From: an uncultured bacterium
GTDB taxonomy: Bacteria > Poribacteria > WGA-4E > GCA-2687025
Length of the DNA stretch: 64,000 nucleotides
Assembly (NCBI GenBank): GCA_964473525.1
Contig: CAYYPK010000031.1
Span: 7,820-71,819, forward strand
Direction of reading: 5' to 3'
Shown here: positions 1 to 64,000 of the stretch, one piece after another
Position numbering within the stretch: the stretch's first letter is position 1
Layout of the letters: every line of letters starts with the position of its first letter
Notes under the pieces: model-generated
What the model was told of the DNA's origin: nothing
The model's input: the letters and a program-made list of their open reading frames with translations, nothing else
Databases searched by the model: none
Made by a program: the position numbers and the translations under genes

Positions 1-27
1 CATCCCTACCCTGTCCATAGCCATCAG

Positions 28-621
28 GTGGGGATGCGCGGCAGCGTGGTCCAGTGGTCGCAGGACGGCGCCTTTCTGCGCCTTGGCCCAGACGTGCCGG
101 TGTTCGGCTGGTGGGCGTTCACCGTGGATGGCAACAGCGTTTCGGCCGAGGACGCTGCTGAGATCACCTGGGCGGATCCCGTTGTGCCAAGCGATCTGCC
201 GGACTTCATGACGCAGAGGACGCCAACGGTGTCGCGAGCCATGCCGCTCGTTTGGGGCGTCGATGCGAAGGCACTGTATGTAGCCGACGCGGAGGGCATC
301 TGGCGGGCGACGCTGACGCACCCGTACATGACATCCTGGGACATGATTCACCCCCTAGCGCATGTCCAGTCGCTAGCCATGTCGCCCTCGGGTGAGCTCC
401 TTGTGTCCTTGGCGGGCACGGGGGAGGTGCGCGAAGTCTTCGAGCTACACATCGGTGGCGACGAGATGGTGGCGCGGAACGTCGGCACGGGGTTCGACGT
501 GACGTTCTCGCCGACAACGGACACGTACTACTTTGGGAACAACGTGGGCTACTACGCCGTGCGGCCAGGCGCAGAGCCGCTGAAGCTAGCGTTTGTCGCA
601 GGCCACCCGGACCGGTGGTGA
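28..621 (+). CDS. hypothetical protein, possibly 5'-truncated by the window edge (frame is open back to position 1); no family recognised
   Basis: 197-aa ORF with a GTG/ATG start at 28-36. The reading frame has no stop back to base 1, so the gene may begin upstream of the window. No diagnostic motif recognised. Confidence 0.35.
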   Translation: MGMRGSVVQWSQDGAFLRLGPDVPVFGWWAFTVDGNSVSAEDAAEITWADPVVPSDLPDFMTQRTPTVSRAMPLVWGVDAKALYVADAEGIWRATLTHPYMTSWDMIHPLAHVQSLAMSPSGELLVSLAGTGEVREVFELHIGGDEMVARNVGTGFDVTFSPTTDTYYFGNNVGYYAVRPGAEPLKLAFVAGHPDRW

Positions 622-633
622 GCGCCCATCGGC

Positions 634-1233
634 CTACGACGCACGCGCCTCCAGTGCCGCCTCGAACCGGTCGATATCGGCGGCGTATTCGAGCGTCCAG
701 CCGATGTCGTCCAGGCCGTTCAGCATGCACTGCTTGCGGAAGGGGTCCACGTCGAACGGGTGCTCTGCGCCGCCCGGTTCCACGACGACCTGCCGTGCAA
801 GGTCCACAGTGACTTCGTAACCCTCCGTCGCGGCGACGCCGCGGAACAGGTCACCGACGGTGTCTTCGGCTAGTTCGACCGGCAGCACGCCGTTCTTGTA
901 GCAGTTGTTCTTAAAGATGTCGGCGAACGACGGCGCGATGACTACGCGAAACCCGTACTCGAGGAGCGCCCACGGAGCGTGCTCGCGCGAGCTGCCGCAG
1001 CCGAAGTTGTCGCGGGCGATCAGCACGGTGGCGCCGTCGTAGCGCGGCGCGTTGAGCGCGAAGTCGGCGTTTGGGCTGCCGTCCTCGTTGTATCGCCAGT
1101 CGAAGAAGAGGAACTCTCCGAACCCCGTGCGCTCAATGCGCTTGAGGAACTGCTTCGGGATGATCTGGTCGGTGTCGACGTTCACAACGTCCAGGGCGGC
1201 GACGATGCCAGTGTGCTTAACGAAGGCGTCCAT
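634..1233 (-). CDS. leuD: 3-isopropylmalate dehydratase small subunit
   Basis: 199-aa product with LeuD/aconitase swivel-domain-like sequence (…[14 protein letters not shown]…). It lies 9 bp downstream of leuC on the same strand. Confidence 0.88.
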
Positions 1234-1242
1234 GAGCTTCTC

Positions 1243-2658
1243 CTAACCCCAGTTGCGTACGTCGACGAAGTGGCCGGCGATGGCGGCGGCGGCGGCCATC
1301 TCTGGACCCACGAGGTGCGTGCGGCCGTCCTTGCCTTGCCGCCCCTCGAAGTTCCTGTTAGACGTGCTGGCGCACCGCTCGCCCGGCTCCAGCTTGTCGG
1401 GATTCATCGCGAGGCACATGGAACAACCCGCCTCCCGCCACTCAAACCCAGCCGCGCGGAACACCTCGTGTAGGCCTTCCTCCTCCGCGGCTGCCTTCAC
1501 GCGTCGCGACCCAGGGACGACCATTGCGTTCCTCACTGAGCCATGCACCGTGTGACCGCGGACGATCTCGGCGGCAGCGCGCAGGTCGCCCAGACGCGAG
1601 TTCGTGCAACTCCCGATAAAGACCCGGTCGATGGCGACGCCAGCGATGGGCGTTCCAGCTTCGAGGCCCATGTACTCCAGCGCGCGCTCCGCCGCCTTGC
1701 GCTCGTTCATGTCCTCGAGCGCGGCGGGTACCGGCGTCGAGCCGGTGATGTCCGTGACCTGGCCAGGGCTGGTGCCCCACGTGACCTGCGGGACGAGCTC
1801 ATCCGCGCGAACCGTGACGACGCGGTCGTATTCCGCGTCGCGGTCGGTGGGCAGCGATTGCCACATGCGCAGGGCCTCATCCCACGCCTCGCCGCTCGGC
1901 GCGAATGGGCGGCCTTTGAGGTACTCGTAAGTCTTCTCGTCGGGGGCGATGAGCCCCGCGCGCGCGCCCGCTTCGATGGTCATATTGCACACGGTCATGC
2001 GCTCGTCCATCGACAGCGCGACGATGCCCTCACCGGTGTATTCGACCGCGTATCCGGTGCCTCCCGCCGTGCCTATCTGCCCGATGATCGCCAGCACGAG
2101 GTCTTTCGCGCCAACGCCCGTAGGCAGCGTGCCCTCGACGTGTATCTGCATCGTGCGAGGGCGTTCCTGCTGCAAGCACTGTGTGGCGAGGACGTGTTCC
2201 ACCTCGCTCGTGCCGATGCCGAACGCCAACGCGCCGAACGCGCCGTGGGTCGCCGTGTGGCTGTCGCCGCACACGATCGTAGAGCCCGGCTGGGTCAACC
2301 CCTGCTCCGGCCCTATGACGTGCACGATCCCCTGCTCGGGGCTATGCAGGTCGTAGAGCGTCACCCCAAACTGTTCGCAGTTCGCGGACAGCGTCTCCAT
2401 CTGCTTCGCCGCGATGGCGTCCGCGATGGGCAGGGACTGATCGGTCGTGGGGATGTTGTGGTCCATCGTGGCGAACGTCTTGTCCGGCCGCCGCACCTTA
2501 CGGCCTGCGAGACGGAGCCCCTCGAAAGCCTGGGGAGAAGTCACTTCGTGGACGAGGTGGAGGTCAATATAGAGAATCGTCGCCTCGCCCGCGCTGGCGC
2601 GGACGACGTGGCTATCCCAGATCTTGTCGACCATCGTCTTGGGACTTTTTCCCAGCAT
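1243..2658 (-). CDS. leuC: 3-isopropylmalate dehydratase large subunit
   Basis: 471-aa product with aconitase-family motifs (…IGSCTNSR…, Cys ligands as in …CSMC…). Typical LeuC length, and leuC-leuD arrangement. Confidence 0.92.
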
Positions 2659-2809
2659 TGACCTGCTCCGTCTGACCTTGGTGTTGCGCGGCGGATGGTG
2701 ACTGAATGATACGCGTCGCGATTCCAGCTGGACAACGCAAACAGGCTGGAGCGGAAACGGCAGGCCCTGGCAGGCCCGCCGCTTCCAAGCGTTCGTGTGT
2801 GGTCGGCTC

Positions 2810-5800
2810 TTAGTCGTCGGCGGACGCCTCGAGCGCCGGGTCTTCCGCTGGCGGCAACGCCTCCTCGCCCACTGGCAGCGGACGATGCGCCTCGACGGTG
2901 ACGCGGTGATGCTCGGACAGCCCCGTTCCCGCAGGAATGAGGCGACCCATGATGACGTTCTCCTTGAGCCCGCGCAGCGTGTCGCGCTTGCCCATCGCGG
3001 CAGCCTTCGTCAAGACGTTCGTCGTCTGTTGGAACGACGCCGCCGAGATGAACGACTCCGTGCTGAGCGCCGCCTTGGTGATGCCCTGCAACAGTGGCGC
3101 GGCCTCGGCGGGAGAGCTGTCGCCCTCGAAGACCAGGTGCACCGTCTCGAGCCCGGCGTTCCGGAGTTCGTCCAGCAACTCGCCAGATAGGACGCCACCC
3201 TCTTCGACGGCGACTTCACCGTCGATCTCGATGGTCTCGCCAACCTCGCCACCGACGTATTCGTCGGCGCTTTCCAGCGCGACTTCCGCCACGTGGACCG
3301 TCGGGTGCGTCGCCACACGCGTGTTCTCGCGTCGGAACGACGTCAGCGGGATCTCATCGCCTTCGAGGAAGTCCGTGTCGCCGGCATCGGTGACGCGCAC
3401 CTTCTTCATCATCTGGCGGATGATGACTTCACAGTGCTTGTCGTTGATGCGCTCGCCCTGGCGACGGTAGACCGCCTTGATCTCCTTGACGATGTACCGC
3501 TGCACCTCATCCTTGCCCTTGACGTCGAGGATGTCGTGCGGGTTCATCGAGCCGTCCGTCAGGGGATCGCCCGCCTCGAGGTAGTCGCCCTCCTGGACGA
3601 CGATGAACTTCCCGAGCGGGATCTTGTATTCGCGGTAGTTGTCTGGCGCATCCTGTGGCGTCACGCGGACGACCTGCATGCCGCGGCTCATCCCCTGGAA
3701 GGAGATCTCGCCGGTGATCTCGGAGATCGTGGCGTGGTCCTTCGGCTTGCGCGCCTCGAACAGCTCTGTCACGCGGGGAAGCCCGGTAACGATGTCGGAC
3801 GTCTTCGCCGCCTGGCGTGGCATACGCGCCAGTGTGTCGCCCGGTAGCACCTCGGCGCCGGCGTTCACCGACAACCGTGCGCCAGCAGGCAGCACGTACG
3901 ACTCGATGACCTCGCCGTCGGCAGCAGTGAGGATCTCCGCGCGTGGCATGTTCTCACGGTAGTCCGTGATGACGCGTTCACGCTGACCGGTCACATCGTC
4001 GACGAGTTCCTCGAGCGTCACGCCCGGGATGACGTCCTCGAAGCGGACCACGCCCTTCACCTTCGTGAGGATCGGCACGTGATCGGCGACCCCGGTGAAC
4101 AGCTCGTCGTCGCGCACCACTTCCTGTCCCTCGGAGACGAGGATCGTCGATCCCGCAGGCACTCGGCGTCGCTCGCGCTCCCGTCCGTCGGGCCCTTCAA
4201 TGGACAGCGTCCCGTTACGGAGGGCGATCACCTCGCCGTTGGGCCGCTTGGTCGTCTCGAGGTTGTGGTAGACGATCGTTCCCTCACGCGCTCGCGCGTG
4301 GATGAGGGACGCCTCGCCCGTCTCCGCCGACGCGGTTCCGCCTGTGTGGAACGTCCGCATCGTGAGCTGCGTGCCCGGTTCTCCAATGGACTGCGCGGCG
4401 ATGATGCCGATGGCCTCCCCAACGTCCACCAATCGGTGGTTCGTGAGGTCCATCCCATAGCACATCTGGCACACGCCCCAGATCGTCTCGCACGTCAGAG
4501 GCGACCTCACGGTCACTTCCAGCAGTTCGACATCGTCCAGGCGACGCGCCGTCTCAACATCAATGACCGTGTTCGGCGCCACCAACTCTTCGTTGGTCGC
4601 CGGGTCGATGATCGCCTGCGAGGTGACGCGTCCAACGAGAAGCGCGGACAGAGGGGAACCCTCCTCGTCCGCTTCCATCTCTGTCTTCGTGACGCCGTCG
4701 AGTGTGCCGCAGTCGTCCGTGGTGACGATAACGTCCTGGGACACGTCCACGAGCTTGCGCGTGAGGTACCCGGAACTCGCCGTCTTGATGGCGGTGTCCG
4801 CGAGACCCTTGCGGGCGCCGTGCGTGGAGATGAAGTACTCTAGAACGCTGAGTCCCTCACGTAGCGACGTGAAGATCGGGCGCTCGATGATGCTGCCGTC
4901 CGGCTTCGCCATCAGTCCGCGCATGCCGGCGATCTGACGCATCTGGTCGTAACGCGCTCGAGCGCCGGAGTCCGCCATGATGTGGACCGGGTTGAAGCCC
5001 TCGGCGTAATGCTCCTCGGAGTCGCCGTTGGCCCCGCTTGCCACCTCTGGTAGCCCGCCCCCGCTGTCCGCGGTGGCGCCTTCGGGGAGCGCGGCTGTCT
5101 GGCTTGCTGTGCCACGACTGAGAGTGTCGAACAGGCTCTTCTGCACGTCCTCCGTCAGACGCGCCCACACGGCGACGATGCGGTTGTACCTCTCGCCGTC
5201 GCTGATGCGCCCGGCTTGGTACAGGTCGCGGATGTCCTCGACCTCCTTCTCGGCGGCCTCCTTGAGGTTCCCCCGCTCCGCGGGATACGCGAAGTCGGTG
5301 ATCGCCAGGGAGAGGCCTGAGATGGTCGCATACCGGAAGCCGATGCCCTGCAGCTCGTTGAGCAGTTCCACCGCGCGCCGGTTGCCGAGGGTGCGGAAGC
5401 AGTCCGCGACCAGGCTCTCCAGCCCACGCGTCTTGAGCTCACGATTGACGAACGGCAGCCGCACGGGGTCGCCGTTGATGTCCTCGCAGTCGAAGAGCAG
5501 TTCCGGCGGCAGCGTCTGGTTGAACAGGACGCGGCCTGGCGTCGTGCGGAGGATGCCCGAGGCGCCGGCGTGTGACACGCGCACATCCACGATCTCGTGG
5601 ACCTGCACGTGGCCTGCCTCATAGGCGTACACGGCGTCTTCCGGCGAGGCGAACTGCAGCGGCGTCTCACGACCCGAGGTTTCGCCTGCGGGCAGCATGT
5701 GGCCGCCCAGCCCGGCCGCCTTGGCGGTTTCGGGGTCGACGTCCTTCGTGAGGTAGTTGCAGCCGAGCACCATATCTAGGTCAGGCACGGCGATGGGGTT

Positions 5801-7300
5801 GCCATGCGCCGGCTTGAGGATATTTCGGTGCGACGCCATGAGGAACTGCGCCTCGACCTGCGCCTCGGGTGACAGCGGCACGTGCACCGCCATCTGGTCG
5901 CCGTCGAAGTCCGCGTTGAACGCCGAACACACCAACGGGTGGATTCGGATAGCTTCCCCCTCGACAAGGTGCGGTTGGAACGCCTGGATGCCCAAGCGGT
6001 GCAACGTCGGCGCGCGGTTGAGCAGTACCGGGTGCTCCTGGATGACCTCCTCCAAGACCTCCCAGACTTCCTCGTCAAGCCGCTCCGTCATGCGTTTCGC
6101 CGACTTGATCGTAGTCGCGTAGTTCCGCTCCTGGAGCTTGCGGATGATGAACGGCTTGAACAGCTCGAGCGCCATCTTCTTCGGCAGCCCGCACTGGTGC
6201 AGTTTCAGCTCCGGGCCGACCACGATCACCGAACGCCCGGAGTAGTCGACGCGCTTCCCGAGCAGGTTCTGACGGAAGCGGCCCGGCTTGCCCTTCAGCA
6301 TGTCGCTGAGCGACTTCAAAGGACGGTTGCCCGGCCCCTTCACGACGCGGCCGTGCTTCCCGTTTTCAATGAGCGCGTCGACGGCTTCCTGTAGCATCCG
6401 CTTCTCGTTGCGGATGATGACTTCGGGAGCTTTCAGCTCCACAAGCCGCTTGAGACGGTTGTTGCGGTTGATGACGCGTCGGTACAGGTCGTTCAGGTCC
6501 GACGTGGCGAACCGTCCACCGTCCAGAGCGACCAGCGGACGCAGTTCCGGCGGCATGACCGGGATGACGTCAAGCACCATCCATGACGGCTGGTTCTCCG
6601 TCTTCTGGAGGCCGCGCACCAGGCCCAAGCGTTTGCGAATCTTCTTCGCCTTCTGCTTGGAGTTGGTGATCGACAGCTCTTGCTCCATGAGCGCGGATTC
6701 CTGCGCCAGGTCGATGCTGTCGAGTATCTCCTTGACCGCCGACGCGCCCGTCTCCGCGCGGAAGTGGTACCCACGGTCCAGCAGCGCCTGATACTGCTCT
6801 TCCGTCAGCCGGTCCTTGAACTCGAGCGGGCTGTCGCCTGGATCCAGGACGAGGTACGCCTCGTAGTAGAGGACGCGCTCCAGCTCCTTCAGCGACAGGT
6901 CCAGGAGCAATCCAAGGTGGCTCGGGACGCTCTTGAAGAACCAGATGTGGGACACCGGGGTCGCCAGTTGCACGTACCCCATGCGCTCCCGGCGCACCTT
7001 CGAGAGCGTGACCTCCACGCCACAGCGCTCGCAGACGACACCCTTGTATTTGATGCGCTTGTACTTGCCGCACGAGCACTCCCAGTCCTTCGTAGGACCG
7101 AAGATGGCCTCGCAGAACAAGCCGTCACGCTCGGGACGAAACGTGCGGTAGTTGATCGTCTCCGGCTTCTTCACCTCACCCGTAGTGAACGAGTTTGGGT
7201 TGGGGTTCTTAGCCCAGTCCTTGATCTTCTCCGGCGACGCTAGCCGGATCGCGATCGAGTCGAAGTGCCGGACGCTGTGCGTGGGTAGATAGCGAGCCAA
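2810..7300 (-). CDS. rpoC: DNA-directed RNA polymerase subunit beta'
   Basis: 1496-aa product. The N-terminus [31 protein letters not shown]… and the NADFDGD catalytic motif are characteristic of RpoC. Confidence 0.97.
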
Positions 7301-7373
7301 GGGCTATCCCTCCATAGGCCGTGAGAGACGGAGCTGTCGTCAGTGAAGGCGTTGGTCAATCGCTCGACGCGCG

Positions 7374-10300
7374 TTAGTCCGCGAAGATGCCGGCTTCTTC
7401 GGCCCGCGGCGCCGCCGCGTAGTACTGCTCGTTGCTTTCGGGGTCGTCCGGCTCCTCGAGGGTCACATCCAGACACAGGCTCTGGAGCTCCTTGACGAGG
7501 ACGTTGAACGACTCGGGAGTGCCGGGCTCGGGCGTGTTCTCGCCCTTGACGATCGACTCATACACGCGTGTGCGACCCGTCACGTCGTCTGACTTGATCG
7601 TCAGAAGCTCCTGCAACAGGTGCGCCGCTCCATATGCCTCGAGCGCCCAGACCTCCATCTCGCCGAAGCGCTGCCCGCCGAGCTGAGCCTTACCGCCCAA
7701 CGGCTGCTGCGTCACCAGCGAGTACGGCCCGATGGACCGCGCGTGGATCTTGTCCGCCACGAGGTGGTTCAGTTTGAGCATGTAGTGGACGCCAACCGTC
7801 ACGCGCTGGTGGAACGCCTCGCCCGTGCGTCCGTCGTAGAGCTTGATCTTGCCGCTCGCTGGCAGACCAGCGTCCTCGAGCTCCTGGTGGATCTCCTCCT
7901 CGGTCGCCCCATCGAACACAGGTGTCGCCACCTTGATGCCCTGTTGCAGCGCCGCCCACCCGAGGTGGGTTTCCAGGATCTGGCCCACGTTCATACGGCC
8001 CGGAACACCCAACGGGTTGAGCACCATGTCCACCGAAGTTCCGTCTTCGAGGTACGGCATGTCCTCGATCGGCAGGATCTTGGCGATGACGCCCTTGTTG
8101 CCGTGTCGGCCAGAGAGCTTGTCGCCCACGGAGATCTTCCGCTTGGTCGCGATGTACACCTTGACCAGCTTCAGAACGCCCGGCTTCAGCTCGTCGCCCT
8201 TGCGGATCTTCTCGACGCGCTCTTCCTTCTCGTCGGCGACGGCGCGGATGCGCGCCTGCGCCAACTGCCGCATCTGACGGATGCGGTCCATCGTCGGGGC
8301 GTCCGTTACGATCGCCTCGTTGATGTCCGCGGCCGCTTCCGCGACCTCATCGGTGATGGTGTCGCCGCGTTCAGCGACGTCTCCGTCTTCGCCGCGTAGT
8401 GGCGCCGCCAGATCCTTGCCGATGACGAGCCGCTTCGTCTGCTCGCGGAGGCCCTGGTTGATGAGCGCCTCTCGCCCCTCGCGCAGCAGGTCCGCTTCTT
8501 TCACCTGCGCGTCCTCGCGCAACTCGCTCTGGTGGTCGCGATCGCGCTCCTTGCGCGCGAACACACGCGTGTCGATGACGACGCCGTTCGTGCCGGGTCG
8601 CGCTTCGAGCGACGCGTCCTTGAAGTCGCCCGCCTTGTCGCCAAAGATGGCGCGTAGCAGCTTCTCTTCGGGGCCAAGCTCGCTCTCGCCCTTCGGCGTG
8701 ACCTTGCCGACGAGGATGTCCCACGGGTCGATGCACGACCCGATCTGGACGACGCCTTCGTCGTCGAGGTTGAGCAGCGCTTCTTCGCTCTTGTTTGGGA
8801 TGTCCTGGGTGATCTCCTCTTTGCCCAGCTTCGTGTCGCGGGCCTCGAGGTCGAACTCCTGGATGTGGATCGACGTCAGCACGTCGTCGCGCACCAGGCG
8901 TTCGCTGATGAGGATCGCGTCCTCGAAGTTGTAGCCTTCCCAGGGCATGAACGCGACGACGCAGTTCGCGCCCACGGCGAGTTCGCCGTTTTCGGTCGCG
9001 CTACCGTCGGCGACGACCTCCCCAGCCTTCAGCGGCTGACCCTTGCGCACCACGGGCTTCTGGTCGACGACCGTGTTGGCGTTGGACCGCTTGTACTTGA
9101 TGAGACGATACACGTCGTAGCCCATGTCGCTGAACGAGTGTTCGCCCTCGTGCGACAGGTCCGCGTCCTGCGTGCGCACGATGACTTCGTCCGCGGACAC
9201 GCTCTCAACGATTCCGTCACGCTTCGCAACGACGACGGCCCCGGAGTCCAGCGCCGCCTTGTATTCCGACCCCGTGCCGACGATGGGTGACTTCGGGGCG
9301 AGAAGCGGTACCGCCTGCCCCTGGTAGTTCGCGCCCATGAGCGCGCGCACGGCGTCGTCGTGTTCGAGGAAGGGAATCAGGGCCGCCGAAATGCCCACCA
9401 CCTGCTTTGGCGATACATCAGCGTACTGCACCTCGCTCATCGGGTGCTCGCGGTAATCGCCGCGGTTGCGGGTGAACACACGGTCGTCGCCATCGGCGCG
9501 TTCCTCGTGTTCCATGTCCGCCTGCGCGATGATGTACAGGTCTTCTTGATCGGCGGTCAGGAACTCCGTCGACCCCTCGATGATCTTGCCGTTCTCGACC
9601 CGCTGGTATGGCGTCTCGAGGAAGCCATACTCGTTCACGCGGGTGTACGTGCTGAGGTACAGAATCAGACCAACGCCAGGCCCTTCAGGCGTCTGGATCG
9701 GGCAGATGCGACCGTAGTGCGTGTGGTGCACGTCACGCGCGTCGTACGTCGCGCGGTCGCGGTGCAGTCCGCCCGGCCCCAGCGCGGTGATGCGGCGCTT
9801 GTGGACCAACTCGTCCAGCGGGTTGTTCTGCGACATGAACTGCGACAGTTGGCTGCTGCCGAAGAAGTCCTTGACGGCGCTCACGAGCGGCTTCGGGTTG
9901 ATGAGGTCGTTGGCGGTCTTCTGGTCCAGCTCCTGCGCCTGGATCGTCATGCGCTCGCGGATGTTCCGCGTCATGCGGTGCAGACCGGTGCGTACGGTGT
10001 TCTCGAGGAGTTCACCGACGGCGCGCACGCGACGGTTGCCCAAGTGGTCGACGTCATCAACGAACAGCTCGCCAGCCATCACCTTCAGCATGTACGTGAG
10101 AGCGGCGACGATGTCGCTGTGGTCCAGCGTTCGTAGGCCGGGGTCGTTGTCGACAGCAAGCTTCTTGTTGAGCTTGTACCGCCCAACGCGCGACAGGTCG
10201 TACCGCGTCTCATCGAAGTACAGACGGTCGACGCGCTGCTTCGCGGTGTCCACGGTCGGAGAGTCGCCCGGCTGTAGGGTGCGGTAGATCTCGAGGAGAG

Positions 10301-11441
10301 CGTCCTCTTGCATCTGCCCGCGGTCAGCCTGCGTCTGGATGGGATCCTTTCGGAGCGTGTCCAGCACGGGAGCCAACCACGTGGTGTCCTCCTCCGGCAC
10401 CAGATGCACCACGTGGACAGCGTGCTCGATGAACGTGTCCACCAGCCCCTCGTCCAACTCGACGCCTACCTCGGCGAGGGTTGTGCCTTCGACGTCCTCA
10501 ATGACGCTCTGCGCCAGCATTCGGCCGGTAAGGTGCGACAGGTCGGCCTTTCGACCACCCATGACGGCTACCGTCTCGATACCGCCCTCACGCGCCTGCG
10601 CCAGGACTTCCTCTGTCAACGCGGCGCCGGCCTCACCGTACAGCTCGCCGGTTTCCTCGTTGGCCACGGCGGTCGACAGCGGGTTCCCGATATGCTCGGT
10701 GGCGGCCCCAACGTCCACGGCCACGGAATCGTAGAGCGACTCCACGTCCGGCGGCGCGAACATGCCGATGATTTCGGCGTCGGTGACCCACCCAAGCGCG
10801 CGCAGGAACGTCGACGTGTGGCGCCTCTTGTGCTTGTCCAGCCGCACGTGGAGGACGCTGTGCACGTCCGACTCGAACTCCAGCCACGCGCCGCGAATCG
10901 GGATCACCTGCGCCGTATAGGTCTTGCGTCCGCTGGGCTGCGTGTCCTCTTTAAAGATGACGCCCGGCGAGCGGTGAAGCTGACTGACGATGACGCGTTC
11001 GGCGCCGTTCACGATGAACGTGCCGCGTTCGGTCATGAGCGGGATCTCGCCCATGTACACTTCGGAGTCGCGGACCTCTTCGATGGCCCCTTCCTCGTCC
11101 CCCTTGCCCTTCTCACGGATCGTGAGGCGGACGGTCACCTTGAGAGGGATGGCGTACGTCATTCCCCGGTCTTGGCACTCGTTGATGTCGTACTTCGGCC
11201 GACCGAGGTCGTAAGAGAGATATGCGATGGATGCGGTGCCGCTAAAGTCTTCCGCGTGGAGCATCTCTTGGAAGACGGACTCCAGCCCAACGTTGGCCCG
11301 CTCTTCGGGCTTCACGTCGCGTTGTAGGAAGTCGTCGTAGGAGCGTCGCTGAATCTCGACTAGATCCGGCAGGTCCAAAACCTCGGGAATCTTGCCGTAG
11401 GATCGCCGTACCGTTCTGCCAACTCGGATGTCGTGGGGCAT
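7374..11441 (-). CDS. rpoB: DNA-directed RNA polymerase subunit beta
   Basis: Unmistakable RpoB sequence. The track ORF runs to 12074, but the true start is Met at 11439-11441 (MPHDIRVGRTVRRSYGKIPEVLDLPDLVEIQRRSYD…), preceded by an AGGAGG Shine-Dalgarno. The upstream extension is low-complexity and overlaps the neighbouring gene. Confidence 0.96.
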   Translation of the reverse strand: MPHDIRVGRTVRRSYGKIPEVLDLPDLVEIQRRSYDDFLQRDVKPEERANVGLESVFQEMLHAEDFSGTASIAYLSYDLGRPKYDINECQDRGMTYAIPLKVTVRLTIREKGKGDEEGAIEEVRDSEVYMGEIPLMTERGTFIVNGAERVIVSQLHRSPGVIFKEDTQPSGRKTYTAQVIPIRGAWLEFESDVHSVLHVRLDKHKRRHTSTFLRALGWVTDAEIIGMFAPPDVESLYDSVAVDVGAATEHIGNPLSTAVANEETGELYGEAGAALTEEVLAQAREGGIETVAVMGGRKADLSHLTGRMLAQSVIEDVEGTTLAEVGVELDEGLVDTFIEHAVHVVHLVPEEDTTWLAPVLDTLRKDPIQTQADRGQMQEDALLEIYRTLQPGDSPTVDTAKQRVDRLYFDETRYDLSRVGRYKLNKKLAVDNDPGLRTLDHSDIVAALTYMLKVMAGELFVDDVDHLGNRRVRAVGELLENTVRTGLHRMTRNIRERMTIQAQELDQKTANDLINPKPLVSAVKDFFGSSQLSQFMSQNNPLDELVHKRRITALGPGGLHRDRATYDARDVHHTHYGRICPIQTPEGPGVGLILYLSTYTRVNEYGFLETPYQRVENGKIIEGSTEFLTADQEDLYIIAQADMEHEERADGDDRVFTRNRGDYREHPMSEVQYADVSPKQVVGISAALIPFLEHDDAVRALMGANYQGQAVPLLAPKSPIVGTGSEYKAALDSGAVVVAKRDGIVESVSADEVIVRTQDADLSHEGEHSFSDMGYDVYRLIKYKRSNANTVVDQKPVVRKGQPLKAGEVVADGSATENGELAVGANCVVAFMPWEGYNFEDAILISERLVRDDVLTSIHIQEFDLEARDTKLGKEEITQDIPNKSEEALLNLDDEGVVQIGSCIDPWDILVGKVTPKGESELGPEEKLLRAIFGDKAGDFKDASLEARPGTNGVVIDTRVFARKERDRDHQSELREDAQVKEADLLREGREALINQGLREQTKRLVIGKDLAAPLRGEDGDVAERGDTITDEVAEAAADINEAIVTDAPTMDRIRQMRQLAQARIRAVADEKEERVEKIRKGDELKPGVLKLVKVYIATKRKISVGDKLSGRHGNKGVIAKILPIEDMPYLEDGTSVDMVLNPLGVPGRMNVGQILETHLGWAALQQGIKVATPVFDGATEEEIHQELEDAGLPASGKIKLYDGRTGEAFHQRVTVGVHYMLKLNHLVADKIHARSIGPYSLVTQQPLGGKAQLGGQRFGEMEVWALEAYGAAHLLQELLTIKSDDVTGRTRVYESIVKGENTPEPGTPESFNVLVKELQSLCLDVTLEEPDDPESNEQYYAAAPRAEEAGIFAD

Positions 11442-11587
11442 GGGACCTCCTGCGAGACGAATATGCTGCCTGGGAGCCAGAAAGGCGCAACTTAGTATGC
11501 TAGGCCTGTGTCCAGGCGTTGTCAAGGACTTTCGGTTGCGACACACGCACTCGGACGGGGCGGCATTCGCGCCGCCTACGGCGCGTC

Positions 11588-12454
11588 CTACACCGCGTCC
11601 GGCTGGTGCTCTCGCAGCCACGTTCGTAGCGGCGCGTCGTCGTCGGTCGGGGAGGTGTACCCGAAGCCGCCGTTGGCGCTGGCCCCCAGCAGCTGCCGCT
11701 GAATGGGGTCGCAGGCGTCCAGGTACCGCTCGACGGTCATGTTGTCTCGCGGCCGCAGCCATCGGTAGCTGTAGCCGTAGAACAGCACCTTCCGCGTGAC
11801 GTCCGAAGCGTTCGGGCTCGCGGAGTGCCACAGCCGACGGTCGAAGAAGACAGCGGACCCCGGCCCCGCGCAGACAGGCAGAGCGTCCGGCGGATCGGTC
11901 TCGCCGTCGGGCGGGAAGTCGACCGAGTTGTGCAGATGGCTCCCGGGGATCACGTGGAAGTTCCCACGGCCAGTGGCGGACGTGTCGCTCAGGAAGAAGG
12001 CGACCTTGAGCGACACACGCGGCCTCGGATCGCCCTCCAGTTCCGCGTTCAGCCGGCCTGTGTCCTGATGCCAACCTAGCCGTCGCCCGCTACGCTCGGC
12101 AGCGCGCGGGTCCGGCGGCGTGATGATCATGTGGGAGTGATAGAGCTGTATGTTCCAGCCCAGGATTCCCCACACCTTGGGGAAGGTCGCTGGGTAGTCA
12201 AGCAGTTCCAGGAACGCGTCGTCGCGGCCGATGAAGTCGAGCTGGTTCAGCATCGCCCCGTCCGGGCGGCCCCGTTGTTCCTGCTCCTCGCCGTAGACAC
12301 GGTCGGCGGCTTCCTCCAGCCTCCCGAGCAGCCCTTCGGGCAGCAGGCGGTCCAGGACGAAGTATCCGTCCGTCTCGAACTTGTGCGACTCCTCGTGGGT
12401 GAGGACGTGGGTCAGGCAGCTAGGATCCATGTCGGCGCCTCCGTGTGTTCCCAC
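11588..12454 (-). CDS. phytanoyl-CoA dioxygenase (PhyH) family Fe(II)/2-oxoglutarate-dependent oxygenase
   Basis: 288-aa product with PhyH-family features (HxD…H metal triad context, …WHQDTG…, …FHVIPGSHL…, …RRLWHSASPN…). It starts 9 bp after the stop of the sigma-54 activator gene. Confidence 0.7.
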   Translation of the reverse strand: MGTHGGADMDPSCLTHVLTHEESHKFETDGYFVLDRLLPEGLLGRLEEAADRVYGEEQEQRGRPDGAMLNQLDFIGRDDAFLELLDYPATFPKVWGILGWNIQLYHSHMIITPPDPRAAERSGRRLGWHQDTGRLNAELEGDPRPRVSLKVAFFLSDTSATGRGNFHVIPGSHLHNSVDFPPDGETDPPDALPVCAGPGSAVFFDRRLWHSASPNASDVTRKVLFYGYSYRWLRPRDNMTVERYLDACDPIQRQLLGASANGGFGYTSPTDDDAPLRTWLREHQPDAV

Positions 12455-12463
12455 GCTTGTTGG

Positions 12464-14287
12464 CTACGCTTCGTCGGCCAGTCCGTAGCGCTTCAGCTTG
12501 CGGTACAACGTCGCGCGATTGATCCCTAGCGCCTGCGCTGTCTGCGTGACGTTGTCGCCGGTCGCCGCCAGGGCTGCCATGATCGCGCGTCGCTCCAGTT
12601 CGTCGAGCGCCACGATCTCCTCCGGCGAGGAGACGGCGTCCGCCGCCGCGGCGCTCATCCTGGGACGGTCGCCCAGAAGCGCCGCGGGCAGCGAGCCGGC
12701 GTCGATCGTCTCGGACTGCTCCAGCAGCACGGCGCGCTGGATGGCGTTCTCGAGCTCGCGCACGTTCCCCGGCCAGTCGTGGTCCACGAGCCGCTGCAGC
12801 GCCCCTGATGACACCGATCGAGCCGGTCTGTTGGACTGCTCGGCGTACTTCGCCAGGAAATACTCGACGAGCAGAGGCACATCCTCGCGTCGGTCACGCA
12901 GGGCGGGCACTCCCACCGGGAACGCCGCTATGCGGTAGAAGAGATCCTCGCGGAAGCGCCCCTCGGTCACTGCCGCGTCCAGATCCTGGTTCGTTGCCAC
13001 GATGACCCGGACATCTACGGGGATCGTGGCGGCCCCTCCGACTCGGCTGATTTCACGCTCTTGCAGCACGCGCAGCAGCTTGGTCTGTAGCTGCACGTCC
13101 ATCTCCCCAATCTCGTCGAGGAAGATCGTGCCGCCTTCCGCCTGCTCGAATCGACCGGCGCGCTTATCCGTGGCGCCGGTGAATGCGCCGCGTTCGTGGC
13201 CGAACAGCTCGCTCTCGATGAGCATGTCGGGAATCGCGGCCGCGTTCACCGCCACGAACGGCCCTTTGCTGCGGTTGCTTTGGTAGTGGATCGCCCGCGC
13301 GACGAGCTCCTTGCCAGTGCCGCTCTCTCCCTGAATGAGGACAGTGATGTCGCTGTCCTTCGCCTGCCGCATGAGCACGAACATCTCACGCATCGCTGGG
13401 CTCTGCCCTATGATGCTGTCGAAGGCGAGATCCTCCTGCAACACCGCGCGCAGACGGAGCACCTCGGCCTTCGCCTCCTCGATCTCCGCGTCCTTCGAGG
13501 CGTCCCGGTAGAGGACGAGTTGGCCAAGCACACTCTCGCCTTCACGAACCGGCGTCTTCGCGCGATACAGCAGTCGGCGCTCTGATCCGCGGAGCTCGAC
13601 CACATCCTCCAGGGTCGACGTTGGGTCCGCGAACACCTCGGCATCCGCCGTCGCGAACATCTCGGCTTCCTGGAAGTGTTTCTGGATGTGCGCGCGCACT
13701 TCCTGCGCGGTCCGCGGTTCGATCAGGAAGTCGTGCAACTCGAAGACGTCACGATAGGACCGGTTCGCGAACACGAGACGCTCGTCGGTGTCGTACATCG
13801 CTATCGCGTCGCCGGTGGAGTCCAGCACTGCTTCCAGCCGCCGCGTCACGTGCCGCAGATCCGTGTTGCTCTCGGCCAATCGGTTGTAGAGCAGGCGCAC
13901 TTGCAGGAGATTGCGCATGCGCACCGCCACTTCCGGGAAGTTGAGCGGCTTCGTGATGAAGTCCTTGGCGCCTAGCGAGAACGCCCTCAGACGGCTGTCA
14001 TCGTCGAACGCGGCCGTCATGACAAGCAAGGGCAGGTAGCCAGATTCCTCCTCACGCGAGAGGGCCTCAATGACCTGGAACCCGTCCATCTTGGGCATAC
14101 GCAGGTCGCAGAAGACGAGGTCCGGTTGCTGCTCCCGGTAGAGCGTCACCGCCTCCGTGGGGTCACTCGTCGTCCGTATGTTCTCGTACCCCTCCGCCGC
14201 GAGCCGGAACCGCAGCACCTCGACGATGCCAGGCTCATCATCGACAATCAGGATGCGCGCCCCGAGGAGGTCGTCAGGCGTCAGCAT
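12464..14287 (-). CDS. sigma-54-dependent response regulator (REC + PAS + AAA+ sigma-54 activator + Fis-type HTH)
   Basis: N-terminal receiver (…LIVDDEPG…DLRMPKMDG…). Central AAA+ domain with Walker A GESGTGKE and the GAFTGA motif. C-terminal HTH (…QALGINRATLYRKLKRYGL). Confidence 0.9.
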   Translation of the reverse strand: MLTPDDLLGARILIVDDEPGIVEVLRFRLAAEGYENIRTTSDPTEAVTLYREQQPDLVFCDLRMPKMDGFQVIEALSREEESGYLPLLVMTAAFDDDSRLRAFSLGAKDFITKPLNFPEVAVRMRNLLQVRLLYNRLAESNTDLRHVTRRLEAVLDSTGDAIAMYDTDERLVFANRSYRDVFELHDFLIEPRTAQEVRAHIQKHFQEAEMFATADAEVFADPTSTLEDVVELRGSERRLLYRAKTPVREGESVLGQLVLYRDASKDAEIEEAKAEVLRLRAVLQEDLAFDSIIGQSPAMREMFVLMRQAKDSDITVLIQGESGTGKELVARAIHYQSNRSKGPFVAVNAAAIPDMLIESELFGHERGAFTGATDKRAGRFEQAEGGTIFLDEIGEMDVQLQTKLLRVLQEREISRVGGAATIPVDVRVIVATNQDLDAAVTEGRFREDLFYRIAAFPVGVPALRDRREDVPLLVEYFLAKYAEQSNRPARSVSSGALQRLVDHDWPGNVRELENAIQRAVLLEQSETIDAGSLPAALLGDRPRMSAAAADAVSSPEEIVALDELERRAIMAALAATGDNVTQTAQALGINRATLYRKLKRYGLADEA

Positions 14288-14498
14288 GCGTGGCGTTCCC
14301 TACGAGTTGCGGATGATGGACCCGTGCAGTCTACGCATTCGCCTCCGTCAATGGAAGGCGTTTCACGTGCCAGTCCCTAGTTGCCTTGTCCACACCCGGG
14401 GCCACATGCTACTTTAGCTACCGACTGTGGAAGACTGAAAAAGGAAGAGCGCCTATGGTGGCGCAACCGCCCAGGGCGGTAAGGAAAGGGACGCATAC

Positions 14499-14789
14499 TT
14501 GTCGCTGACCAAAGAGCAAGTAGCTGAGATCATCGGCGAACACCGGCGAAGCGATACGGACACTGGAAGCGCCGAGGTACAGATCGCACTGCTGAACGCG
14601 CGCATTACCTACCTGACAGAGCATTTCCAGTCCAATCGACATGACCACCACTCGCGTCGTGGTCTGTACAAGCTCGTCGGACAGCAGCGTGGCATGTTGC
14701 GATACCTGTACAACAGCGATGTGGACAGGTACCGCGCGATTATCGCCAAGCTCGGCCTACGTGATCGCTTGTCCAGCCGCGCATCCTGA
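14499..14789 (+). CDS. rpsO: 30S ribosomal protein S15
   Basis: 96-aa product with the conserved S15 core (…DTGSAEVQIALLNARITYLTEHF…HDHHSRRGL…). TTG start at 14499 with an AAGGAAAGGG Shine-Dalgarno. Confidence 0.92.
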   Translation: MSLTKEQVAEIIGEHRRSDTDTGSAEVQIALLNARITYLTEHFQSNRHDHHSRRGLYKLVGQQRGMLRYLYNSDVDRYRAIIAKLGLRDRLSSRAS

Positions 14790-14849
14790 GCGATCCACTC
14801 CGCACTTCTGCACGACACCCGATTCATGCCCGAGAGTAGGCATGCCGCG

Positions 14850-14900
14850 GCCCAGACAGCGCCGCATGGTCGTCGTGCACGCCGCACGTTTGAAGGGGAA
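14850..14900 (+). promoter_or_regulatory. structured rpsO-pnp intergenic leader: three consecutive small hairpins, a candidate rpsO terminator and pnp autoregulatory/RNase III site
   Basis: Inverted repeats read directly from the sequence: catgcc-N8-ggcatg, gcggc-N9-gccgc and cgtgc-N5-gcacg, lying between the rpsO stop and the pnp TTG start. The functional assignment is by analogy to the E. coli pnp leader. Confidence 0.35.
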
Positions 14901-14905
14901 ACCCG

Positions 14906-17290
14906 TTGCATACAGTAGAGTTACAGGTCGGCGACGAGAATATCTCGATCCAGACCGGGAAAGTCGCCAAACAGGCCCACGGATCCGTCTGGATCCAGCG
15001 GGGCGGCACGGTCGTCCTCGCGACCGCCGTGTCCGACACCAGGGCGAAGCCCGAGCTTGACTTCGTCCCACTCACCGTCGATTTCCGTGAGCGATCTTAC
15101 GCCGTCGGCAAAGTGCCACAGATATACGGGCGACGTGAGCCGCGGCCGGGCACTGACGAAACGCTGACCGCTCGCCAGTTCGATCACAGCTTCCGCCCGC
15201 TCTTTCCGAAGTCCTATAGATGCGAGACCGTCGTCCAGGCGATGGTTGTGTCAGCGGACCTTGTGAACCCTGCGGAGGATCTCGCGTTCCTCGGCATCGC
15301 CACCGCGCTGGCAATCTCCGACATCCCGTTCGACGGCCCGGTAGGCGGCTGCACGGTTGCGCGCGTCGATGGTGAGTTGGTCGCATGGCCGACTTACGAG
15401 CAGATCGAGTCTTCGGACCTGCACTTCTTCGTGGCTGGCACGAAGGAAGCGGTGATGTCGCTCGAAGGCGCCGCTCACGAAGCGCCCGAAGAGGACGTCA
15501 TTCAGGCGATCACGTTCGCGCACGAGCAGATCGTGCGCATGGTCGAGTTGCAAGAGGGACTCGTTGGGGAGCTCGGCAAGGCGAAGCGCGAGTTCGACTC
15601 GCCCGAGATCGCTGACTCGGTGGAAGCGCGGGTTCGTGAACTCGCCGTGGATCGCATCCGGGAGTCCATCGGCATTGTCGACTCCACGGAGCGTGATGCG
15701 CATCTGAGAGCGTCCCGCGACGCCGTTCTCGCTGAACTCGGCGAGGAACACGCGGACGACGAGGACGACGCCAAGACGGTGTTCCGCTCCCTTGAGAAGG
15801 AGACCATGCGCCGTTCCATCCTAGACGATGGGAAGCGCTTGGACGGGCGCGGCATCCAAGACCTTCGCCCCATCGACAACGAGGTAAGCGTGTTGCCCAG
15901 AGCGCACGGGTCCTCGCTGTTCACGCGGGGCCAGACCCAGGCGCTCGCCGTGGCGACGCTCGGCACCGCGATGGACGCGAACACGATTCGCGGACTCAAG
16001 CCGGACGACAAGCGCACGTTCTTCCTGCACTACAACTTCCCAGGATTCAGCGTCGGCGAGGCGCGTCGGCCGATGGGGCCGGGTCGCCGTGAGATCGGGC
16101 ACGGAGCGCTCGCCGAGGCGGCTCTCCTGCCGGTGATCCCCTCGCAGGACGACTTCCCCTACACGATTCGCCTCGTGTCGGAGATCCTCGAATCCAGCGC
16201 CTCCTCCTCAATGGCAAGCGTGTGCGCGGGCAGTCTTGCCCTGATGGACGCGGGCGTGCCGATCAAGAAGCAGGTCGCGGGCGTCGGCGTCGGGCTCATC
16301 AAGGAAGGCGACAACGAGGTCGTCCTGACGGACATGATCGGCACCGAGGACTTCCTCGGCGACATGGACTTCAAGGTAGCCGGCACTTCCGACGGCATCA
16401 CCGCGATCCAGCTCGACATCAAGATCGCCGGCTTGTCCATCGACCTGATGCGTCGCGCGCTCGAACAGGCGCGTGAGGCGCGGATGCGCGTGCTGGACCT
16501 GATGAACGCCGCGTTGGAAGCCCCGCGCGAAGACCTGTCCGAGTTCGCGCCGCGCATCCACATGCTTCGCATCGACCCCGAGCGCATCGGCGAACTCATC
16601 GGGCCGGGCGGCAAGGTTATCCGCGGCATCCAGGACGAATACGGCGTCACGATCGCCGTCGAGGAAGACGGCTCCGTGCAGGTCGCCACGGCGAACGCGG
16701 AAGGCGCCACAGGCGCTATTGCGGAGATCGAGAGCATCTTCGCGGTCGCCGAGCCTGGACAGGAATACAAGGGCAAGGTTACGCGGATCGCGCCGTTCGG
16801 CGCCTTCGTCGAAGTCCTCAAGGGCCGCGACGGACTCATCCACATCTCGGATCTCGCGGACGGATTCGTCCGACGAGTCGAGGATTGCGTCAACATCGGT
16901 GACGAGGTCGCCGTTCGAGTAGTGAACGTCGACGACCGTGGACGCATTGATCTGGAACCCATCACCAAGTTCCCCGGCTCGCCCGAGGGCGAGGGCGGCG
17001 ACGACGAAGGTGGCGGCGGCGAACGACGAGGTGGCGGCGGTGAGCGCAGAGGACCTGGCGGCGGTGGCGGCGGCTACCGAGGCGGTGGTGGTGGCGACCG
17101 ACGCGGTGGCGGCGGAGATCGCCGTGGTGGCGGTGGCGACCGGCGTGGTGGCGGAGATCGCCGTGGCGGTGGCGACCGACGTGGTGGCGGAGATCGTCGT
17201 GGCGGCGGTGGCGACCGACGTGGTGGCGGCGGAGATCGCCGCGAGGGCGGCCGCAGCGATGCCCCGCGCGTCCCGAAGGGGCGTTTCTAA
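14906..17290 (+). CDS. pnp: polynucleotide phosphorylase (PNPase) with a C-terminal Gly/Arg/Asp-rich repeat tail
   Basis: 794-aa product with two RNase PH domains plus KH and S1 regions (…GGVGVGLIKEGDNEVVLTDMIGTEDFLGDMDFKVAGT…). TTG start. The last ~100 aa are GGDRR/GGGGDRR repeats. Confidence 0.95.
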   Translation: MHTVELQVGDENISIQTGKVAKQAHGSVWIQRGGTVVLATAVSDTRAKPELDFVPLTVDFRERSYAVGKVPQIYGRREPRPGTDETLTARQFDHSFRPLFPKSYRCETVVQAMVVSADLVNPAEDLAFLGIATALAISDIPFDGPVGGCTVARVDGELVAWPTYEQIESSDLHFFVAGTKEAVMSLEGAAHEAPEEDVIQAITFAHEQIVRMVELQEGLVGELGKAKREFDSPEIADSVEARVRELAVDRIRESIGIVDSTERDAHLRASRDAVLAELGEEHADDEDDAKTVFRSLEKETMRRSILDDGKRLDGRGIQDLRPIDNEVSVLPRAHGSSLFTRGQTQALAVATLGTAMDANTIRGLKPDDKRTFFLHYNFPGFSVGEARRPMGPGRREIGHGALAEAALLPVIPSQDDFPYTIRLVSEILESSASSSMASVCAGSLALMDAGVPIKKQVAGVGVGLIKEGDNEVVLTDMIGTEDFLGDMDFKVAGTSDGITAIQLDIKIAGLSIDLMRRALEQAREARMRVLDLMNAALEAPREDLSEFAPRIHMLRIDPERIGELIGPGGKVIRGIQDEYGVTIAVEEDGSVQVATANAEGATGAIAEIESIFAVAEPGQEYKGKVTRIAPFGAFVEVLKGRDGLIHISDLADGFVRRVEDCVNIGDEVAVRVVNVDDRGRIDLEPITKFPGSPEGEGGDDEGGGGERRGGGGERRGPGGGGGGYRGGGGGDRRGGGGDRRGGGGDRRGGGDRRGGGDRRGGGDRRGGGGDRRGGGGDRREGGRSDAPRVPKGRF
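16984..17266 (+). repeat. intragenic tandem repeat array of ~15-18-nt units (ggcggtggcgaccgacgtggtggc…) encoding (G)nDRR repeats in the PNPase C-terminus
   Basis: The direct nucleotide repeats are visible in the sequence. The translation is RGGGGDRRGGGGDRRGGGDRR…. Confidence 0.8.
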
Positions 17291-17311
17291 ACTCCGCGCC
17301 GAGCCGATGAC

Positions 17312-17821
17312 ATGGCGTTGAGATCGCACATAGCCGCATTCCGACTGACAGCCCTAGCGTTGCTGGCAACGCTAGGGCTGTCGGGATGCGGCTATCACTC
17401 TAAGTCCGCATATCTCGACCACATCTCGACCATCCGCATACCTCGCGTGCGCAACCAGACGACCATCTTCGAACTCGAAGAGGAGATGACGTCCGAACTC
17501 CAGCGGCAGTTCGGCGTTCAGTGGAACGACGGCAACGACTGTCGTTTGGATATCGCCATCTCCGACTACCGTATCGAGCCTCTCCGCTACGACGTGAACA
17601 ACCTGCCCGAGCAGTACCGCATGTCCCTGCGGACCACCTACGAATTCCACGACAACGTCGAGCGGCGCCTCATCGCGTCCGACGACGACTACGAGTTCTA
17701 CCGTGACTTCTACGTCGTGACAGGGCGCGGCGAAGCGCCCGAGGACGAACTCACCGCCCGCGCCAACCTCGTGGACGAACTCGTGCAGAGCCTCTACAAC
17801 AAGCTGGCGACGAGGTGGTAG
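17312..17821 (+). CDS. lptE: LPS-assembly lipoprotein LptE-like
   Basis: 169-aa product with a signal peptide and lipobox (LSGCGYHSKS, compare E. coli LptE …AGCGWHLRD). Size and the …QYRMSLRTTYEF… segment resemble LptE. Confidence 0.55.
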   Translation: MALRSHIAAFRLTALALLATLGLSGCGYHSKSAYLDHISTIRIPRVRNQTTIFELEEEMTSELQRQFGVQWNDGNDCRLDIAISDYRIEPLRYDVNNLPEQYRMSLRTTYEFHDNVERRLIASDDDYEFYRDFYVVTGRGEAPEDELTARANLVDELVQSLYNKLATRW

Positions 17822-18816
17822 GCATGCGTGGTTCGCGCGCGTGGGCGCCTCTCCACGTTGCATCGTTGGCGCTCCTAGGCGGCCTGTTGCTCGCCGGATG
17901 CGGCGACGGCCCGCCGACCACGTGGTACGCGCGTGAGGGCGCCGTTGTCGTCGGCGTGTTCGACTGCCCGCGCGACGCGCTGGCGAAGGGCCTCCTGACC
18001 GAGTGGTTGGCCGCCCCAACCCCGCCAGACGCCCCACTCCCCTCCGCGGCTCAAGCCACGGACACCGCGACGCTGCTCCCTGTCTCGGACGTCGTGGGAA
18101 GGTGGCGCGTCGTCGCCGGGCCCAATATCCTCTCCGGCGCCCCGTTGGCGGTATCCCTGGGCGCCTCGGCCGATCAGTTCGCGGCGTTCGGCGTGCGCGC
18201 GTCCGCGTGGGCGGAGTACGGCAATCCCGCGCTGGGTGGTCGCGCGATGCTTCGAATCGATATGTTCGATACGGGTTCTCCCGAGAACGCATATGGGCTC
18301 TACTCGCAGCGGCGAGTGCCGCAGGGCGACATCAAGGGCATCGGCGCCCAGGCGTACGTTGGCGCCCGCGACGTCTGGGCGTGGGTGGACCGATTCGTCT
18401 ACACGGTGACGATCTACAACTACTCGACGGACACGTCCGAGGCGCTCATCGCCTTCGCCGAGCGCGTCGGCCGGCGGATCGTGGGTGTGGAGTCGCCGCC
18501 GTCACTCGTCACGGACTTGCCGGCTGGCCGTCTGATGCGCTTTAGCCACCGTTGGTTCCGCACGGAGGCGCAGCGGGATACGGCCGCCGGTCACGCCGGA
18601 CTGCATGCGTTCGCGCTTTCTGAGGGGTCGCGTGGGTTCGTCGCGAAGCTGGCGGTCGACGAGCGACGGCACGCGGATGCGTTCTATGTCGCGTTCCCGT
18701 CGGAGGGCGACGCCGTCAGCGCGATGCATGCTCTCCGCGCCTCCGCGGTCGCTGGAGCGGACATCCGTGACGCGAGGATCGGCACGGAATCCGTGCGTAT
18801 CCGGCCCAGCCAGTAG
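17815..18816 (+). CDS. putative lipoprotein, function unknown
   Basis: 333-aa ORF with signal peptide and lipobox (LLLAGCGDG). It overlaps the lptE stop by 7 nt, or begins 2 nt after it if ATG 17824 is the start. Confidence 0.4.
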   Translation: MVGMRGSRAWAPLHVASLALLGGLLLAGCGDGPPTTWYAREGAVVVGVFDCPRDALAKGLLTEWLAAPTPPDAPLPSAAQATDTATLLPVSDVVGRWRVVAGPNILSGAPLAVSLGASADQFAAFGVRASAWAEYGNPALGGRAMLRIDMFDTGSPENAYGLYSQRRVPQGDIKGIGAQAYVGARDVWAWVDRFVYTVTIYNYSTDTSEALIAFAERVGRRIVGVESPPSLVTDLPAGRLMRFSHRWFRTEAQRDTAAGHAGLHAFALSEGSRGFVAKLAVDERRHADAFYVAFPSEGDAVSAMHALRASAVAGADIRDARIGTESVRIRPSQ

Positions 18817-18881
18817 CGGCGCCGAACTTGCGCCTGGTGGGTGTTGTCTGATCGGCGGCACGTAGGCAAGCAAGGAGCTGT

Positions 18882-19841
18882 ATGATGCGAGCGGCGAACC
18901 ACCGGCGCGCTGGCCCCCTCGCCGTTGCCCTGGCGGCCCTGGCGTGGGGTTGCGGCGGCGGCGGGGACACGTGGCTGTTGGGCGATGTCTCGACGACTCA
19001 CCACCTGATGGACGCGGCGTTCTCCAGCGATCGGCTCGGTTGGGTTGTTGGTGACGAGGACACGATCCTTCACACGTCCGACGGAGGCGTGACTTGGTCC
19101 CCGCAGCGGACGGCCAAGCCTGGACACACTCCCCGCATTCTCAACGTAGTCACCTTCGTCGACGACTCCATCGGCTGGGCAGGCGGCTCGCTCGGGGTGC
19201 TCTACGTGACGAGTGACGGGGGCGCCAATTGGCGACCACAGGCCACGGGCGTGAAGGAAGGGATCATTGACCTCCACTTCCTGGACCGCGCCGAGGGCTG
19301 GGCGGTCGGTGGACGCGGCATCATCCTGCACACGACCAACGGCGGCGGCGCGTGGGAGACTCAACACAGTAACGACGATCACCTCTGGGCCATCCACTTC
19401 GTGGATGCCACGCACGGGTGGGCTGGCGGTGACGCCGCGCGTCTGCTCATCACGAACGACGCGGGCGCCCGATGGTCGCCCGTTGAACTCCCCATCGAGT
19501 CCAGCGTATACGATGTCCATTTCGTGGACACTCGACGTGGTTGGCTGGTCTCCCTGGATGGCGCCATCATGCGGTCGACGAACGGAGGACTGACGTGGTC
19601 CAGGCAGGACAGCCCCACCCGTCAGACACTCCGCGCGGTCGAGTTCGTAGATGAGATGAACGGTTGGATCGCCGGCGAGGCGGGCGCCGTGCTGCGCACG
19701 ACCGACGGTGGCGATACGTGGAGCGTGCTGGACTACCCGAACCCGACTGGAGCCCTCCGCCTCCCGAACCTGCTCGGCGCCGGACGGGTCGGCTCGAGGA
19801 TGTGCTTCGTTGGCGAAAACGGAACGGTGGTCATTCGATGA
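18882..19841 (+). CDS. BNR/Asp-box repeat lipoprotein (Ycf48/sialidase-like beta-propeller)
   Basis: Repeated SxDGGxTW-type BNR motifs (TSDGGVTWS, TSDGGANWR, TTNGGGAWE, TNDAGARWS, STNGGLTWS, TTDGGDTWS). Lipobox LAWGCGG, and an AAGGAG Shine-Dalgarno. Confidence 0.65.
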   Translation: MMRAANHRRAGPLAVALAALAWGCGGGGDTWLLGDVSTTHHLMDAAFSSDRLGWVVGDEDTILHTSDGGVTWSPQRTAKPGHTPRILNVVTFVDDSIGWAGGSLGVLYVTSDGGANWRPQATGVKEGIIDLHFLDRAEGWAVGGRGIILHTTNGGGAWETQHSNDDHLWAIHFVDATHGWAGGDAARLLITNDAGARWSPVELPIESSVYDVHFVDTRRGWLVSLDGAIMRSTNGGLTWSRQDSPTRQTLRAVEFVDEMNGWIAGEAGAVLRTTDGGDTWSVLDYPNPTGALRLPNLLGAGRVGSRMCFVGENGTVVIR

Positions 19842-20896
19842 TGGACCGCAGAGCGTTTCTCAAGGCCGGGACTCTTGGCGTGGTAACGGCGGCCGAATGG
19901 CTGGCGCGGCCAGCCGGAGCGCGCGCGCAGCTACCGGTTGCGACCAACCTCCCGGATCCCCGGGTGGTCGAGGTGTCCGGCCCAACCGTACAGCGCGAGG
20001 ATCTCGTTGATGGCGCTGTGCTACGCCGCATGCTTGATGAGGGTATGCAGTCGCTGATGCGCACGCGTGACGCCGACGGCGCGTGGCGGCGGCTCGTCGC
20101 GGCCAACGACGTCATCGGCATCAAGGTGGACACGGACGTGCCGGGTCTCTCCACGCACCATCAGTTGGTAGACGAGGTCGTCCGGCGGGTGGTAATGGCT
20201 GGCGTGACGCCCGAGAACGTCATCGTGTGGGACCGGTTCAGCGAGAACCTCGACGCTTGGGGATACACCCTCAAGCCTCTCCCCGAGCTGGGTTTCCCTG
20301 ACCCACGTGGAAAGATACTCGCGTCCGAAGGCGTCCAGGGACAGATTCGGCGCGTGGGCTACGACCCGGAGCAGTTCCTGGACTCCGAGGTCGATCTGCC
20401 CGCTCGCAGGGAGAACGGGAGCACGGCGTCGCTCTTCACGCGCATCCTTACCCAGCTGGTGACGCAGGTCATCTCCGTGCCCGTCCTGCGGTACCACCCC
20501 GTGACCGGGATTGAAGGGGCGCTGGCGTCGCTGGCGTTGGGTTCCGCCAGCAACACGTTCCGATTCCACCCCACGAGCCCGGATGGCATGCATGCCGTCG
20601 CGGACATGTGGAAGGACTCGGTGCTGCAGGACAAGCACGCCCTAACGATCGTGGACGGCCTCACGGGCGCGTTCGACGCCGGGCCTGGCTACGATCCAGC
20701 GTTCCAGTGGAAGGCCAACCGCCTCTTCCTCAGCCGTGATCCGGTCGCCCTGGACGCTGTCGCCCTGGCGGAGATCAACGATCAGCGCGATCGTCCCGTC
20801 ACGAAGCAGACGACGTACATCCGCCGCGCTGCCTCCCTGTCTATTGGCACCTCCGACGAGGACGAGATCGAGCACGAGACCATTGAGGTCAACTGA
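19838..20896 (+). CDS. Tat-signal DUF362-family protein
   Basis: The start overlaps the upstream stop in an ATGA. The twin-arginine motif MDRRAFLKAG is present. The remainder resembles the DUF362 family (assignment from memory, unverified). Confidence 0.5.
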   Translation: MMDRRAFLKAGTLGVVTAAEWLARPAGARAQLPVATNLPDPRVVEVSGPTVQREDLVDGAVLRRMLDEGMQSLMRTRDADGAWRRLVAANDVIGIKVDTDVPGLSTHHQLVDEVVRRVVMAGVTPENVIVWDRFSENLDAWGYTLKPLPELGFPDPRGKILASEGVQGQIRRVGYDPEQFLDSEVDLPARRENGSTASLFTRILTQLVTQVISVPVLRYHPVTGIEGALASLALGSASNTFRFHPTSPDGMHAVADMWKDSVLQDKHALTIVDGLTGAFDAGPGYDPAFQWKANRLFLSRDPVALDAVALAEINDQRDRPVTKQTTYIRRAASLSIGTSDEDEIEHETIEVN

Positions 20897-21119
20897 CGAC
20901 ACGAGCTCGCCCGAGGCCGCGCGGTGTTGCTCTTGAGGCCGCCCAGCGACACAATCCGCGTGGTCGACAATCGTCCTGACCAGGCCCCGCACCGAGTGTG
21001 ATCCTGGGTCTGACTGACCTGCGGACGTCTTGGCGGAGGCCGACCGACGCGGCGAAGCAAGTCATACCGCGCCACGGGCTCGGACCGATCGACGCCCGCC
21101 ATAGCTGAGGAAGAGTCTG

Positions 21120-24100
21120 ATGCCGCGCGTACCGTACATGGCTGTCGCGTTGCTGGTTTGCGCCCACTCCGCTCCGGCGTCCGAGGCCTCGTTCGAGGGC
21201 GTCGACCCGTTGGCATGGGTGGAGGAACCCCACGCCCGCACGAGCCATGCCGTCTCCATGTCGGTTGAGGCCGTGCCCGGAGACGCGACCTACCGCTTCA
21301 TGTGCCGCGAGGACGACACGAAGAGCCGCGGCTGGGCGCCAGATCCGATGTATGAGGCGACAGGCCTGGCCCCAGAAACCCGCTACACGTTCACCGCCGA
21401 AGCCCGCGTCAACGGCGACATGCCTCGCGATGCGTCACCGCCCTTCAGCGTCACAACGCGCGCGGCAGACGGCTTTGACGACATCGTTACGGACGGCGCC
21501 GAACTCATCCCTATCATGGTCCACGGCGACAAGGACAACCGGATCAACATCGTCGTCGTCAACAGGTGGCGGAAGGGCGAGGAAGACCCGTACAACAGGC
21601 CGGAGATGCGCTCTCAGTTTGTGCAGGACGTGCGCGACGTCATCAAGCCTGCGTTCGATCCTGACGGGCCGCAGGCCGTGGCGCCCTTCGCCAACCAGCG
21701 CGAGTTCTACAACGTCTACGCGCTCTGGTGGCCGGGCATCCCGCCATGGGATCCCGAAGCGCGCAACCGGGGTGAGCACGCCGCGCACTGGGAGACCTAC
21801 AACGAGATGCGGGCCCGGCTGTTCCTGCCATGGAGCCAGGAAGGACGCGGCTGGGTGACGCACCTGGCGATGGTCAACTCGCGCGGCGGAGGCGGTGGCG
21901 CGGGCCTACGACTGGAGCAACGCGTCGGCGACGCCATGATCGAGGGCAACGAGATCGACGGCTTCTATCACGAGTTCGCCCACACGGCGCTTCGGCTAGG
22001 CGACAAGTACATCGGATGGGGCATGTGGGGCCGCGCGGACGAATCGAGCAACACGACCCTCGTGTTCCAACGCGACAAGGTGAAGTGGCGGAAGTGGATC
22101 GACCCCACCACTCCCGTGCCTACGCCGTATCGACGGGCTCACATCGCCAAGACCGGGCTGTTTGAGGGAGGTACGCACCGGGCGGCGCACATCTTCCGCG
22201 CAACGCCGGTCTGCACGATGGGTGTGAATCAGTTCTCCGATGGCATGTGCGTGCTGTGCGTGCAGGAAGCTGCGCAGCGCGTCTATGAGTATGTGGACCC
22301 TCTCGAGGACGCCTCTCCGGCACGGTCAGAACTGGTCCTCGCCAAGCACGGACTGGCGCGCTTCTCGATCCGCCGCGTTCGATCAACGCCGGACACGCAA
22401 CACGTCGTCTGGACAGTCAACGGCCGAGCCGTCGCGGAGAATGTCGACGCGATAGAGATCGGGCTGGGGAGCATCGGCAGCTACGAGGTGGCCTGCTCGC
22501 TCGAGGATCGCTCGGAGCATATCCGCGAGGATCCGCCGTTCGCCCGGTACCCTCGGGCGGACAAACGGTGGTCTGTCACAAACCCGAACCCCACGAGCGC
22601 CGCGGACGCGCTACAGGTCCGTCTGGCGCCCGCGCACCCGTCTGTCCTGGGCGCGGACGATGGCTCCATTGCCGCGACGGTCACCGGTGGCGCGCCGCCC
22701 TACTCGTGGTCTTGGTCAAACGGCTCCAAGGACGCCACGGCGCGCGGGCTAGGAGAGGGCGACCACTCCGTCCTCGTTGTCGACAGCGAGTTTCGCGCGG
22801 GCGCCGCCGAGACCACGCTCGCGCGCCCGGCCGCTCTGGTCGTGACGCCGCGCAGTGAGTTCTCAGGCGGAGTATGGAACGTCGCTCTCGGCATCGCTGG
22901 GGCGGACCCCGCTGACGTGGCGTGTGAGTGGTCGACGGGGGTGGCTGGTCTGGCGCTGCGGGCCGTCGCGGATGGCGCCTACGCCTACTCCGTCACGCAC
23001 GCCACGGGTGTAGCCATTGAGGGGGAGGTGCAACTCACTGCGCCCGAGCGCACGCTGACCGCCGATTGCGAAGTGTCTCCCGCCACGGGAGCGAACGACG
23101 GGCAGGCGCGCGTGTCGATAGACGGAGGCCGGGCGCCGTACGCCGTCCGGTGGGAAGATCGCGCCGACGAGTACCTGACGGCGCGTCGGTTCTTGCCTCG
23201 CGGCGACTACACTGTCACCGTTCGTGACGCGAACAGCACGGAACTCGCACGGACCGTCACGGTCGAATCCGTGGAGCCGTTCGAACTAGCGCGACCTGCC
23301 TTCACGCGTGCCACGGATGGGTCGCTGGCGATCGTCGACGGCGACTACGAGTACCTCTGGTATTCCGACGACAACCCGTCCTACGTACTGCCGCCGCCGC
23401 GAGGCGTCTACGAGGGCACGTTCACCATGTCCGACGGGCGGGTAGTGGAAGCCGACGGCGCCGTGATCCCCAACACGAACGGCAAATGGGCCAACCCCCC
23501 TGGTACGCCGGGAGACGGGAACGGCGAGCACAACAGAGATCACAACGACTACGGGTCGTGGGTGCGCCTCGACGCCTACGTAGACGGCCGCGCCGCGCTG
23601 CCAATGACCGTGAAGCTACAGTGCGACGACGACGGCTCGCCCGGACGCTCCATCGACATTAGCGGTGAGACATCGCGTGAGGCGACTACCGCAGAGGTGA
23701 CCGGCCAAGGATCGTGGCACGGCACGGCGTCCGACGGTCACCTGGTCGTCGAGGGCACAGGCGTCGACGCCGGAACCTTCGACCTGCTGTACACGGCGCG
23801 CCACGAGAATCCATCGGATCCGCTGCACGTCGGGCGAGAATTCCTCCCACCCACGTCGGGTGGTTACTACGTTGCAGCGCGCCGTCTCACTGATGGCGCG
23901 GTCAGCCGCAACAGGGTCGGCGTGCATGTCCAGCTAGACGAGGATCCGGCAAGCTCGGACGCGGACCCCATCGCCCCCGACGCGGTTACGGGCGCACGCC
24001 TGCTGCTGTGGTTGGACGCATCGGACATGGACGGCGACGGCGTCGAGGACGCGCCTGTGTGGTCCCGTGGTTCGTTGCTTGGTTGGCGGGGAAGGCCGGG

Positions 24101-24614
24101 GGCGATGGAGCCGACGAGCTTCGTCATCTGCGAGCCGAACTCCCTCAACGGGAAGTCCGTCGCCGACTGGCAGTACATATGGCTGCAGTCTCTGGAGGAA
24201 GCGGTCGACGGCTACCAGACGCTGATGATGGTGTATCGCGACCACGATCTGTCCAAGCCCGGTTCGGGGCCGTGGCAGGGAGTTGACGCGTACATGTGCG
24301 ATCTGACCGGGGAAGGCGTCGCCGCGGATGTCGCGCCGGAGTTCGCCCAGGGGCGCGCGTGGCTGAACGGCCGCCGCGTGGACCCGTACGCCACCCCAGC
24401 GCCTTCAGACTACTGCGTAGCCACGTTCGAGCTTGCCGCGCCTGGCGCCCGCGCAATCTCCCGAACCCACACGGAGTGGGAGGGAGCCGTCGCGGAGTTC
24501 ATCGCCTTCGACGCCGTGTTGAGCGACGTTGAGCGTACGGGCGTAGAGGAGTACCTGAGGCGCAAGTGGCTCGACGCGGCCGCCTCAGGCGACGAACCCG
24601 ACCGCACACCCTAG
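21120..24614 (+). CDS. large secreted protein with an N-terminal peptidase M64 (IgA-peptidase-like) HExxH domain and C-terminal Ig-like/jelly-roll repeats
   Basis: Signal peptide present. The segment …NIVVVNRW…FANQREFYNVYALWW…MVNSRGGGGGAGL…GFYHEFAHTALRLGDKY matches the M64 pattern (…YGGGGG…HEFGHSFxxLxDEY). Downstream are repeated ~90-aa modules (…GGAPPYSWSWSNGS…). Confidence 0.6.
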   Translation: MPRVPYMAVALLVCAHSAPASEASFEGVDPLAWVEEPHARTSHAVSMSVEAVPGDATYRFMCREDDTKSRGWAPDPMYEATGLAPETRYTFTAEARVNGDMPRDASPPFSVTTRAADGFDDIVTDGAELIPIMVHGDKDNRINIVVVNRWRKGEEDPYNRPEMRSQFVQDVRDVIKPAFDPDGPQAVAPFANQREFYNVYALWWPGIPPWDPEARNRGEHAAHWETYNEMRARLFLPWSQEGRGWVTHLAMVNSRGGGGGAGLRLEQRVGDAMIEGNEIDGFYHEFAHTALRLGDKYIGWGMWGRADESSNTTLVFQRDKVKWRKWIDPTTPVPTPYRRAHIAKTGLFEGGTHRAAHIFRATPVCTMGVNQFSDGMCVLCVQEAAQRVYEYVDPLEDASPARSELVLAKHGLARFSIRRVRSTPDTQHVVWTVNGRAVAENVDAIEIGLGSIGSYEVACSLEDRSEHIREDPPFARYPRADKRWSVTNPNPTSAADALQVRLAPAHPSVLGADDGSIAATVTGGAPPYSWSWSNGSKDATARGLGEGDHSVLVVDSEFRAGAAETTLARPAALVVTPRSEFSGGVWNVALGIAGADPADVACEWSTGVAGLALRAVADGAYAYSVTHATGVAIEGEVQLTAPERTLTADCEVSPATGANDGQARVSIDGGRAPYAVRWEDRADEYLTARRFLPRGDYTVTVRDANSTELARTVTVESVEPFELARPAFTRATDGSLAIVDGDYEYLWYSDDNPSYVLPPPRGVYEGTFTMSDGRVVEADGAVIPNTNGKWANPPGTPGDGNGEHNRDHNDYGSWVRLDAYVDGRAALPMTVKLQCDDDGSPGRSIDISGETSREATTAEVTGQGSWHGTASDGHLVVEGTGVDAGTFDLLYTARHENPSDPLHVGREFLPPTSGGYYVAARRLTDGAVSRNRVGVHVQLDEDPASSDADPIAPDAVTGARLLLWLDASDMDGDGVEDAPVWSRGSLLGWRGRPGAMEPTSFVICEPNSLNGKSVADWQYIWLQSLEEAVDGYQTLMMVYRDHDLSKPGSGPWQGVDAYMCDLTGEGVAADVAPEFAQGRAWLNGRRVDPYATPAPSDYCVATFELAAPGARAISRTHTEWEGAVAEFIAFDAVLSDVERTGVEEYLRRKWLDAAASGDEPDRTP

Positions 24615-24625
24615 CGTGGAGCGCG

Positions 24626-26602
24626 CTACCAGAACCACACGACGTACAGCGGCCGTCGCACGATGACGCTCAGTATCGACCAGTAGCTCCCTGCGGCCAC
24701 GTCTCCCAGCACCAGACCCAGGAAGAACGGCAACGTCCGCCGGTAGAGACCCACGCCGCCGGACTTCAGCACTGCGAACTTCACGCCGGCCGCCACGAGC
24801 ATGACGAGCCAGAAGTGGTCCAATGAGCCGCCGTTGATGCCGATCGCGTATCCGACGGGGTGCAGCGGCCACCAGAGGAACTTCGTGCGCAGGATGCCCA
24901 GCGTAAGCGTGAACGCCAGCCCGGCCAGGATGGCAATGCAGCCGTTCGTGTCTGGATCACGTGGGAACTGGAGGGATGCAGCGAGACGGTTGTACACCGC
25001 GGCGGCCGGGCCCAACACCTGTCCTGGCGCGTCGACGGCCACTTCCGCGCCGTAGTGGTAGAGCGCGGACAGGTACACCACGAACGCGACGAGAACGGCA
25101 GGTACGATGACGGCAGCCATGAGCGCGGTCGTTCGCGCCGGCGCCAGACCCGCGCGCTGCGACAGCTTCATCCCCTCCAACTGGTGTGGCATCGGGTGGC
25201 TGCGGTTGGAGCCGTTGAACCACGAAAACAGTGCGAACGCCGCCAAGTTGCGGGGGCCGAGGGGTCGTTCCCCTACGACGGACGTGATGGCCGTCTGTGG
25301 GTTCACGCCGCTCATGTCGTGGACCGGCGGCCCAAGCTCGGCGCGGATGCGCGTGACCCCTATCGCGATAACGAGATAGAGGGAGAAGAACGAGACGAAC
25401 ACGCCGGTGGACATGCCTGCCTTCACGCAGAGAAGGTACAGCGCCGCCAGACACACGATGATCCCGACCGCCGCCGCGCGGTACCGGATCGGCTCGCCGT
25501 CGTCTATGTTGCGCCCGCCGCGTCCGAAAACCCGCGTTCGCACGGCTCGCCAATGTCCCCGCCCACCCCACATCGCGATCCCGCAGATCGCGGTCACTCC
25601 CCCTAAGGCTTGATGCGCCTGGAACGGGTAGTAGGGGATCGTTGACAGGCCGGTCGCCGCGCCCGCGACCAGTTGCGCCTTGCGCACCCAGTAGAACGCC
25701 GCGGTGCTGAAGCTCATGTCGACCGGGAGCAGGTAGCACAGCCCGAGCAGGAATAGCCGGACATGGACGTACGTGACGCCAATGGCGTTCCAGGGCGAGT
25801 CCGTGACCCACAGACCCATATCCGAGGTAGGCTCGCGTATGGGGATGCGGGGGAACGTCGGGTATAGGTGGTTGATCCCGTTGACGATGTCGACCGCCGC
25901 CGCGAGCGAAAACCCGATCCACATGGGCTTGCTCCGGAGCAGGCCCGCTCCCGGGTTGGTGAGGTCGAGTGGGAGTTGCACGATAGGATAGGGAAGCTTC
26001 TCCTGGTCGATCCACCGTTTGCGCACGAGGCTGTTCACGAGCAGGACGAGCGTGAACGTCAACGTGGCAACCGCCGTCCAGGCGAGGATCGGTGTGACCC
26101 AGTGGCGGAGTACCTCGACGCGCAGGAAGCGACCGCCGCCCTCGTAGAACGGGCGCGTGGCCTCCATGCGATCCATCACCAACCACCTGGGCAGTAGCGG
26201 GTGTAGCAACTCGCGCCATTCGTTCTCCGGCGTCGCATACCAGAAGGCGTGCGTGAAGAGCCCCATCAGGCTGACCATGCTGTCGTGCGCGATCACCGCG
26301 GTAGTGGTCGCCAGCACGACGTAAATGAGCATCAGCTCATGCTGGGACAGAGCAGCCGCTGGCAGGATCCGACGTAGCGCCTGGTTCACGAGCGCCAGGA
26401 CGAAGACGATGAAGATCACGTTGAGCGGGATGGATGTCGCCGAGAAGTGGAACCCGTGCCACACCATCTCTACGAGCGCGATCCAGTGCGCGTTGGCCGG
26501 CAGAAGCAGCATCGCGATGGCCACGGCGCGCCACCGGACGGGGCGCCCAGACGACGTAGGCGGGACATGCCGCGTCGCTTGGCGTTCCGTCTTGGCGTCC
26601 AT
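24626..26602 (-). CDS. polytopic membrane protein, paralog P1 of an unrecognised ~650-aa family
   Basis: 658-aa product with many hydrophobic segments. It is paralogous to ORFs 27031..28929 and 55120..57162, sharing a …[EK]KL[PS]YP[IL][IV]QLPL[DE]LT… block and the …SHPMPHQLEG…/…TMPHQLEA… block. Confidence 0.6.
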   Translation of the reverse strand: MDAKTERQATRHVPPTSSGRPVRWRAVAIAMLLLPANAHWIALVEMVWHGFHFSATSIPLNVIFIVFVLALVNQALRRILPAAALSQHELMLIYVVLATTTAVIAHDSMVSLMGLFTHAFWYATPENEWRELLHPLLPRWLVMDRMEATRPFYEGGGRFLRVEVLRHWVTPILAWTAVATLTFTLVLLVNSLVRKRWIDQEKLPYPIVQLPLDLTNPGAGLLRSKPMWIGFSLAAAVDIVNGINHLYPTFPRIPIREPTSDMGLWVTDSPWNAIGVTYVHVRLFLLGLCYLLPVDMSFSTAAFYWVRKAQLVAGAATGLSTIPYYPFQAHQALGGVTAICGIAMWGGRGHWRAVRTRVFGRGGRNIDDGEPIRYRAAAVGIIVCLAALYLLCVKAGMSTGVFVSFFSLYLVIAIGVTRIRAELGPPVHDMSGVNPQTAITSVVGERPLGPRNLAAFALFSWFNGSNRSHPMPHQLEGMKLSQRAGLAPARTTALMAAVIVPAVLVAFVVYLSALYHYGAEVAVDAPGQVLGPAAAVYNRLAASLQFPRDPDTNGCIAILAGLAFTLTLGILRTKFLWWPLHPVGYAIGINGGSLDHFWLVMLVAAGVKFAVLKSGGVGLYRRTLPFFLGLVLGDVAAGSYWSILSVIVRRPLYVVWFW

Positions 26603-26647
26603 GCTGCCTCCACGTCGCGCCGCGCGCGTGTGCCGGATGCGGCTCGC

Positions 26648-27010
26648 CTACGACACGGAGATCACCAGGATTCGCATGTCAGCGTCCGACGTGTTCTCCA
26701 GCCCATGCTCGCCGCCGGGGTACACGGCGGTGATGTCTCCCGGCCCCACCTCGTGGCGCTGACCGTCGAGTGTCATGGCGCCCGTCCCGCTGACGACATA
26801 GTAGTACTCCTCGTCGTCCTCGTGCCGATGGACGCCGATGGAGACGCCTGGTGGAAGGATGTCGTCGTGGATGAAGTTCACGTGGCGGCCTTGCGTCTCG
26901 CGGCCGTCGAGGACGCGCGTCCAGTCGAGGGCGCCTTCGCCGCCGTGGCATTCCGGGAGCGGCGCGCGTGCCATTTCGTCGCGCTTCTTGATGAGGGTCG
27001 TACCCGCCAT
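26648..27010 (-). CDS. cupin domain protein
   Basis: 120-aa product MAGTTLIKK… with both cupin motifs (GVHRHEDDEEYYYVVSG and PGGEHGLEN). The track ORF (401 aa) is an N-terminal over-extension. Met 27008-27010 lies 20 bp downstream of the stop of the upstream gene and is preceded by a GAGAGGA Shine-Dalgarno. Confidence 0.75.
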   Translation of the reverse strand: MAGTTLIKKRDEMARAPLPECHGGEGALDWTRVLDGRETQGRHVNFIHDDILPPGVSIGVHRHEDDEEYYYVVSGTGAMTLDGQRHEVGPGDITAVYPGGEHGLENTSDADMRILVISVS

Positions 27011-27030
27011 AGGGATCCTCTCAGCGTCCG

Positions 27031-28929
27031 CTAGAGGTCGAGGGTGATGTACATGGACCGGTCCAGGACCATCGTCATCGTGCCCCAAAACATAGTGACA
27101 ACGCACTCCCCCAGCGCCAGGCCGAGGAAGAACGGAAGGTACCGGCGGTACGCGCGGAAGCCACCGAAGGTGAGTGTCGCCCACTTCGCCACCGACGCCG
27201 TGAAGATCGAGAACCAGAACACGTTCATGGTGTACGTCGTCGAGACGGCGTAGCCGGCGATGTGGAGCGGGAACCAGACGAACTTGGCTCGGAGTACCGT
27301 AACCAGGAACGCCATCCCCGCGCCCACTGTCGCCGCCGACGTGGCCGCGCCATCGGGCGGCAGAGGGTTGGTCAGCCAGCGCTCGAGCCGTGTGAACGCC
27401 TCCCAGCCTACAAACCCCGTAAACATCCCGTTCTGATACGCGGTGTGGAGGTACGCCCATACGGCGATCGGTACGCCTACGCCCACCGCCATGGCCAGCG
27501 CCCGACCGAACTTGCGGTTGTCGATGCGCGTGCGCTCGGCGATCTTCAACGCCTCCAGCTGGTGCGGCATCGTCAGCCAGTCGTACGACCTGTTGAAGAA
27601 CATGAGGTACGTCATCGCCGTCAGGTTCGACTTGCCGAGGCGTTGGGAGCCGAAGGCGGCGTAAAGCATCGTGCCCGGGCCGCCGTAGTGGAGGTCGTGA
27701 ACCGGCGAGCCGAGCTCGGCGCGCATGCGGGTGATCCCTGTCACCAGGGCGTAGAAGAGCGCGAAGAACGCGGAGATCACCCAGAACGACATGCCCGCGC
27801 GGTAGCAGAAGATGCCGATGTACGCCTGGCACAGGACAATGAGGACGATGCACGCTCGATACCCAAGCGGCTCCCGGGCGTCATCCAGCGTCGATCGCGC
27901 TCCTACGACCTTCCTCGCGACCTGCCGGAAGTACCCCCTGCCCGTCCACAACGCCATGAGGGTGATGCCCATGAATGCGCCCGCCGACTGTTGGGTGGCG
28001 TAAGGGAATTCCGACGGCAGCCCAAGCGCGCGACCCAGGACGGCCTGGGCCTTCCACAGCAGGTAGAAGAACCAGCAGGAAAACGCTAGGTCCAGAGGGA
28101 TGGCGAAGGCGAGACCCAGAGCGAACGGGTAGATGCCGATGGGGAACCAATCGACCGCGTTCCAGGGGCGGGTCACGAAGTAGCGCGCGATGTTGTACTG
28201 TCGGATGCCCCATATGCGCGGGACGGCGGGGAAGTGGTAGTTCAGCCCGTTGATGACGTCTATGGACGCCGCGAGGGCGAAGCCTGCCCACATGTACCGG
28301 TTCTGTAGGAACCGCTCCGAGGAGTGTGTGAGTTCCAGGGGGAGCTGGATGAGCGGGTAGCTTAGCTTTTCATGCTCGGTCCACTGTCTACGCGCGAGGA
28401 AGACTATCAGGAGCGTGGTCAGCAGCAGGGCGATGAGAAACAGTGACCAGAGGGCGAGTGGTACCGCCCATGCCTCCAGATGCGACTGGACGTACAGCGA
28501 GGAGTCGCCCTCGTAGAGGCCCGCGACCGCCGCTTTGTCCGTCACCGCCAGCCAGTCGGGGGTGGCGTCGCCGAACAAGGCGGGCCAGTCGTTCTCCGGG
28601 CTCGCCAACCACACCACGTAAGAAAGCATCGGCGGCAGCATCTGGACGCACATGTGCCCGGCGATGGAGGCCCCCATACTCACCATCGCGTATATGGTCA
28701 GGAGCTCCGCGCGCGTCAGCGCGAATGTCGGCGCGAGCCGCTTGAGGGGCAGGTTGACGACCGTGACCGCGAAGAGCGCGAAGACGGCGTTGTACAGCAG
28801 GGAGATCATCGCAGCGTGCGCGATGTCCCACTTCAGCCCGTACATGACCCAGAATACCGTGGCGACCATCAGGACGAGGCCGGCCACGAGCGCGCGCGGC
28901 GTGAGGGCCGGGCGCGCGTTGCTCTTCAT
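27031..28929 (-). CDS. polytopic membrane protein, paralog P2 of the same ~650-aa family
   Basis: 632-aa product, paralogous to P1 along its whole length. Confidence 0.6.
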   Translation of the reverse strand: MKSNARPALTPRALVAGLVLMVATVFWVMYGLKWDIAHAAMISLLYNAVFALFAVTVVNLPLKRLAPTFALTRAELLTIYAMVSMGASIAGHMCVQMLPPMLSYVVWLASPENDWPALFGDATPDWLAVTDKAAVAGLYEGDSSLYVQSHLEAWAVPLALWSLFLIALLLTTLLIVFLARRQWTEHEKLSYPLIQLPLELTHSSERFLQNRYMWAGFALAASIDVINGLNYHFPAVPRIWGIRQYNIARYFVTRPWNAVDWFPIGIYPFALGLAFAIPLDLAFSCWFFYLLWKAQAVLGRALGLPSEFPYATQQSAGAFMGITLMALWTGRGYFRQVARKVVGARSTLDDAREPLGYRACIVLIVLCQAYIGIFCYRAGMSFWVISAFFALFYALVTGITRMRAELGSPVHDLHYGGPGTMLYAAFGSQRLGKSNLTAMTYLMFFNRSYDWLTMPHQLEALKIAERTRIDNRKFGRALAMAVGVGVPIAVWAYLHTAYQNGMFTGFVGWEAFTRLERWLTNPLPPDGAATSAATVGAGMAFLVTVLRAKFVWFPLHIAGYAVSTTYTMNVFWFSIFTASVAKWATLTFGGFRAYRRYLPFFLGLALGECVVTMFWGTMTMVLDRSMYITLDL

Positions 28930-28963
28930 GTAGGCAGTCTAACCTCGCGTCCGTCGTCCCGCG

Positions 28964-30088
28964 CTACTCCGGCCGCACGACGACCTTGTACGTCTCCGGC
29001 CCGCCGACCATGCCAATGCCGCGCTCCAGATCCTCAAGACCGATGTAGTCGGTGATGAGATCACCGAGCGGTGCGCGGGCGCGTTCCAGAAACGCCAAAG
29101 CCGTCTGAAACTGCATCGCGGGGTACGCCCACATCCCGTGGATGTCCACGTCCTTGTGGCAGATCAGGTGCGGCCGGATCGCTGTGGAGCCGGGGTCGGT
29201 GTAATGCCCGACTTCGATGACCTTGCCGCCACGTCGCACAAGCGACAGCGCCTCTCCGAACGCCGCCGGAACTCCCGCGCACTCGATGACCACATCCGGC
29301 CCGACCCCGTCCGTCATGTCCTGGATCTGCTGGAGGCGTTCCTCGGGAGTTGTCGTGCTGACATCGACCGTCGTGTCCGCGCCCATCTTCCTCGCCATCT
29401 CCAAGCGCGTTGGCATGGCGTCCGTGACGATGATGTCGCCTGTCCCCACCTCGCGCAGCGCCGCGATGACAAGCATGCCTATGGGACCGGCGCCCAGCAC
29501 TGCGACGCGCGATCCGATCCCCAAGCCAGCCCCGATATGCGGTATGCCGGGCGAGAACGCTCGCTCGACGGCGCGCGTGGCCACCGCAGCGGGTTCGACA
29601 AGCACCCGGAGCTTCTGCGGAACGCTTTCGGGAATGCGGAACACCCACGAGTTCCCGTGGATGTACGTGTGCCCCGCCATGGACCCGGTGAGGTGCGGCT
29701 CCTCCTCGCAGTTGGAGAACCCGTAGACGGTGCGGTTCGAGCAGAGAGCGGGTCGATGCGGGACATGCAGGCAATACCAGCAACGGCCGCAGCTCTTGGA
29801 GCTCGGGACGATCGTCACTTCGTCGCCTTCCTTCACGGGGCCGCCGACGACGTTCATCGCGTCGTTCGCGCGTGGACCCATGCTCTCGACGACGCCCAGC
29901 GTTTCGTGTCCGGGAATCAAGGGGAAGTTGACCGCCGAGTGTCCCTCGAACATGTGCTTGTCGCTGCCACAGATGCCGACCTCGACGTTGCGCATGATGA
30001 GCGCGTCGTCCGCCGGATCCGGAGTCGGGTACTCGCGTAGGTCAATGTCGTGGGCGGCGCGCATGACCGCCGCTTGTGTAGCGCCCAT
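28964..30088 (-). CDS. zinc-dependent alcohol/polyol dehydrogenase (MDR family)
   Basis: Catalytic and structural zinc motifs are present (…GICGSDKH…, …GHETLGVV…, CGRCWYC). Rossmann motif VLGAGPIG. Confidence 0.85.
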   Translation of the reverse strand: MGATQAAVMRAAHDIDLREYPTPDPADDALIMRNVEVGICGSDKHMFEGHSAVNFPLIPGHETLGVVESMGPRANDAMNVVGGPVKEGDEVTIVPSSKSCGRCWYCLHVPHRPALCSNRTVYGFSNCEEEPHLTGSMAGHTYIHGNSWVFRIPESVPQKLRVLVEPAAVATRAVERAFSPGIPHIGAGLGIGSRVAVLGAGPIGMLVIAALREVGTGDIIVTDAMPTRLEMARKMGADTTVDVSTTTPEERLQQIQDMTDGVGPDVVIECAGVPAAFGEALSLVRRGGKVIEVGHYTDPGSTAIRPHLICHKDVDIHGMWAYPAMQFQTALAFLERARAPLGDLITDYIGLEDLERGIGMVGGPETYKVVVRPE

Positions 30089-30152
30089 GTTGGGGCCTCT
30101 CAGGTTCGGTTGCCTGTAGCCAGTTACTGAGACGGTAGCCGCATGCCGATCG

Positions 30153-31007
30153 TCAGCCCAGTCTTGCCGCCTGCTCTCGCAGATAGGCGATGCTGATCTC
30201 CACGGCCTCGTCCTCTTCCCACTGACTGCTGAGGCAGTCTACCTCGACGGCGAACGTGCCCTCGTAACCGGCGTTGTCCAGCGCCTTCATGACGCCGGGT
30301 ACGTCAACGAGACCGTGTCCTGCTGGGACGCTCTCCCACCAGTCCCACTCGCTCGGTGAACCGCCGCGGGTCGGCATGAGATCCTTGATGTGCGTCGCGT
30401 GCGTGTGATCCGCCAGAAGGCGCGCCGCCTCGACCGGATCTTCGAACCTCCGCAGGCAGTTACCCGTGTCGAAGTTGACCCCCAGGTGGTCGGAGCCCAC
30501 CGCCTCGATGAGACCCAGGATCTCCGCTGCTGTGTAGTCGATGTGGTTCTCGACCGCCAGGATCACGCCCTTGTCCTCGGCGATGGCGGTTGCGGTCTTG
30601 AGCATAGCGGTGAGCTTCTCGAGTTGCGGGCCGTGCGGCTCGTCGCGGAACATGAGACTGCTGGCGACGATCCGCATCACGTCGGCGCCCAGGGCGACCG
30701 CGGTGTCGATATGTCGGATCATGTCGCGCAGTTCGGCGTCATTCCCTCCCGCCTCGAGGCCGTCGGGATGTCCCCATGCCGCGACGCGTTCGATCCCAGC
30801 GTTGTCCAGCATCGCCTTGAGGTTGGCCAGGTACGCGGCGTCGAACTGCGGGAAGAAGCAGAGCTCCAGCGAAACGCCATCCACGTCGAGCTCGATCGCG
30901 CGCCGTACGAAGTCGTCCGTGGTCCATCTCGTGCCGGGATCGGTCTGGCTGTCGTACACCTCGCCGAAGTAGCGATGGTAGCAGTAGCTGTCTACGCCGA
31001 TCTTCAT
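30153..31007 (-). CDS. sugar phosphate isomerase/epimerase (xylose isomerase-like TIM barrel)
   Basis: 284-aa product with the typical …LAVENH…/…HIKD… pattern of this TIM-barrel family. Confidence 0.8.
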   Translation of the reverse strand: MKIGVDSYCYHRYFGEVYDSQTDPGTRWTTDDFVRRAIELDVDGVSLELCFFPQFDAAYLANLKAMLDNAGIERVAAWGHPDGLEAGGNDAELRDMIRHIDTAVALGADVMRIVASSLMFRDEPHGPQLEKLTAMLKTATAIAEDKGVILAVENHIDYTAAEILGLIEAVGSDHLGVNFDTGNCLRRFEDPVEAARLLADHTHATHIKDLMPTRGGSPSEWDWWESVPAGHGLVDVPGVMKALDNAGYEGTFAVEVDCLSSQWEEDEAVEISIAYLREQAARLG

Positions 31008-31037
31008 GTCCCGCCTTCCGTCCGTCAGTGGGAGCCG

Positions 31038-32231
31038 TCAGTGGGATATCGTGACGCGCGCTCCAGATTCCGCTGAGCGCAACACGGCGTCGAGTACCTG
31101 TTGGTTCTTCCATCCGTCGTAGAAGTCGGGCTGCGGGTCGGTGTCCTCGTGGATGGCGCGGACGAAGTCCGCCACCTGGTGCACGAACGTGTGCTCGTAG
31201 CCTATCGCGTGACCGGGTGGCCACCAGGCGGCGACGTACGGGTGCGCCTCGTCCGTTGTGAGGATGGTGCGGAAGCCTTGGGCGCCAGCGTCGTCCTCGC
31301 GCGAGTAGAACTCGAGCTCGTTCATCCGCTCGAAGTCGAACACAATGCTGCCCTTGCTGCCGTAGATTTCGAAGCGGTTGTGGTTACGGCGGCCAGGCGC
31401 AAACCGGGTGGCTTCGAATGTCCCTACGGCTCCGTTCTCGAATCGGGCTAGGAACGACGCGGTGTCTTCCACCGTGACTTCGCCGGTCTCCACCCCGCCC
31501 TCGGCCGTCAGCATGGTTGTCAGCTCGCCCGTCTCCTGCGGCAGAGGGCGCTCCGTGATGAAGTTGTGGGTTTGCCCCGTGACCTCGGTGATCTCGCCGA
31601 CCAGGTACCGCGCCAGGTCGACCAGATGTGCGTTGAGGTCGCCGTGGGCGCCGGAGCCAGCCGTCTCCGCCCGGAGCTTCCAGATGAGTGGGAAGTCCTC
31701 GTCGACGATCCAGTCCTGCAGGTAGGCGCCGCGGAAATGGAAGATGCGGCCGATCTTGCCTTCCTCGATCAGGCGCCGCGCGTACGCCACCGCCGGCACA
31801 CGTCGATAGTTGAACACGATCATGTGCTTCACGTTCGCCGCGCGGACAGCGTCCAGCATCTCGCGGGCCTCGGCCTCGTTGAGCGCCATCGGCTTCTCAA
31901 GGAGCACGTGCTTGCCGGCCCGCGCAGCGGCGACGGCGATGTCCCGGTGCGTGTTCTGCGGTGACGCTATGTCGACAATGTCGATGTCGTCCCGCTCAAT
32001 GACGCGTTCCCACGACGTGTCAGCCTCCTCCCATCCCCACGCGTCCGCAGCCGCTTGGAGAGGGGCTTCGCTGCGACCACAGATGACCTTCATGACGGGC
32101 TTCGCGTCGCAGGGAAAGAAGAAATCCGCGTCCTTGTAGGCATGGGAGTGCGCCTTCCCCATGAACCTGTAGCCGATCAGCGCGACGTTCAGTTCCGAGG
32201 GCACGAGGCGCCTCCTCTTCCGGCGGGTCAC
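31038..32231 (-). CDS. Gfo/Idh/MocA family oxidoreductase
   Basis: N-terminal NAD(P)-binding segment (…VALIGYRFMGKAHS…) and …GKHVLLEKPMA… characteristic of the family. Confidence 0.85.
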   Translation of the reverse strand: MTRRKRRRLVPSELNVALIGYRFMGKAHSHAYKDADFFFPCDAKPVMKVICGRSEAPLQAAADAWGWEEADTSWERVIERDDIDIVDIASPQNTHRDIAVAAARAGKHVLLEKPMALNEAEAREMLDAVRAANVKHMIVFNYRRVPAVAYARRLIEEGKIGRIFHFRGAYLQDWIVDEDFPLIWKLRAETAGSGAHGDLNAHLVDLARYLVGEITEVTGQTHNFITERPLPQETGELTTMLTAEGGVETGEVTVEDTASFLARFENGAVGTFEATRFAPGRRNHNRFEIYGSKGSIVFDFERMNELEFYSREDDAGAQGFRTILTTDEAHPYVAAWWPPGHAIGYEHTFVHQVADFVRAIHEDTDPQPDFYDGWKNQQVLDAVLRSAESGARVTISH

Positions 32232-32532
32232 GGGCGGTCGTGAAGCGGCGAGACATGTCGGCGTTGCGCTGCGCCGCCCTGGGAGTGCGGCTCCACTCTA
32301 CCTGCTGAGGCGTGAGCACGCAATCCTGGCATCCGCAGGCTCAGGCCGGGACATGCGGGCGGCGGACGGTCTGCCGATGGACGTTACAGCGGTCGGTCAG
32401 CCCTACGGATACCCTCGTCGCGCCCGTCCGCCGGTGGGGAGCTTGCGCCCTCGGCCACCGGGCGCCGATAATCCAGACGGCGGCTTCTCGCGCTCGCGCT
32501 GTCGGCGGGCGAAAGGACGGGGGTAGGAGGCT

Positions 32533-35529
32533 TTGACGCGCGTGCAGCGTACACAATCGACGGTGTTGACTTCGCTTGTCGCGGTCGCGATCTCGGCGCT
32601 CGTGGCCGGATGCGGCTTCGGTGGCGACACAACGCTCAACCGGGCGCGCAAGGCGCTTGCCGCCGGCGACGCGGAGCGCGCCCGCGACGTGCTGTCTCAG
32701 GCGGACGCGTATCCTGCCGACCTGTCTCGCGGGCTGGTCCTGGCCGTTGATCTTGCGGGGAAGCCGGGCGACGACTGGGTGGCAACCACGCGCCTCATCC
32801 TCGATGCTGTCAACGCTACATACCGACAATCCCGCTCAGACGAGCGAACGGCGATCCACTCCTACGTAAGCGCCCGGCAGTTGCGCCGGACCCGCGCAGC
32901 CGCCGAGGCCGCGGATTTCGCCGTCGAGCGCCTCGCGGGTTGGCTTGCGAGCGCCGACCCCGGCGCCCTGCTCTCCGCCCCGGCCGCTGCGGTCGACGTC
33001 TCCCTGCTGGCGACGCGATCCCTGAATACAGCAGTCGCCGCGCGCGCCGACGACATACTCACCACTCTCGGCCCGGCGGCGATCCCGCCGTTGATAGCTG
33101 CGTTGTCTCACGACGCTCCGTCCGCGCGCGCGGCAGCCGTCCGACGGCTGTCGCGGTTGGGAACGGACGAGGCGCTGACGGCCTTGCTGCCCCTGATCGA
33201 CGCCGAGACCGAATTCGAGCCGCTCTACGAACTGCCCATGGCTCTCGGTCGGTTCCCGCTCGCAGACGCCGCCGCTCCGCTCATGGCAATGCTCGCCCTC
33301 CGCGACGACTCCTCACACGCAACGCCGTCCGGCCCTGCCCGGGCGGAGGCCATGGCGCAGCTGGGCCGCGTCCTTCGCGCGGTTCCCGAAGCGCGCGGTG
33401 TTGGCATCCCGGTGGTGATAGCGGGCCTCACGGACGAGCACGATTACGTTCGGTCCCGCGCGGCGTCCATCCTCACGGACCTGCGCCGCGACGCCGTTGG
33501 GCCTTTGCTGGCGCTCCTCGCCGCGGGGTGGCGGGATGAGCCGTTGCCCGTGCTGTCGCTGCTCCAGCCGTCCGTCGAGGTGGAAGCGCGTGTCTCCCTC
33601 TTTGGCGCAGCCTCGACGGCCCTTCTCGCGCTGTCGGAGCCCACCGTGATGACAGCCGACGAACGCGAGACCTTCGTGACCGCGTTGAGGGACGCGCTGT
33701 CGGACGAGACGCGTCGCTCGGTTGCCGTAGAGGCGCTGTCAGCCCTGGGTTCCGACGGCGCGGCTACCCTCTACCCGCTGCTGGACTCCCACGACGCTAG
33801 CGTGCGCGCGCTCGCCGCCGAGACACTGGCGGGGATGGGCGAGGACGCGTCCGCGGACCCGATCGTAGCCAGGATCACGCGGGAGACCGAAGCGGAGCCG
33901 TTGACGGCCATGGTCGCGGCGCTCGGCGCGCTCGACCCGGGCGCCGTGGTCGCGGCGGCAGATGCCCTGGTGGCTGCCGCGGACGGTAGACCCGATGTGC
34001 TCGAAGCGGTCGCTACGGCGCTGGCCGACGCCCTCGAAGGTGGGGCAGACGCCGCGCCGGTCGCGGACGCCGTGGACGCGCTGCTCGTCACGGCGACTGC
34101 CGACAGCGCGCGAGAGGGACTGAGGAGAGCTGCGATACGCGCGCTCGCTCTCCTCGCCCCGGACGGTATCGAGCTGACGATGCGGGACATCATGCTGTCG
34201 GAACACGCCGCGCCCCTCATCCGCAAGTCCGCGGCGGCGGCCCTCACGTCGATGGGTCCGCGCGCGGACGTGGCTCTCGGCGCCATGGAGGAGATCCTTC
34301 ACATCCGCCGCGAGGATCCTGACGCCTTCCTGAAGCGGCTTCGCAAGCGCCACGGATCGGAAGCCAGCCTGAATGCCGCGTGGGGCCAGTTGGGATGGCA
34401 GACAGGCTTCGGCAACTTCCGGGAGGTGAAGGTCATACCGAGCGTGCTGAGGTCCGAGGTCGTTCGCGCGGTGCACACGCTGCGCGGGTCCGATGCCGAC
34501 GACCTGCTCGCGGAAGTGCTGAGAGATGACCAGTCCGCGTCCGTGCGTGCTGTCGCGGCCTCCAAGCTCGCGGACGCGTCCACCCATGTAGACGCTCTGC
34601 TGCGGGCGCTGCGCAAGGACAAGTCAGGCTCTGTCCGCGCCGCGTGCGCCGTCGCGCTCGGACAGATGGGCGACGCTCGCGCCGAGAGGGCGCTACTGCG
34701 CGTCGTCGAGCGCGACGACTACGAGCAGGCGCGTAGGCAGGCGGCCATCGCGGTTGGGTCGCTGGGCGGCGCCAACGCCGCGAAGGCCCTCGCCGCGCTG
34801 CTCATAGCCGATGGGAAGGACGAGGACGACCAACTCACCGATGCGCTCGTGGGCGACATCGCCGACGCATTGGCGGCGATCGGCGAGGCGGGGACGCCGC
34901 ACGTGCTCCCCGGGTTGCAGCACGCCAGCGCAGACGTCCGGCACGCTGCGGTCCGAGCGTTGGCGCCCAATCCGTCGCCGGAGGCCCGCACGGCCTTGCG
35001 AGCTGTCCTCACTGACGATCCAAGCGCCCGCGTCCGCAAGGCTGCTGCCGGCGCGTTGGCCGCGCGGGAGGATCTGGACGTCCTTGCCGCCATCGTGGAC
35101 GACGCTGGCGAGTGGGGCGAGGTCAGAGCCGCAGCGGCGCTCGCGCTGGCCCGCGTAGGCAGGGCAGCGGTCGCGCCGACGCTGGTGGGTCGGCTCGATG
35201 ACCCGATTCCACACGTGCGCGCGGCGTGCGCGACGGCGTTGGGTGAGTTGCACGGCGCCGACGCCGCAGGTCCGCTGGCACGAGCTGCGGAGAATACGTC
35301 CGAGCTGTCGTCGGTCAGGGTCGCCGCCATCCAGGCGCTCGGCGCCATTGACGATGCCGGCGAACCCGCGCTTCTGCGTCTCGCTGCCGTGGAAACCGGC
35401 GCCGTACGCGAGGCTGCCGTCACGGCGCTGGCCGGCATCGAGTCGACCGCTGCCGCAGAGGCGCTGGCAGGAATCGCCGCGTCTCCGGCAGAGCCGAGGG
35501 CGCTGCGCGACATCGCCGCAGGCGACTGA
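32533..35529 (+). CDS. HEAT/PBS-lyase repeat lipoprotein
   Basis: 998-aa product with lipobox LVAGCGFGG. It is built from iterated …D.DVRxAAxxALGxLGD…A.A.LL… HEAT-like repeats. Confidence 0.75.
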   Translation: MTRVQRTQSTVLTSLVAVAISALVAGCGFGGDTTLNRARKALAAGDAERARDVLSQADAYPADLSRGLVLAVDLAGKPGDDWVATTRLILDAVNATYRQSRSDERTAIHSYVSARQLRRTRAAAEAADFAVERLAGWLASADPGALLSAPAAAVDVSLLATRSLNTAVAARADDILTTLGPAAIPPLIAALSHDAPSARAAAVRRLSRLGTDEALTALLPLIDAETEFEPLYELPMALGRFPLADAAAPLMAMLALRDDSSHATPSGPARAEAMAQLGRVLRAVPEARGVGIPVVIAGLTDEHDYVRSRAASILTDLRRDAVGPLLALLAAGWRDEPLPVLSLLQPSVEVEARVSLFGAASTALLALSEPTVMTADERETFVTALRDALSDETRRSVAVEALSALGSDGAATLYPLLDSHDASVRALAAETLAGMGEDASADPIVARITRETEAEPLTAMVAALGALDPGAVVAAADALVAAADGRPDVLEAVATALADALEGGADAAPVADAVDALLVTATADSAREGLRRAAIRALALLAPDGIELTMRDIMLSEHAAPLIRKSAAAALTSMGPRADVALGAMEEILHIRREDPDAFLKRLRKRHGSEASLNAAWGQLGWQTGFGNFREVKVIPSVLRSEVVRAVHTLRGSDADDLLAEVLRDDQSASVRAVAASKLADASTHVDALLRALRKDKSGSVRAACAVALGQMGDARAERALLRVVERDDYEQARRQAAIAVGSLGGANAAKALAALLIADGKDEDDQLTDALVGDIADALAAIGEAGTPHVLPGLQHASADVRHAAVRALAPNPSPEARTALRAVLTDDPSARVRKAAAGALAAREDLDVLAAIVDDAGEWGEVRAAAALALARVGRAAVAPTLVGRLDDPIPHVRAACATALGELHGADAAGPLARAAENTSELSSVRVAAIQALGAIDDAGEPALLRLAAVETGAVREAAVTALAGIESTAAAEALAGIAASPAEPRALRDIAAGD

Positions 35530-35545
35530 TCCTCGCACGCGCTGG

Positions 35546-36472
35546 CTACCCGTCCGCCCGCGCGACGCCAACGCCGAATTCCGCTTCGAATTCCCGCCAT
35601 GTCTCCGCCGGGATGTCCGTAGTCGCGGACTCGTACCCCTGCTCAACCTGACTTGTGTCGCCAGGGCCGAACATCACGACGCCGTCGCACGGCGCCGCCA
35701 GGCAGAATTGCATCGCGAGGTGTCGAATGTTCGCGCCACGGTCCCGGCACCATTGCCACATGTCGTGCGCGCGAGACTGGCGGCCGCCGTGTCGGCGCTT
35801 GTCCGTCTCAGCGTCGGGCTCCAAGCCGGTTAGCAGGCCCATGCCGAGGGGGCTCGCCAAGATGAGGCCGACGTCGTGCTCACGCGCGCCCGCGAGGGTG
35901 GTCGCTTCCGCCGACTGATCCAACAGCGTGTAGTCCAGGTACGTCAGCACGACTCCCGCCTCGCCCGTCTCGATGACACGCCGATGGGACGCATGGTCCC
36001 GTACGCCGACGCCAACGTGCTTGACGAGCCCTTCGTCCCGCATCTTCAGCAGTTCGTCGAACGCCCTGCCGGGCGCGAGGACGTCTTCGATGTCGTCCGG
36101 GTCGTGGACCAGCACGGCGTCCAGGTAGTCGACGCGCAGGTCGCGCAGGCTGTTCGTGACGCTCCATCGCGCCGTTTCCGCGGAGAAGTCCTTGCGCCGG
36201 TCGGGATGCGTGCCCACCTTCGCCTGTAGATAGAATTCTTCCCGCGGCACGTCCGCCAACGCCTGGCCCCAGTAGGTCTCGTTGTGCCCTGGGTACGTGT
36301 CGATGTAGTCCATCCCCAGGTCCAACGCGCGGCGAATGGCCCTCACGACCTCGTCTTCCGGCTGGCGGCAGAGCCACGCGGCGCCTAGCGCCAACGCGCG
36401 CGGCCGCATCTCCGTCTTACCCATGCGTCTAATCGGCAGTTCAGGCATCGGTATCTCCGCTCTGCTCTCCAT
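35546..36472 (-). CDS. aldo/keto reductase
   Basis: AKR-like segments (…MDYIDTYPGH…, …VDYLDAVLVHDPD…, …HVGVGVRD…). The true start may be the internal Met MPELPIRRMG. Confidence 0.78.
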   Translation of the reverse strand: MESRAEIPMPELPIRRMGKTEMRPRALALGAAWLCRQPEDEVVRAIRRALDLGMDYIDTYPGHNETYWGQALADVPREEFYLQAKVGTHPDRRKDFSAETARWSVTNSLRDLRVDYLDAVLVHDPDDIEDVLAPGRAFDELLKMRDEGLVKHVGVGVRDHASHRRVIETGEAGVVLTYLDYTLLDQSAEATTLAGAREHDVGLILASPLGMGLLTGLEPDAETDKRRHGGRQSRAHDMWQWCRDRGANIRHLAMQFCLAAPCDGVVMFGPGDTSQVEQGYESATTDIPAETWREFEAEFGVGVARADG

Positions 36473-36818
36473 CGGGCGGCTCTGCGACAGTGTAGCGCGA
36501 GGCGAGGGTGGTCACACGCGGCTCGGGCGACACGCGGTCGCCACCAGCAGCGCGGGCCTCTGCCTATGGCGCAACGCCGACGACATTCGCTATATGTAGC
36601 GGCAGCGGATGTCCGAAGCCCCGCACGCCGCGCGAACGCGCGCTCAGGGCTCGGCCTGACCGCTCGCAATGTTGGTCCGCGCCAGCGAGAACAGCGGAGC
36701 TGAATCCCCTCTCGCCGACGGAGAGCGTTAGGGTGAGGGCGGATGCAGGCCTGCGGTCGCAGGCCGGCGCCGGTCGATCCGCACATACGGGCCACGCAGC
36801 CTGGGAGAGAGTAGCGCA

Positions 36819-37961
36819 TTGAAGCAGCGCTGGACGACGCACGCCGATCTCGCGATCAAGAAGCCCATGCACGTCCGGCGTGAGGAGTACCTGGATCACA
36901 TGACGTTCCAGGCCAACGAGCGCCCTCTGTTCACAGAGATCTTCGGCCCGATCATCGGGCTGAAGGAGGAGTGGCACGCCCAGGGCGCTACGGAAGCCGA
37001 ATTGGACATGTCGCACTACCGCTACCGATGCCCAGCATTTGGCGGCGTGCCCGTCAACACAGGGTGGATGGGCGGCCCGCCGTCGCAAGTGCTCGAAGAG
37101 AACGACAAGGTCATCATCACGCGGGACCGCATGGGCCGTACGATGCGGATGGACAAGGGGTTCGCGACTCTCGCCCTGCCGCAGGACTGGCCCGTCGCCA
37201 CCATGGACGACTGGCTGAGCGTCCGGCATCACTACGAGTTCTCAGAGGAACGCTTCGGCCGCGACTGGGAAGCCGCGGCGCGCGCGCATCGCGAGGCGGG
37301 TCGCGTTGTGACAGTGGGCATCCCTGGCGGCTTCGACCAGCCACGGCAGCTCATGGGCGAGGCGGCCCTGTGCGAGGCGTACTACGACGACCCAGAGCTG
37401 GTCCACGACATGCTGGACACCATAGGCGAGACGGCGTGCCGCGTCCTCGACCGCGTGTCGCAGACTGTGCCCCTTGACCAGCTCAGCGTGCACGAGGACA
37501 TGGCGGGCAAGAGCGGCCCGCTCGCCGGCCCGGCTCAGATACGTGAGTTCATCGCGCCGTACTACCGCCGCGTCTGGGACATGCTTCACGACCGTGGAGC
37601 GCGGCTCTTCGATCAGGATTCCGACGGCGACATGAACCCGGTGATACCAGCGTTCCTGGATGCCGGCGTGAACGTCATGCATCCCATGGAGGGCGCCGCG
37701 AACATGGACGTCGTCGCGGTTCGTGAGACGTACGGCGAGCGTCTCGCGTTCTACGGCGGCATCGACAAGCACATCATACGGCGCAGCAGGGAGGAGATCG
37801 TCGCGGAGTTGGAGGCGAAGATCCCGCCAATGATTGCTACCGGAGGATGCGTCATCGCCCTCGACCATCGCATCCCCAACGGCACGCCATTGGAGAACTA
37901 CCGCTTCTACGTGGACACTGCCTGGGAGATCATTGAGCGGGAGGCCGCACGGGTGGCATAG
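36819..37961 (+). CDS. uroporphyrinogen decarboxylase (URO-D)/MtaA-like family protein
   Basis: 380-aa product with URO-D-fold family resemblance (…FYGGIDKH…, …CVIALDHRIP…). TTG start with a GGGAGAGAG Shine-Dalgarno. The context is not tetrapyrrole biosynthesis. Confidence 0.6.
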   Translation: MKQRWTTHADLAIKKPMHVRREEYLDHMTFQANERPLFTEIFGPIIGLKEEWHAQGATEAELDMSHYRYRCPAFGGVPVNTGWMGGPPSQVLEENDKVIITRDRMGRTMRMDKGFATLALPQDWPVATMDDWLSVRHHYEFSEERFGRDWEAAARAHREAGRVVTVGIPGGFDQPRQLMGEAALCEAYYDDPELVHDMLDTIGETACRVLDRVSQTVPLDQLSVHEDMAGKSGPLAGPAQIREFIAPYYRRVWDMLHDRGARLFDQDSDGDMNPVIPAFLDAGVNVMHPMEGAANMDVVAVRETYGERLAFYGGIDKHIIRRSREEIVAELEAKIPPMIATGGCVIALDHRIPNGTPLENYRFYVDTAWEIIEREAARVA

Positions 37962-38133
37962 TCGGCGGCTCGTCCCAGACATGCCCGCCGACGCCCGTCG
38001 CGTGACACAACGCCCGACCGCGCCGGTAGCGCCACGATGATGGCGCCTTGCCCGTCTACCGGGCCGAAGGCCATAATGGCGCCCGCGCGGCCGTGCGTAG
38101 CGCCCATCCACCCGCCAACGAGATCCGACCCGC

Positions 38134-40200
38134 ATGAAGAGCAACGGCGATGCAACGCGGCTGGAGATGGCCCACGTCCTCTTCATGGACGTCGTCGGCT
38201 ACACCCGTCTGTCGCTGGAGCGGCAAGGCGCCTGCATCCAGCAACTCCAAGCCCTCGTGCGCGGCACGCCGACCTTCCAGCAGGCCGAAGCGGACGGGTT
38301 CCTCCTCAGTCACCCGTCCGGCGACGGGATGGCGCTGGCGTTCTTCGACGACCCCACCGCGCCGGTGCGGTGTGCGTTGGAGATCGCGGACAGGATGCGT
38401 GGCGGGCAGAACATCGAGTTGCGGATGGGCGTTCATTCCGGCCCAGTAACGCGCGGCGAGGACATCAACGGCATGCCCAACGTGCGCGGGCAGGCCATCA
38501 ACATGGCGAACCGCGTGATGGACTGCGGCGACGCCGGCCATATCCTCGTGTCGCGCAGCGCCGGTGACATCCTCAGCGAACTCACCAGGTGGGCAGAGGC
38601 GCTCGTCGATCTTGGCGAGGCAGAGATAAAGCACGGCGAGAGCATCGGCCTGTACAGCCTCGTGGATGGGGGCCTCGGCAATCCCGCTCGTCCGTCTCGG
38701 CTCCCCTCCGCGGCACTGGAGCCCGTGGAACCCACGCCGCCCAGTGGCGCGCACGTGGCGCTCCTGTACCGCCGCAACGCGCAGCCCGACGGGGCAGTGC
38801 TCGACGCGCTTGATGAGCACCTGCGGGAGGCGGGCCACACGGTCTTCATAGACCGGCACATGACGGTCGGGATCGAGTGGGCGCGTGAGATCGAAGGTCA
38901 GATACGCGCTGCGGACATCGTCGTCGCGCTACTGTCGGCCAGCTCGGTGCGCAGCGAGATGCTGGACTACGAGGTGCGCGTCGCGCATGAGGCGGCGCAG
39001 GCGCAGGACGGCCGCCCGCGGATGTTACCCATACGCGTGGACTACGACGGAGCCCTCCCTCCACCCATGGCGGCGATCCTGGACCAGCTCCAGCAGTTCA
39101 TCTGGACGTCAGCCGACGACAACGACCAGATGGTGACGGAGATCGCGCAGGCCATCGACGGCCCGGCGCCCGTGGTCGATGCGGGCGAGGTATCCACGCC
39201 GGTCGGCGGCGCCGTTCCCATCGACTCGAAGCTCTACGTCGTCAGGCCGACCGACGACCAGTTCCACCGCGCCGTCTCACGGAAGGACAGCATCGTGCTC
39301 GTGAAGGGCGCGCGGCAGATGGGCAAGACGTCTCTGCTCGCCCGAGGCCTGCAGCAGGCGCGCGACATGGGCGTGCAGGCGCTGTTCACTGATTTGCAGG
39401 CGTTGAGCCCCGAGCAGGTGTCGTCGCCGGAGGAGTTCTTCCTGGCGATGGCGTACTCCCTCGCGGATCAGATGGACCTCGACGTGTTCCCAGAGGAGCG
39501 TTGGACGGATCGCCTCGGGCCGGGCGTGAATTTCGAGCGCTACCTGCGACGGGTCGTGCTTGCGGACGCCGATCACGTCCTATGGGCGCTGGACGAGGTG
39601 GACCGCATGTTCATCACCGACTACGCAAGCGAGGTGTTCGGGCTGTTCCGGTCGTGGCACAACAAGCGCGCGCTCGACCCCGATGGACCGTGGAGTCGTC
39701 TCACGTTGGCTATCGCGTACGCCACGGAGGCGCACCTGTTCATCACGGACGTGAACCAGTCGCCGTTCAACGTAGGCACGCGCCTCGAGCTAGCCGACTT
39801 CGACGTGGCGCAGATAGCCGAACTCAATCGCCGCCACGGCGCGCCGCTGAGCGCGACGGACGTCGACGCGTTCGCGCGTCTGGTCGGTGGGCACCCGTAC
39901 CTCGTGCAGCGCGGGTTCCAGGCGTTCGTAGAGGGTGGCGTGACCTACGCGACGCTCGAAGCGACGGCTGCCGACGACGACGGCCCCTACGGCGACCATC
40001 TGCGACGCATCCTTTTCCTGCTTGCGCAGAACGATCAGCGCCGCGCCGCGGTCGCGGGCCTCACGCAAGGCTCCATCGATGTCGACCCCGAGACGTTCTA
40101 TCACCTGCGCACGGCGGGACTGCTGACCGGAGCATCGATGCGGCAGGCGGAGTTCAGGAACGGGCTGTACGCCGACTACCTCGGCAGGCATCTGGCGTAG
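38134..40200 (+). CDS. multidomain signalling/conflict protein: class III adenylyl/guanylyl cyclase domain + TIR domain + AAA-like (STAND-type) ATPase
   Basis: Cyclase (aa ~5-185): …HVLFMDVVGYTRL…GDGMALAFFDD…RMGVHSGPV…NVRGQAINMANRV…HILVS. TIR-like (aa ~205-330): …VALLYRRNAQPDGAVLDALDEHLREAGHTVFIDRHMTVGIEW…IVVALLSASSVRSEMLDYEV. ATPase (aa ~375-640): …KLYVVRPTDDQF…IVLVKGARQMGKTSLLARGL…LWALDEVD… It matches the AAA-like PF14516 family as I remember it. Confidence 0.72.
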   Translation: MKSNGDATRLEMAHVLFMDVVGYTRLSLERQGACIQQLQALVRGTPTFQQAEADGFLLSHPSGDGMALAFFDDPTAPVRCALEIADRMRGGQNIELRMGVHSGPVTRGEDINGMPNVRGQAINMANRVMDCGDAGHILVSRSAGDILSELTRWAEALVDLGEAEIKHGESIGLYSLVDGGLGNPARPSRLPSAALEPVEPTPPSGAHVALLYRRNAQPDGAVLDALDEHLREAGHTVFIDRHMTVGIEWAREIEGQIRAADIVVALLSASSVRSEMLDYEVRVAHEAAQAQDGRPRMLPIRVDYDGALPPPMAAILDQLQQFIWTSADDNDQMVTEIAQAIDGPAPVVDAGEVSTPVGGAVPIDSKLYVVRPTDDQFHRAVSRKDSIVLVKGARQMGKTSLLARGLQQARDMGVQALFTDLQALSPEQVSSPEEFFLAMAYSLADQMDLDVFPEERWTDRLGPGVNFERYLRRVVLADADHVLWALDEVDRMFITDYASEVFGLFRSWHNKRALDPDGPWSRLTLAIAYATEAHLFITDVNQSPFNVGTRLELADFDVAQIAELNRRHGAPLSATDVDAFARLVGGHPYLVQRGFQAFVEGGVTYATLEATAADDDGPYGDHLRRILFLLAQNDQRRAAVAGLTQGSIDVDPETFYHLRTAGLLTGASMRQAEFRNGLYADYLGRHLA

Positions 40201-40268
40201 GCTGCCGCCGCCCTCGCGCGTGTCGCGCATCGGCCTTGGCAGCAAACGATAGGGAGTTCGCAGGACGC

Positions 40269-41435
40269 ATGCCCATCTATGAGATAACCGACGGAGGGTT
40301 GGCGCCCGTCTCGCCAACTACGTTCGCTGACGAGGACATCAAGGAACGCGAGGACCTCCAACAGCTCGTCAAGGGCCGGATCGCTGTTCTCGCTGGCGAG
40401 TTGCCAGACGTAGACGAATTGATGGTGCTCTCGGAGGAATTTAGCGACTGGGAGGACAGCCGTCGGCGCATCGACCTCCTCTGTCTAGACAAGGACGCTG
40501 GTCTCGTCGTCGTTGAACTGAAGCGCACCGAGGACGGCGGCCACATGGACCTACAGGCTCTGCGATACGCCGCGATGGTGTCGGCAATGACGTTTGAGCA
40601 GGCTGCTCGTGCGCACGGCGCGTACCTGCGCAACGAGGCCCACGCTGAGGCGAAGGGTGAGGATGTCGCTGAGGACATCACTGCGCATGCTGCGTCGTCC
40701 ATCCTCGCGTTCCTGGAGTGGGACGAACCCGACGAGGACAGCTTTGCGCAGAACGTGCGGATTGTCCTGGCGTCGGCAGAATTCTCGCGAGAACTCACAA
40801 CTGCCGTCATGTGGCTGAACGAACGAGATGTCGACATCCGCTGCGTGCGGATGCGTCCTTACAAGCTCGACGGGACGCTGCTGATAGATGTGCAGCAGAT
40901 CATCCCGCTCCCAGAATCAGTGGACTATCAGGTACGCATTCAGGAAAAAGCGCGTAGCGAGCGGGCATCAAGGGCGGGACAACGGAATTGGGATCGCGAG
41001 CAATTCACCGCCGAGGTCCGACGCAACCGTGGCGACGATGCAGCGACAGCTGTGGCTGACATGCTGGACTGGGCGGAGGAGCACGCTGACGATATCGCGT
41101 GGGGGAAGGGAGCCGAGGGGAGCTTCAGTCCACGTCTGGACGGCGCAGCGAATCGCTTCGCGGGCTTCATGGTGTGGACTGGGGGCACAGTCGAAAACCA
41201 GTTGCAGCAGCATGTCAAGAATGGGCCCTTCGCCGAGGAGTCACTGCGCGCCGAATGGCTAGACAGGCTCAACGCACTCCCCGGAGTGCAGCTGCCCACC
41301 GACGCCGTGTCCGCCAGACCTAGTTTCAGCCTGCCCGTCCTCCTGGCCCCGGCCGCGATGCAGGGATTCAAGGATGTCTACGAGTGGGTCATACGTACGG
41401 TACGTGACTTCGATCAGACCGACGACCCCGGTTGA
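40269..41435 (+). CDS. PD-(D/E)xK (NucS/DUF91-like) nuclease-fold protein with a C-terminal extension
   Basis: 388-aa product starting MPIYEITDGGL…; the core motif is …RRIDLLCLDKDAGLVVVELKRTED…LQALRY… The track ORF beginning at 39501 is an over-extension, and Met 40269 lies 68 bp after the stop of the upstream gene. Confidence 0.6.
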   Translation: MPIYEITDGGLAPVSPTTFADEDIKEREDLQQLVKGRIAVLAGELPDVDELMVLSEEFSDWEDSRRRIDLLCLDKDAGLVVVELKRTEDGGHMDLQALRYAAMVSAMTFEQAARAHGAYLRNEAHAEAKGEDVAEDITAHAASSILAFLEWDEPDEDSFAQNVRIVLASAEFSRELTTAVMWLNERDVDIRCVRMRPYKLDGTLLIDVQQIIPLPESVDYQVRIQEKARSERASRAGQRNWDREQFTAEVRRNRGDDAATAVADMLDWAEEHADDIAWGKGAEGSFSPRLDGAANRFAGFMVWTGGTVENQLQQHVKNGPFAEESLRAEWLDRLNALPGVQLPTDAVSARPSFSLPVLLAPAAMQGFKDVYEWVIRTVRDFDQTDDPG

Positions 41436-41457
41436 GCGGGCCGCCGAGCAGGACGGC

Positions 41458-42459
41458 CTAGTGCGGCCTCGGTGTCCCCTGACACTCGTGGTGTCGCTGT
41501 GCGAACTTCTGCACCCGCCCATCCAGCTGACCGTTGATGATGTCGCCGTTGGACAGGACGGTGATGTCGTGGTTCCCGGCCATCTGCCCGGGCTCCCTGC
41601 CGAACTCGCCGAAGAAGCCGATCACCTCGCCCGTGACGCCCACCTTCGAGATGCGTCCGTTGGGGCCGTCGCAGATAAAAAAGTGCCCGGCGGAGACATA
41701 CGCAAGGTCCGACGGCCTACCGATGTGTGTCCACTGCGTGAGGAACCCGCCGTCCGGGTCGAACAACTGCACGCGCCAGTTGTTCCGGTCGGCGACGTAG
41801 ACGACCCCCTCGTCGTCGACGGCAACCGCGTGCGGCAACACGAACTGTCCCGGCCCCTCGCCCGGGCCGCCCCATTCCAACATGAACTTGCCGTCTGGAT
41901 CGAACTTCGCGACGCGCATGTTGCCGCCGTAGCCATCGGTCACGTACCGCTCGCCGTGGGCGTTGAAGGCGATGTCCGTTGGCTGGTCGAAGAGCTCGCC
42001 GGTACCTAACGTGTCCTTGACGCCGAGGGTGGCGAGGATCTCGCCTTCGGGCGACATCTGATAGATGACGTGTCCGCCGTCGTCGGTGAGCCACACGTTG
42101 TCGTCGGCGTCGCAGGTCACCATGTGCGGGCGCCCGAAGTCGACGTGGTCCCACGAGAACAGGATGGCGCCGTCCGCGTCGAAGCAGATGAGCGGAGGAG
42201 CGTCGCTTCCGCGATGGAAGAGGTAGATGCGGTCCTGGGAGTCGGTCTCGACGCCAGCGACCTGACCCAAGGTCCAGTCCTCGGGCAGGGCGCCCCACCC
42301 GGGCACGACATCGTATCCCAGGTCGACGGGGCTGTCTGTCACTTCCCAGGCGCGTGTGCGCAGCAGGCTCCCGTCATCCATCGCACTGCCATCGACACCC
42401 AGGACGGGGCCATCCTTCACTTGCCACGCCCGCTTGCCTGGTTGATTCTCGAAAGCCAT
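41458..42459 (-). CDS. NHL-repeat beta-propeller protein
   Basis: Repeated …YVADRNNWRVQLFDPDG… and …YVTDGYGGNMRVAKFDPDGKF… NHL-type blades. Confidence 0.75.
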   Translation of the reverse strand: MAFENQPGKRAWQVKDGPVLGVDGSAMDDGSLLRTRAWEVTDSPVDLGYDVVPGWGALPEDWTLGQVAGVETDSQDRIYLFHRGSDAPPLICFDADGAILFSWDHVDFGRPHMVTCDADDNVWLTDDGGHVIYQMSPEGEILATLGVKDTLGTGELFDQPTDIAFNAHGERYVTDGYGGNMRVAKFDPDGKFMLEWGGPGEGPGQFVLPHAVAVDDEGVVYVADRNNWRVQLFDPDGGFLTQWTHIGRPSDLAYVSAGHFFICDGPNGRISKVGVTGEVIGFFGEFGREPGQMAGNHDITVLSNGDIINGQLDGRVQKFAQRHHECQGTPRPH

Positions 42460-42678
42460 TGGGCCTCCCTACGGTTGTCGTGGGCCTGGGTCCCACGCCG
42501 GCGTTGGGGCGCGAACGTCGCCTGGGGCCTGCGACCCGCCAAGCTGCACGGTAGCACAGGCTTGGCGACGTCGCGAAGGCATTGCCCACACGCGACAGTG
42601 CATCCGGGCGGCTGTATTGGCGGGATCGCGTCCGCGCCAGTCTCGCCTCGCTGCAGCGGCCGGTTCGCGTGACGCGCC

Positions 42679-43449
42679 GTGTGTCGTCAGCCAGAGAGAG
42701 GAGATCGACAGCATCCCATGAAGGGCTACACGCCAGGCATGAGCTTCGACGAGGGCGCCGCCCGGACGTACGACGACTCCCTGCGCGGCGACGAGGATGC
42801 CGCGGTCGAATTCCTAGCGTCGCTGGCGCAATCGGGTTCTGCTCTGGAGCTCGCGATCGGCACCGGTCGGATCGCGTTGCCCCTCGCCGGCCGCGGACTC
42901 CGCGTCGATGGTATCGACATCTCACAGCCCATGGTCGATCAGCTGCGCAGCAAACCTGGCGGAGATCAGCTTGCGGTCACGATCGGCGACTTCGCCGACG
43001 TGCCGGTTTCCGGCGAGTACGGGCTGATATACGTCGTGTTCAACACGTTCTTCAACCTGCTGACGCAGGACGACCAGGTACGCTGCTTTGAGAACGTCGC
43101 GGCCCATCTCACGGAGGATGGCGTCTTCGTGATTGAGGCGTACGTTCCTGCATTCCTTGTGCGGCTGCGTAACGATCAGTATGTGGACGCGGAAGCCGTT
43201 GAGGTCGACGAGGTCCGGCTCGACGTGCTGCGGCACGACCTGGCGACGCAGAGGATCGACGAGAGCCACGTGTCGCTGTCAGCCTCGGGAGTGAGCCTGA
43301 ACCCGGTGGTGCAGCGGTACGCCTGGCCTAGCGAACTTGACCTCATGGCCCGCATAGCCGGACTGCGCTTGAAGGAGCGCTGGGGCAGCTGGGGTCGCGA
43401 CCCCTTCACGTCCGCCAGCGGGAACTGCGTCTCCGTCTACGGACGCTAA
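42679..43449 (+). CDS. class I SAM-dependent methyltransferase
   Basis: Motif I …LELAIGTGRIALPLA… and an acidic post-motif (…VDGIDIS…). The start may be internal, at MKGYTPG near 42718. Confidence 0.75.
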   Translation: MCRQPERGDRQHPMKGYTPGMSFDEGAARTYDDSLRGDEDAAVEFLASLAQSGSALELAIGTGRIALPLAGRGLRVDGIDISQPMVDQLRSKPGGDQLAVTIGDFADVPVSGEYGLIYVVFNTFFNLLTQDDQVRCFENVAAHLTEDGVFVIEAYVPAFLVRLRNDQYVDAEAVEVDEVRLDVLRHDLATQRIDESHVSLSASGVSLNPVVQRYAWPSELDLMARIAGLRLKERWGSWGRDPFTSASGNCVSVYGR

Positions 43450-43551
43450 ACGGCCGCTGACACAATGCCCATGCGGACGGCCGAACGCACGGCAGGCGCG
43501 GGATAGCGGCACACCTACGGCCGAAAGTCCTGACGCGATTCCCCAGCCCCA

Positions 43552-44805
43552 CTATCCCCACGGGCCGCTTGCGGTAGGTTGGCGGGGGAACCATGCGCTC
43601 AGAACAGTCGCCGCTGATGGATGGATGCTCTCCCGGTCAGAGATGGGAGCTTCCTCAAAGGAGAGGATTCCTAGCAGGAGTTTCGTCAGAGATCCCTGGT
43701 CGGTTTGCATGCGAAACGCCGCATCGCCCACGGTTACGTCTGTGGTGACAGCTCCATCGCCAACCCTCAAGCCGACACGCTGGCTCTCAAAGCCGATCTC
43801 AATCTCGCCGCGCCAATCCGCAGCACTGCTGGAACGCAACCGCAGTTCCAATTCGGGGGTCAGTTTGCTCAGCAGGGAAGCGAGATGGACTATCTGAATC
43901 ATGTTCGAGGCGCGTCCACCCTGACGCTCAATCAACGTGAAAGCGATGTCTGCCCCTGTCAGTATCCGCAGAACGGCTGCATCAAAGGGAAGGCGAGAGC
44001 TGACAGAACTGACGCCGCGTTCGGCAGCAAGGTGGAGGATCTGTTGCATCAATCCCACCAACGCATCTGGGCGTGAGAGGTTGAATGCGACCTCGCCAAT
44101 CGACCTGCCGCCATCCCCGGCGAACAGATAGCCTTCGACGATGCCATCGGCTTCGTAGACCAGCCGCAACGGATTGGGAGAAGAGGGTCGGCTGGGCAGC
44201 TTGGCGTTCGGGTCGAGATCTCGGACCTTGGAGCCACTGCGTCCATTGTTGAACACTCCGTACAGTTCGTCGTTGCGAACCGCATCGCGGCTGGCGTCAT
44301 AGGGCCGGACCTCACCAGGCAGACCTTCCGGGGGACGAAAGACCTCCTGCACAGACATGAGGTTCGCCCCGGCGCGGACGGGTTCGATTGGGAATTCAAC
44401 GGAACGCCTGGGAAGGGGGACGTAGCCGAAACGGCGATAGAAGATGGAGGAACCGCCCAGCCTGGAGATGTCGCAATCGCTGTCGCGCATCCATTGAACG
44501 ACATCGCGCATCAATGCGCTGCCGTAGCCCTTACCCTGGAATTGGGGCAGGACAGAGACTTCCCCGACATCCGCTTTGACGATTTCGCAACTCCCGACGC
44601 ATAGACGTTCGGGCTTGACGATCGCCACTCCGACAACTGTCCCTTCGACCTCCAGAACGCGGAACCGTTGCGCGTCTCTTACTGCTAGCTTGTGCCAGCT
44701 ATGCCACCTGTCAGAGTTCTCCTCGACTTGGAAGGCCCTCACCATGACCTCGAAGATCGCTTCCGTGTCATCAGCAACGCCGCTACGCGAACGAAATCCC
44801 TGCAT
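43552..44805 (-). CDS. GNAT acetyltransferase with a C-terminal SCP2-like domain (Eis-like architecture)
   Basis: N-terminal GNAT segment (…VVGVAIVKPE…QFQGKGYGSALMRDV…). The ~400-aa length with a C-terminal domain resembles Eis-type enzymes. The family call is from memory. Confidence 0.6.
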   Translation of the reverse strand: MQGFRSRSGVADDTEAIFEVMVRAFQVEENSDRWHSWHKLAVRDAQRFRVLEVEGTVVGVAIVKPERLCVGSCEIVKADVGEVSVLPQFQGKGYGSALMRDVVQWMRDSDCDISRLGGSSIFYRRFGYVPLPRRSVEFPIEPVRAGANLMSVQEVFRPPEGLPGEVRPYDASRDAVRNDELYGVFNNGRSGSKVRDLDPNAKLPSRPSSPNPLRLVYEADGIVEGYLFAGDGGRSIGEVAFNLSRPDALVGLMQQILHLAAERGVSSVSSRLPFDAAVLRILTGADIAFTLIERQGGRASNMIQIVHLASLLSKLTPELELRLRSSSAADWRGEIEIGFESQRVGLRVGDGAVTTDVTVGDAAFRMQTDQGSLTKLLLGILSFEEAPISDRESIHPSAATVLSAWFPRQPTASGPWG

Positions 44806-45121
44806 GTTCTCTATTCCCGTGATAGCTTGGCTCTGCCAGATCAGGTCATGCGCCGATCGGCGCTCTCGCGCTGCTACCTGCGTTGATGAGAGGGACGCGC
44901 TGAAAGCCCGGCCTGATGCCTAGCCTCGATAGGCTTGAGTATCTCTTGCTTGTCGATGTGACGCTTGGGCAGGGCCAGGATCCCCAAGCGAGATCGGCCC
45001 AGGAGTCTGGGCCAGAAGCGCGGTTGAGGTTCCTCGGGACAGAATCAGGCCGATACCAGCGAGGACGGCTGACAGTGCTTGTCACCGGGAAGGCAGTGCA
45101 TCACAGGCAAGGAAGAGCTGG

Positions 45122-45211
45122 TGGCGGAGAGAGAGGGATTCGAACCCTCGGTGACATTGCTGCCACACATGATTTCCAGTCATGCCAGTTAAGCCGCTCC
45201 TGCATCTCTCC
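45122..45211 (-). tRNA. tRNA-Ser (anticodon GGA), class II tRNA with long variable arm and encoded CCA
   Basis: Hand-folded: 7-bp acceptor GGAGAGA/TCTCTCC, 3-bp D-stem CAG/CTG, anticodon stem CATGA/TCATG with loop CTGGAAA, an ~18-nt variable arm, T-arm GAGGG-TTCGAAT-CCCTC, discriminator G and CCA. Confidence 0.85.
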
Positions 45212-45274
45212 GCGCGGCTGTCGGGAATGGTAGAGGCCCATCGGAACGGCAGTCAAGAGCCACTGGCAGGGGAT

Positions 45275-46375
45275 CTAGCGGCCGACCGCCGCGACCCGTG
45301 ACGCAGCCATTGCCGCTTCGAATCGCGCCCAGTCGAACCCGGGGAAGGAGATGACCGATATAGCGTCGCCCTCACCGATCGTATCGTCGGGGGATGGAGC
45401 GACGATGGGGTGCTCTCCCGACTTAACCAGCGCCAGCGGGTTAACGAGCACGCCCGTGGCGCCAGAGGCCTCCATCGCCGCGAGGACGAACTCCCGCCAC
45501 GTCCATCCGACGGTGCGCGATGGCACGACCGTGTCCGGGTTCGCCCCTTCGGTGTTGAGCAGCAGCCGCTGCACGATCGGGGCGCTGTGCGTGTCCTGGC
45601 ACTCCTGTACGAGCGCGAGCACCTCCAGGTGCTCCATGATCGCCGTCGAGTCGATGTCGTCGAACATCCACCCGTTCTCCGCGCTGACAAGCACGTGCAG
45701 GATACGCGTCGTTTCGTCCACGAAGCGGGCGACCAGGTCGACGACGGTGCGTGTCGTGCCGTCGGATTCCGGCAGCGACGCCTCAATCGGGAACACGATG
45801 ACGGCGGTATTCTCGCGGATGCGCGCGCGTTCGTACGTACCTTGGTCGAGTATCGATCCGCGGATGAAGTGTACGTTGTCCAGGCCTGCGGCGGCCGTGG
45901 GCAGTTCGTCGAGCGTGTCGTCCACGACGCAGACCGGTACCTCCCGCTCGACGTGGCGCAATTCCGCCACCAGCGCCTCGAAGCGCGATGTCCCCGGGTA
46001 GTTGAACAGCACGTAGCCGTCTTTGTACGGGTTCCTCATGAGTCCTGACCGTCTACGCGCCCGCCTGTCCTCGCGTTCGTCGAAGATCGCCCCGATGGTC
46101 GCGCCGAGGATGGCGATGTCGATGAGTCCGAAGAACATCGTCGCCATGCGTCCGAGCAACGTCTGCGCTGGCCGGTTGCCGAAGCCGACGGTTGTCGCCG
46201 TCTGCCACACCTGCCAGACCGCTTCCTCCCAGCTCACACCCTCGATGTAGCGGTACGCAAACAGGAAGAGAACCGACACCACGACCGCAGTGGCGAGCAG
46301 GTCGATTAGCCATAGCATTGGGCGGCGGACGGCGAATCTGCGCCGAACATGCTGCGGGATGAGTAGAAGGATCAA
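45275..46375 (-). CDS. potassium channel (2TM pore with TVGFGN filter) fused to RCK/TrkA-N-like cytoplasmic domain
   Basis: Selectivity filter …TATTVGFGN… between two hydrophobic helices. Downstream is an NAD-binding-like RCK domain. Confidence 0.8.
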   Translation of the reverse strand: MILLLIPQHVRRRFAVRRPMLWLIDLLATAVVVSVLFLFAYRYIEGVSWEEAVWQVWQTATTVGFGNRPAQTLLGRMATMFFGLIDIAILGATIGAIFDEREDRRARRRSGLMRNPYKDGYVLFNYPGTSRFEALVAELRHVEREVPVCVVDDTLDELPTAAAGLDNVHFIRGSILDQGTYERARIRENTAVIVFPIEASLPESDGTTRTVVDLVARFVDETTRILHVLVSAENGWMFDDIDSTAIMEHLEVLALVQECQDTHSAPIVQRLLLNTEGANPDTVVPSRTVGWTWREFVLAAMEASGATGVLVNPLALVKSGEHPIVAPSPDDTIGEGDAISVISFPGFDWARFEAAMAASRVAAVGR

Positions 46376-46469
46376 GCGCGCGGGCCTCCACTACCCCGGC
46401 TCCCCATATCGTGTCCCGTGCCCGCGCAGGCGCCAACACCGCCCCGCGCGACGGGCAGCGCCCGAGCGC

Positions 46470-47174
46470 CTACGACGGCAACGACTTCTTCTGTGCGGCG
46501 GCCATGAGCTTGGCGACCTCGTCATTTACCTCGGCCGTCCCCGCATCGCCGTATTTGTCCTCGAGGGACTTCTGCGCCTCCGCGGCTGGATCGGTCGAGA
46601 GTTCCTCCCACGCCTCCGCTTCCGTCTCGAGCGTTTCGACCTCTCGCTCGAGGTTGTCCAACGCCGCGAGTGGGCTGTCCCCGGAGTCGAACGACGAGGA
46701 CGCCTTAGCGAGCTCCTGCCGGACCTTCGCGCCTTCCATGCGCGCGGACATACGAACCAGATTGCTTTCCGCCCCAGCAACCTTGGCCCGTGAGTTGTTC
46801 AGCTGGCCACGCAACTGCGCAATGAGCTGGCTCGTGTTCTCGATTTCGCTCTCGAGCGTCCCAAGGCGTTGCTCTGCCTCGGCGCGGTGTTCGAGCGCGG
46901 TGCGAACGTCGTCTTCGTTCCCGTCACCCGCCGCGCGCTCCGCGAACGTCTGGAACTTCTGCGCTTCCGCGAGCGTGTCGGCGCGCTCCCGCTCCATGCG
47001 CTTGTTGGACGCCACGAGCTTCGCGATCTTCTGCGTGAACTCCGCGATCTGCTTCTTGCTGTCCTCAATCGCGAACTTCCCGTCGCGGACGGGATCCCCA
47101 ATCGCCTTCGCGGCGTCCTCGTCCTTCGCGCGGAGCCAATTCCCGAGAGCCTTGAATACCTTTGCCATAGCCAT
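46470..47174 (-). CDS. PspA/IM30 family protein
   Basis: 234-aa coiled-coil protein with PspA/IM30-like heptad pattern (…KVFKALGNWLRAK…AIEDSKKQIAEFTQKIAKLVA…). Confidence 0.85.
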   Translation of the reverse strand: MAMAKVFKALGNWLRAKDEDAAKAIGDPVRDGKFAIEDSKKQIAEFTQKIAKLVASNKRMERERADTLAEAQKFQTFAERAAGDGNEDDVRTALEHRAEAEQRLGTLESEIENTSQLIAQLRGQLNNSRAKVAGAESNLVRMSARMEGAKVRQELAKASSSFDSGDSPLAALDNLEREVETLETEAEAWEELSTDPAAEAQKSLEDKYGDAGTAEVNDEVAKLMAAAQKKSLPS

Positions 47175-47216
47175 GGACTCCTAAAAAGCGTGCGGCGCGG
47201 CGCGCCCGTTGGTGGA

Positions 47217-47669
47217 TTACCGAACGCCCTGACCGATGCCAATGCGCAGCACCTCGGCTCCTGCGACGAGCGCCGACCACAGACTATCAATGGATGTGGT
47301 CAGTTCCTCGTCGGAAAGGTCACCGATGGGCAGGCTGTCCGTCAGCACGATGGGCCAACTGTCGGGGTCGTCGAGGTCGGGGTTGTCAGAGGCGGTAATC
47401 GTCGCGAACGCATACGGCCGTATCTGAGTGTTGATATCGAGACATGCAACGCAGAACTCCATGACCATGTCGTCGTCGATGTCACCGAGCTTCGCCACCT
47501 GGCAGGTGACCACTAGTTCGCTGGTCGCGTCGTTGAGGGTGATGACCGCGACGAACGGGTTTTCTGACCCTCCCACGCCGATGGATACCGACCCGTTCTG
47601 CGCCTCGGGCTCGTAGCCGCTGGCCTCGAGCGCGTCAGCGACCTTCTCCAGGCTGTCGATCTTTGCCAT
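47217..47669 (-). CDS. YjfI/DUF2170-like protein, the usual partner of PspA-like YjfJ
   Basis: 150 aa from Met MAKIDSLEKVADALEASGYE…; the track ORF is over-extended at the 5' end. Adjacency to the PspA-like gene supports the call. Confidence 0.6.
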   Translation of the reverse strand: MAKIDSLEKVADALEASGYEPEAQNGSVSIGVGGSENPFVAVITLNDATSELVVTCQVAKLGDIDDDMVMEFCVACLDINTQIRPYAFATITASDNPDLDDPDSWPIVLTDSLPIGDLSDEELTTSIDSLWSALVAGAEVLRIGIGQGVR

Positions 47670-47951
47670 GTTTGCCTCGTTGAGTCGGGGAACGGTAAGG
47701 GGCGTCGTCGCGTGACTGCCCGCAATTCTACACCATCGCCCCCGCCACACGCACGCCACCCGATGTGATGGCGCCAGGCGTACCCCTGCTCCTCATGTTT
47801 GACACGACCCAGACCATGTGTTAGGTTCGGCTGCGGCTTCTGCCGCGCGGATGGGCGTCCCGTCACTTTGTGCGCGCTGACGGCGACGATGCCCAAGTTC
47901 GCCGACTGCCACATTGAGGTATCGCGCTGCGTAGGCTGAATAGAGAGCGAG

Positions 47952-50900
47952 ATGCGGAAGATAGACACTCCTCGGACCCGGCGATCCCTGTCCTTGCGCC
48001 GCGCGCCGATCGTGGCGTGGTGCGTCCTCCTGCTCGTAGCAACTCTCCATCACGCGCACGCGCAACGCCTGGACCTCACCCTGTCCGAAGACGCCGAAGC
48101 GATACGCCGCGCTGTCGGTATGGACAACATCAAGCGCGACATCGCCAGGCTCACTGCGCTCGAAAGCCGAGTAAGTGGCTTCCCGGGCGCCGATAGCGCG
48201 TCCAAGTACGTCTTTGATCGGTTCCAGGAGATCGGCCTCGACGACGTCGAGACGCGCACCTTCACCATGACCGTGCCGATGGAGCACGGGCTCGGGTCCA
48301 TGGTCGTCCGAGATGCGGACGGCGCCGAGATACGCCAGATCGACGTTCGGGCCGTGTGGCCCAATCTCGTACGCACCTCCTTCCTGCCGAACGGGCTGAA
48401 GCACACTGTCGAGAGTGGGCACACGCTCGAGTGGATAGGCGCCGCCTACCAGGTGGATCCAGCCGACATCGTAGCGGACATGCGCAACCAGGCTCTCCGT
48501 AACCAGCGCACCGACGGTCTGGACAACGACAACGACGGCCTGGTGGACGCCGCGGACCCCGACGGTGAAGTGACGCCCGTCGAAGGCACGTCCATCTTCG
48601 TTCCCACGGGCGGCCTGCAAGGTCGGCTCATCTACGGTAGCAGGTCCGCGCTACGCAACTACGACGGCAAGGAAGTTGGCGGGTTCTGGCACTCCGTGAG
48701 CCCAGACGACACGCTCGACGGCGTCGCTCGCAGATACCGTGTCACCCCCGGTAGCATCCTTGACGACGTCCTGAACCTGCACCTGAGCCGCAGCCAGGAC
48801 GGGATCGACAACGACGCCGACGGCGAGATCGACGAGGACGGCGAGATCGACCCGTTCGCGGTGATCGCCGCGTGGGCGTCCGACGGGGTCGACAACGACG
48901 GCGACGGGATGATCGACGAGGCCGCCGACAAGGACCTGGCGAAGACATCGGAGGCGTCCGTCTTCATCCCGCGCGGCTCGATCGTGCTGGCGGACTTCAA
49001 CTCCAGCACCAACTGGATCAACGCCGCGATGCTCGGCGCGCAGGCGGTCCTCTTCATTGAGCCAGAGGACACGATCCGTGGCGAGGCCGAGAACAAATAC
49101 CTTACCGTACCGGCGAACCTGCCCCGATTCTGGATCGGTAAGGCCGACGCCGACGAACTCCTGGAGATCCTGGGCGAGGATGGCGGGGCGTCCGTCTATC
49201 TGTCCGCCCAGCTCACCGCCGACGTGCGCTGGGAGCGGCGTCCGGCCCAGAACGTGCAGGGCATCCTGCCCGGCGCCGACCCGGTGCTTCGTGACGAGCT
49301 GATCGTCGTCCAGAGCTACTACGACTCCATGTCCGTTGTGCCGTCCCTGGCGCCTGGGGCGCAGACGACATCCGGCATCGCGTCGATGTTCGAGTTGGCG
49401 CGCCTCCTGAAGCAGCCGGAATTCCGGCCGGCGCGTTCGGTGCTGTTCCTGGCGACGGGAGGTCATTTCCAGGGCCTCAGCGGCATGCGCGCCTTCATGG
49501 AAGGCCTGAGCCAGGACAACGTTGAGACGATGCGCGAGATGCGCCGCGACCTCAACCAGGACGTCATTGAGTTCCAGGAACTCGGCCGCAAGATGGCCCT
49601 CTCGATCGACCGCGGCTACCTTGTCGAGTTTCCGCCCGCGTTCTTCCACCGTGTCGAGGACATCGCGACGGACCTCGATTCGGTCGTCAGCAGCCTGAAC
49701 GACCTCGCCGCCGCACAGCGACAGGTAGACCGGCTAGCTGAGGCGCAGCGCGCGGACAAGGAAGAGCAGCGCAAGCGTAAGACGGCGGACCTCTCGAAGA
49801 ACCGCGACGCACAGAACTTCACCGAGGAGGAACGCGCGCTCCTCAACGTTCACCTCGCTCGCGCCGAATTCCTTGGCCTGCAGACTGCCCAATTCCTCAA
49901 GGACGTAACACGGCGCATCGGGGACCTGAAGGTCATCGGCCTTCTCAAGTCGCGCGAGACCGAGCGGCAGATTCTGAACGACGTCGCGATCCCTATCGCC
50001 CAGTTGGACGTGTGGGCGATGGCTCAGGTCCGCGCCATCGCGGAAAGCGGCCAGGTTGGCGACGGCTATTCGCGGGACCGCGCCGATAGCTTGCTGCCGT
50101 ACGAGGACCGCGCGGCGCCTCCCGCGGCTGCTCTCAACACCATGCAGCCGGTGGTGATCCCCGGCTTCGGCGAACTCGATCCCAGGGACGCGTTCGATCA
50201 TCTGGCCAGCCCTGGCGTGCTGGACGAGTGGGAGATCGTGAAGGGCCGAGTCTCCACCCTCTACATTCCCGACAAGGTTCTCGGACGCCATCTGAACGCT
50301 GTTGAGCTAGGGCGCCTACGACGCGCCGCGAAGACGCTGAACGAACGGGCGTCCGGGTCGGACTACGCTAAGACGCGCAACGATCTCCTCGCGAAGGCTC
50401 TGGCGGCAGCGCAAGGGTACGCAGGGGCGGCGGGCGACATCGCGACGATCCAGGGGGCGCTGCAAGCGGGGTCGTTCCGCGCGATCCGCCCCGCCCTCGC
50501 GCGATACCTGACCGACGACGAGATGCGCGGGGCCGAGGCGAGCTTCGCCGAGCTCCAGGACGGCGCCGAATACGCTGCCGAGGAGTTAGCGCACTTCCTG
50601 AACATCGCGGAGCGGCGGCTCGAGCAGGAGGGGCCGCGACTCGAGAGCCTCCTCAGCGCGGCGCAGTCCGGCGCCCTCAACCGCGCCTTCCGCGCGGAGG
50701 AGCAGCTGGCGCTTGCCAATCATCTCACCCAGGCTGACCAGGATGGGCTAGCGGGCGCGCACGAGCAGCTCGTCGCGGAGTACGACCACGAGACGTATCT
50801 CGGCGTGGCGGAGGCCCGCGCGCGCAACGACGTGCTGGAACTCGCGCAGCTACAGCGTCTCGTCCCGACGATGGAGCGCGCCTTCACCGAGGGCGAAAAG

Positions 50901-53900
50901 CGACTCCTTCGCACGAACCTGATGACCATGCGGAACTCACGCGTCCGCAACGTCCACAAGCGCATTGAGCGCCTGTCCCGCATCGACCCGGTGGTGTATC
51001 AGGAGCGCGTCGCTGGCGTCATTCAGTCCATCCAGCTGCAGCAGGAACTCGGCCGCTACTACCAGTCCCTTGTCGTGTCGTTGGACCTCTCGACGCAGAG
51101 CGACGGCTTCGGCGTCTTCTACAAGGGCTCGTTCTACGACGACAACCGCGAATTCGAGCTACGTCGCGAATACGCGCCCATCGGCAACAAGCTGATGGAG
51201 TATGCGACGAACGCCAACCTGAAGCGCAACCTGGAAGCCCTACGTCGCTTCCCAGACGACCACGTCCGGCAGGCGATCTTGTCCAGCCAGTGGGGCGTCG
51301 CCGACCGCGTGAACACCGTCGAAGCGCTCGAAGGCAAGACGCTCGAGACGCTCGTCTTCGACTACTACGACACGCTCGTCACGCTGGGTGGCGTCAGCCG
51401 CCTCATGAAGCTGCAGTTCGAGGACATGCGGCAAAAGGGCGAGCCGTCCAAGACGATGCTCAAGGACATCGACTACATCCGCAAGGAGGTCAGTCGGTTC
51501 GTCCGCAACGACATTCGCGAGGCGCGTCGGCGCCGCAAGTCCACGAAGCGCCTGTTCGCGCGCGTCGAGAAGATGCTCGCGCTCAAGAGCCGACCCATCG
51601 AAGGGCTGTCGGACGACGAGATCAACGACCTGCGCAGCCTCATGGCGATGGCGGGCATCGAGTCCGAGACGAACTTCGTCAACGCCATCAGCGCCAGCGG
51701 CGGTAAGACCTGGCAGACGTATATCCCAGGCAAGATGGCGTTCGACAGCGAGGTCGCCACGCTCTCCGGCAAGACGGGCATGACCTTCGCGACCATCGAC
51801 GACGGACGGGTGTACACGGACACGCCACTCGACACCTACGACCGGCTGAACTTCGACAACCTGGAAGCGCAGGTTCAGACGCTGGCGTCTGTTCTGGTGC
51901 AGATGCTCCGCGACCCGAAGATGCCGACATCCGCGCGGGTCGGGAACTTCTATACGGCGCTGTCCGGCCGCGTTGTCGAATACGACGCCCGCGAGAGCGC
52001 CGTCCCGCAGACTCCGGTGCAGAACGCCATCGTCGCCGTGCGACGCAAGACGAAGACCATGATGGGCGTGCGCGGGGATCTGTACGTGCTCGGCGACCAG
52101 AAGGGCCGATACACGCTGGCTGGCCTGGCGATGGAAGGCCGCGCGACGACGCGTCCGAAGGGCACGCAGGAGGTAGAGGCGTTCGTCCTCGACCCAGACT
52201 CGGGCGACATCGTCTATGCCCCCGACCTCGGCGAGTTCGGCGCGAAGTTCTATCCGAACCTCGTTCCCATGAACCGCCGCCGCGTCGGGGCCAACATCGT
52301 CGCGTTTCCGTGCGTCAGCACGACGATTTACGACCTCGTCGACCAACGGTACATGCGTACGCTCACGTCCTTACAGGTGTACGATTCCACCCGCGACGCG
52401 CCGCCGCAGCGGTACGGCATCTCGCGCCCGTGGATACAGCCGCTGGTGTCCGCCGCGGAGCCCATCGCGCTCGTCTATTCCGAGCCGGACTCCCGCATCA
52501 AAATCAGCATGGCGTCAGGCCTGTTGGGCAAGCTCCTGCTGCTCATCAAGGCCACCGGCACGAACGTCGACAACCCCACGCTCTACACGGGTGAAGGGTT
52601 CGTCGTCCGCGAGAACGGGTCGATCCGCGTGACGCCGTACGTGGTCGTGAAGGACATGTGGAATCTCGATGAGGCGCGCATCGGCCTCTACACGCGCTAC
52701 GGCATCAGCAACAAGCGTCTGGAGGAGTTGCACGGCGAAGCGCAACGGCTGCTAGAGAAGGCTGAGCGTGACTTGGCCGCGAACGAATATACCGCGGCCC
52801 TGAAGAAAGCGCGCGCCGCTTGGGGCAACGAGTCCATCGCCTACCCTGACGTCAAGGCGACCGGCAACGATGTCGTCCGGGGCGTCATGTTCTACCTGTT
52901 CCTGCTGCTCCCGTTTGCGATGTTCGGCGAGCGCCTTCTGTTCGCGGCGACGAACATCAACAAGCGCATCGGTTACACGTTCGGCATCTTCCTGCTCGTG
53001 TTCTTCTTCCTCAGCCAGGTGCATCCGGCCTTCGAGATTGCCGAGACGCCGTTCATCATCCTTATCGCGTTCATCGTGCTTGCGCTGACGGTGGTCGTCA
53101 TCACCATCATCATCCGCAAGTTCAACGAGCAGCTCGAGAAGATGCGGCGTGAGAAGTCGAAGATCTACAAAGCGGACGTCGGGCGGCTGTCGGCCAGCGC
53201 CGCCGCGTTCTCGCTGGGCATCTCCAACATGCGGAAGCGCAAGGGCCGCACGCTGCTGACCTGCGCGACGTTGGTGGTGCTGACGTTCACGGTGATTTCA
53301 TTCACGTCCGTGCGCACGGAGATTCGCGCGCATTCGACGCGCATCCCAGGGGTCACGCCGAACTATCAGGGCGTGCTGATTCGCGACCAATACTGGCGGC
53401 CGCTCGAAGAGCCGGTCGTCGACGGCTCGCGCACGAACTTCCTCAGCGCGACCATCGCGGCGCGTATCGAGGGCGCGATGCAGAACATCGACGTGACCAG
53501 CTACGTCGCCCCGCGCGCTTGGTACGAAGCGGCGAGCGTCGGCAACCAGTCGGCGGTTGTCATCGATAGCCTCGTCGAGGATGACACGAGCTACACCGTG
53601 AACATGCTCGTGGGCATGTCGCCCGACGAGAAGCACGTCACGCGCATCCACTCGAAGCTCGCCTACGGTCGGTGGTTCGAGGACGACGAGCTAGACGCCT
53701 ATGTGTGCGTGCTGCCCAAGGGCGTGTCGGATTCCCTCGGCGTCACTGAGGAGCAGGTCGTCAACGGCGACGCCAAGGTGCGCATCTTGGGCGCCGAGTT
53801 CCTGGTCGTGGGCGTTCTCGGGATCGACTTCAAGGAGCTGACGGACCTCGACGGCGAGGAACTGACCCCCGTTGACTACACGCTCTTGCAGCAGCAGCAG

Positions 53901-55070
53901 CAGCGCGGTTCGCAGGACTCGACCCTCGAGGGTGAGCTGCAGAAGTACCAGCATCTGCCGCCCGACGCCATCGCGGTCCTCCCGTACCAGATCGTCGTGG
54001 ACTCCGGCGGCAACGTGAAGTCCGTCGCCGTGAACATGGAGGATGTGCAGGGCGAGCTGCCAGCGGGCGTGACCGTCGGCGACAAGATCGACGCCATCAT
54101 GTCGCCAGTGATGAAGCGCTCCGGCTTGGACTACTTCGTCGGGAAGGGGCGCAACGTCTTCCTATACAGCTCCATCGGCGGCACGTCCACGGAGCAGATG
54201 AGCAACCTCGCGGTGCCGATCATCATCGCCGCGCTGATCGTCCTCAACACGATGCTCGGCGCGGTCTACGAGCGTGTGCGCGAAATCGGAATCTACAGCG
54301 CCGTCGGCTTGGCGCCGGTGCACATCGCCTTCCTCTTCATGGCTGAGGCGTGTGTGTATGCCGTCCTCGGCGCTGTATTGGGTTACCTGCTGGGTCAGAT
54401 GACCGCCTGGACGCTCGTGCAGACAGGCTGGCTGGCGGGACTCACTCTGAACTACTCCGCGCGATCCACGGTCTACGCGACGATGATCGTCATGTTCGTG
54501 GTGTTGGCGTCGACTATGTATCCGGCGATCAAGGCCGGGCGCATGGCCGTGCCGGACATTGAGCGCAAGTGGCGCCTCCCCGAGCCGGACGGAGACGAAT
54601 GGCATTTCGACCTGCCGTTCACGGTTCTCGGTGAGGAGGCCCTTGGTCTCAACATCTTCATGCGGGACTACTTCGAGGCTCACGCGGACGAGTCGGCGAG
54701 TGACTTCTACGCGGACGATGTCAGCTTCCGACGGGAGACGCCGGAGGGCGCGGAGGACGAGGAGTACGCCTGCGAGATGATGGTGTGGTTGGCGCCGTAT
54801 GACTTAGGCGTAAGCCAGCGCGTCAGCCTCCAGACAACGGCCGTCGGCGGCGAGGAAGAGGAGCTCTTCCGCATCCACTTGGTCGTCTACCGCGAGAGCG
54901 GCGAGATCGCTTCGTGGAAGCGCGTCAACCGACGCTACCTGAACCTGATTCGCAAGCAGTTGCTTATCTGGCGCACGTTCAACGTCGAGTTGCGTGGCGA
55001 ATTCCACGCGCGTGGACGCGACGAGACCGAACGCATGGCGGGTGCCACCCCGGAATTCGCGTCCGACTGA
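47952..55070 (+). CDS. giant fusion protein: signal peptide + degenerate M28-peptidase-like (transferrin-receptor-like) ectodomain + Asp-rich Ca-binding-type repeats + long coiled-coil region + 3 TM + FtsX/MacB-type ABC permease
   Basis: M28-like block …LIVVQSYYDSMSVVPSLAPGAQTTSGIASMFELARLL…RSVLFLATGGHFQGLSGMRAF, with the canonical HxDS / GAxDDxSG / EE zinc-ligand positions substituted. DxDxDG-like repeats (DGLDNDNDGLVDAAD, DGIDNDADGEIDEDGEID, DGVDNDGDGMIDEAAD). FtsX-like first TM …ISNMRKRKGRTLLTCATLVVLTFTVISF…, large periplasmic domain, and C-terminal 3-TM FtsX core …IYSAVGLAPVHIAFLFMAEACVYAVLGAVLGYLLG…. Confidence 0.7.
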   Translation: MRKIDTPRTRRSLSLRRAPIVAWCVLLLVATLHHAHAQRLDLTLSEDAEAIRRAVGMDNIKRDIARLTALESRVSGFPGADSASKYVFDRFQEIGLDDVETRTFTMTVPMEHGLGSMVVRDADGAEIRQIDVRAVWPNLVRTSFLPNGLKHTVESGHTLEWIGAAYQVDPADIVADMRNQALRNQRTDGLDNDNDGLVDAADPDGEVTPVEGTSIFVPTGGLQGRLIYGSRSALRNYDGKEVGGFWHSVSPDDTLDGVARRYRVTPGSILDDVLNLHLSRSQDGIDNDADGEIDEDGEIDPFAVIAAWASDGVDNDGDGMIDEAADKDLAKTSEASVFIPRGSIVLADFNSSTNWINAAMLGAQAVLFIEPEDTIRGEAENKYLTVPANLPRFWIGKADADELLEILGEDGGASVYLSAQLTADVRWERRPAQNVQGILPGADPVLRDELIVVQSYYDSMSVVPSLAPGAQTTSGIASMFELARLLKQPEFRPARSVLFLATGGHFQGLSGMRAFMEGLSQDNVETMREMRRDLNQDVIEFQELGRKMALSIDRGYLVEFPPAFFHRVEDIATDLDSVVSSLNDLAAAQRQVDRLAEAQRADKEEQRKRKTADLSKNRDAQNFTEEERALLNVHLARAEFLGLQTAQFLKDVTRRIGDLKVIGLLKSRETERQILNDVAIPIAQLDVWAMAQVRAIAESGQVGDGYSRDRADSLLPYEDRAAPPAAALNTMQPVVIPGFGELDPRDAFDHLASPGVLDEWEIVKGRVSTLYIPDKVLGRHLNAVELGRLRRAAKTLNERASGSDYAKTRNDLLAKALAAAQGYAGAAGDIATIQGALQAGSFRAIRPALARYLTDDEMRGAEASFAELQDGAEYAAEELAHFLNIAERRLEQEGPRLESLLSAAQSGALNRAFRAEEQLALANHLTQADQDGLAGAHEQLVAEYDHETYLGVAEARARNDVLELAQLQRLVPTMERAFTEGEKRLLRTNLMTMRNSRVRNVHKRIERLSRIDPVVYQERVAGVIQSIQLQQELGRYYQSLVVSLDLSTQSDGFGVFYKGSFYDDNREFELRREYAPIGNKLMEYATNANLKRNLEALRRFPDDHVRQAILSSQWGVADRVNTVEALEGKTLETLVFDYYDTLVTLGGVSRLMKLQFEDMRQKGEPSKTMLKDIDYIRKEVSRFVRNDIREARRRRKSTKRLFARVEKMLALKSRPIEGLSDDEINDLRSLMAMAGIESETNFVNAISASGGKTWQTYIPGKMAFDSEVATLSGKTGMTFATIDDGRVYTDTPLDTYDRLNFDNLEAQVQTLASVLVQMLRDPKMPTSARVGNFYTALSGRVVEYDARESAVPQTPVQNAIVAVRRKTKTMMGVRGDLYVLGDQKGRYTLAGLAMEGRATTRPKGTQEVEAFVLDPDSGDIVYAPDLGEFGAKFYPNLVPMNRRRVGANIVAFPCVSTTIYDLVDQRYMRTLTSLQVYDSTRDAPPQRYGISRPWIQPLVSAAEPIALVYSEPDSRIKISMASGLLGKLLLLIKATGTNVDNPTLYTGEGFVVRENGSIRVTPYVVVKDMWNLDEARIGLYTRYGISNKRLEELHGEAQRLLEKAERDLAANEYTAALKKARAAWGNESIAYPDVKATGNDVVRGVMFYLFLLLPFAMFGERLLFAATNINKRIGYTFGIFLLVFFFLSQVHPAFEIAETPFIILIAFIVLALTVVVITIIIRKFNEQLEKMRREKSKIYKADVGRLSASAAAFSLGISNMRKRKGRTLLTCATLVVLTFTVISFTSVRTEIRAHSTRIPGVTPNYQGVLIRDQYWRPLEEPVVDGSRTNFLSATIAARIEGAMQNIDVTSYVAPRAWYEAASVGNQSAVVIDSLVEDDTSYTVNMLVGMSPDEKHVTRIHSKLAYGRWFEDDELDAYVCVLPKGVSDSLGVTEEQVVNGDAKVRILGAEFLVVGVLGIDFKELTDLDGEELTPVDYTLLQQQQQRGSQDSTLEGELQKYQHLPPDAIAVLPYQIVVDSGGNVKSVAVNMEDVQGELPAGVTVGDKIDAIMSPVMKRSGLDYFVGKGRNVFLYSSIGGTSTEQMSNLAVPIIIAALIVLNTMLGAVYERVREIGIYSAVGLAPVHIAFLFMAEACVYAVLGAVLGYLLGQMTAWTLVQTGWLAGLTLNYSARSTVYATMIVMFVVLASTMYPAIKAGRMAVPDIERKWRLPEPDGDEWHFDLPFTVLGEEALGLNIFMRDYFEAHADESASDFYADDVSFRRETPEGAEDEEYACEMMVWLAPYDLGVSQRVSLQTTAVGGEEEELFRIHLVVYRESGEIASWKRVNRRYLNLIRKQLLIWRTFNVELRGEFHARGRDETERMAGATPEFASD

Positions 55071-55119
55071 GGCGGCGCACACGACAGGCGCATGAACGAC
55101 CGCGCCCAAGGGAGCGAGA

Positions 55120-57162
55120 GTGGCTCGATCAAGACGTAAAGGGGAATCGCTAGCCGAGGAGATGCAATCCTGGGCAAAGCGATACGACACGGACGAAGGT
55201 ATCCGCACCTTCGAGTCCGGGCTAAGCGTCAAAGTCCTCCTGGGCGCGGCTTTCGTCGGCTTCCTGATGATGCCCGGCGCCATCTACCTGACCCTACAGA
55301 CCGGTGGCGCGGCGGGCGGGGCCGCTGCCCCGTGGGTAGCCGTCATTCTCTTCACGGAGATTGCGCGACGCTCCTTCCAGACCGCCAAGCGGCAGGAACT
55401 CTACATCCTGCTGGCCCTCACGGGGGCTGCGGTGAACGCTGGCGGGCAGTATTACGGCTACATCATGGACTCGTACTTTATCAACTCGCAGCAAGCCGAG
55501 TCGTACGAGATCGCCGACAAGATACCTGACTGGGCCATCGCGCCCAAGGACTCCAGGGCGCACGCAGACCGATCTCTATTCCACAAAGACTGGTGGCGCG
55601 GCGCTAGGAGCGAGGCGCGCGTGTTCGGGTTCCCCATCGGCCCCATCACCCTGATGCTCCTGTTGCAGGTGTTGGGACGGCTCCGGCACATATCAGGCAG
55701 TTACTTCCTGTTCAGGGTGTGCGCGGACTTCGAGAAGTTACCGTACCCAATGGCGCCCGTGAGCGCCCAGGGGGCCACTGCGCTCGCGGAGAGCACCCAC
55801 AAGACGGAGACCTGGAGGTGGAGGGTCTTCAGTATTGGCTCCATTATCGGGATGGGTTGGGGAGCCATCTATGTCGGGGTGCCCCAAATCAGCGGCGCCC
55901 TAGGCATGTCGGAGCCGTTGCGCATCATCCCCATTCCGTTCATCGACTTCACGCAGAGCATTGAGGCGTTCGCGCCGACCGGGACGTTCGCTATCACGAC
56001 GGACGCCAGCGCGATACTCACTGGCTTCGTGATGCCCATTCCCGTCGTGGTCGCCCAATTCGTGTCCGCTTCGTTTACGCAGTTCCTCCTCAACCCGTTC
56101 CTGTACCGGCAGGACATCCTGCACACGTGGGAACCGGGGATGGACGTGCGCATCACAGGCCTGCGCAACAGCCTCGACTTCTGGATGAGCTTCGGCTACG
56201 GGAAGACCTTCTCGTTCGCCGTCCTCGGGCTCGGCACCGTCATCATCATGTTCGCCAAGAGAGGCAACAAGAAGGAGGTCGGCGCGGGGAGTTGGGCGGC
56301 GCCTCCTGGACGCGGCGATTTCCCCATCTGGCTGGCCCTCATCATGTGGGGTCTTGGGATGGGCGGCTATGTCTACGTCGTGCACAAGCTGATCCCAGGC
56401 TTCCCGCTCGCGTTCCTGATGGGCTTCGCGTTCCTCTACACCCCGCTGAACTCCTACATCAGCGCCCGAACCTTCGGCATCATGAGCCGCGACCTGTTCG
56501 ACATCCCGTACATCAAGGAAGCCACGTTCATCCTGAGTCGATACGATGAGATCGACATATGGTTCGCGCCGTTCCCAAGCGAGGACTACGGCACGGAGAC
56601 ACAGGGGTGGCGCATCCTCGAGCTGACCGGCACGACCTTCACAAGTAAGATCGCGGCTGACCTGCTTGCCTGGCCGGTACTGCTGATCGCCGGTATCGTG
56701 GCGTGGCATTTCATCTGGAAGCTGGCGCCGATTCCGTCTGCGCAGTACCAGTTCGCGCAGATGATGTGGCCTCTGTTCGCAACGAACCGAGCGTTGTGGA
56801 TCACGGCTCTGCGGGATGGTCACTCCGAGCAGTTACAGGCCATCCGACCGACGTACATTCTCGCGGGCTTCGTCATATCGTTGGGCATCTACGGACTAAC
56901 CGTCGTGTCCCGCATTCCATACCGTCACATTGCAGGTTACGGGGTCATCGGGGGCCTCGGCGCCGACCCGGGTATGTTCTTCCTCCAGTTCATTGGCGCG
57001 ATCGTTGGCCGCTACGTGATGATCAAGCGCTTCGGGCGTAACCGATGGGCGCGGTACAACCCGGTGCTGCTAGCTGGGTTCTTCTGCGGCATGGCGCTGG
57101 TGGGTATGGCGGGCGTCGCGATCGACCTGATACAGAAGTCGGTCATCGTGAAGCCGTTCTGA
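55120..57162 (+). CDS. polytopic membrane protein, divergent paralog P3 of the P1/P2 family
   Basis: 680 aa with a GTG start and a GGGAGCGAG Shine-Dalgarno. It shares …FEKLPYPMAP… and the overall hydrophobic pattern with P1/P2, and lies 49 bp downstream of the giant ORF. Confidence 0.55.
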   Translation: MARSRRKGESLAEEMQSWAKRYDTDEGIRTFESGLSVKVLLGAAFVGFLMMPGAIYLTLQTGGAAGGAAAPWVAVILFTEIARRSFQTAKRQELYILLALTGAAVNAGGQYYGYIMDSYFINSQQAESYEIADKIPDWAIAPKDSRAHADRSLFHKDWWRGARSEARVFGFPIGPITLMLLLQVLGRLRHISGSYFLFRVCADFEKLPYPMAPVSAQGATALAESTHKTETWRWRVFSIGSIIGMGWGAIYVGVPQISGALGMSEPLRIIPIPFIDFTQSIEAFAPTGTFAITTDASAILTGFVMPIPVVVAQFVSASFTQFLLNPFLYRQDILHTWEPGMDVRITGLRNSLDFWMSFGYGKTFSFAVLGLGTVIIMFAKRGNKKEVGAGSWAAPPGRGDFPIWLALIMWGLGMGGYVYVVHKLIPGFPLAFLMGFAFLYTPLNSYISARTFGIMSRDLFDIPYIKEATFILSRYDEIDIWFAPFPSEDYGTETQGWRILELTGTTFTSKIAADLLAWPVLLIAGIVAWHFIWKLAPIPSAQYQFAQMMWPLFATNRALWITALRDGHSEQLQAIRPTYILAGFVISLGIYGLTVVSRIPYRHIAGYGVIGGLGADPGMFFLQFIGAIVGRYVMIKRFGRNRWARYNPVLLAGFFCGMALVGMAGVAIDLIQKSVIVKPF

Positions 57163-57214
57163 CGCGGCGTCGTCGACGCGATCGCACGGTATTCCACGCC
57201 ACGGACATGGAACC

Positions 57215-58156
57215 ATGGCCGACTCATGGGCGCGGTTTGGGTGGCAGGGCCTCTCCGCTGAGGCGCCCGTCGACTGGGAACTCGTGGGCATCCCCAAAAC
57301 CCACGACGCCGCGGAAGGCTATCTGCGCCTCGATGACGCCACGCAGCCGCGCTTCGAGCTGAAGTGGAACTCCAACGCGCAGCGCAAGTTCGACATCGAG
57401 AAGACGCTGGACGACTACCTGTCCGGCATTCGGAAGACCTACGAGAAGCAGATCGGCCCCATTGAGGTGCGCAAGGACCAAGTGCTCATCCCGGACGCTG
57501 GCGCGGATGCCGCGTTCCACGAGCATCGTGAGGTGCGCTTCTTCTCGTGGCGTGGCGAGTTGCGCGCGTACGGCGCCATATGGCGTTGCGCCGAGTGCAA
57601 GCGCGTGGTCATGGCGCAGGTCATCGGCCCTTCGGGCGGGCAAGGGACGAAGACGCAAGCAGTGCGCATCCTACGTTCTATCCAGGACCACCCGTCCGGT
57701 CCTACGAACTTGTGGACCGCCTACGGCCTGGAAATGGACGTGCCGCGGCGCTTCCGCTTGGACAAGCTACAGCTCCTGAACGGCTACATCCTCTTCTCCT
57801 TCACCGACGGTTCGTCTCGCGTGGCGGTCGAGCGCTACGGGCTCGCCGACCAGCACATGAAGGATGGCGACATCGACGCGTGGTTCCGACGGACGTATGC
57901 TAAGCAGATGCGCGGGACGACGCTGGCCTTGGACGACGACGACCTGCACGACCATTCGCTGCGTATCTGGGACGCGTCGCTCCCCAAGGCCTGGGAGTCG
58001 TACGCGCGCCCCGTGCGCACTGCGGGACATGTGTGGCAGGACGCCACGGCGAACCGGCTCTATGTCGTGCGGGCCACCGGCAAGCGTGATCTGCGAGCCG
58101 CGATGCGGCGTATCGCGGCGAGCATCCCGATGCGGCCGGTCGAGGTCATGGAATGA
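57215..58156 (+). CDS. hypothetical protein (313 aa), no family recognised
   Basis: ORF with coding-like composition. Its stop overlaps the start of the next gene in an ATGA. Confidence 0.4.
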   Translation: MADSWARFGWQGLSAEAPVDWELVGIPKTHDAAEGYLRLDDATQPRFELKWNSNAQRKFDIEKTLDDYLSGIRKTYEKQIGPIEVRKDQVLIPDAGADAAFHEHREVRFFSWRGELRAYGAIWRCAECKRVVMAQVIGPSGGQGTKTQAVRILRSIQDHPSGPTNLWTAYGLEMDVPRRFRLDKLQLLNGYILFSFTDGSSRVAVERYGLADQHMKDGDIDAWFRRTYAKQMRGTTLALDDDDLHDHSLRIWDASLPKAWESYARPVRTAGHVWQDATANRLYVVRATGKRDLRAAMRRIAASIPMRPVEVME

Positions 58157-58647
58157 TGGCGGCGGCGCTTAACAACGTGCTGCACACTTTGCGCCTGCGG
58201 CGCAGGCCGCCGCAATCGCAGCGGTCGCGCGCCGACGTCATGGCGTCCGTGCCGGTGCGGAATTCTTTGGTTGAGTGGCGCAAGGAGGAGACCGGCGACG
58301 TCTCGCTCGTAATCCCGGCGGACCACAAGCGTACGTTGCGCATCCTGGTCCGTGTGATGAACCTGCCCGCCAAGCGGGTCGTGGCGTTGGACGCGGTGGG
58401 CTCCTTCGTCTGGGAGCAGTGCGACGGTGAGAAGACGTTCGGCGAGGTGTCGGAGGCGCTGGCGAAGCAGTTCGGCATGACGCGCCGCGAGTCCGAAGCG
58501 TCCCTGGCGGAGTTCTTCCGCGTGCTGGGTAAGCGTGGGATGCTGGGCTTCGTCGTGGCTGACGGGGTGAAAGAGCAAATAGAGGCGGCGAAAAACAGCG
58601 GCCGAGGGCGCGGCAAGCGGCAACACGGGAAGAAGGGGCGTCAATGA
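58153..58647 (+). CDS. PqqD-family protein (RiPP recognition element-like)
   Basis: …ALDAVGSFVWEQCDGEKTFGEVSEALAKQFGMTRRESEASLAEFFRVLGKRGML matches the PqqD consensus (…LNetaaxiWellDGkrtveeixeelaeeydvdpeeaexDvlefleeLxexgLl). It is ATGA-coupled to both neighbouring genes. Confidence 0.7.
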   Translation: MMAAALNNVLHTLRLRRRPPQSQRSRADVMASVPVRNSLVEWRKEETGDVSLVIPADHKRTLRILVRVMNLPAKRVVALDAVGSFVWEQCDGEKTFGEVSEALAKQFGMTRRESEASLAEFFRVLGKRGMLGFVVADGVKEQIEAAKNSGRGRGKRQHGKKGRQ

Positions 58648-59444
58648 CCGAAGGAACCATGGGAGTCCAGGCCACGGACGCCGGGGCGATTGCCGCGACG
58701 TTGGCCCCCGTCGAGAACGCTGTTCGTGTGCGCAATGTCGTCAAGCGCTACGAGATGGGCGACACGGTCGTCGATGCGCTCAGGGGCGTCAACCTCGAAA
58801 TCCGGCGTGGTGAATACATCTCCATCGTCGGGCCGTCGGGCTCCGGCAAGTCCACGCTGTTCAACATGGTCGGCGGACTCGACAAGCCGACAGAGGGGCG
58901 CGTCTACATCGACGAGGTGGACATCGCCCAGTTGGACGCGCGCGAGTTGGCGTGGCTCCGATGCCGCAAGATCGGCTACATCTTCCAGAGCTTCAACCTC
59001 ATTCCCGTGATGACGGCTCTCGAGAACATCACGCTGCCCATGATCTTCGCAGGCGACACGGCGGACGACGCCATTGAGAAAGGCGTCGGGCTCCTAACGA
59101 GGGTGGGTCTGGGCGATCGCGTGCAGCACAAGCCGGTCGAGCTCTCCGGCGGGCAGCAACAGCGCGTTGCGATCGCGCGCGCCTTCGCAAACGATCCGTC
59201 CATCATCCTCGCGGATGAGCCGACAGGGAACCTGGACACGCAGACAGGACTCGATGTTATCGACCTGTTGCGTGAGCTGAACCGGGAAGGCAACGTCACG
59301 ATCATCACGGCGACGCACGATCTTAAGATGCTGGATGTATCCGACCGCATCGTGCACATCGAAGACGGCCGAGTGGCGAAAATCGAGCTCCGCGAGGACG
59401 CCGACCTGGATGTCGGCACGCTCGACGGACAGGAAGTAGGATAA
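58644..59444 (+). CDS. ABC transporter ATP-binding protein (MacB/LolD-type)
   Basis: Walker A GPSGSGKST, the Q-loop, signature LSGGQQQRVAIARA, Walker B IILADEPTGNLD and an H-loop. Typical partner of FtsX-type permeases. Confidence 0.92.
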   Translation: MTEGTMGVQATDAGAIAATLAPVENAVRVRNVVKRYEMGDTVVDALRGVNLEIRRGEYISIVGPSGSGKSTLFNMVGGLDKPTEGRVYIDEVDIAQLDARELAWLRCRKIGYIFQSFNLIPVMTALENITLPMIFAGDTADDAIEKGVGLLTRVGLGDRVQHKPVELSGGQQQRVAIARAFANDPSIILADEPTGNLDTQTGLDVIDLLRELNREGNVTIITATHDLKMLDVSDRIVHIEDGRVAKIELREDADLDVGTLDGQEVG

Positions 59445-59448
59445 CCGC

Positions 59449-60312
59449 ATGTATCGCGACCTTTCGCCCGGCGCCGTGGGCATCCCAGCAAATACGATTG
59501 AGGACGGCATCCGCTACGCGAAGGCGGGCAGCTTCCAGGGGCTCGATCTGCCTCTCGGCGACGCACGCCGCATCGTCGAAGCTGACGGCGTCGACGCCGT
59601 CAAGCAGATGTACGCGGAAGCGGGGCTGCGGATGGGCGCGTGGGGTTTGTCCACACGGTGGAACGCCGACGACGCGGAGTTCTACGAGAGCCTGGCGAAG
59701 CTGCCCTCGGACGCTGCTCTGGCCGCCGAACTCGGGTCGACCCGCACGATGACCTGGGTTGTCGGTTGGTCCAGCGAGAAGACGCGCCAGGAGCAGTTCG
59801 ACTTCCTCGTGAAGCGTTTCGGGCTCATCGCGGAAGTCCTGCTCGACTACGGTTGCACGATCGGCCTGGAATTCATCGGGCCACACACATCACGCAAGAG
59901 CGCCCGGTACGGCTGCGCCTACACGATGGAGGGCATGCTCGCGGTCGCCTGCGCCATCGGCACGGGCAACGTCGGCCTCCTGCTTGACTGCTGGCACTGG
60001 TACACCTGCCAGAGCACGCTGACGGACATTCGTCAACTCGTCGCCGAGGAGGTCGTTTACGTCCACGTCAACGACGCGCCGACGGGCATCGACGTGTTGG
60101 ACCAGATCGACAGCACGCGCGCGCTGCCGGGAGAGACGGGCGTCATCGACCTCGTCGGGTTCCTGCAAGCGCTCAAGGAGATCGGCTACGATGGGCCTGT
60201 CACGCCTGAGCCGTTCAGCAAGGAACTGAACGCGATGGAGGACAAGGAAGCCGCCTCGGCGAAGGTCGGCGGCGCCCTGAAGGCCGTGTGGGACGAAGCT
60301 GGTCTCGACTAG
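59449..60312 (+). CDS. sugar phosphate isomerase/epimerase (xylose isomerase-like TIM barrel), second copy
   Basis: 287 aa with …GLEFIGPH… and …LLLDCWHWY…VHVNDA… family pattern. It starts 4 bp after the ABC ATPase gene. Confidence 0.8.
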   Translation: MYRDLSPGAVGIPANTIEDGIRYAKAGSFQGLDLPLGDARRIVEADGVDAVKQMYAEAGLRMGAWGLSTRWNADDAEFYESLAKLPSDAALAAELGSTRTMTWVVGWSSEKTRQEQFDFLVKRFGLIAEVLLDYGCTIGLEFIGPHTSRKSARYGCAYTMEGMLAVACAIGTGNVGLLLDCWHWYTCQSTLTDIRQLVAEEVVYVHVNDAPTGIDVLDQIDSTRALPGETGVIDLVGFLQALKEIGYDGPVTPEPFSKELNAMEDKEAASAKVGGALKAVWDEAGLD

Positions 60313-60393
60313 GACAGACCAGCGCGCTAAGCGCGGCTCCCTAGTAGCCTCCCACGCATGGTCGGCCAGCGGGTGCTGGGCAAAGACGACAAC

Positions 60394-60438
60394 ACGCCGT
60401 CCCTTCCCCCTTACCAGGGGGAAGGCCAGGATGGGGGT
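60394..60438. repeat. 45-nt GC-rich palindromic intergenic element, copy 1 (acgccgtcccttcccccttaccagggggaaggccaggatgggggt)
   Basis: 9-bp perfect inverted repeat ccttccccc/gggggaagg around a 6-7-nt loop, followed by aggatggggg. It is near-identical to the copy at 63497..63541. Confidence 0.8.
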
Positions 60439-60507
60439 TCTGCGTCGCTAGCCCCACGGATCGCTACACCCGACGTCACAGAGGTCGCGTAGGACGGAGA
60501 ACGCGCC

Positions 60508-61452
60508 ATGCGGAACGTACGCTTCCTCGTCGCACTGCTATGCGCCGCTGTCGTCGTGTTCGCCGCGTGCTCGAACTCCAAGGAGGCCGAGGCCGACCTA
60601 CTCGGTGACCTCCGCGTCTTCGTGAGCCCAGACGCGGCAAACCTGTTCTTCGTCGAGGTCGCCGCGTTCGCCGACACGGAGCCGTTTCGCAAGGTCGAAG
60701 CCGAGCTCCGAGCCGCGGACGGCATGGGCGAAGTCATCGAGCAGCTAGGGGCGCCACTGGGTGAGGTGGCGAAGCGCGCGGTGTTCGCGATGGCTAACCC
60801 GGGTCCAGACGGCCGTCACGGCACGCTGGTCCACGTCGTGATTGAGACGTCTCTGGACGACGGCTTCCTACAGCGCGTGATGTCCAGCTACGACCACGAC
60901 TTCGAATCGGAATCCGTCGACGGCGTCACGATGTGGGTCCAGAGAGACGCCGGCATAGCGGTAGCCCTGGCCCAATACCCGGGCGGCTACCTGGGCTTCG
61001 GACACGCTGACGCCGTGCGCGGCGTGACCCAACGGGCCGTCGCCGGGTCAGGCGGCCTCGCGAAGGACGCTGAGCCGCTTCGGCTGGCCCGAGAGTTGGC
61101 GACCGGCGCCGTCGCCTGGGGCGTCGTGCGCGCGCATCCGCGCGTGACTGCCGGACTCCCTGATGAGGCGGGCGACCTGAGCAGTGTAGAACACGGCGTC
61201 GTCGCGCTGACGCGGGATGCGGCAGGCGACACCGTTGTAGAAGCCCGGGCGGTAACTAAGTCCGCACAGGACGCGCAGGACATCGAGGCGCGCTTCCAGC
61301 TTGTCGCGGGGATGGGCGCGCTTTCCGAGGACCTGGATTCCGATCTCGCCGACGTGCTCGCGTCACTTAGCGTGGGCAGGCAGGGAGAGACCGTCAGCAT
61401 GCGCGCGGTGCTTTCCCAGGAGCTTATCGCGTCGCTGTTCGACGACGACTGA
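60508..61452 (+). CDS. putative lipoprotein, function unknown
   Basis: 314-aa product with signal peptide and lipobox (VVFAACSNS). Confidence 0.4.
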   Translation: MRNVRFLVALLCAAVVVFAACSNSKEAEADLLGDLRVFVSPDAANLFFVEVAAFADTEPFRKVEAELRAADGMGEVIEQLGAPLGEVAKRAVFAMANPGPDGRHGTLVHVVIETSLDDGFLQRVMSSYDHDFESESVDGVTMWVQRDAGIAVALAQYPGGYLGFGHADAVRGVTQRAVAGSGGLAKDAEPLRLARELATGAVAWGVVRAHPRVTAGLPDEAGDLSSVEHGVVALTRDAAGDTVVEARAVTKSAQDAQDIEARFQLVAGMGALSEDLDSDLADVLASLSVGRQGETVSMRAVLSQELIASLFDDD

Positions 61453-61477
61453 CAACGAAGCCCGGAGCCCATCCGAC

Positions 61478-63073
61478 ATGTCCGAGGACGCCACGACGAA
61501 TCCACCACTCCAGGGGCGCGCGACCCCAGACGGCACGCGCGGCTACTTTGAGGAGGCGCGGCAGCGTGGCGTGGCCATCCAGGACGACGCCGTCCGCGGC
61601 ATGGGTCGCACGGGGCTCGCCGTCGCGAAGGTGGGTTACGGCACCTATCGCGTGCATTCGGATGTCGAGGAGCACGTTCGCACGCTCCTACACGCCATGC
61701 TCCACGGCGCGAACCTGGTAGACACCAGCACGAACTACACCGACGGCTCTAGCGAGCGCCTTGTGGGCAACGTCCTACGCGCGCTCATTGAGGCTGGCGG
61801 CGTCGACCGAACGGGCGTGACCGTCGTGAGCAAGGTGGGCTACGTCCAGGGCACGAACTACGCGGACGCAGTCGCCGCGGAGGAGCGTGGCGAACCCTAC
61901 GCGGAGATGGTGCAATACCGCGACGGGTTGTGGCACTGCATCCATCCAGACTGGGTGCGCGAGCAACTGGCCCAAAGCCTCGAGCGCACGCAGCTCGAGG
62001 CGATCGACGTCTACCTGCTTCACAATCCAGAGTACTTTCTGATCGACGCGGACGCGGGCGAGGCTGGCGTGGACGAGGCTGCCCGCGACGAATTCTACCG
62101 CCGCGTTACGGCTGCCTTCGAGGAACTGGAGCGCGCCGCGCAGGCGGGCTCCATCTCCTACTACGGCGTCTCCTCCAACACCTTCCCGGCCCCGGCGGAC
62201 AACCCGGCGTGGGTGTCACTACCGCGCTTGCTGGCGTGTGCCGAGGCGGCGGCCGATGCCGCGCATGGTGACCCGAGCGCGCATCGCCTTGCGGTGGCGC
62301 AGCTGCCTCTGAACCTCTACGAGGCGGGAGCCTTCACCGAGGACCACGGGGCGCCAGACGAGTCGTTCCTCGACTTCGCGCGCGCCAACGACATCGCCGT
62401 CCTGGCCAACCGACCGCTCAACGCCGTCGTCGGATCCCGCCTCGTTCGCCTGGCGCAATACTCCCACGAGGACGATGCCGGTGACCCCTTGGAGGCTTTC
62501 GCGGAGGTTGCCGCGGCTGAACGTGACGTGGTCCTCGCGCTCCGATCGTGGGACGTCTGGGCGCCGCTACGTGACGCTGTCTCTGGCGCGAGCGTGGTGT
62601 TCAACGTCGGCGAGAGTCTGAAGGGCGCGTTCCCCGAGATCACCGGCCGCGACCAGTGGCTCCAGGTCTTCGAGCAGGTGGTGGCTCCTAGCGTCGTGGC
62701 GTGCACGCGCGCGGCGGCCAAGCTTGTTCCGGGCGCCAACCTGGAGGAATGGGAAGGCCTGCTGGACGTGTATCAGCGCCGACTGCACGCGCTGGCGTCC
62801 GTGGTTACGTCCCACTTCAACTCCCGCGAGACGGAGGCGAAGGCTCCCCTATGGCGCGAGCTGGTGGCCGAGATCGCCGGTAGGTCCGCCGACATGACGC
62901 TGAGTCAGATCGCGCTGAACAGTGTCGCGTCGCTCCCTGGCGTCACGGCCGCGCTCTGCGGTATGAAACGAGACCCCTATGTAGCCGAGGCCGTGGAGCT
63001 CATGGACCTGCCGCTATTCGACGACGCCTACGGCGCGTTCCGAGCCGCGACGCGCGTAAGTCTCGACAGCTGA
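61478..63073 (+). CDS. aldo/keto reductase family oxidoreductase
   Basis: 531 aa from Met MSEDATTNPP…; the track ORF is extended at the 5' end. AKR-like …VDTSTNYTDGSSERLVG… and …IDVYLLHNPE… segments. Confidence 0.72.
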   Translation: MSEDATTNPPLQGRATPDGTRGYFEEARQRGVAIQDDAVRGMGRTGLAVAKVGYGTYRVHSDVEEHVRTLLHAMLHGANLVDTSTNYTDGSSERLVGNVLRALIEAGGVDRTGVTVVSKVGYVQGTNYADAVAAEERGEPYAEMVQYRDGLWHCIHPDWVREQLAQSLERTQLEAIDVYLLHNPEYFLIDADAGEAGVDEAARDEFYRRVTAAFEELERAAQAGSISYYGVSSNTFPAPADNPAWVSLPRLLACAEAAADAAHGDPSAHRLAVAQLPLNLYEAGAFTEDHGAPDESFLDFARANDIAVLANRPLNAVVGSRLVRLAQYSHEDDAGDPLEAFAEVAAAERDVVLALRSWDVWAPLRDAVSGASVVFNVGESLKGAFPEITGRDQWLQVFEQVVAPSVVACTRAAAKLVPGANLEEWEGLLDVYQRRLHALASVVTSHFNSRETEAKAPLWRELVAEIAGRSADMTLSQIALNSVASLPGVTAALCGMKRDPYVAEAVELMDLPLFDDAYGAFRAATRVSLDS

Positions 63074-63087
63074 CGGGGAGGCTCGAC

Positions 63088-63432
63088 ATGGCGGAGACGA
63101 TCTTCACGCGCATCATCGCTCGCGAAATCCCTGCGGACATCGTGCACGAAGACGACCACACGCTCGCCTTCCGCGACATCGACGCGAAGGCGCCAACGCA
63201 CGTCCTCGTGATACCCAAGAAGCCAATCGCCGCCGTAGCGGACGCAACCGACGACGACGTCCCGCTTCTGGGCGTGCTGCTCGCGACCGCGGCTCGGGTC
63301 GCGGCGGATCTTGGCCTCGCGGACGATGGCTATCGCCTGGTCATCAACCATGGGCGCGACGGCGGACAGACGGTCGACCATCTGCACGTACACATCCTCG
63401 GCGGTCGGCCCATGGCGTGGCCCCCAGGATGA
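63088..63432 (+). CDS. HIT family protein (histidine triad nucleotide-binding)
   Basis: 114 aa with …CIFCRII-like N-terminus (IFTRIIAREIP) and the histidine triad HLHVHILGG. Confidence 0.88.
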   Translation: MAETIFTRIIAREIPADIVHEDDHTLAFRDIDAKAPTHVLVIPKKPIAAVADATDDDVPLLGVLLATAARVAADLGLADDGYRLVINHGRDGGQTVDHLHVHILGGRPMAWPPG

Positions 63433-63496
63433 CATGCGCCACGGGCCGGCTGTCAGCGCCCCGGACACGGCGTCCGCGACACGAATGGTGGCCCTC

Positions 63497-63541
63497 ACGC
63501 CGTCCCTTCCCCCTCACGAGGGGGAAGGCTAGGATGGGGGT
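63497..63541. repeat. 45-nt GC-rich palindromic intergenic element, copy 2 (acgccgtcccttccccctcacgagggggaaggctaggatgggggt)
   Basis: Same element as at 60394..60438, with only about four substitutions and the same 9-bp stem. Confidence 0.8.
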
Positions 63542-63613
63542 CTGGGCGAACGCGCGAGCGTACAGTCGCCACCAGGCCCAGGTGCGACGCAGTGCTATTA
63601 GGGAGGCGCGCGC

Positions 63614-64000
63614 ATGGCGCTAATGAAGGTCCTGATCGGGGTACCGTGCAACTGGCCGACAGTGCCGGTGCAATTCGTCGAGTCGCTGTGCAACCTGCGG
63701 CGGCCGCCCGTGTCCGAGGTGCACTTCATGCGCGAGCCGATGCTGGACATCATGCGCAACAAGCTCGCCGACATGGCGGTCGAGGGTGGATTCAGCCACC
63801 TGTTCATGCTCGACGTCGACATGCTGTACCCGCCCGACTCACTAATGACGCTGTTGCGCGATGACGTCGACGTCGTCTGTGGTCTCGCCTGCCGGCGCAC
63901 GCCTCCTCATGTTCCGGTGTGCTTGCAGCCGACGGACGAGCGGTTCGTGTTCGAGGTGCAGATGCCGGACAAGCGTGGGCTGCTGAAGTGCGGCGCGGTC
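63614..64000 (+). CDS. 3'-truncated ORF (runs off the window), hypothetical
   Basis: ATG at 63614 preceded by a GGGAGG Shine-Dalgarno. The frame is open to the window end (MALMKVLIGVPCNWPTVPVQFVESL…). No family call is possible. Confidence 0.35.
   Translation, partial: MALMKVLIGVPCNWPTVPVQFVESLCNLRRPPVSEVHFMREPMLDIMRNKLADMAVEGGFSHLFMLDVDMLYPPDSLMTLLRDDVDVVCGLACRRTPPHVPVCLQPTDERFVFEVQMPDKRGLLKCGAV

Follow-up and report, generated by a model that had tools for sequence, protein, structure and literature searches.

Three membrane proteins of an uncultured bacterium with profile and fold links to the OPT superfamily

Three homologous polytopic membrane proteins, P1, P2 and P3, are encoded in a 64,000-nucleotide stretch of DNA from an uncultured bacterium (the window), and sequence profiles tie the two families to which they belong to bona fide members of the OPT superfamily (oligopeptide transporter/Yellow-Stripe-like, TC 2.A.67); the fold of both families is that of the barley transporter YS1. 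The best explanation of these data, and one that we consider probable, is that all three are very divergent members of the OPT superfamily that would act in the inner membrane as elevator-type secondary transporters, moving a small organic solute in a reaction coupled to an ion gradient, probably that of protons. The most interesting point is that P3 is fixed in an uncharacterised, conserved ABC/FtsX gene cluster that recurs in at least five phyla.

Two protein families and their relation to OPT transporters

The three open reading frames are intact and have the positions and sizes reported in a first-pass annotation of the window: P1 (24626..26602, minus strand) has 658 aa, P2 (27031..28929, minus strand) 632 aa and P3 (55120..57162, plus strand) 680 aa. 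P1 and P2 match end to end in BLASTP (34% identity over 641 columns, E 3e-121), and they are paralogs within a family that Pfam describes by two successive models, DUF6785 (PF20581, the N-terminal ~500 aa) and DUF6784 (PF20580, the ~100 aa that follow). Both proteins are full-length members. P1 scores 481.3 bits against DUF6785 (residues 23-518) and 94.7 bits against DUF6784 (residues 556-654), and P2 scores 497.7 and 98.3 bits, where the gathering scores are 25 and 26.4 bits; the E-values run from 1e-144 to 1e-149 for the first domain and from 1e-27 to 1e-28 for the second. Both domains are present in all 34 of the relatives that were aligned, and relatives of P1 and P2 carry the NCBI name "DUF6785 family protein". 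No assignment of function or fold was found in the two Pfam entries, and a literature search found DUF6785 and DUF6784 mentioned in no paper. The annotation was right that plain sequence inspection does not place these proteins, but its description of an unrecognised family is wrong, since P1 and P2 do have a Pfam family.

P3 matches no Pfam model, including DUF6785 and DUF6784, and so falls outside that family. In BLASTP it shows only weak collinear patches with P1 and P2 (E 0.064 and 0.008), and narrow family profiles of P3 and of P1/P2 are left unconnected by hhalign (probability 0.2%). The connection emerges with broader profiles. A P1/P2-family profile of 110 sequences (A3) aligns with a diverse P3-superfamily profile (A5, 78 representatives at 50% clustering, which includes P3 at 24-65% identity as well as proteins that pass the Pfam OPT threshold) with a probability of 99.3% (E 7e-21); the 572 columns of the alignment span residues 13-649 of P1 and 26-673 of P3. 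By this profile comparison, P3 belongs to a sister family without a Pfam model, homologous to the P1/P2 family over its full length. The earlier view of three proteins alignable along their whole length, with P3 the divergent copy, is therefore borne out.

The link to OPT transporters was found in relatives of the three proteins. P1, P2 and P3 themselves gave no match to Pfam OPT (PF03169; gathering score 25.8 bits) even at E<=1; against this model they lie under the detection limit, with P1 and P2 modelled as separate DUFs and the P3 family unmodelled. However, relatives of both families show profile homology to the prokaryotic members of Pfam OPT (TC 2.A.67), with scores of 31-64 bits and matches that are in some cases nearly full length. 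A protein 60% identical to P1 (P0006) scores 31.3 bits and one 45% identical to P3 (P0187) scores 37.5 bits, while P0298, from the P3 superfamily, reaches 64.2 bits and covers OPT positions 99-620 of 623. Further proteins above the cutoff are P0302 (42.0 bits), P0340 (33.7), P0316 (33.0), P0017 (30.4) and P0177 (28.9). Profile homology to the superfamily is thus carried by the OPT-passing proteins within A5 together with the alignment of A3 to A5.

The same relationship is seen in predicted structures. The AF2 models of P1 and P3 are confident (pLDDT 88.7 for P3), and a Foldseek comparison with the PDB, a check that the annotation had proposed, returned for both models a single significant match, HvYS1 (barley Yellow Stripe 1, of the YS1/YSL clade; PDB 7WSR/7WST), with E 4.2e-10 for P3 against 7wst_A and the next matches at a TM of ~0.1. 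The models share the fold of HvYS1, which is built from a core domain and a scaffold domain. Identity to HvYS1 is only 11-14%, and searches of PDB sequences found nothing; because of this low identity, orthology with HvYS1 is unlikely. Furthermore, the window proteins are bacterial, lack a Pfam OPT match and have no nicotianamine- or phytosiderophore-type genes among the neighbors found. The YS1/YSL clade is marked by conserved proton-site aspartates (D446, D490 and D494 in HvYS1) and by a cysteine pair at the dimer interface (C250-C671). OPT-superfamily topology is defined by 16 (or 17) transmembrane segments arising from internal repeats. The DSSP strings of the models give ~14 long helices plus short hairpin helices, a simple hydropathy scan gives 10-12 clear membrane segments, and an hhalign comparison of the N-terminal and C-terminal halves detected no internal repeat (probability <4%).

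The annotation's unrecognised family would, in its strongest form, be a new membrane-protein family without ties to known transporters, and the annotation allowed that a match to a family such as OPT would lessen the novelty. That reading can point to the missing Pfam OPT and PDB sequence matches of P1-P3 themselves and to the silence of the literature on both DUFs. It is nevertheless excluded, and we regard it as extremely improbable, in view of the Pfam models that cover P1 and P2, the relatives that pass the OPT threshold, the hhalign result and the unique and strong match to HvYS1; at the superfamily level, these proteins do have known kin.

An EKLPYP block noted in the first-pass annotation lies in register in all three proteins: E201-K-L-P-Y-P206 in P1 (25985..26002, minus strand), E187-K-L-S-Y-P192 in P2 (28354..28371, minus strand) and E205-K-L-P-Y-P210 in P3 (55732..55749, plus strand). 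Two other blocks that it listed as shared (NAIGVTYV..., ...MPHQLE...) are confined to P1 and P2. In P1 the motif stands at the end of a long helix (162-200) and ahead of a short helix (206-214), and within it E, L, Y and P show little or no variation across the family. Some 30 conserved positions, spread over the whole length, are common to both families. The charged positions kept in both are E89/E93, E201/E205, R418/R450 and K479/[KR]498, with E201/E205 part of an E-K-L-x-[YF]-P sequence where the long helix ends on the cytoplasmic side and a short hairpin helix begins. These charged residues may lie in or close to the transport path.

The P1/P2 operon and other DUF6785 genes

P1 and P2 belong to one operon, contrary to the earlier suggestion that each copy has a different accessory context. 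The order of its six genes, separated by gaps of 20-64 bp and all on the minus strand, is Gfo/Idh/MocA dehydrogenase, TIM-barrel enzyme, Zn-dependent alcohol dehydrogenase, P2, cupin and P1. The first gene product (31038..32231) is like levoglucosan dehydrogenase (LGDH) and IolG, with a score of 433.6 bits against the levoglucosan dehydrogenase model, whose cutoff is 650. The second (30153..31007) is a xylose-isomerase-like TIM-barrel protein that resembles IolE-type enzymes, and the third (28964..30088) is IolM/HpnZ-like, under the equivalog cutoffs. The 120-aa Cupin_2 protein (26648..27010; E 2.7e-20) is encoded between P2 and P1, with gaps of 20 and 45 bp. Since sugar/cyclitol-type oxidoreductases share the operon with P1 and P2, uptake of a carbohydrate-like solute is suggested; import of a sugar, anhydrosugar, glycoside or cyclitol is most likely, if weakly so, from this context. 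P1 and P2 would then bring in the substrate for a catabolic operon of six genes, and a P1-P2 heterodimer is possible because YS1 is a dimer. Indeed, HvYS1 is a proton-coupled elevator transporter that forms a homodimer (PMC9691689).

This gene arrangement is not a general property of the family. Near other DUF6785 genes, a cupin gene occurs in 2 of 80 loci, an alcohol dehydrogenase in 4, a TIM-barrel gene in 1 and a Gfo/Idh/MocA gene in 7, so that the proposed co-occurrence with cupins is not conserved. The enzyme families of the operon also occur several times in the window alone, and for this reason their adjacency to P1 and P2 may owe something to chance. Divergent DUF6785 genes have as neighbors an arabinofuranosidase plus a sulfatase, NPCBM/GH38 genes, DUF4838 plus a cupin, Gfo/Idh/MocA genes, a galactokinase-like kinase together with an outer-membrane protein of the PorV family, or a Cache-sensor kinase/sigma-54 regulator pair. 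In some loci the neighbors point instead to peptides, namely Peptidase_C69, prolyl oligopeptidase S9, M28 and Tricorn/PD40 proteins.

Such neighbors raise the possibility that all three proteins are classical OPT-type importers which, like the PT-clade OPTs of fungi and plants, would take up peptides of ~3-8 residues as nutrients. NCBI does call several P3 relatives "peptide transporter", and for many prokaryotic OPTs a role with peptides has been suggested from genome context (PMC3061005). However, the P1/P2 operon contains sugar/cyclitol-type oxidoreductases and no peptidase, and the recurrent DUF6785 neighbors are mostly carbohydrate-related. We consider nutritional peptide import by all three unlikely. 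Carbohydrate-like substrates would have a parallel within the superfamily: the prokaryotic members are likewise biochemically uncharacterised, with substrates guessed from context, and one subcluster (4C) is predicted on that basis to take oligosaccharides, specifically those of xylan (PMC3061005).

Sponge-symbiont Poribacteria have an enlarged DUF6785 family: each genome has several copies, and tandem arrays of 2-3 occur. In two types of poribacterial operon, DUF6785 is the sole polytopic inner-membrane protein and is encoded downstream of an outer-membrane efflux protein (OEP) and HlyD. One is represented by locus L049, with the order BNR-OEP-HlyD-DUF6785-DUF6785 and an HlyD stop that overlaps a DUF6785 start, and the other by the L034-type operons. 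The 15 operons with the order OEP-HlyD-galactokinase-DUF6785 all belong to a single shallow clade (88-98% identity), and the HlyD-OEP-DUF6785 operons therefore amount to only about two independent observations.

The P3 gene cluster

P3 lies in a different setting, on the plus strand. The gene upstream (47952..55070) ends 49 bp before P3 and encodes a giant permease of 2372 aa. Its ectodomain is M28-like but degenerate (~434-541); a MacB periplasmic core domain spans residues 1771-1983, and an FtsX domain follows at the C-terminus (2090-2198). Downstream are genes for a 313-aa conserved protein with a CxxC motif and no transmembrane segment (57215..58156), a 164-aa PqqD-like protein (58153..58647) whose start overlaps the preceding gene by 4 bp, and, after another 4-bp overlap, an ABC ATPase of the LolD/MacB/FtsE (type VII) kind (58644..59444). 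The ATPase scores best against LolD, MacB, YbbA, DevA and FtsE models, and every NCBIfam score of the type VII genes around P3 falls under the equivalog cutoff. No gene for an adaptor or outer-membrane factor was found in this cluster. Among the three proteins, P3 alone adjoins both an FtsX-domain permease and a MacB/LolD-type ATPase.

This arrangement recurs. A giant FtsX gene ends <600 bp upstream of the P3-family gene in 34 of the 47 loci with enough flank, and of the 31 P3-family loci flanked on each side by 4 kb or more, 28 contain an FtsX-domain gene. The other members of the cluster are each found in 16-20 of these 31 loci: the 313-aa-type protein, the PqqD-like protein and the ABC ATPase (20 loci). 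The FtsX/ATPase adjacency is also seen in loci L010, L012 and L013; the module is found in Poribacteria, Armatimonadota and Desantisbacteria, and further P3 relatives are named from Brocadiia and Firestonebacteria. The suggested co-occurrence with FtsX/MacB permeases and PqqD-like proteins is thus strong for the P3 family but not general for the P1/P2 family. A DUF6785-like gene is present within the FtsX/P3 cluster in 6-7 loci.

The MacB periplasmic core and C-terminal FtsX domain are shared with type VII ABC systems such as MacB, LolCDE and FtsEX. To our knowledge, no described MacB/Lol/FtsEX system has a PqqD-like protein, a partner with the OPT fold or a permease of ~1500-2400 aa with an M28-like ectodomain, and a literature search for systems with such partners came back empty. 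The M28-like domain and the PqqD-like protein, which has a peptide-binding fold, could be counted in favor of the peptide importers considered above. Against this, the canonical metal ligands of the M28 consensus are missing from the domain in all 36 homologs compared.

P3 would act jointly with the adjacent type VII machine, which faces the periplasm; its most likely task would be to move a peptide-like substrate through the inner membrane, to or from that machine. As a speculative extension, which we think unlikely to be right, P3-type OPT-fold proteins may be obligate partners in an undescribed two-step envelope machine for peptide-like substrates. Its other parts would be the giant FtsX/MacB-type permease (with the M28-like ectodomain as a binding module rather than a protease), the LolD-like ATPase, the PqqD-like protein as a cytoplasmic peptide-binding component and the conserved CxxC protein; the OPT-fold step would cross the inner membrane and exchange the substrate, in one direction or the other, with a periplasmic mechanotransducer driven by ATP. 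In some lineages DUF6785 proteins might join this P3-type module, and in others HlyD-OEP operons.

The direction of transport could also be outward, with the OPT-fold proteins as an inner-membrane stage that delivers a cytoplasmic product into the periplasm, from which a MacB/FtsX machine (for P3) or a HlyD-OEP duct (for some DUF6785 operons) would expel it through the outer membrane. MacB/LolCDE-type systems take their substrates from the periplasmic side, so a separate inner-membrane step is needed, and P3 is fixed beside just such a system. The overlapping genes of L049, the lack of any other polytopic inner-membrane protein in L034-type operons and the DUF6785-like genes within FtsX/P3 clusters fit this scheme as well. 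However, the HlyD-OEP operons carry the weight of so few independent cases, a Pfam scan of window ORFs turned up no HlyD or OEP gene (and hence no tripartite efflux system), and the galactokinase-like kinase and the outer-membrane protein of the PorV family beside DUF6785 suit uptake better. Furthermore, every characterised OPT member is an importer, and all are cation:solute uptake symporters (PMC3061005; PMC9691689). We therefore judge export to be quite improbable and favor ion-coupled secondary transport of the OPT/YSL type.

Implications

Two Pfam DUFs and a sister family without a model are here given a fold and a likely mechanism, that of an OPT/YSL-type elevator. As of the 2011 survey of the family, no prokaryotic OPT member had been biochemically characterised (PMC3061005), and a tractable operon for which candidate substrates can be named is therefore of use. 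Given the expansion of the DUF6785 family in sponge-symbiont Poribacteria, these bacteria probably rely on its members as a main route for taking up organic matter derived from the host or from seawater. If the two-step scheme is true, OPT-fold proteins would be a new class of inner-membrane component in envelope-spanning systems. The module of giant FtsX permease, OPT-fold protein, PqqD-like protein and ABC ATPase, conserved across phyla, represents an undescribed system that deserves experiments.

Relatedness of the three membrane proteins

The window (65.5% G+C) is chromosomal, since rpoC, rpoB, PNPase and an aconitase-family gene are present on it. The three open reading frames proposed by the first-pass annotation were all borne out: P1 (24626-26602, minus strand, 658 aa), P2 (27031-28929, minus strand, 632 aa) and P3 (55120-57162, plus strand, 680 aa with a GTG start). 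A database protein identical to P1 exists, and among named proteins the closest relatives of P1 and of P3 belong to Candidatus Poribacteria, a group of sponge symbionts. The window contains no further member of either family.

P1 and P2 are 34% identical from end to end (E 3e-121), and P3 shows only weak collinear patches of similarity to them (E 0.064 and 0.008). Profiles from narrow family alignments (A1 and A2) left the two families unconnected in hhalign (probability 0.2%), and reciprocal hmmsearch between the families reached E values of only about 0.01-0.1, with the matches falling consistently near the EKLPYP region. The link became visible only once the P3 alignment had been diversified. 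Searching 1.84 billion representative proteins with the profile of the P3 family yielded 1153 relatives with E ≤ 1e-3, of which 479 reached E ≤ 1e-30; a diverse 78-sequence alignment (A5) was built from the results. When the 110-sequence P1/P2 family alignment was compared with A5 by hhalign, the two matched with 99.3% probability (E 7e-21) over 572 columns, spanning P1 residues 13-649 and P3 residues 26-673. The EKLPYP blocks fall in register (P1 201-206, P2 187-192, P3 205-210), and about 30 conserved positions spread over the full length are common to the P1/P2 family and the P3 superfamily, including (P1 then P3) E89 and E93, P138 with W140 and P136 with W138, W168 and W158, R418 and R450, K479 and [KR]498, and a C-terminal glycine series. 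On this evidence the whole-length relatedness of P1-P3 that had been claimed is correct, even though the three sequences alone could not demonstrate it.

Fold and superfamily placement

Both P1 and P2 are full-length members of a family already in Pfam, with successive matches to DUF6785 (481 and 498 bits, respectively) and DUF6784 (95 and 98 bits), and relatives are named "DUF6785 family protein" at NCBI. P3 matches neither these nor any other model in Pfam or NCBIfam. The earlier description of the family as unrecognised fails for P1 and P2.

The Pfam OPT model (PF03169; gathering score 25.8 bits) does not match P1, P2 or P3 themselves, which places all three outside strict Pfam-OPT membership. 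Their relatives do match it: P0006, which is 60% identical to P1, scores 31.3 bits over positions 310-590; P0187, 45% identical to P3, scores 37.5 bits; and among distant members of the P3 superfamily, P0298 scores 64.2 bits over positions 99-620 of 623, nearly the full length of the model, and P0316 matches over positions 36-622. PDB sequence searches with A1, A2, A5, P0187, P0006 and P0298 returned nothing even at E ≤ 10. AlphaFold2 models built on the family alignments were of high predicted quality (P1, pLDDT 92.4 and pTM 0.92; P3, pLDDT 88.7 and pTM 0.88), and in Foldseek searches of the PDB the sole significant fold for either model was barley Yellow Stripe 1, HvYS1 (7WST/7WSR), at E 2.5e-8 and TM 0.62/0.67 for P1 and at E 4.2e-10 and TM up to 0.59/0.66 for P3; the next matches had TM scores of about 0.1. 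HvYS1, the solved representative of the OPT family, is a proton-coupled, elevator-type homodimer made up of a core and a scaffold domain, both of which are inverted repeats (PMC9691689).

From the OPT-passing relatives and the single fold match we conclude that P1, P2 and P3 are predicted to be very divergent OPT-superfamily transporters. Confidence is very high for the fold and homology and high for the predicted transporter function. The proposal of a wholly new membrane-protein family, unrelated to known transporters, is thereby refuted; the first-pass annotation had itself named an OPT link as the result that would lessen the novelty, and that link is found at superfamily level. Its interpretation survives in part. 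All three are divergent versions of a known kind of transporter, and two already come under Pfam DUF models.

The P1 model has about 14 long helices together with short hairpin helices. Its N-terminus (residues 1-25) is rich in Arg and Lys and, by the positive-inside rule, is probably cytoplasmic. EKLPYP follows R194-K195-R196 at the end of a long helix (162-200) and precedes a short helix (206-214), an arrangement that, in the model, would resemble the core-domain hairpins of YS1 ("TM-extended loop-short helix"). In the second half of the protein, helix 399-423 terminates in another conserved block, T-R-I-R-A-E-L-G-P-P (P1 417-426). An internal repeat was not detectable when the N-terminal and C-terminal halves were compared by hhalign. 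The best-supported mechanism is that all three proteins would act as ion-coupled, elevator-type inner-membrane transporters; confidence in the predicted direction of transport and substrate is low to moderate.

The P1/P2 operon and DUF6785 genes elsewhere

The claim that the copies lie in different contexts was wrong for P1 and P2, which share one minus-strand operon with gaps of 20-64 bp. The order is a Gfo/Idh/MocA oxidoreductase (31038-32231), a xylose-isomerase-like TIM barrel (30153-31007), a Zn-dependent dehydrogenase (ADH; 28964-30088), P2, a cupin (26648-27010) and P1, all on the minus strand. The closest NCBIfam models for the oxidoreductase are levoglucosan dehydrogenase (433.6 bits, below the cutoff of 650) and IolG, and this sub-threshold relationship hints at an oxidative (3-keto) sugar or glycoside pathway. 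The dehydrogenase is closest to IolM/HpnZ types and the TIM barrel to IolE/L-ribulose-5-phosphate-epimerase types, in each case below the equivalog cutoff. Such a gene set is that of an oxidative pathway for a sugar, anhydrosugar or cyclitol; P1 and P2 would most likely bring in a carbohydrate-like solute for the oxidoreductases encoded with them, possibly as a heterodimer. Classical oligopeptide uptake is a rival reading for P1-P3; there is no peptidase among the genes of this operon.

Several other genes of the window lie outside the operon. A secreted-looking 1164-aa protein (21120-24614, plus strand), with a weak M64 (IgA peptidase-like) HExxH region and a SprB repeat, is encoded convergently with P1, the stop codons lying 11 bp apart. 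About 10 kb from the operon is a gene for a sigma-54-dependent response regulator (REC-PAS-AAA-HTH_8; 12464-14287, minus strand), with no adjoining sensor kinase identified. A 688-aa protein (38134-40200, plus strand) has a signalling or defence-like architecture of a partial adenylate/guanylate cyclase domain, a TIR domain and an AAA_35 ATPase domain, and its gene is overlapped by an open reading frame (39501-41435) with no Pfam match.

The DUF6785 family has at least 593 matches in GTDB species representatives, and the best 80 are nearly all from Poribacteria, often with several copies per genome. The neighbours of P1 and P2 (cupin, ADH, TIM, GFO, M64-like, DUF362) are not conserved at other DUF6785 genes: cupins occur at 2/80 GTDB loci, ADH at 4/80, TIM barrels at 1/80 and GFO at 7/80. 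The proposed co-occurrence with cupins therefore fails, and a fixed "DUF6785-cupin" system was rejected. Two or three DUF6785 copies lie within a stretch of about 20 kb at 16 of 79 loci, most of them adjacent or one gene apart. These tandem arrays mix recent duplicates (70-85% identity) with old ones (28-39%) and so are no proof of a fixed heterodimer. Triple arrays occur at L065 (1853-7818; copies 73-76% identical) and L085 (8065 to about 14250); the family extends beyond Poribacteria, as L065 is labelled a Chromatiales MAG.

The neighbours of DUF6785 genes elsewhere are varied and mostly catabolic, comprising at one locus alpha-L-arabinofuranosidase, sulfatase and prolyl oligopeptidase, and at others Peptidase_C69 with PhyH; Kelch/Tricorn-PD40 propellers with AXE1 esterases; NPCBM, GH38, GFO and ADH; or DUF4838, cupin and GFO. 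At another locus (L175, 8001-15751) a Cache/PAS sensor histidine kinase and a sigma-54-dependent response regulator lie between two DUF6785 genes, an arrangement typical of uptake systems that are induced by their substrate. A second rival is that P1-P3 serve in export or tripartite efflux. Poribacterial operons (L034, 4981-13116; L049, 2622-11989) are ordered BNR, OEP, HlyD, (galactokinase-like), DUF6785 and a PorV/PorQ-family outer-membrane protein. DUF6785 is the sole polytopic inner-membrane protein in these operons. In L049, which has two DUF6785 genes, the start of the first overlaps the HlyD stop. The 15 operons of the OEP-HlyD-galactokinase-DUF6785-PorV kind form one shallow poribacterial clade (88-98% identity) and therefore were not counted as independent support. 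By context, which is also the source of the substrate call, DUF6785 appears to be a nutrient-uptake family that has diversified and leans towards carbohydrates.

The P3 gene cluster

P3 starts 49 bp downstream of the gene for a giant permease of 2372 aa (47952-55070, plus strand), which combines an N-terminal extracytoplasmic region containing an M28-like domain, a MacB periplasmic core and a C-terminal FtsX domain. Downstream of P3 are genes for a 313-aa protein (57215-58156, plus strand), a PqqD-like protein and a LolD/MacB/FtsE-type ABC ATPase, the last two junctions being 4-bp overlaps. The module recurs in many metagenome contigs and in one genome each of Armatimonadota (L010) and Desantisbacteria (L013). 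The assembly behind L010, CP070648.1, is of an uncultured genome. In 34 of the 47 loci with enough flank, no more than 600 bp separates the end of a giant permease from the P3 homolog downstream of it. Of the 31 P3-homolog loci flanked by 4 kb or more on each side, 28 have an FtsX domain; tblastn, whose counts are lower bounds, found the ATPase in 20 of them, the 313-aa protein in 17 and the PqqD-like protein in 16, so that the suggested co-occurrence with FtsX/MacB permeases and PqqD-like proteins holds at P3-family loci.

The canonical M28 motifs are HxD, the second Asp in GAxD, and EE. The giant permease has YYDS in place of HxD, GAQTT without the second Asp of GAxD, and GHF[QE] (GHFQ in the window) in place of EE, and, judged against that consensus, the substitutions are the same in all 36 homologs compared (1468-2666 aa). 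Because these metal and catalytic residues are absent throughout, the domain is probably a binding module rather than a protease, which suggests that the ectodomain is a conserved pseudo-peptidase. Residues of about 187-330 (48500-48950, plus strand) contain repeated acidic D-G-x-D-N-D-x-D-G-x-x-D-E motifs, which look like calcium-binding repeats; the region gives a weak match to the NCBIfam "acidic double-disulfide repeat" (31 bits, cutoff 41). The 313-aa protein has no relative in Pfam, NCBIfam or the PDB. It is conserved in the P3 cluster (34 loci), with W10, G12, W21, W51, W167 and W223 invariant, a CxxC near residue 125 and no TM segment.

MacB-type systems do not by themselves translocate substrates across the inner membrane, and for this reason a dedicated inner-membrane partner makes sense. 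P3 would most likely move a peptide-like substrate across that membrane, working together with the type VII ABC machine that faces the periplasm.

At 6-7 loci the P3-type cluster also includes a DUF6785-type gene, placed directly upstream of the giant permease. The two OPT-like families thus share a module in some lineages, which ties both to the same machinery there. Genes with DUF6785 and DUF6784 lie between the ABC ATPase and the giant permease in L013 (2735-4717), L156, L144, L146 and L166, and partial ones in L132 and L147. Searches of the available literature found nothing relevant on DUF6785/DUF6784 or on a module of PqqD, FtsX and OPT proteins. The placement of P1-P3 in the OPT superfamily gives DUF6785/DUF6784 a fold and a likely mechanism. 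Further value lies in the expansion of the DUF6785 family in Poribacteria, and in the module of FtsX giant, OPT-fold protein, PqqD-like protein and ABC ATPase around P3, which is undescribed yet widely conserved.

What the first reader, a model, noticed from the sequence alone, without database searches (positions are those of the whole stretch)
38134..41435. Candidate undescribed two-gene conflict or signalling module: nucleotidyl cyclase-TIR-AAA-like ATPase fusion followed by a PD-(D/E)xK nuclease-fold protein
Gene A (688 aa) combines a class III cyclase domain with intact metal-binding aspartates (FMDVVGYT, GDGMALAF), a TIR domain and an AAA-like NTPase (GARQMGKTSL; DEVD Walker B). These are three modules that individually define the Pycsar (cyclase), Thoeris/CBASS (TIR) and STAND/Avs (NTPase) families of antiphage systems, but I do not know this particular fusion from described systems. 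Gene B, 68 bp downstream, has a NucS/DUF91-type PD-(D/E)xK core (IDLLCLDKDAGLVVVELK) plus a ~250-aa C-terminal domain. That is a plausible effector or sensor partner. The pair lies inside a putative tRNA-Ser-associated island.
Basis: partly seen in the sequence, partly recalled or inferred. Interest (0 to 1): 0.8.

Follow-up and report, generated by a model that had tools for sequence, protein, structure and literature searches.

The report
Two unrelated neighbouring defence-type genes
The two genes are real and correctly described, but they are neighbours and not partners: the first is a lone member of a large, untested family of immune-receptor-like proteins, and the second is a known single-gene anti-phage nuclease in a slot where related genomes carry a different defence cassette.

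Summary
Gene B (40269-41435, 388 aa) is a NucS-like PD-(D/E)xK nuclease.

No B relative lies within 10 kb of 80 A homologues, and no A relative lies near 80 B homologues. In syntenic orthologues of A (about 72% aa identity), DNA homology stops at A's stop codon. There a different candidate defence system, PDC-M11A/B, fills B's place.

B matches PADLOC PDC-S11 (E 1.8e-110). That candidate is a single-gene system recently shown, as "Madara", to restrict modified T-even phage. B's GC3 is foreign (0.725 against about 0.85).

A has host-like composition and is under purifying selection. Its family is large: 1,625 50%-identity cluster representatives. The family's usual partner is a downstream second AAA_35 gene encoding a single-pass membrane protein with WD40, TPR or PEGA repeats. 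This window has no such gene.

A's AAA_35 domain has a STAND/Orc-like fold. A is most likely an NLR-like protein that switches on its TIR and cyclase by oligomerising. It has not been characterised experimentally.

The parts
38134..40200 (+). Gene A: 688-aa cyclase-TIR-AAA_35 protein. It is a solo member of the family, with no second AAA_35 partner gene in the window.
   Evidence: ORF. Pfam. Identical protein on public metagenome contigs. dN/dS 0.145 against the orthologue in L167. GC3 0.865, host-like. No partner in the window.
38161..38673 (+). Class III nucleotidyl cyclase domain (residues ~10-180). Metal Asp D19 and D64; N123 and R127. The purine-selecting pair is non-canonical (H60/N116).
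38746..39162 (+). TIR domain (residues ~205-343) with the invariant S274-x-M276-x3-E280 motif at the start of helix alpha-C.
39208..40182 (+). AAA_35 NTPase module (residues 359-683): Walker A G392-L401, Walker B D487-D490. It has a STAND/Orc-Cdc6-like fold with helical and winged-helix parts. No C-terminal sensor repeats follow.
40201..40268 (+). 68-bp spacer. DNA homology with the orthologous locus L167 ends at 40198, so the variable region starts here.
   Evidence: blastn of L167 against the window. The spacer hairpin folds no better than shuffled sequence, z = -0.49. No terminator-like site.
40269..41435 (+). Gene B: 388-aa PDC-S11 ('Madara')-family nuclease, a stand-alone cassette of foreign composition.
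   Evidence: PADLOC PDLC04909 1.8e-110. GC3 0.725. No conserved partner in 80 homologue loci. 342 plasmid records carry relatives.
40269..40598 (+). NucS-like PD-(D/E)xK nuclease core of B (E56/E57, D69, E83, K85, Q96-x3-Y100).
40599..41039 (+). Middle region of B, conserved across the family (to residue ~257). This is the end of the part covered by the PDC-S11 profile.
   Evidence: PADLOC match covers residues 1-257. 67 of 80 homologues align only over the first ~230-300 residues.
41040..41432 (+). Variable C-terminal domain of B (residues ~258-388), shared by only 11 of 80 homologue loci. It weakly resembles the YdhG/YjbR/MotA-CTD fold and is a possible target-recognition domain.

Best explanation
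A and B are two independent genes that happen to be adjacent.

Gene B is a mobile, single-gene restriction-type nuclease of the PDC-S11/Madara family. It has an N-terminal NucS-like PD-(D/E)xK nuclease and a swappable C-terminal recognition domain. It sits in a variable slot that begins exactly at A's stop codon. By analogy with the characterised E. coli member, it probably cleaves foreign, possibly modified, DNA on its own.

Gene A is a vertically retained, solo member of a large family of NLR-like proteins. The family's constant core is TIR plus an AAA_35 (STAND/Orc-like) NTPase. The N-terminus is interchangeable: cyclase, tandem cyclase, Ser/Thr kinase, SARP or nothing.

Proposed mechanism for A (inferred, not shown). 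A trigger promotes NTP-dependent oligomerisation of the AAA_35 module. This brings TIR domains together, and TIR NADase sites form between protomers. It also brings cyclase domains together, because class III cyclases are active only as dimers. The assembly would then emit an NAD-derived product or deplete NAD+, and produce a cyclic nucleotide.

In most family members, a co-transcribed second AAA_35 protein probably supplies the trigger. That protein has a single transmembrane helix followed by WD40, TPR or PEGA repeats. In this window that partner is absent, so A either senses directly, uses a partner encoded elsewhere, or acts alone.
For: Independence of A and B:
- 0 of 80 and 0 of 80 reciprocal co-occurrence.
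- The syntenic orthologues P0002 and P0247 carry a PDC-M11A/B pair in B's place, and the homology break is at A's stop codon.
- B has foreign GC3 and A has host GC3.

Identity of B:
- PDC-S11 at 1.8e-110.
- NucS-like fold and an invariant D/E-x-K motif.
- No conserved neighbour; type I R-M genes are the commonest neighbours.
- Frequent on conjugative plasmids.
- The ECOR34 PDC-S11 protein restricts glucosyl-hmC T4, and D63A abolishes this (bioRxiv 10.64898/2026.09.05.749240).

Identity of A:
- Domains pass Pfam cut-offs and the catalytic residues are invariant.
- dN/dS 0.10-0.22 in all three domains.

Family anatomy:
- The partner AAA_35 gene is immediately downstream in 43 of 67 loci with enough sequence.
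- Partner domains are WD40, TPR, PEGA or caspase, and 18 of 20 partners have one TM helix.
- Kinase, SARP and tandem-cyclase N-termini occur.
- Solo cyclase-type genes are common, 16 of 43.
- Some neighbours of homologues hit defence models: NsnA, MzaA, PD-T4-2, AriA, SduA, PtuB.
Against: - No activity of A has been measured. Oligomerisation-driven activation is an analogy with STAND/NLR and TIR systems.
- A shows features unusual for fast-evolving defence genes: 50-55% identity across phyla, host-like codon usage, conserved synteny with metabolic genes and low dN/dS.
- Its N-terminal domains (cyclase, kinase, SARP) are classic signalling modules and not toxins.
- The membrane-receptor-like partner suggests envelope or extracellular sensing, which would fit physiological signalling as well as immunity.
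- PADLOC has no model that matches A beyond weak TIR and P-loop hits.
- The defence-neighbour count had no control.
- B's C-terminal domain differs from most PDC-S11 members, and the best profile does not cover it. Its target specificity cannot be taken from Madara.
Confidence: 0.72

Rival explanations
1. A and B are one two-gene system: A senses infection and makes a cNMP or NAD-derived signal (or recruits B directly), and B is the nuclease effector.
For: Same strand, a 68-bp gap, and no terminator-like site between them. Both have conflict-type domains.
Against: - No co-occurrence in 80 plus 80 loci.
- The closest orthologues of A have PDC-M11A/B in B's place.
- The homology break is exactly at A's stop codon.
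- B differs in GC3.
- B's family is a stand-alone candidate system with experimental single-gene activity.
Confidence: 0.04
2. A is not an immune protein. It is a physiological signal-transduction enzyme: an NTPase-gated adenylate/guanylate cyclase whose TIR domain acts as an assembly scaffold. In the family at large, the transmembrane AAA_35-repeat partner would act as an environmental receptor.
For: - Host-like composition and conserved synteny with metabolic genes.
- Strong purifying selection.
- High cross-phylum conservation.
- N-terminal modules are cyclase, kinase or SARP.
- The partner is a single-pass membrane protein with WD40, TPR or PEGA repeats after the transmembrane helix.
- Rare on plasmids.
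- The surrounding window genes are not defence genes.
Against: - The invariant TIR catalytic-position Glu argues for an enzyme and not a scaffold.
- TIR plus STAND is a hallmark immune architecture.
- Paralogue expansions occur within genomes, and the N-terminus shuffles.
- Caspase and CHAT-STAND neighbours occur.
- Some homologues have defence neighbours.
- A flanks a defence hotspot.
- cNMP cyclases fused to STAND NTPases form a predicted immune clade (bioRxiv 10.64898/2026.08.12.744502).
Confidence: 0.27
3. B is a housekeeping NucS/EndoMS mismatch-repair endonuclease.
For: Weak NucS_C and NCBIfam NucS hits. The best structural match is NucS.
Against: - NCBIfam NucS score is 17 against a cutoff of 216.
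- The domain order is reversed: the nuclease is N-terminal here.
- The C-terminus is variable and the GC3 is foreign.
- Relatives are on plasmids and next to type I R-M genes.
- Orthologous loci lack it.
Confidence: 0.02

Closest known systems
PDC-S11 (PADLOC phage-defence candidate), renamed 'Madara': a single-gene, modification-dependent, type IV-like restriction nuclease (for gene B)
   Same: The profile match is 1.8e-110 over residues 1-257. Both have an N-terminal NucS-like PD-(D/E)xK nuclease, with a catalytic Asp in the RRIDLL motif (D69 here, D63 in Madara by position). Both are single genes, mobile, and neighbours of other restriction systems.
   Different: B's C-terminal ~130 residues fall outside the profile match and are shared by only 11 of 80 homologues. 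They weakly resemble YdhG/YjbR/MotA-CTD folds. The E. coli protein's C-terminal domain is described as EVE-like. Target specificity is therefore unknown.
Bacterial TIR-STAND / NLR-like defence proteins (Avs family, TIR-NLR, bNACHT) and plant TIR-NLRs (for gene A)
   Different: - No C-terminal TPR, LRR or WD40 sensor is present in the same polypeptide.
- An intact class III cyclase sits N-terminal to the TIR.
- No Avs, NLR or bNACHT model in PADLOC matches.
- The family's sensor-like repeats are in a separate membrane-anchored AAA_35 paralogue, which resembles paired sensor/helper NLRs.
Pycsar / Pucsar (cyclase plus cNMP-activated TIR or TM effector)
   Different: - Here the cyclase and TIR are fused, with no cNMP-binding domain anywhere.
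- No Pycsar model hits.
- A 2026 preprint places STAND-fused cyclases in a separate, uncharacterised 'immune clade 1'.
NTP-dependent conflict systems of multicellular bacteria (Kaur, Burroughs, Iyer & Aravind 2020, eLife, PMC7159879)
   Same: The same domain vocabulary: cNMP cyclase, S/T kinase, TIR and caspase fused or adjacent to NTPases with WD40 or TPR arrays. Paralogue expansion and shuffling are also shared.
   Different: A term search of that paper for 'AAA-like' and 'Cdc6' found nothing, and none of its cyclase passages describes this fusion. The text was not read in full. The two-AAA_35-gene operon with a single-pass membrane partner therefore appears undescribed there.

Membership tests
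PDC-S11 / Madara (gene B) | Match to the PADLOC PDC-S11 profile HMMs | tested here: met
   PDLC04909 1.8e-110 and four further PDC-S11 models between 4e-94 and 5e-28. Coverage is limited to residues 1-257.
PDC-S11 / Madara (gene B) | N-terminal NucS-like PD-(D/E)xK nuclease with a catalytic Asp | tested here: met
   D69, E83 and K85 are invariant. NucS is the top structural hit.
PDC-S11 / Madara (gene B) | Works as a single gene, with no obligate partner | tested here: met
   No conserved neighbour in 80 homologue loci. Single-gene activity of the ECOR34 protein is reported in the preprint. It was not tested for this protein.
PDC-S11 / Madara (gene B) | EVE-like C-terminal modification reader and modification-dependent restriction | tested here: inconclusive
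   [not shown]
NucS/EndoMS mismatch endonuclease (gene B) | Reaches the NCBIfam/Pfam NucS thresholds and has the NucS domain order | tested here: not met
   17 bits against a cutoff of 216 (NCBIfam) and 17.2 against 24 (Pfam). The nuclease is N-terminal here.
Class III nucleotidyl cyclase (gene A, N-terminus) | Pfam Guanylate_cyc above threshold, two metal Asp residues, and the Asn/Arg transition-state pair | tested here: met
   [not shown]
Class III nucleotidyl cyclase (gene A, N-terminus) | Canonical purine-selecting pair (Lys/Asp for ATP, Glu/Cys for GTP) | tested here: not met
   By alignment to Rv1900c the positions are H60 (Leu in the family consensus) and N116. The substrate cannot be predicted.
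TIR NADase (gene A, middle) | TIR fold plus a conserved catalytic Glu at the start of helix alpha-C | tested here: met
   [not shown]
STAND / NLR-like NTPase (gene A, C-terminus) | P-loop NOD with Walker A and B followed by helical and winged-helix domains | tested here: met
   [not shown]
Avs (antiviral STAND) | C-terminal TPR-like sensor in the same protein, and a match to Avs models | tested here: not met
   The protein ends with the AAA_35 module at residue 683 of 688. No Avs model appears in the PADLOC output.
Pycsar | A stand-alone cyclase plus a separate effector with a cNMP-binding domain | tested here: not met
   No cNMP-binding domain in A or B. No Pycsar model hit.
Thoeris / CBASS | ThsA (SIR2 or TM with SLOG) partnered with ThsB; or a CD-NTase | tested here: not met
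   No such domains in A, B or the neighbouring genes.
Cyclase/kinase-TIR-AAA_35 family with an AAA_35-TM-repeat partner (defined here) | A second AAA_35 gene immediately downstream | tested here: not met
   Present in 43 of 67 informative homologue loci but absent from the whole 64-kb window. The window gene is of the solo type, like 16 of 43 cyclase-type loci.

The most novel reading that the evidence does not exclude
The A family may define a bacterial paired-NOD signalling system that has not been described. A single-pass membrane protein (AAA_35 NTPase, then a TM helix, then WD40, TPR or PEGA repeats) would act as the receptor. It would nucleate hetero-oligomerisation with a soluble TIR-AAA_35 protein. 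The induced proximity would switch on both a TIR NADase and a dimer-dependent cyclase or kinase. That logic combines the sensor/helper NLR pair with the route from a Toll-like receptor to a TIR adaptor, and it gives a dual second-messenger output. The window's gene would be a solo derivative that has lost both the partner and the second, degenerate cyclase copy.
Probability: 0.2. Interest if true: 0.8.

Novelty: new variant of a known kind. Interest (0 to 1): 0.45.

Why it matters
The proposed A+B module should not be pursued as such. Cloning the pair would most likely rediscover a PDC-S11-type restriction nuclease.

The useful lead is gene A's family. It has thousands of strongly conserved cyclase- or kinase-TIR-AAA_35 proteins in Armatimonadota, Verrucomicrobiota, Acidobacteriota and Actinomycetota. 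They are usually in an operon with a membrane-anchored AAA_35-repeat paralogue. No PADLOC model covers them, and the library held here contains no experimental work on them.

If they are immune proteins, they would add an NLR-like class whose sensor and effector NODs are split between two genes and which has a cyclase output. If they are physiological, they would be an example of TIR and STAND modules used outside immunity. Either result bears on how TIR-NLR logic evolved.

The locus also gives a clean example of a defence hotspot. The boundary falls exactly at a gene's stop codon, and two different candidate systems occupy the slot in close relatives.

Tried and rejected
1. A+B co-occurrence was tested in both directions and rejected.
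2. The tRNA-Ser island was rejected. There is no att-like repeat of the tRNA end, no integrase, and host-like genes lie between B and the tRNA.
3. The spacer hairpin between A and B as a terminator was rejected: its energy is no better than shuffles, z = -0.49, and there is no T-tract.
4. A large defence island around the pair was rejected. The flanking window genes are URO-D, an aldo-keto reductase, a HEAT-repeat protein, NHL, a methyltransferase, a GNAT, an ion channel and PspA. They give only generic PADLOC hits.
5. Literature searches for PF14516, AAA_35 and Guanylate_cyc+TIR_2 found nothing relevant.
7. B as a NucS orthologue was rejected on thresholds and domain order.
8. PADLOC on 109 neighbour ORFs of A homologues gave scattered defence hits. 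There was no matched control, so this is treated as weak evidence only, and the second half of the ORF set was not run.
9. DNA for the P0002 contig could not be fetched. The equivalent orthologue locus L167 was used instead.
Full report
**Observation**

Gene A is 38134-40200 (+), 688 aa. Gene B is 40269-41435 (+), 388 aa. B follows a 68-bp spacer and has an AGGGAG Shine-Dalgarno-like motif about 12 nt before its ATG.

Pfam assigns A three domains above curated thresholds:
- Guanylate_cyc, E 4.9e-9
- TIR_2, E 4.3e-18
- AAA_35, E 7.8e-70, covering positions 4-329 of the 331-position profile

In an alignment of 34 homologues the following are invariant: D19, D64, N123 and R127 in the cyclase; E280 in the TIR; K398/T399 and D487/E488 in the NTPase.

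Aligning the cyclase to Rv1900c confirms the two metal-binding Asp residues and the Asn-x3-Arg pair. It also shows that the purine-selecting positions are H60 (Leu in the family consensus) and N116. This is neither the Lys/Asp pair of adenylate cyclases nor the Glu/Cys pair of guanylate cyclases, so the nucleotide substrate cannot be read from the sequence.

**Are A and B a module?**

No. The tests were as follows.
- I fetched 80 loci of A homologues, with 10-kb flanks, from species-representative genomes (540 such loci exist). tblastn with B found nothing.
- I fetched 80 metagenome loci of B homologues. tblastn with A found nothing.
- Contexts of A's closest relatives settle the matter. The 72%-identical orthologue P0002 lies in the same synteny: ADH, HEAT-repeat protein, aldo-keto reductase, URO-D, then A. 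In B's place it has a 506-aa gene and an ASCH-domain gene, and an NHL fragment and the same methyltransferase follow.
- A second orthologue locus with DNA available, L167, is collinear with window 28359-40198 at 70-80% nucleotide identity. Homology stops at A's stop codon.
- The two genes that follow in L167 are PDC-M11A (2.4e-198) and PDC-M11B (3e-44). This is a different PADLOC candidate defence system.
- The 60%-identical relative P0003 sits beside other AAA_35 genes and a CHAT-STAND-TPR gene, again without B.

Composition agrees with this. A's GC3 is 0.865, like its neighbours (0.79-0.89). B's is 0.725.

The slot after A is therefore a small variable defence hotspot, and B is one of its interchangeable cargoes.

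**What B is**

B matches five PDC-S11 profiles, the best at 1.8e-110 over residues 1-257. PDC-S11 is a single-gene phage-defence candidate. A 2026 preprint renames the E. coli ECOR34 member 'Madara'. It shows that this member restricts T-even phages and glucosyl-hmC T4 but not unmodified T4. It also shows that D63A in the nuclease motif abolishes defence. It describes an N-terminal NucS-like nuclease linked to an EVE-like C-terminal domain.

In the 80 homologue loci B has no conserved partner. Its commonest neighbours are type I R-M subunits, in 3-4 loci each. Relatives occur on 342 plasmid records, 154 of them conjugative.

**What A is**

The fusion is not rare. The word-indexed search returned 6,420 hits at E<=1e-5 (only 8,000 candidates are scored). 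The best 120, those listed, are mostly ~700-aa proteins with the same three domains at 49-56% identity, from Armatimonadota, Verrucomicrobiota, Acidobacteriota and other phyla. An exhaustive HMMER search with the TIR-AAA_35 part finds 1,625 50%-identity cluster representatives at E<=1e-30.

The N-terminus is interchangeable:
- a single cyclase
- a tandem cyclase whose second copy has lost the metal Asp (P0002, P0003, P0247)
- a Ser/Thr kinase, which is the Acidobacteria type
- cyclase plus kinase
- SARP
- nothing (L011)

The window's A lacks about 600 bp that its orthologue has, corresponding to the degenerate second cyclase. It is nevertheless under purifying selection in all three domains: dN/dS is 0.14 in the cyclase, 0.22 in the TIR and 0.10 in AAA_35.

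**The family's real partner**

Clustering the neighbours of the 80 homologues gave one conserved neighbour. It is a second, divergent AAA_35 gene (~30% identity to A's AAA_35), usually 30-160 bp downstream on the same strand.

Counts for the 67 loci with at least 1 kb of downstream sequence:

| Position of the partner gene | Loci |
|---|---|
| Immediately downstream | 43 |
| Elsewhere in the flank | 8 |
| Absent | 16 |

All 24 loci without an N-terminal cyclase (the kinase type among them) have the partner immediately downstream. All 16 solo loci are cyclase-type.

The partners carry AAA_35 followed by WD40, TPR, PEGA or caspase domains. In 18 of 20 partners a single predicted transmembrane helix sits right after the NTPase module.

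The window contains no such gene. A here is a solo copy, as in about a third of cyclase-type loci.

**Mechanism**

What is shown: the domain identities, the conserved catalytic residues, the STAND-like fold, purifying selection, and the family's gene-pair anatomy.

What is inferred: by analogy with STAND/NLR proteins and TIR enzymes, NTP-dependent oligomerisation of AAA_35 would bring TIR domains together, because their NADase sites form across protomers. It would also bring cyclase domains together, because class III cyclases are obligate dimers. The tandem active-plus-degenerate cyclase in the closest relatives fits a dimer requirement. The result would be an NAD-derived and/or cNMP output. 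In paired loci the membrane-anchored repeat protein is the natural candidate sensor. What triggers a solo A is unknown.

Immune or physiological? This is open.
- For an immune role: the TIR-STAND architecture with a conserved catalytic-position Glu, paralogue expansions (four loci in one Chthonomonadales MAG), N-terminal shuffling, caspase and CHAT-STAND neighbours, scattered defence-model hits among neighbours (no control), and A's position at the edge of a defence hotspot. In addition, a 2026 comparative analysis places STAND-fused cNMP cyclases in a predicted but uncharacterised 'immune clade 1'.
- Against an immune role: unusually high cross-phylum conservation, host-like composition, stable synteny with metabolic genes, low dN/dS, signalling-type N-terminal domains, a receptor-like membrane partner, rarity on plasmids (only distant TIR-AAA_35 relatives, mostly in filamentous cyanobacteria), and no PADLOC model.
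- I put about 0.5 on an immune or conflict role and about 0.27 on physiological signalling.

The 'tRNA-Ser-associated island' is not supported. The only tRNA (45122-45211, minus strand) is 3.7 kb beyond B, and host-like genes lie between them. There is no integrase; the gene next to the tRNA is an ion channel. There is no att-like repeat. A GNAT gene next to the tRNA (43552-44805) does look foreign, with GC3 0.665. In the P0002 contig that position holds an N6/N4 methyltransferase and an ArdC-N protein instead. That is a second, separate variable spot.

The comparisons with Pycsar, Thoeris and CBASS hold only at the level of shared domains. No cNMP-binding domain, ThsA or CD-NTase is present.

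**Verdict**

B is a member of a known single-gene candidate defence family. A is a solo and slightly reduced member of a large, experimentally untouched family of NLR-like proteins with a cyclase. I class it as a new variant of a known kind. Interest is moderate for this locus (0.45). The higher-value lead is the family-level pairing of two AAA_35 genes with a membrane-anchored sensor-like partner, and that pairing lies outside this window.

Noticed in passing
L167:12628-14518 (and the P0002 contig): In orthologous loci, the slot occupied by gene B in the window holds a PDC-M11A/B pair (2.4e-198 and 3e-44). The PDC-M11A start overlaps the stop codon of the A orthologue by 4 bp. This is a clean defence-hotspot swap whose boundary is at a stop codon.
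   Followed up: yes
L004-L080 (e.g. L016:2426-5164, L044:11542-14976, L053:12982-15456): A second AAA_35 gene lies immediately downstream of most A homologues. It encodes a single-pass membrane protein with C-terminal WD40, TPR, PEGA or caspase domains, which gives a receptor-like, paired-NOD arrangement.
   Followed up: partly
P0002, P0003, P0247 (L167:10555-11160): A's closest relatives carry a tandem cyclase whose second copy has lost the metal-binding Asp, reminiscent of the mammalian C1/C2 pseudo-heterodimer. The window gene lacks this ~600-bp segment.
   Followed up: partly
window 43552-44805 (-): A GNAT acetyltransferase next to tRNA-Ser has GC3 0.665 against about 0.85 for the host. 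The P0002 contig has an N6/N4 methyltransferase and an ArdC-N gene at the equivalent place. This is a second variable spot, separate from the one holding B.
   Followed up: partly
L082:1530-10340: A TARA marine contig carries two cyclase-TIR-AAA_35 paralogues and an AAA_35-WD40 gene. On the longer overlapping contig L081, the gene after the next one downstream is a CHAT-nSTAND-TPR protein.
   Followed up: no
window 24626-26602 (-) and 27031-28929 (-): Two paralogous genes lie side by side, each with DUF6785 plus DUF6784 (E ~1e-144 to 1e-149). Their function is unknown.
   Followed up: no
window 47952-55070 (+): A 2,372-aa ORF combines Peptidase_M28, a MacB periplasmic core domain and an FtsX-like permease. 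This is an unusually large fusion.
   Followed up: no
L012, L024, L034, L045 (one Chthonomonadales MAG); L041:10001-17642: A-family genes are expanded within genomes. One MAG has at least four loci, and one Acidobacteriaceae locus has two convergent copies.
   Followed up: no
window 41040-41432 (C-terminus of B): B's C-terminal domain is the minority type in its family (11 of 80 loci). It weakly resembles YdhG/YjbR/MotA-CTD folds and not the EVE-like domain reported for E. coli Madara.
   Followed up: partly

What the first reader, a model, noticed from the sequence alone, without database searches (positions are those of the whole stretch)
47952..55070. 2372-aa single ORF fusing a catalytically degenerate M28-like ectodomain, Ca-binding-type Asp repeats and ~900 aa of coiled coil to a complete FtsX/MacB-type ABC permease
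FtsX/MacB permeases are normally ~400-800 aa. Here ~1650 residues precede the first FtsX helix. The M28-like block retains the fold signature (…YYDS…GAQTTSG…ATGGHFQGLSG…), but the canonical zinc ligands (HxD, DD, EE) appear substituted. This suggests a pseudo-peptidase or transferrin-receptor-like binding domain. Three DxDxDG-type repeats (DGLDNDNDGLVDAAD and others) and a long Glu/Arg/Ala-rich helical stretch follow, then three extra TM helices and the FtsX module, whose long periplasmic domain is typical of mechanotransmission type VII ABC systems. This looks like an extracytoplasmic binding or processing machine driven by the cytoplasmic ATPase encoded 3.5 kb downstream.
Basis: partly seen in the sequence, partly recalled or inferred. 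Interest (0 to 1): 0.75.

Follow-up and report, generated by a model that had tools for sequence, protein, structure and literature searches.

The report
Giant pseudo-peptidase fused to ABC permease
This is a real 2372-residue gene of a Poribacteria-like bacterium: an inactivated-looking aminopeptidase fold sits on the outside of the cell membrane, fused to the membrane part of an ATP-driven "mechanical" ABC machine. It is the enlarged version of an uncharacterised five-gene system found in over 500 bacterial species.

Summary
The ORF 47952..55070 (+) is real. More than 119 full-length homologues (50-95% identity, 2326-2731 aa) come from independent Poribacteria assemblies, so a frameshift fusion is excluded.

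**Anatomy of the protein**
- Signal peptide.
- A PA-domain M28 aminopeptidase fold without the canonical di-zinc site (H97→Y, D117→Q, E151→H, E152→F, H256→D).
- A β-rich domain, then a three-helix bundle.
- Three extra TM helices, then an FtsX/MacB permease with its periplasmic domain.
- A conserved cytoplasmic tail.

The "coiled coil" is not a linker. It is two helical insertions (about 660 aa) nested inside the M28 fold. Two LysM-like modules carrying the DxDxDG loops are also insertions. All four are Poribacteria-specific.

**Wider family.** The roughly 1500-aa core occurs in at least 547 species genomes across many phyla. It lies in a conserved operon with a polytopic membrane protein annotated as a peptide transporter, a tandem PsbP/Mog1-fold protein, a PqqD-like protein and a LolD-type ATPase.

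**Reading.** The best interpretation is a new type VII ABC mechanotransmission system with a built-in pseudo-peptidase receptor. The substrate is unknown, and no literature on the system was found.

The parts
47952..55070 (+). Giant ORF (2372 aa plus stop): pseudo-M28 ectodomain fused to an FtsX/MacB permease
   Evidence: for the ORF; at least 119 full-length homologues of 2326-2731 aa; homologues in complete Poribacteria chromosomes.
47952..48062 (+). Signal peptide (aa 1-37; hydrophobic core aa 13-31, AHA-Q site)
   Evidence: Hydropathy. The cleavage motif was read directly from the sequence.
48084..48386 (+). N-terminal segment of the M28 fold (aa 45-145)
   Evidence: Aligns to the start of the PA-M28 aminopeptidases 2ek8 and YwaD. 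Conserved in the short-form family.
48387..48602 (+). Insertion A (aa 146-217): LysM-like half-module 1 plus DxDxDG loop 1 (aa 191)
   Evidence: Absent from the cross-phylum core. DxDxDG motif. Pfam LysM matches 2 stretches.
48603..49250 (+). PA (protease-associated) domain, aa 218-433, interrupted by insertion B
   Evidence: The profile alignment to 2ek8 covers its PA domain. Pfam PA is weak, E 0.013, at aa 341-403.
48678..48971 (+). Insertion B (aa 243-340): LysM-like half-module 2 plus DxDxDG loops 2 and 3 (aa 286, 314)
   Evidence: LysM at aa 247-271, 21.7 bits against a cut-off of 20.9, profile positions 1-25 of 43..
49251..49586 (+). M28 core, first half (aa 434-545), with Y456, D458, Q471, H505 and F506 at the canonical ligand and base positions
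   Evidence: Pfam. Direct alignment to 1amp/2anp. Position table.
49587..51059 (+). Helical insertion C (aa 546-1036), including the long hairpin aa 562-611 and 625-699
   Evidence: AF2 model with pLDDT 85.1. 74% helix. Absent from the short-form family.
51060..51149 (+). M28 central strand segment (aa 1037-1066; LVVSLDLS with the invariant D1045 at canonical D179)
   Evidence: Strand in the AF2 model. Invariant D. Contiguous with the first half in short forms.
51150..51650 (+). Helical insertion D (aa 1067-1233)
   Evidence: AF2 model, 85% helix. Mostly absent from short forms.
51651..51941 (+). M28 C-terminal part (aa 1234-1330; YTDTPLDT with D1290 at canonical H256)
51942..52625 (+). β-rich domain (aa 1331-1558), family signature, no confident structural relative
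   Evidence: AF2 model. Foldseek gives only weak pilin CnaB/Ig-like matches, E at least 7.8e-3. Highly conserved.
52626..52871 (+). Three-helix bundle leading into the membrane (aa 1559-1640)
   Evidence: AF2 helices at model residues 1126-1199.
52872..53111 (+). Three extra TM helices (aa 1641-1720) with invariant E1660, R1661 and the H1691-P-A-F motif
   Evidence: Hydropathy. Invariant columns. Matched by PADLOC PDLC01991 profile positions 78 onward.
53256..54545 (+). FtsX/MacB module: TM1 (aa 1769-1787), periplasmic core domain (aa 1788-2086), TM2-4 (aa 2087-2198)
   Evidence: Pfam MacB_PCD and FtsX. PDB profile hits to MacB 5lil (3.5e-15), YtrF, LolF and LolC.
54546..55067 (+). Conserved cytoplasmic C-terminal domain (aa 2199-2372), no Pfam family
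   Evidence: Conservation. No Pfam hit. Matches PADLOC PDLC01991 positions 527-685 of 810, E 1.1e-6.
55120..57162 (+). Partner 1: 680-aa polytopic membrane protein (at least 12 hydrophobic segments), annotated 'peptide transporter' in relatives, weak OPT-like similarity
   Evidence: Immediately downstream of the giant gene in most of the 81 loci whose sequence extends beyond it..
57215..58156 (+). Partner 2: 313-aa cytoplasmic protein with a tandem PsbP/Mog1p-like fold
58153..58647 (+). Partner 3: PqqD-like (peptide-chaperone/RRE-type) protein. Its annotated start codon overlaps the stop of the 313-aa gene, and its stop overlaps the ATPase start.
   Evidence: Pfam PqqD E 2.8e-11. NCBIfam. Synteny. 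Coordinates.
58644..59444 (+). Partner 4: LolD/MacB/FtsE-type ABC ATPase with intact Walker A (GPSGSGKST), signature (LSGGQQQR), Walker B (ILADEPT) and H-loop
   Evidence: Pfam ABC_tran 5.4e-34. NCBIfam LolD 1.7e-70. 67-73% identical in the other phyla. Motifs read.

Best explanation
**What it is.** The ORF is one genuine gene. It encodes the permease and working subunit of a conserved five-gene type VII (MacB/FtsX/LolC-class) ABC system spanning 47952..59444.

**Topology, from outside to inside.**
- After a signal peptide, about 1600 residues lie outside the cytoplasmic membrane.
- They form a PA-domain M28 aminopeptidase fold, a β-rich domain and a three-helix bundle.
- The chain then crosses the membrane seven times: three family-specific helices, followed by the four-helix FtsX module with its periplasmic core domain.
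- It ends in a conserved cytoplasmic domain.

**State of the M28 pocket.** The pocket has lost the canonical di-zinc site and the general-base glutamate. It keeps a different invariant polar set: D458, H505, D1045 and D1290.

**Proposed mechanism (inferred).**
- The LolD-type ATPase dimer (58644..59444) binds the cytoplasmic face of the FtsX module.
- ATP binding and hydrolysis move the TM helices and the periplasmic domain, as in MacB, LolCDE, FtsEX and YbbAP.
- That motion passes through the three extra helices and the helical bundle to the pseudo-peptidase/PA head.
- The head acts as a non-catalytic clamp or receptor, or at most a non-canonical catalyst, for a peptide or a protein N-terminus.
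- The substrate is handled jointly with the adjacent polytopic membrane protein and with two cytoplasmic binding-fold proteins (PqqD-like and tandem PsbP/Mog1-like).

**Poribacteria-specific additions.** Four insertions of about 790 aa in total add two LysM-like modules with DxDxDG loops and two helical arrays. These plausibly tether the head to peptidoglycan or extend its reach.

**Shown versus inferred.** Shown: gene integrity, domain anatomy, loss of the canonical catalytic residues, family breadth and operon conservation. Inferred: mechanotransmission, the receptor role and the peptide nature of the substrate.
For: **Gene integrity**
- for the ORF.
- At least 119 full-length homologues, including complete chromosomes.

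**Type VII permease**
- Pfam FtsX and MacB_PCD.
- Profile hits to the solved structures of MacB, YtrF, LolF and LolC.
- LolD/MacB/FtsE-type ATPase.

**M28 fold and site**
- M28/PA fold: profile hits to 2ek8 (4.9e-24) and YwaD (7.3e-22).
- Remodelled site.
- Insertions nested in the fold.

**Family and operon**
- 702 cluster representatives and at least 547 species genomes in Poribacteria, Armatimonadota, Latescibacterota, Desantisbacteria, Zixibacteria, Omnitrophota, Nitrospirota and others.
- Operon conserved across phyla, with the ATPase 67-73% identical and the membrane partner 38-45% identical.
- Tight or overlapping gene junctions, and no more terminator-like sites than expected by chance.

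**Partner folds and precedents**
- PqqD; PsbP/Mog1 fold.
- Relatives of the membrane partner are named 'peptide transporter', and one matches OPT at 4.8e-5.
- A type VII ABC transporter paired with a periplasmic hydrolase: YbbAP-TesA (PMC12646458).
Against: - No substrate, ligand or phenotype is known, and the mechanistic steps are analogies.
- The pocket keeps invariant D458, H505, D1045 and D1290, so residual or novel catalysis or metal binding cannot be excluded.
- The OPT link of the membrane partner is weak. It matched 1 of 19 members, and two relatives with precomputed OPT hits gave nothing at E<0.01 on rescanning.
- No RiPP precursor or modifying enzyme accompanies the PqqD-like gene.
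- In other phyla a small FtsX-only permease is part of the operon, but it is missing here. The oligomeric state in Poribacteria is therefore uncertain.
- The LysM matches cover only the first half of the Pfam profile.
Confidence: 0.55

Rival explanations
1. A peptidoglycan-remodelling regulator of the FtsEX-EnvC/PcsB type. The ABC engine would move a coiled-coil arm and a degenerate hydrolase-like domain that binds the cell wall through LysM and switches a separate wall hydrolase on or off.
For: - LysM-like modules (PF01476 is precomputed in most Poribacteria homologues).
- A long two-helix hairpin of 50 and 75 residues.
- A degenerate hydrolase fold on a type VII ABC permease, formally like EnvC's dead LytM domain (PMC7668044, listed).
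- A penicillin-binding protein gene lies upstream in one relative (L001).
Against: - The LysM modules and helical arrays are Poribacteria-specific insertions. The roughly 1500-aa core family lacks them, so they cannot define the core function.
- The degenerate domain is an aminopeptidase fold, not LytM, CHAP or NlpC.
- No ftsE or division genes are linked.
- The conserved partners (polytopic membrane protein, PqqD-like, PsbP-fold) have no counterpart in FtsEX systems.
Confidence: 0.15
2. An active but non-canonical exopeptidase or peptide-processing enzyme. The remodelled pocket (D458, D/E471, H505, D1045, D1290) would bind one metal or use His505 as the base. It would trim a peptide that is then moved by the adjacent transporter-like protein.
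For: - The replacement residues are invariant or nearly so across phyla, which argues for a functional pocket rather than decay.
- The best single-sequence PDB hit is the Aeromonas aminopeptidase carrying His at position 151 (2anp). From memory, that E151H mutant retains low activity.
Against: - H97→Y/F and E152→F/variable remove one ligand from each canonical metal site.
- In the window protein the bridging D117 position is Gln.
- No experimental data exist.
Confidence: 0.15
3. A defence-associated membrane effector of the 'CARF_m8-LolE_TM' kind, switched by a cytoplasmic nucleotide signal sensed by the C-terminal domain.
For: - PADLOC model PDLC01991 matches at E 3.8e-51. The match covers the extra TM helices, the FtsX module and most of the cytoplasmic tail.
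Against: - No cas gene was seen among the annotated or scanned neighbours of the window operon and of L001, and no other shared ORF cluster emerged from the 31 non-Poribacteria loci.
- The other four operon proteins match no system-specific PADLOC model; only the ATPase gives generic P-loop hits.
- The last 110-125 positions of the profile are unmatched.
- The operon looks like a stable housekeeping unit in over 500 species.
- The source paper for the model name could not be read.
Confidence: 0.05
4. An assembly or frameshift artefact that fuses a secreted protein to an ordinary FtsX permease.
For: Only the unusual length.
Against: - Full-length homologues occur in at least 119 clusters and in many independent assemblies, including closed chromosomes.
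- The fusion is also present in the roughly 1500-aa form in other phyla.
Confidence: 0.01

Closest known systems
Type VII ABC transporters (MacB, LolCDE, FtsEX, YbbAP-TesA)
   Same: - Four-helix FtsX module with a periplasmic core domain between TM1 and TM2.
- A separate LolD/FtsE-type ATPase in the same operon.
- A periplasmic working partner. YbbAP pairs with the hydrolase TesA, and FtsEX with EnvC, which carries a dead LytM domain.
   Different: - The periplasmic partner is fused in cis to the N-terminus and is an M28/PA aminopeptidase fold.
- Three extra, highly conserved TM helices precede the FtsX module.
- There is a 170-aa cytoplasmic tail.
- The operon adds a polytopic membrane protein, a PqqD-like protein and a PsbP/Mog1-fold protein.
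Bacterial PA-domain M28 aminopeptidases (Aneurinibacillus AM-1 aminopeptidase 2ek8, Bacillus YwaD 6hc6, Aeromonas AAP 1amp)
- Same PA insertion.
- Recognisable motifs around every active-site position.
   Different: - The canonical ligands and base are replaced (H97→Y, D117→Q/E/D, E151→H, E152→F, H256→D).
- The fold is interrupted by four insertions in Poribacteria.
- It is tethered to a membrane machine.
M28-fold pseudo-enzymes in membrane complexes (nicastrin, nicalin, GPAA1, transferrin receptor)
   Same: - An M28 fold without the standard zinc site, sitting as an extracytoplasmic head on a membrane complex.
   Different: - These are eukaryotic and are more distant than the bacterial enzymes.
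- None is coupled to an ABC engine.
- The resemblance is most likely convergent use of the same fold.
PADLOC models PDLC01991/PDLC01990 ('CARF_m8--CARF_LolE_TM', 'CARF_Beta-galactosidase_LolE_TM')
   Same: - Shares the membrane chassis (extra TM helices, FtsX module) and most of the post-TM4 cytoplasmic domain, at 172 bits.
- PDLC01990 shows that another large hydrolase-like domain can occupy the ectodomain position.
   Different: - PDLC01991 has no M28 ectodomain.
- Its last 110-125 positions are not matched here.
- No CRISPR linkage is seen for the present operon.

Membership tests
Type VII ABC permease (FtsX/MacB/LolC class) | Four TM helices in the order TM1, large periplasmic domain, TM2-4, matching Pfam FtsX | tested here: met
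   Pfam FtsX E 1.3e-12 at aa 2090-2198. Hydropathy. PDB profile hits to MacB (3.5e-15), YtrF, LolF and LolC.
Type VII ABC permease (FtsX/MacB/LolC class) | MacB-type periplasmic core domain between TM1 and TM2 | tested here: met
   Pfam MacB_PCD at aa 1771-1983, 32.9 bits against a cut-off of 27.
Type VII ABC permease (FtsX/MacB/LolC class) | Cognate LolD/MacB/FtsE-type nucleotide-binding subunit | tested here: met
   58644..59444 matches LolD at 1.7e-70, MacB NBD at 6.1e-66 and FtsE at 2.9e-62. It is syntenic with the permease across phyla.
Type VII ABC permease (FtsX/MacB/LolC class) | ATP-driven mechanotransmission to the periplasmic side | not testable with these tools
   Needs structures in different nucleotide states, or biochemistry.
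Peptidase family M28 (active di-zinc aminopeptidase) | M28 α/β fold | tested here: met
Peptidase family M28 (active di-zinc aminopeptidase) | Five co-catalytic zinc ligands (His97, Asp117, Glu152, Asp179, His256 in Aeromonas numbering) | tested here: not met
   Y456, Q471, F506, D1045 and D1290 occupy these positions, so only Asp179 is kept. The mapping of the last two positions rests on weak alignment plus motif reading.
Peptidase family M28 (active di-zinc aminopeptidase) | General-base glutamate (Glu151) | tested here: not met
   His505 is invariant in all 120 Poribacteria sequences and all 21 cross-phylum sequences.
M28-fold pseudo-enzyme receptors (TfR, nicastrin, nicalin, GPAA1) | Closer kinship to these than to bacterial M28 enzymes | tested here: not met
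FtsEX-EnvC/PcsB wall-hydrolase regulators | Peptidoglycan-hydrolase-type domain (LytM, CHAP, NlpC) and linkage to ftsE and division genes | tested here: not met
   The Pfam and NCBIfam scans of the ORF found no such domain. The neighbours are not division genes.
LysM domain | Full βααβ LysM module above the Pfam threshold | tested here: inconclusive
   21.7 bits against a cut-off of 20.9, and only when the N-terminal 433 aa are scanned alone. The match covers profile positions 1-25 of 43. PF01476 is precomputed in most homologues. No structure was modelled for this region.
DxDxDG calcium-binding loops | DxDxDG motif that binds calcium | tested here: inconclusive
   Three exact motifs. Weak matches to acid_disulf_rpt and MopE models lie below their cut-offs. 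Calcium binding is not testable here.
CARF_m8-LolE_TM (PADLOC PDLC01991) | Whole-model match including the C-terminal end, and linkage to type III CRISPR | tested here: inconclusive
   Profile positions 78-361, 429-550 and 527-685 of 810 are matched. The end of the profile is unmatched. No cas genes appear among the neighbours.
OPT oligopeptide transporters (for the partner at 55120..57162) | Match to Pfam PF03169 above threshold | tested here: inconclusive
   1 of 19 members matched at 4.8e-5. 11 of 120 relatives have a precomputed hit, and NCBI names relatives 'peptide transporter'. Two of those relatives gave nothing at E<0.01 on rescanning. There is no PDB relative.
PqqD / RiPP recognition element (for 58153..58647) | PqqD domain | tested here: met
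   Pfam PqqD E 2.8e-11, 44 bits against a cut-off of 23.4.
PqqD / RiPP recognition element (for 58153..58647) | Neighbouring precursor peptide and modifying enzyme (radical SAM, cyclase and the like) | tested here: not met
   None was found in the window operon or in the related loci.

The most novel reading that the evidence does not exclude
The five genes may build a previously unrecognised, phylum-spanning envelope machine. A type VII ABC engine would carry a nicastrin-like pseudo-peptidase receptor in cis. It would work with a transporter-like membrane partner and two cytoplasmic peptide- or protein-binding adaptors (PqqD-like and tandem PsbP/DUF1795-like). Together they would move, extract or anchor a specific peptide or protein across or at the inner membrane. 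That would amount to a new bacterial peptide/protein export or surface-attachment pathway in Poribacteria, Armatimonadota and allied phyla.
Probability: 0.25. Interest if true: 0.85.

Novelty: new variant of a known kind. Interest (0 to 1): 0.62.

Why it matters
**For the ABC field.** Type VII ABC systems do mechanical work in the cell envelope, and only a handful have known jobs: MacAB, LolCDE, FtsEX, YbbAP and Bce-type systems. This family adds an architecture in which the periplasmic "tool" is fused to the engine and is an M28 fold with a remodelled but conserved pocket. It also has a fixed set of partners not seen in any characterised system.

**Breadth.** It is present in at least 547 species genomes, mostly from poorly studied phyla. 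The ATPase is about 70% identical across phyla, which suggests an important envelope function.

**Parallel with eukaryotes.** Eukaryotes use dead M28 folds (nicastrin, nicalin, GPAA1) as substrate-receiving heads on membrane machines. This family is a bacterial counterpart.

**Testability.** Its relatives include Armatimonadota, a phylum with cultured members. Whether any cultured strain carries the operon was not checked.

Tried and rejected
- **Frameshift or fusion artefact.** Rejected by full-length homologues.
- **Linear coiled-coil stalk.** Rejected. The helices are insertions inside the M28 fold.
- **Transferrin-receptor kinship.** It is weaker than kinship to the bacterial PA-M28 enzymes.
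- **First genome scan.** A scan with an alignment of the β-domain region failed for lack of a conserved stretch. It was repeated with the full-length alignment.
- **Sequence searches of PDB.**
  - The membrane partner and the 313-aa protein gave nothing.
  - A single-sequence search with the second M28 half also gave nothing.
- **Pfam and NCBIfam.** No hits for the 680-aa protein, the 313-aa protein or the C-terminal domain.
- **Small FtsX-only permease.** A search of the window found none.
- **Small 2-TM ORF.** A search of the window found none.
- **The two other ~1500-aa ORFs in the window (2810..7300 and 7374..12074, minus strand).** They are not paralogues; 2810..7300 reads rpoC-like, and its neighbour is inferred to be rpoB from position only.
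- **Literature searches** for M28 with FtsX and PqqD, Poribacteria with FtsX, and the annotation phrases found nothing relevant.
- **Makarova 2020 CARF census** could not be retrieved.
- **Defence-system reading.** Considered and judged unlikely.
Full report
**1. The observation.**
- The window is about 65% G+C.
- An uninterrupted ORF of 2372 codons runs from ATG 47952 to the stop at 55070 on the + strand.
- Pfam places Peptidase_M28 at aa 434-541 (E 3.7e-11, only positions 1-97 of the 193-position profile), MacB_PCD at aa 1771-1983 (32.9 bits, cut-off 27) and FtsX at aa 2090-2198 (E 1.3e-12). A weak LysM match lies at aa 247-271.
- A hydropathy scan gives an N-terminal signal-like segment (aa 13-31), three extra TM helices (aa 1641-1720), FtsX TM1 (aa 1769-1787) and TM2-4 (aa 2087-2196).
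- This topology puts aa 38-1640 and the aa 1788-2086 domain outside, and aa 1721-1768 and aa 2199-2372 inside. That agrees with the N-in/C-in topology of MacB-type permeases.
- Three exact DxDxDG motifs start at aa 191, 286 and 314.

**2. The gene is not an artefact.**
- A search of 5.8 billion proteins returned 642 relatives. The best 120 clusters are 50-95% identical, and at least 119 of them are full length (2326-2731 aa). Where they are named, they come from Candidatus Poribacteria.
- A scan of one genome per species found the same gene in many independent assemblies, including closed Poribacteria chromosomes.
- A frameshift fusion is therefore excluded.

**3. It is the enlarged form of a much wider family.**
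- An exhaustive HMMER search with aa 545-1640 found 702 cluster representatives (E ≤ 1e-3). Most are 1450-1700 aa long.
- Mapping them onto the query shows that the shared core is aa 45-148, aa 341-520, aa 1040-1090 and aa 1235-2357.
- The query-specific stretches are aa 146-217, aa 243-340, about aa 525-1032 and aa 1105-1240, roughly 790 aa in total.
- Short forms carry the same Pfam set, M28 plus MacB_PCD plus FtsX. One is annotated from Zixibacteria.
- The genome scan confirmed at least 547 species genomes. Besides Poribacteria, these include Armatimonadota, Fervidibacter, Desantisbacteria, WS1, Latescibacterota, Zipacnadia, Omnitrophota, Gemmatimonas and Nitrospirota.

**4. The ectodomain.**
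- *Fold.* A profile of the family matches the PA-domain M28 aminopeptidases 2ek8 (4.9e-24) and YwaD (7.3e-22). It matches nicalin, transferrin receptor and nicastrin more weakly.
- *Model.* An AlphaFold2 model of aa 436-1635, built on 42 sequences, is confident (mean pLDDT 85.1, pTM 0.68). It contains:
  - M28 strands and helices at aa 437-556;
  - a helical array at aa 546-1036, including 50- and 75-residue helices that form a hairpin;
  - the strand LVVSLDLS at aa 1037-1045;
  - a second helical array at aa 1067-1233;
  - the last M28 elements at aa 1234-1330;
  - a β-rich domain at aa 1331-1558;
  - a three-helix bundle at aa 1561-1634.
- *Other structural matches.* Foldseek found nothing significant for the discontinuous fold. 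It gave only weak pilin-like matches for the β-domain.
- *Catalytic positions.*

| Aeromonas residue | Window protein | Conservation in the family |
|---|---|---|
| His97 | Tyr456 | Tyr/Phe in almost all members |
| Asp99 | Asp458 | Invariant |
| Asp117 | Gln471 | Asp in most Poribacteria, Glu in most other phyla |
| Glu151 | His505 | Invariant |
| Glu152 | Phe506 | Variable across phyla |
| Asp179 | Asp1045 | Invariant |
| His256 | Asp1290 | Nearly invariant |

  The first five rows come from direct alignment and the family table. The last two also rest on weak alignment and motif reading.
- *Reading of the site.* The canonical di-zinc site and general base are gone, but a different polar set is strictly conserved. 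I read this as a ligand-binding pocket that is probably non-catalytic. Non-canonical catalysis is not excluded.
- *N-terminal insertions.* Each consists of a LysM-like β-α-α segment followed by an acidic DxDxDG loop. Pfam LysM just passes threshold when the N-terminal part is scanned alone. Calcium and peptidoglycan binding are inferences.

**5. The membrane and cytoplasmic parts.**
- The FtsX module matches the solved structures of MacB, YtrF, LolF and LolC.
- The three preceding TM helices are among the most conserved parts of the family, with invariant E1660, R1661 and H1691-P-A-F.
- The cytoplasmic tail (aa 2199-2372) is highly conserved and has no Pfam family.
- A PADLOC model named CARF_m8--CARF_LolE_TM matches the extra helices, the FtsX module and most of the tail (E 3.8e-51 overall; the tail with TM4 alone gives 1.1e-6). 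The last 110-125 positions of the model are unmatched.
- A sister model with a β-galactosidase label also matches the FtsX module. This suggests a common chassis that carries different ectodomains.
- I could not read the paper behind these model names. I saw no CRISPR linkage.

**6. The operon.** Downstream on the same strand, with 50- and 52-nt gaps followed by two 4-nt overlaps as the ORFs are listed, lie four genes:

| Coordinates | Product | Evidence |
|---|---|---|
| 55120..57162 | 680-aa polytopic membrane protein | At least 12 hydrophobic segments. Relatives are named 'peptide transporter', 11 of 120 have a precomputed OPT hit, and one member matches OPT at 4.8e-5. Two relatives did not reproduce the OPT hit. 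|
| 58153..58647 | PqqD-like protein | Pfam E 2.8e-11. |
| 58644..59444 | LolD/MacB/FtsE-type ATPase | Intact motifs. |

- tblastn of these proteins against 81 related loci shows the same set next to the permease gene in most Poribacteria loci, and all four partners in eight loci from other phyla (chiefly Armatimonadota, plus a Desantisbacteria MAG). The ATPase is 67-73% identical and the membrane protein 38-45% identical across phyla.
- Terminator-like sites inside the operon do not exceed chance.
- Other phyla add a small FtsX-only permease of about 200-255 aa next to the ATPase. It is missing from the window and from the Poribacteria loci.
- Most Poribacteria add a 55-63-aa two-TM ORF after the giant gene. 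It is missing from the window.

**7. How it most likely works.**
- *Shown:* a type VII ABC permease with its cognate ATPase; an in-cis M28/PA head without the canonical catalytic set; a fixed partner set.
- *Inferred, by analogy with MacB, LolCDE, FtsEX-EnvC and YbbAP-TesA (PMC12646458, PMC7668044):*
  - ATP binding and hydrolysis in the cytoplasm move the TM helices and the periplasmic core domain.
  - This motion passes through the three extra helices and the helical bundle to the head.
  - The head grips or releases a peptide or a protein N-terminus.
- The adjacent polytopic protein and the two cytoplasmic binding-fold proteins suggest that the ligand, or a related molecule, is also handled in the membrane and the cytoplasm.
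- In Poribacteria the LysM-like and acidic modules and the helical arrays probably tether or extend the head in the periplasm.
- I put about 0.9 on the architecture and family statements and about 0.45 on the mechanistic reading, which gives an overall 0.55.

**8. Rivals.**
- *FtsEX-EnvC-like wall-hydrolase regulator.* It fits the LysM modules and the hairpin. Those are lineage-specific, however, and the partners do not fit.
- *Non-canonical active peptidase.* The invariant replacement residues keep this open. The window protein has lost one more acidic position.
- *Defence effector.* It rests only on a model name.
- *Artefact.* Refuted.

**9. Novelty.**
- Databases annotate members as "M28 family peptidase", "FtsX-like permease family protein" or "LysM peptidoglycan-binding domain-containing protein".
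- A related membrane chassis is catalogued in PADLOC.
- Four full-text searches found no study of this fusion or operon.
- I rate it a new variant of a known kind (type VII ABC systems). The Poribacteria protein is a strongly expanded member.

Noticed in passing
L001:17448-17639 and 39 other Poribacteria loci (for example L009, L012, L014): A conserved 55-63-aa ORF with two predicted TM helices (motif GRWQWQ...AH.WEE) lies between the giant gene and the 680-aa membrane protein gene. It is absent from the window, where the gap 55071..55119 is only 49 nt, and it gave no tblastn hit in the window's close relatives (L002, L003, L044).
   Followed up: partly
L062:17897-18505, L058:18178-18783, L051:2832-3500 and 12 other non-Poribacteria loci: A small FtsX-only permease of about 200-255 aa (Pfam FtsX 3.2e-16) sits between the PqqD-like gene and the ATPase. 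It suggests a heterodimeric permease in those phyla. tblastn finds none in the window or in the Poribacteria loci.
   Followed up: yes
L041 versus L039 (same contig CBDCTK010000002.1); also L027, L029, L030, L032: Some Poribacteria genomes carry a second, longer paralogue of the giant gene (proteins of about 2550 aa appear among the homologues, though they were not matched to these loci). It has none of the four partner genes within 10 kb.
   Followed up: no
L051:4571-6589: In a Desantisbacteria locus, a 673-aa membrane protein matching DUF6785 (3.1e-152) plus DUF6784 lies between the ATPase and the giant gene.
   Followed up: no
window 54165..55067 (aa 2072-2372): PADLOC model PDLC01990 ('CARF_Beta-galactosidase_LolE_TM', 1791 positions) also matches the FtsX module. 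This hints that other large hydrolase-like ectodomains are mounted on the same membrane chassis.
   Followed up: partly
window 46470..47174 (-) and 47217..47759 (-): A PspA/IM30 gene (Pfam 1.5e-20) and a 180-aa ORF without a family diverge from the giant gene. This neighbourhood is kept only in the closest relative (L003).
   Followed up: partly
window 2810..7300 (-) and 7374..12074 (-): Two ORFs of about 1500 aa are unrelated to the finding. The N-terminus of 2810..7300 reads like RNA polymerase β'. The adjacent ORF was assumed to be rpoB from its position only.
   Followed up: partly
window 58153..58647 and 58644..59444: Homologues of the PqqD-like protein and the ATPase align only from about residue 27-29 and residue 22-24 respectively. 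The true starts may therefore be downstream of the annotated first ATG, for example Met30 of the PqqD-like ORF.
   Followed up: no
window 60508..61452 and 61301..63073 (+): Two same-strand ORFs overlap by about 150 nt. The second (590 aa) has an aldo/keto reductase match only from residue 111, which suggests a mis-called start.
   Followed up: no
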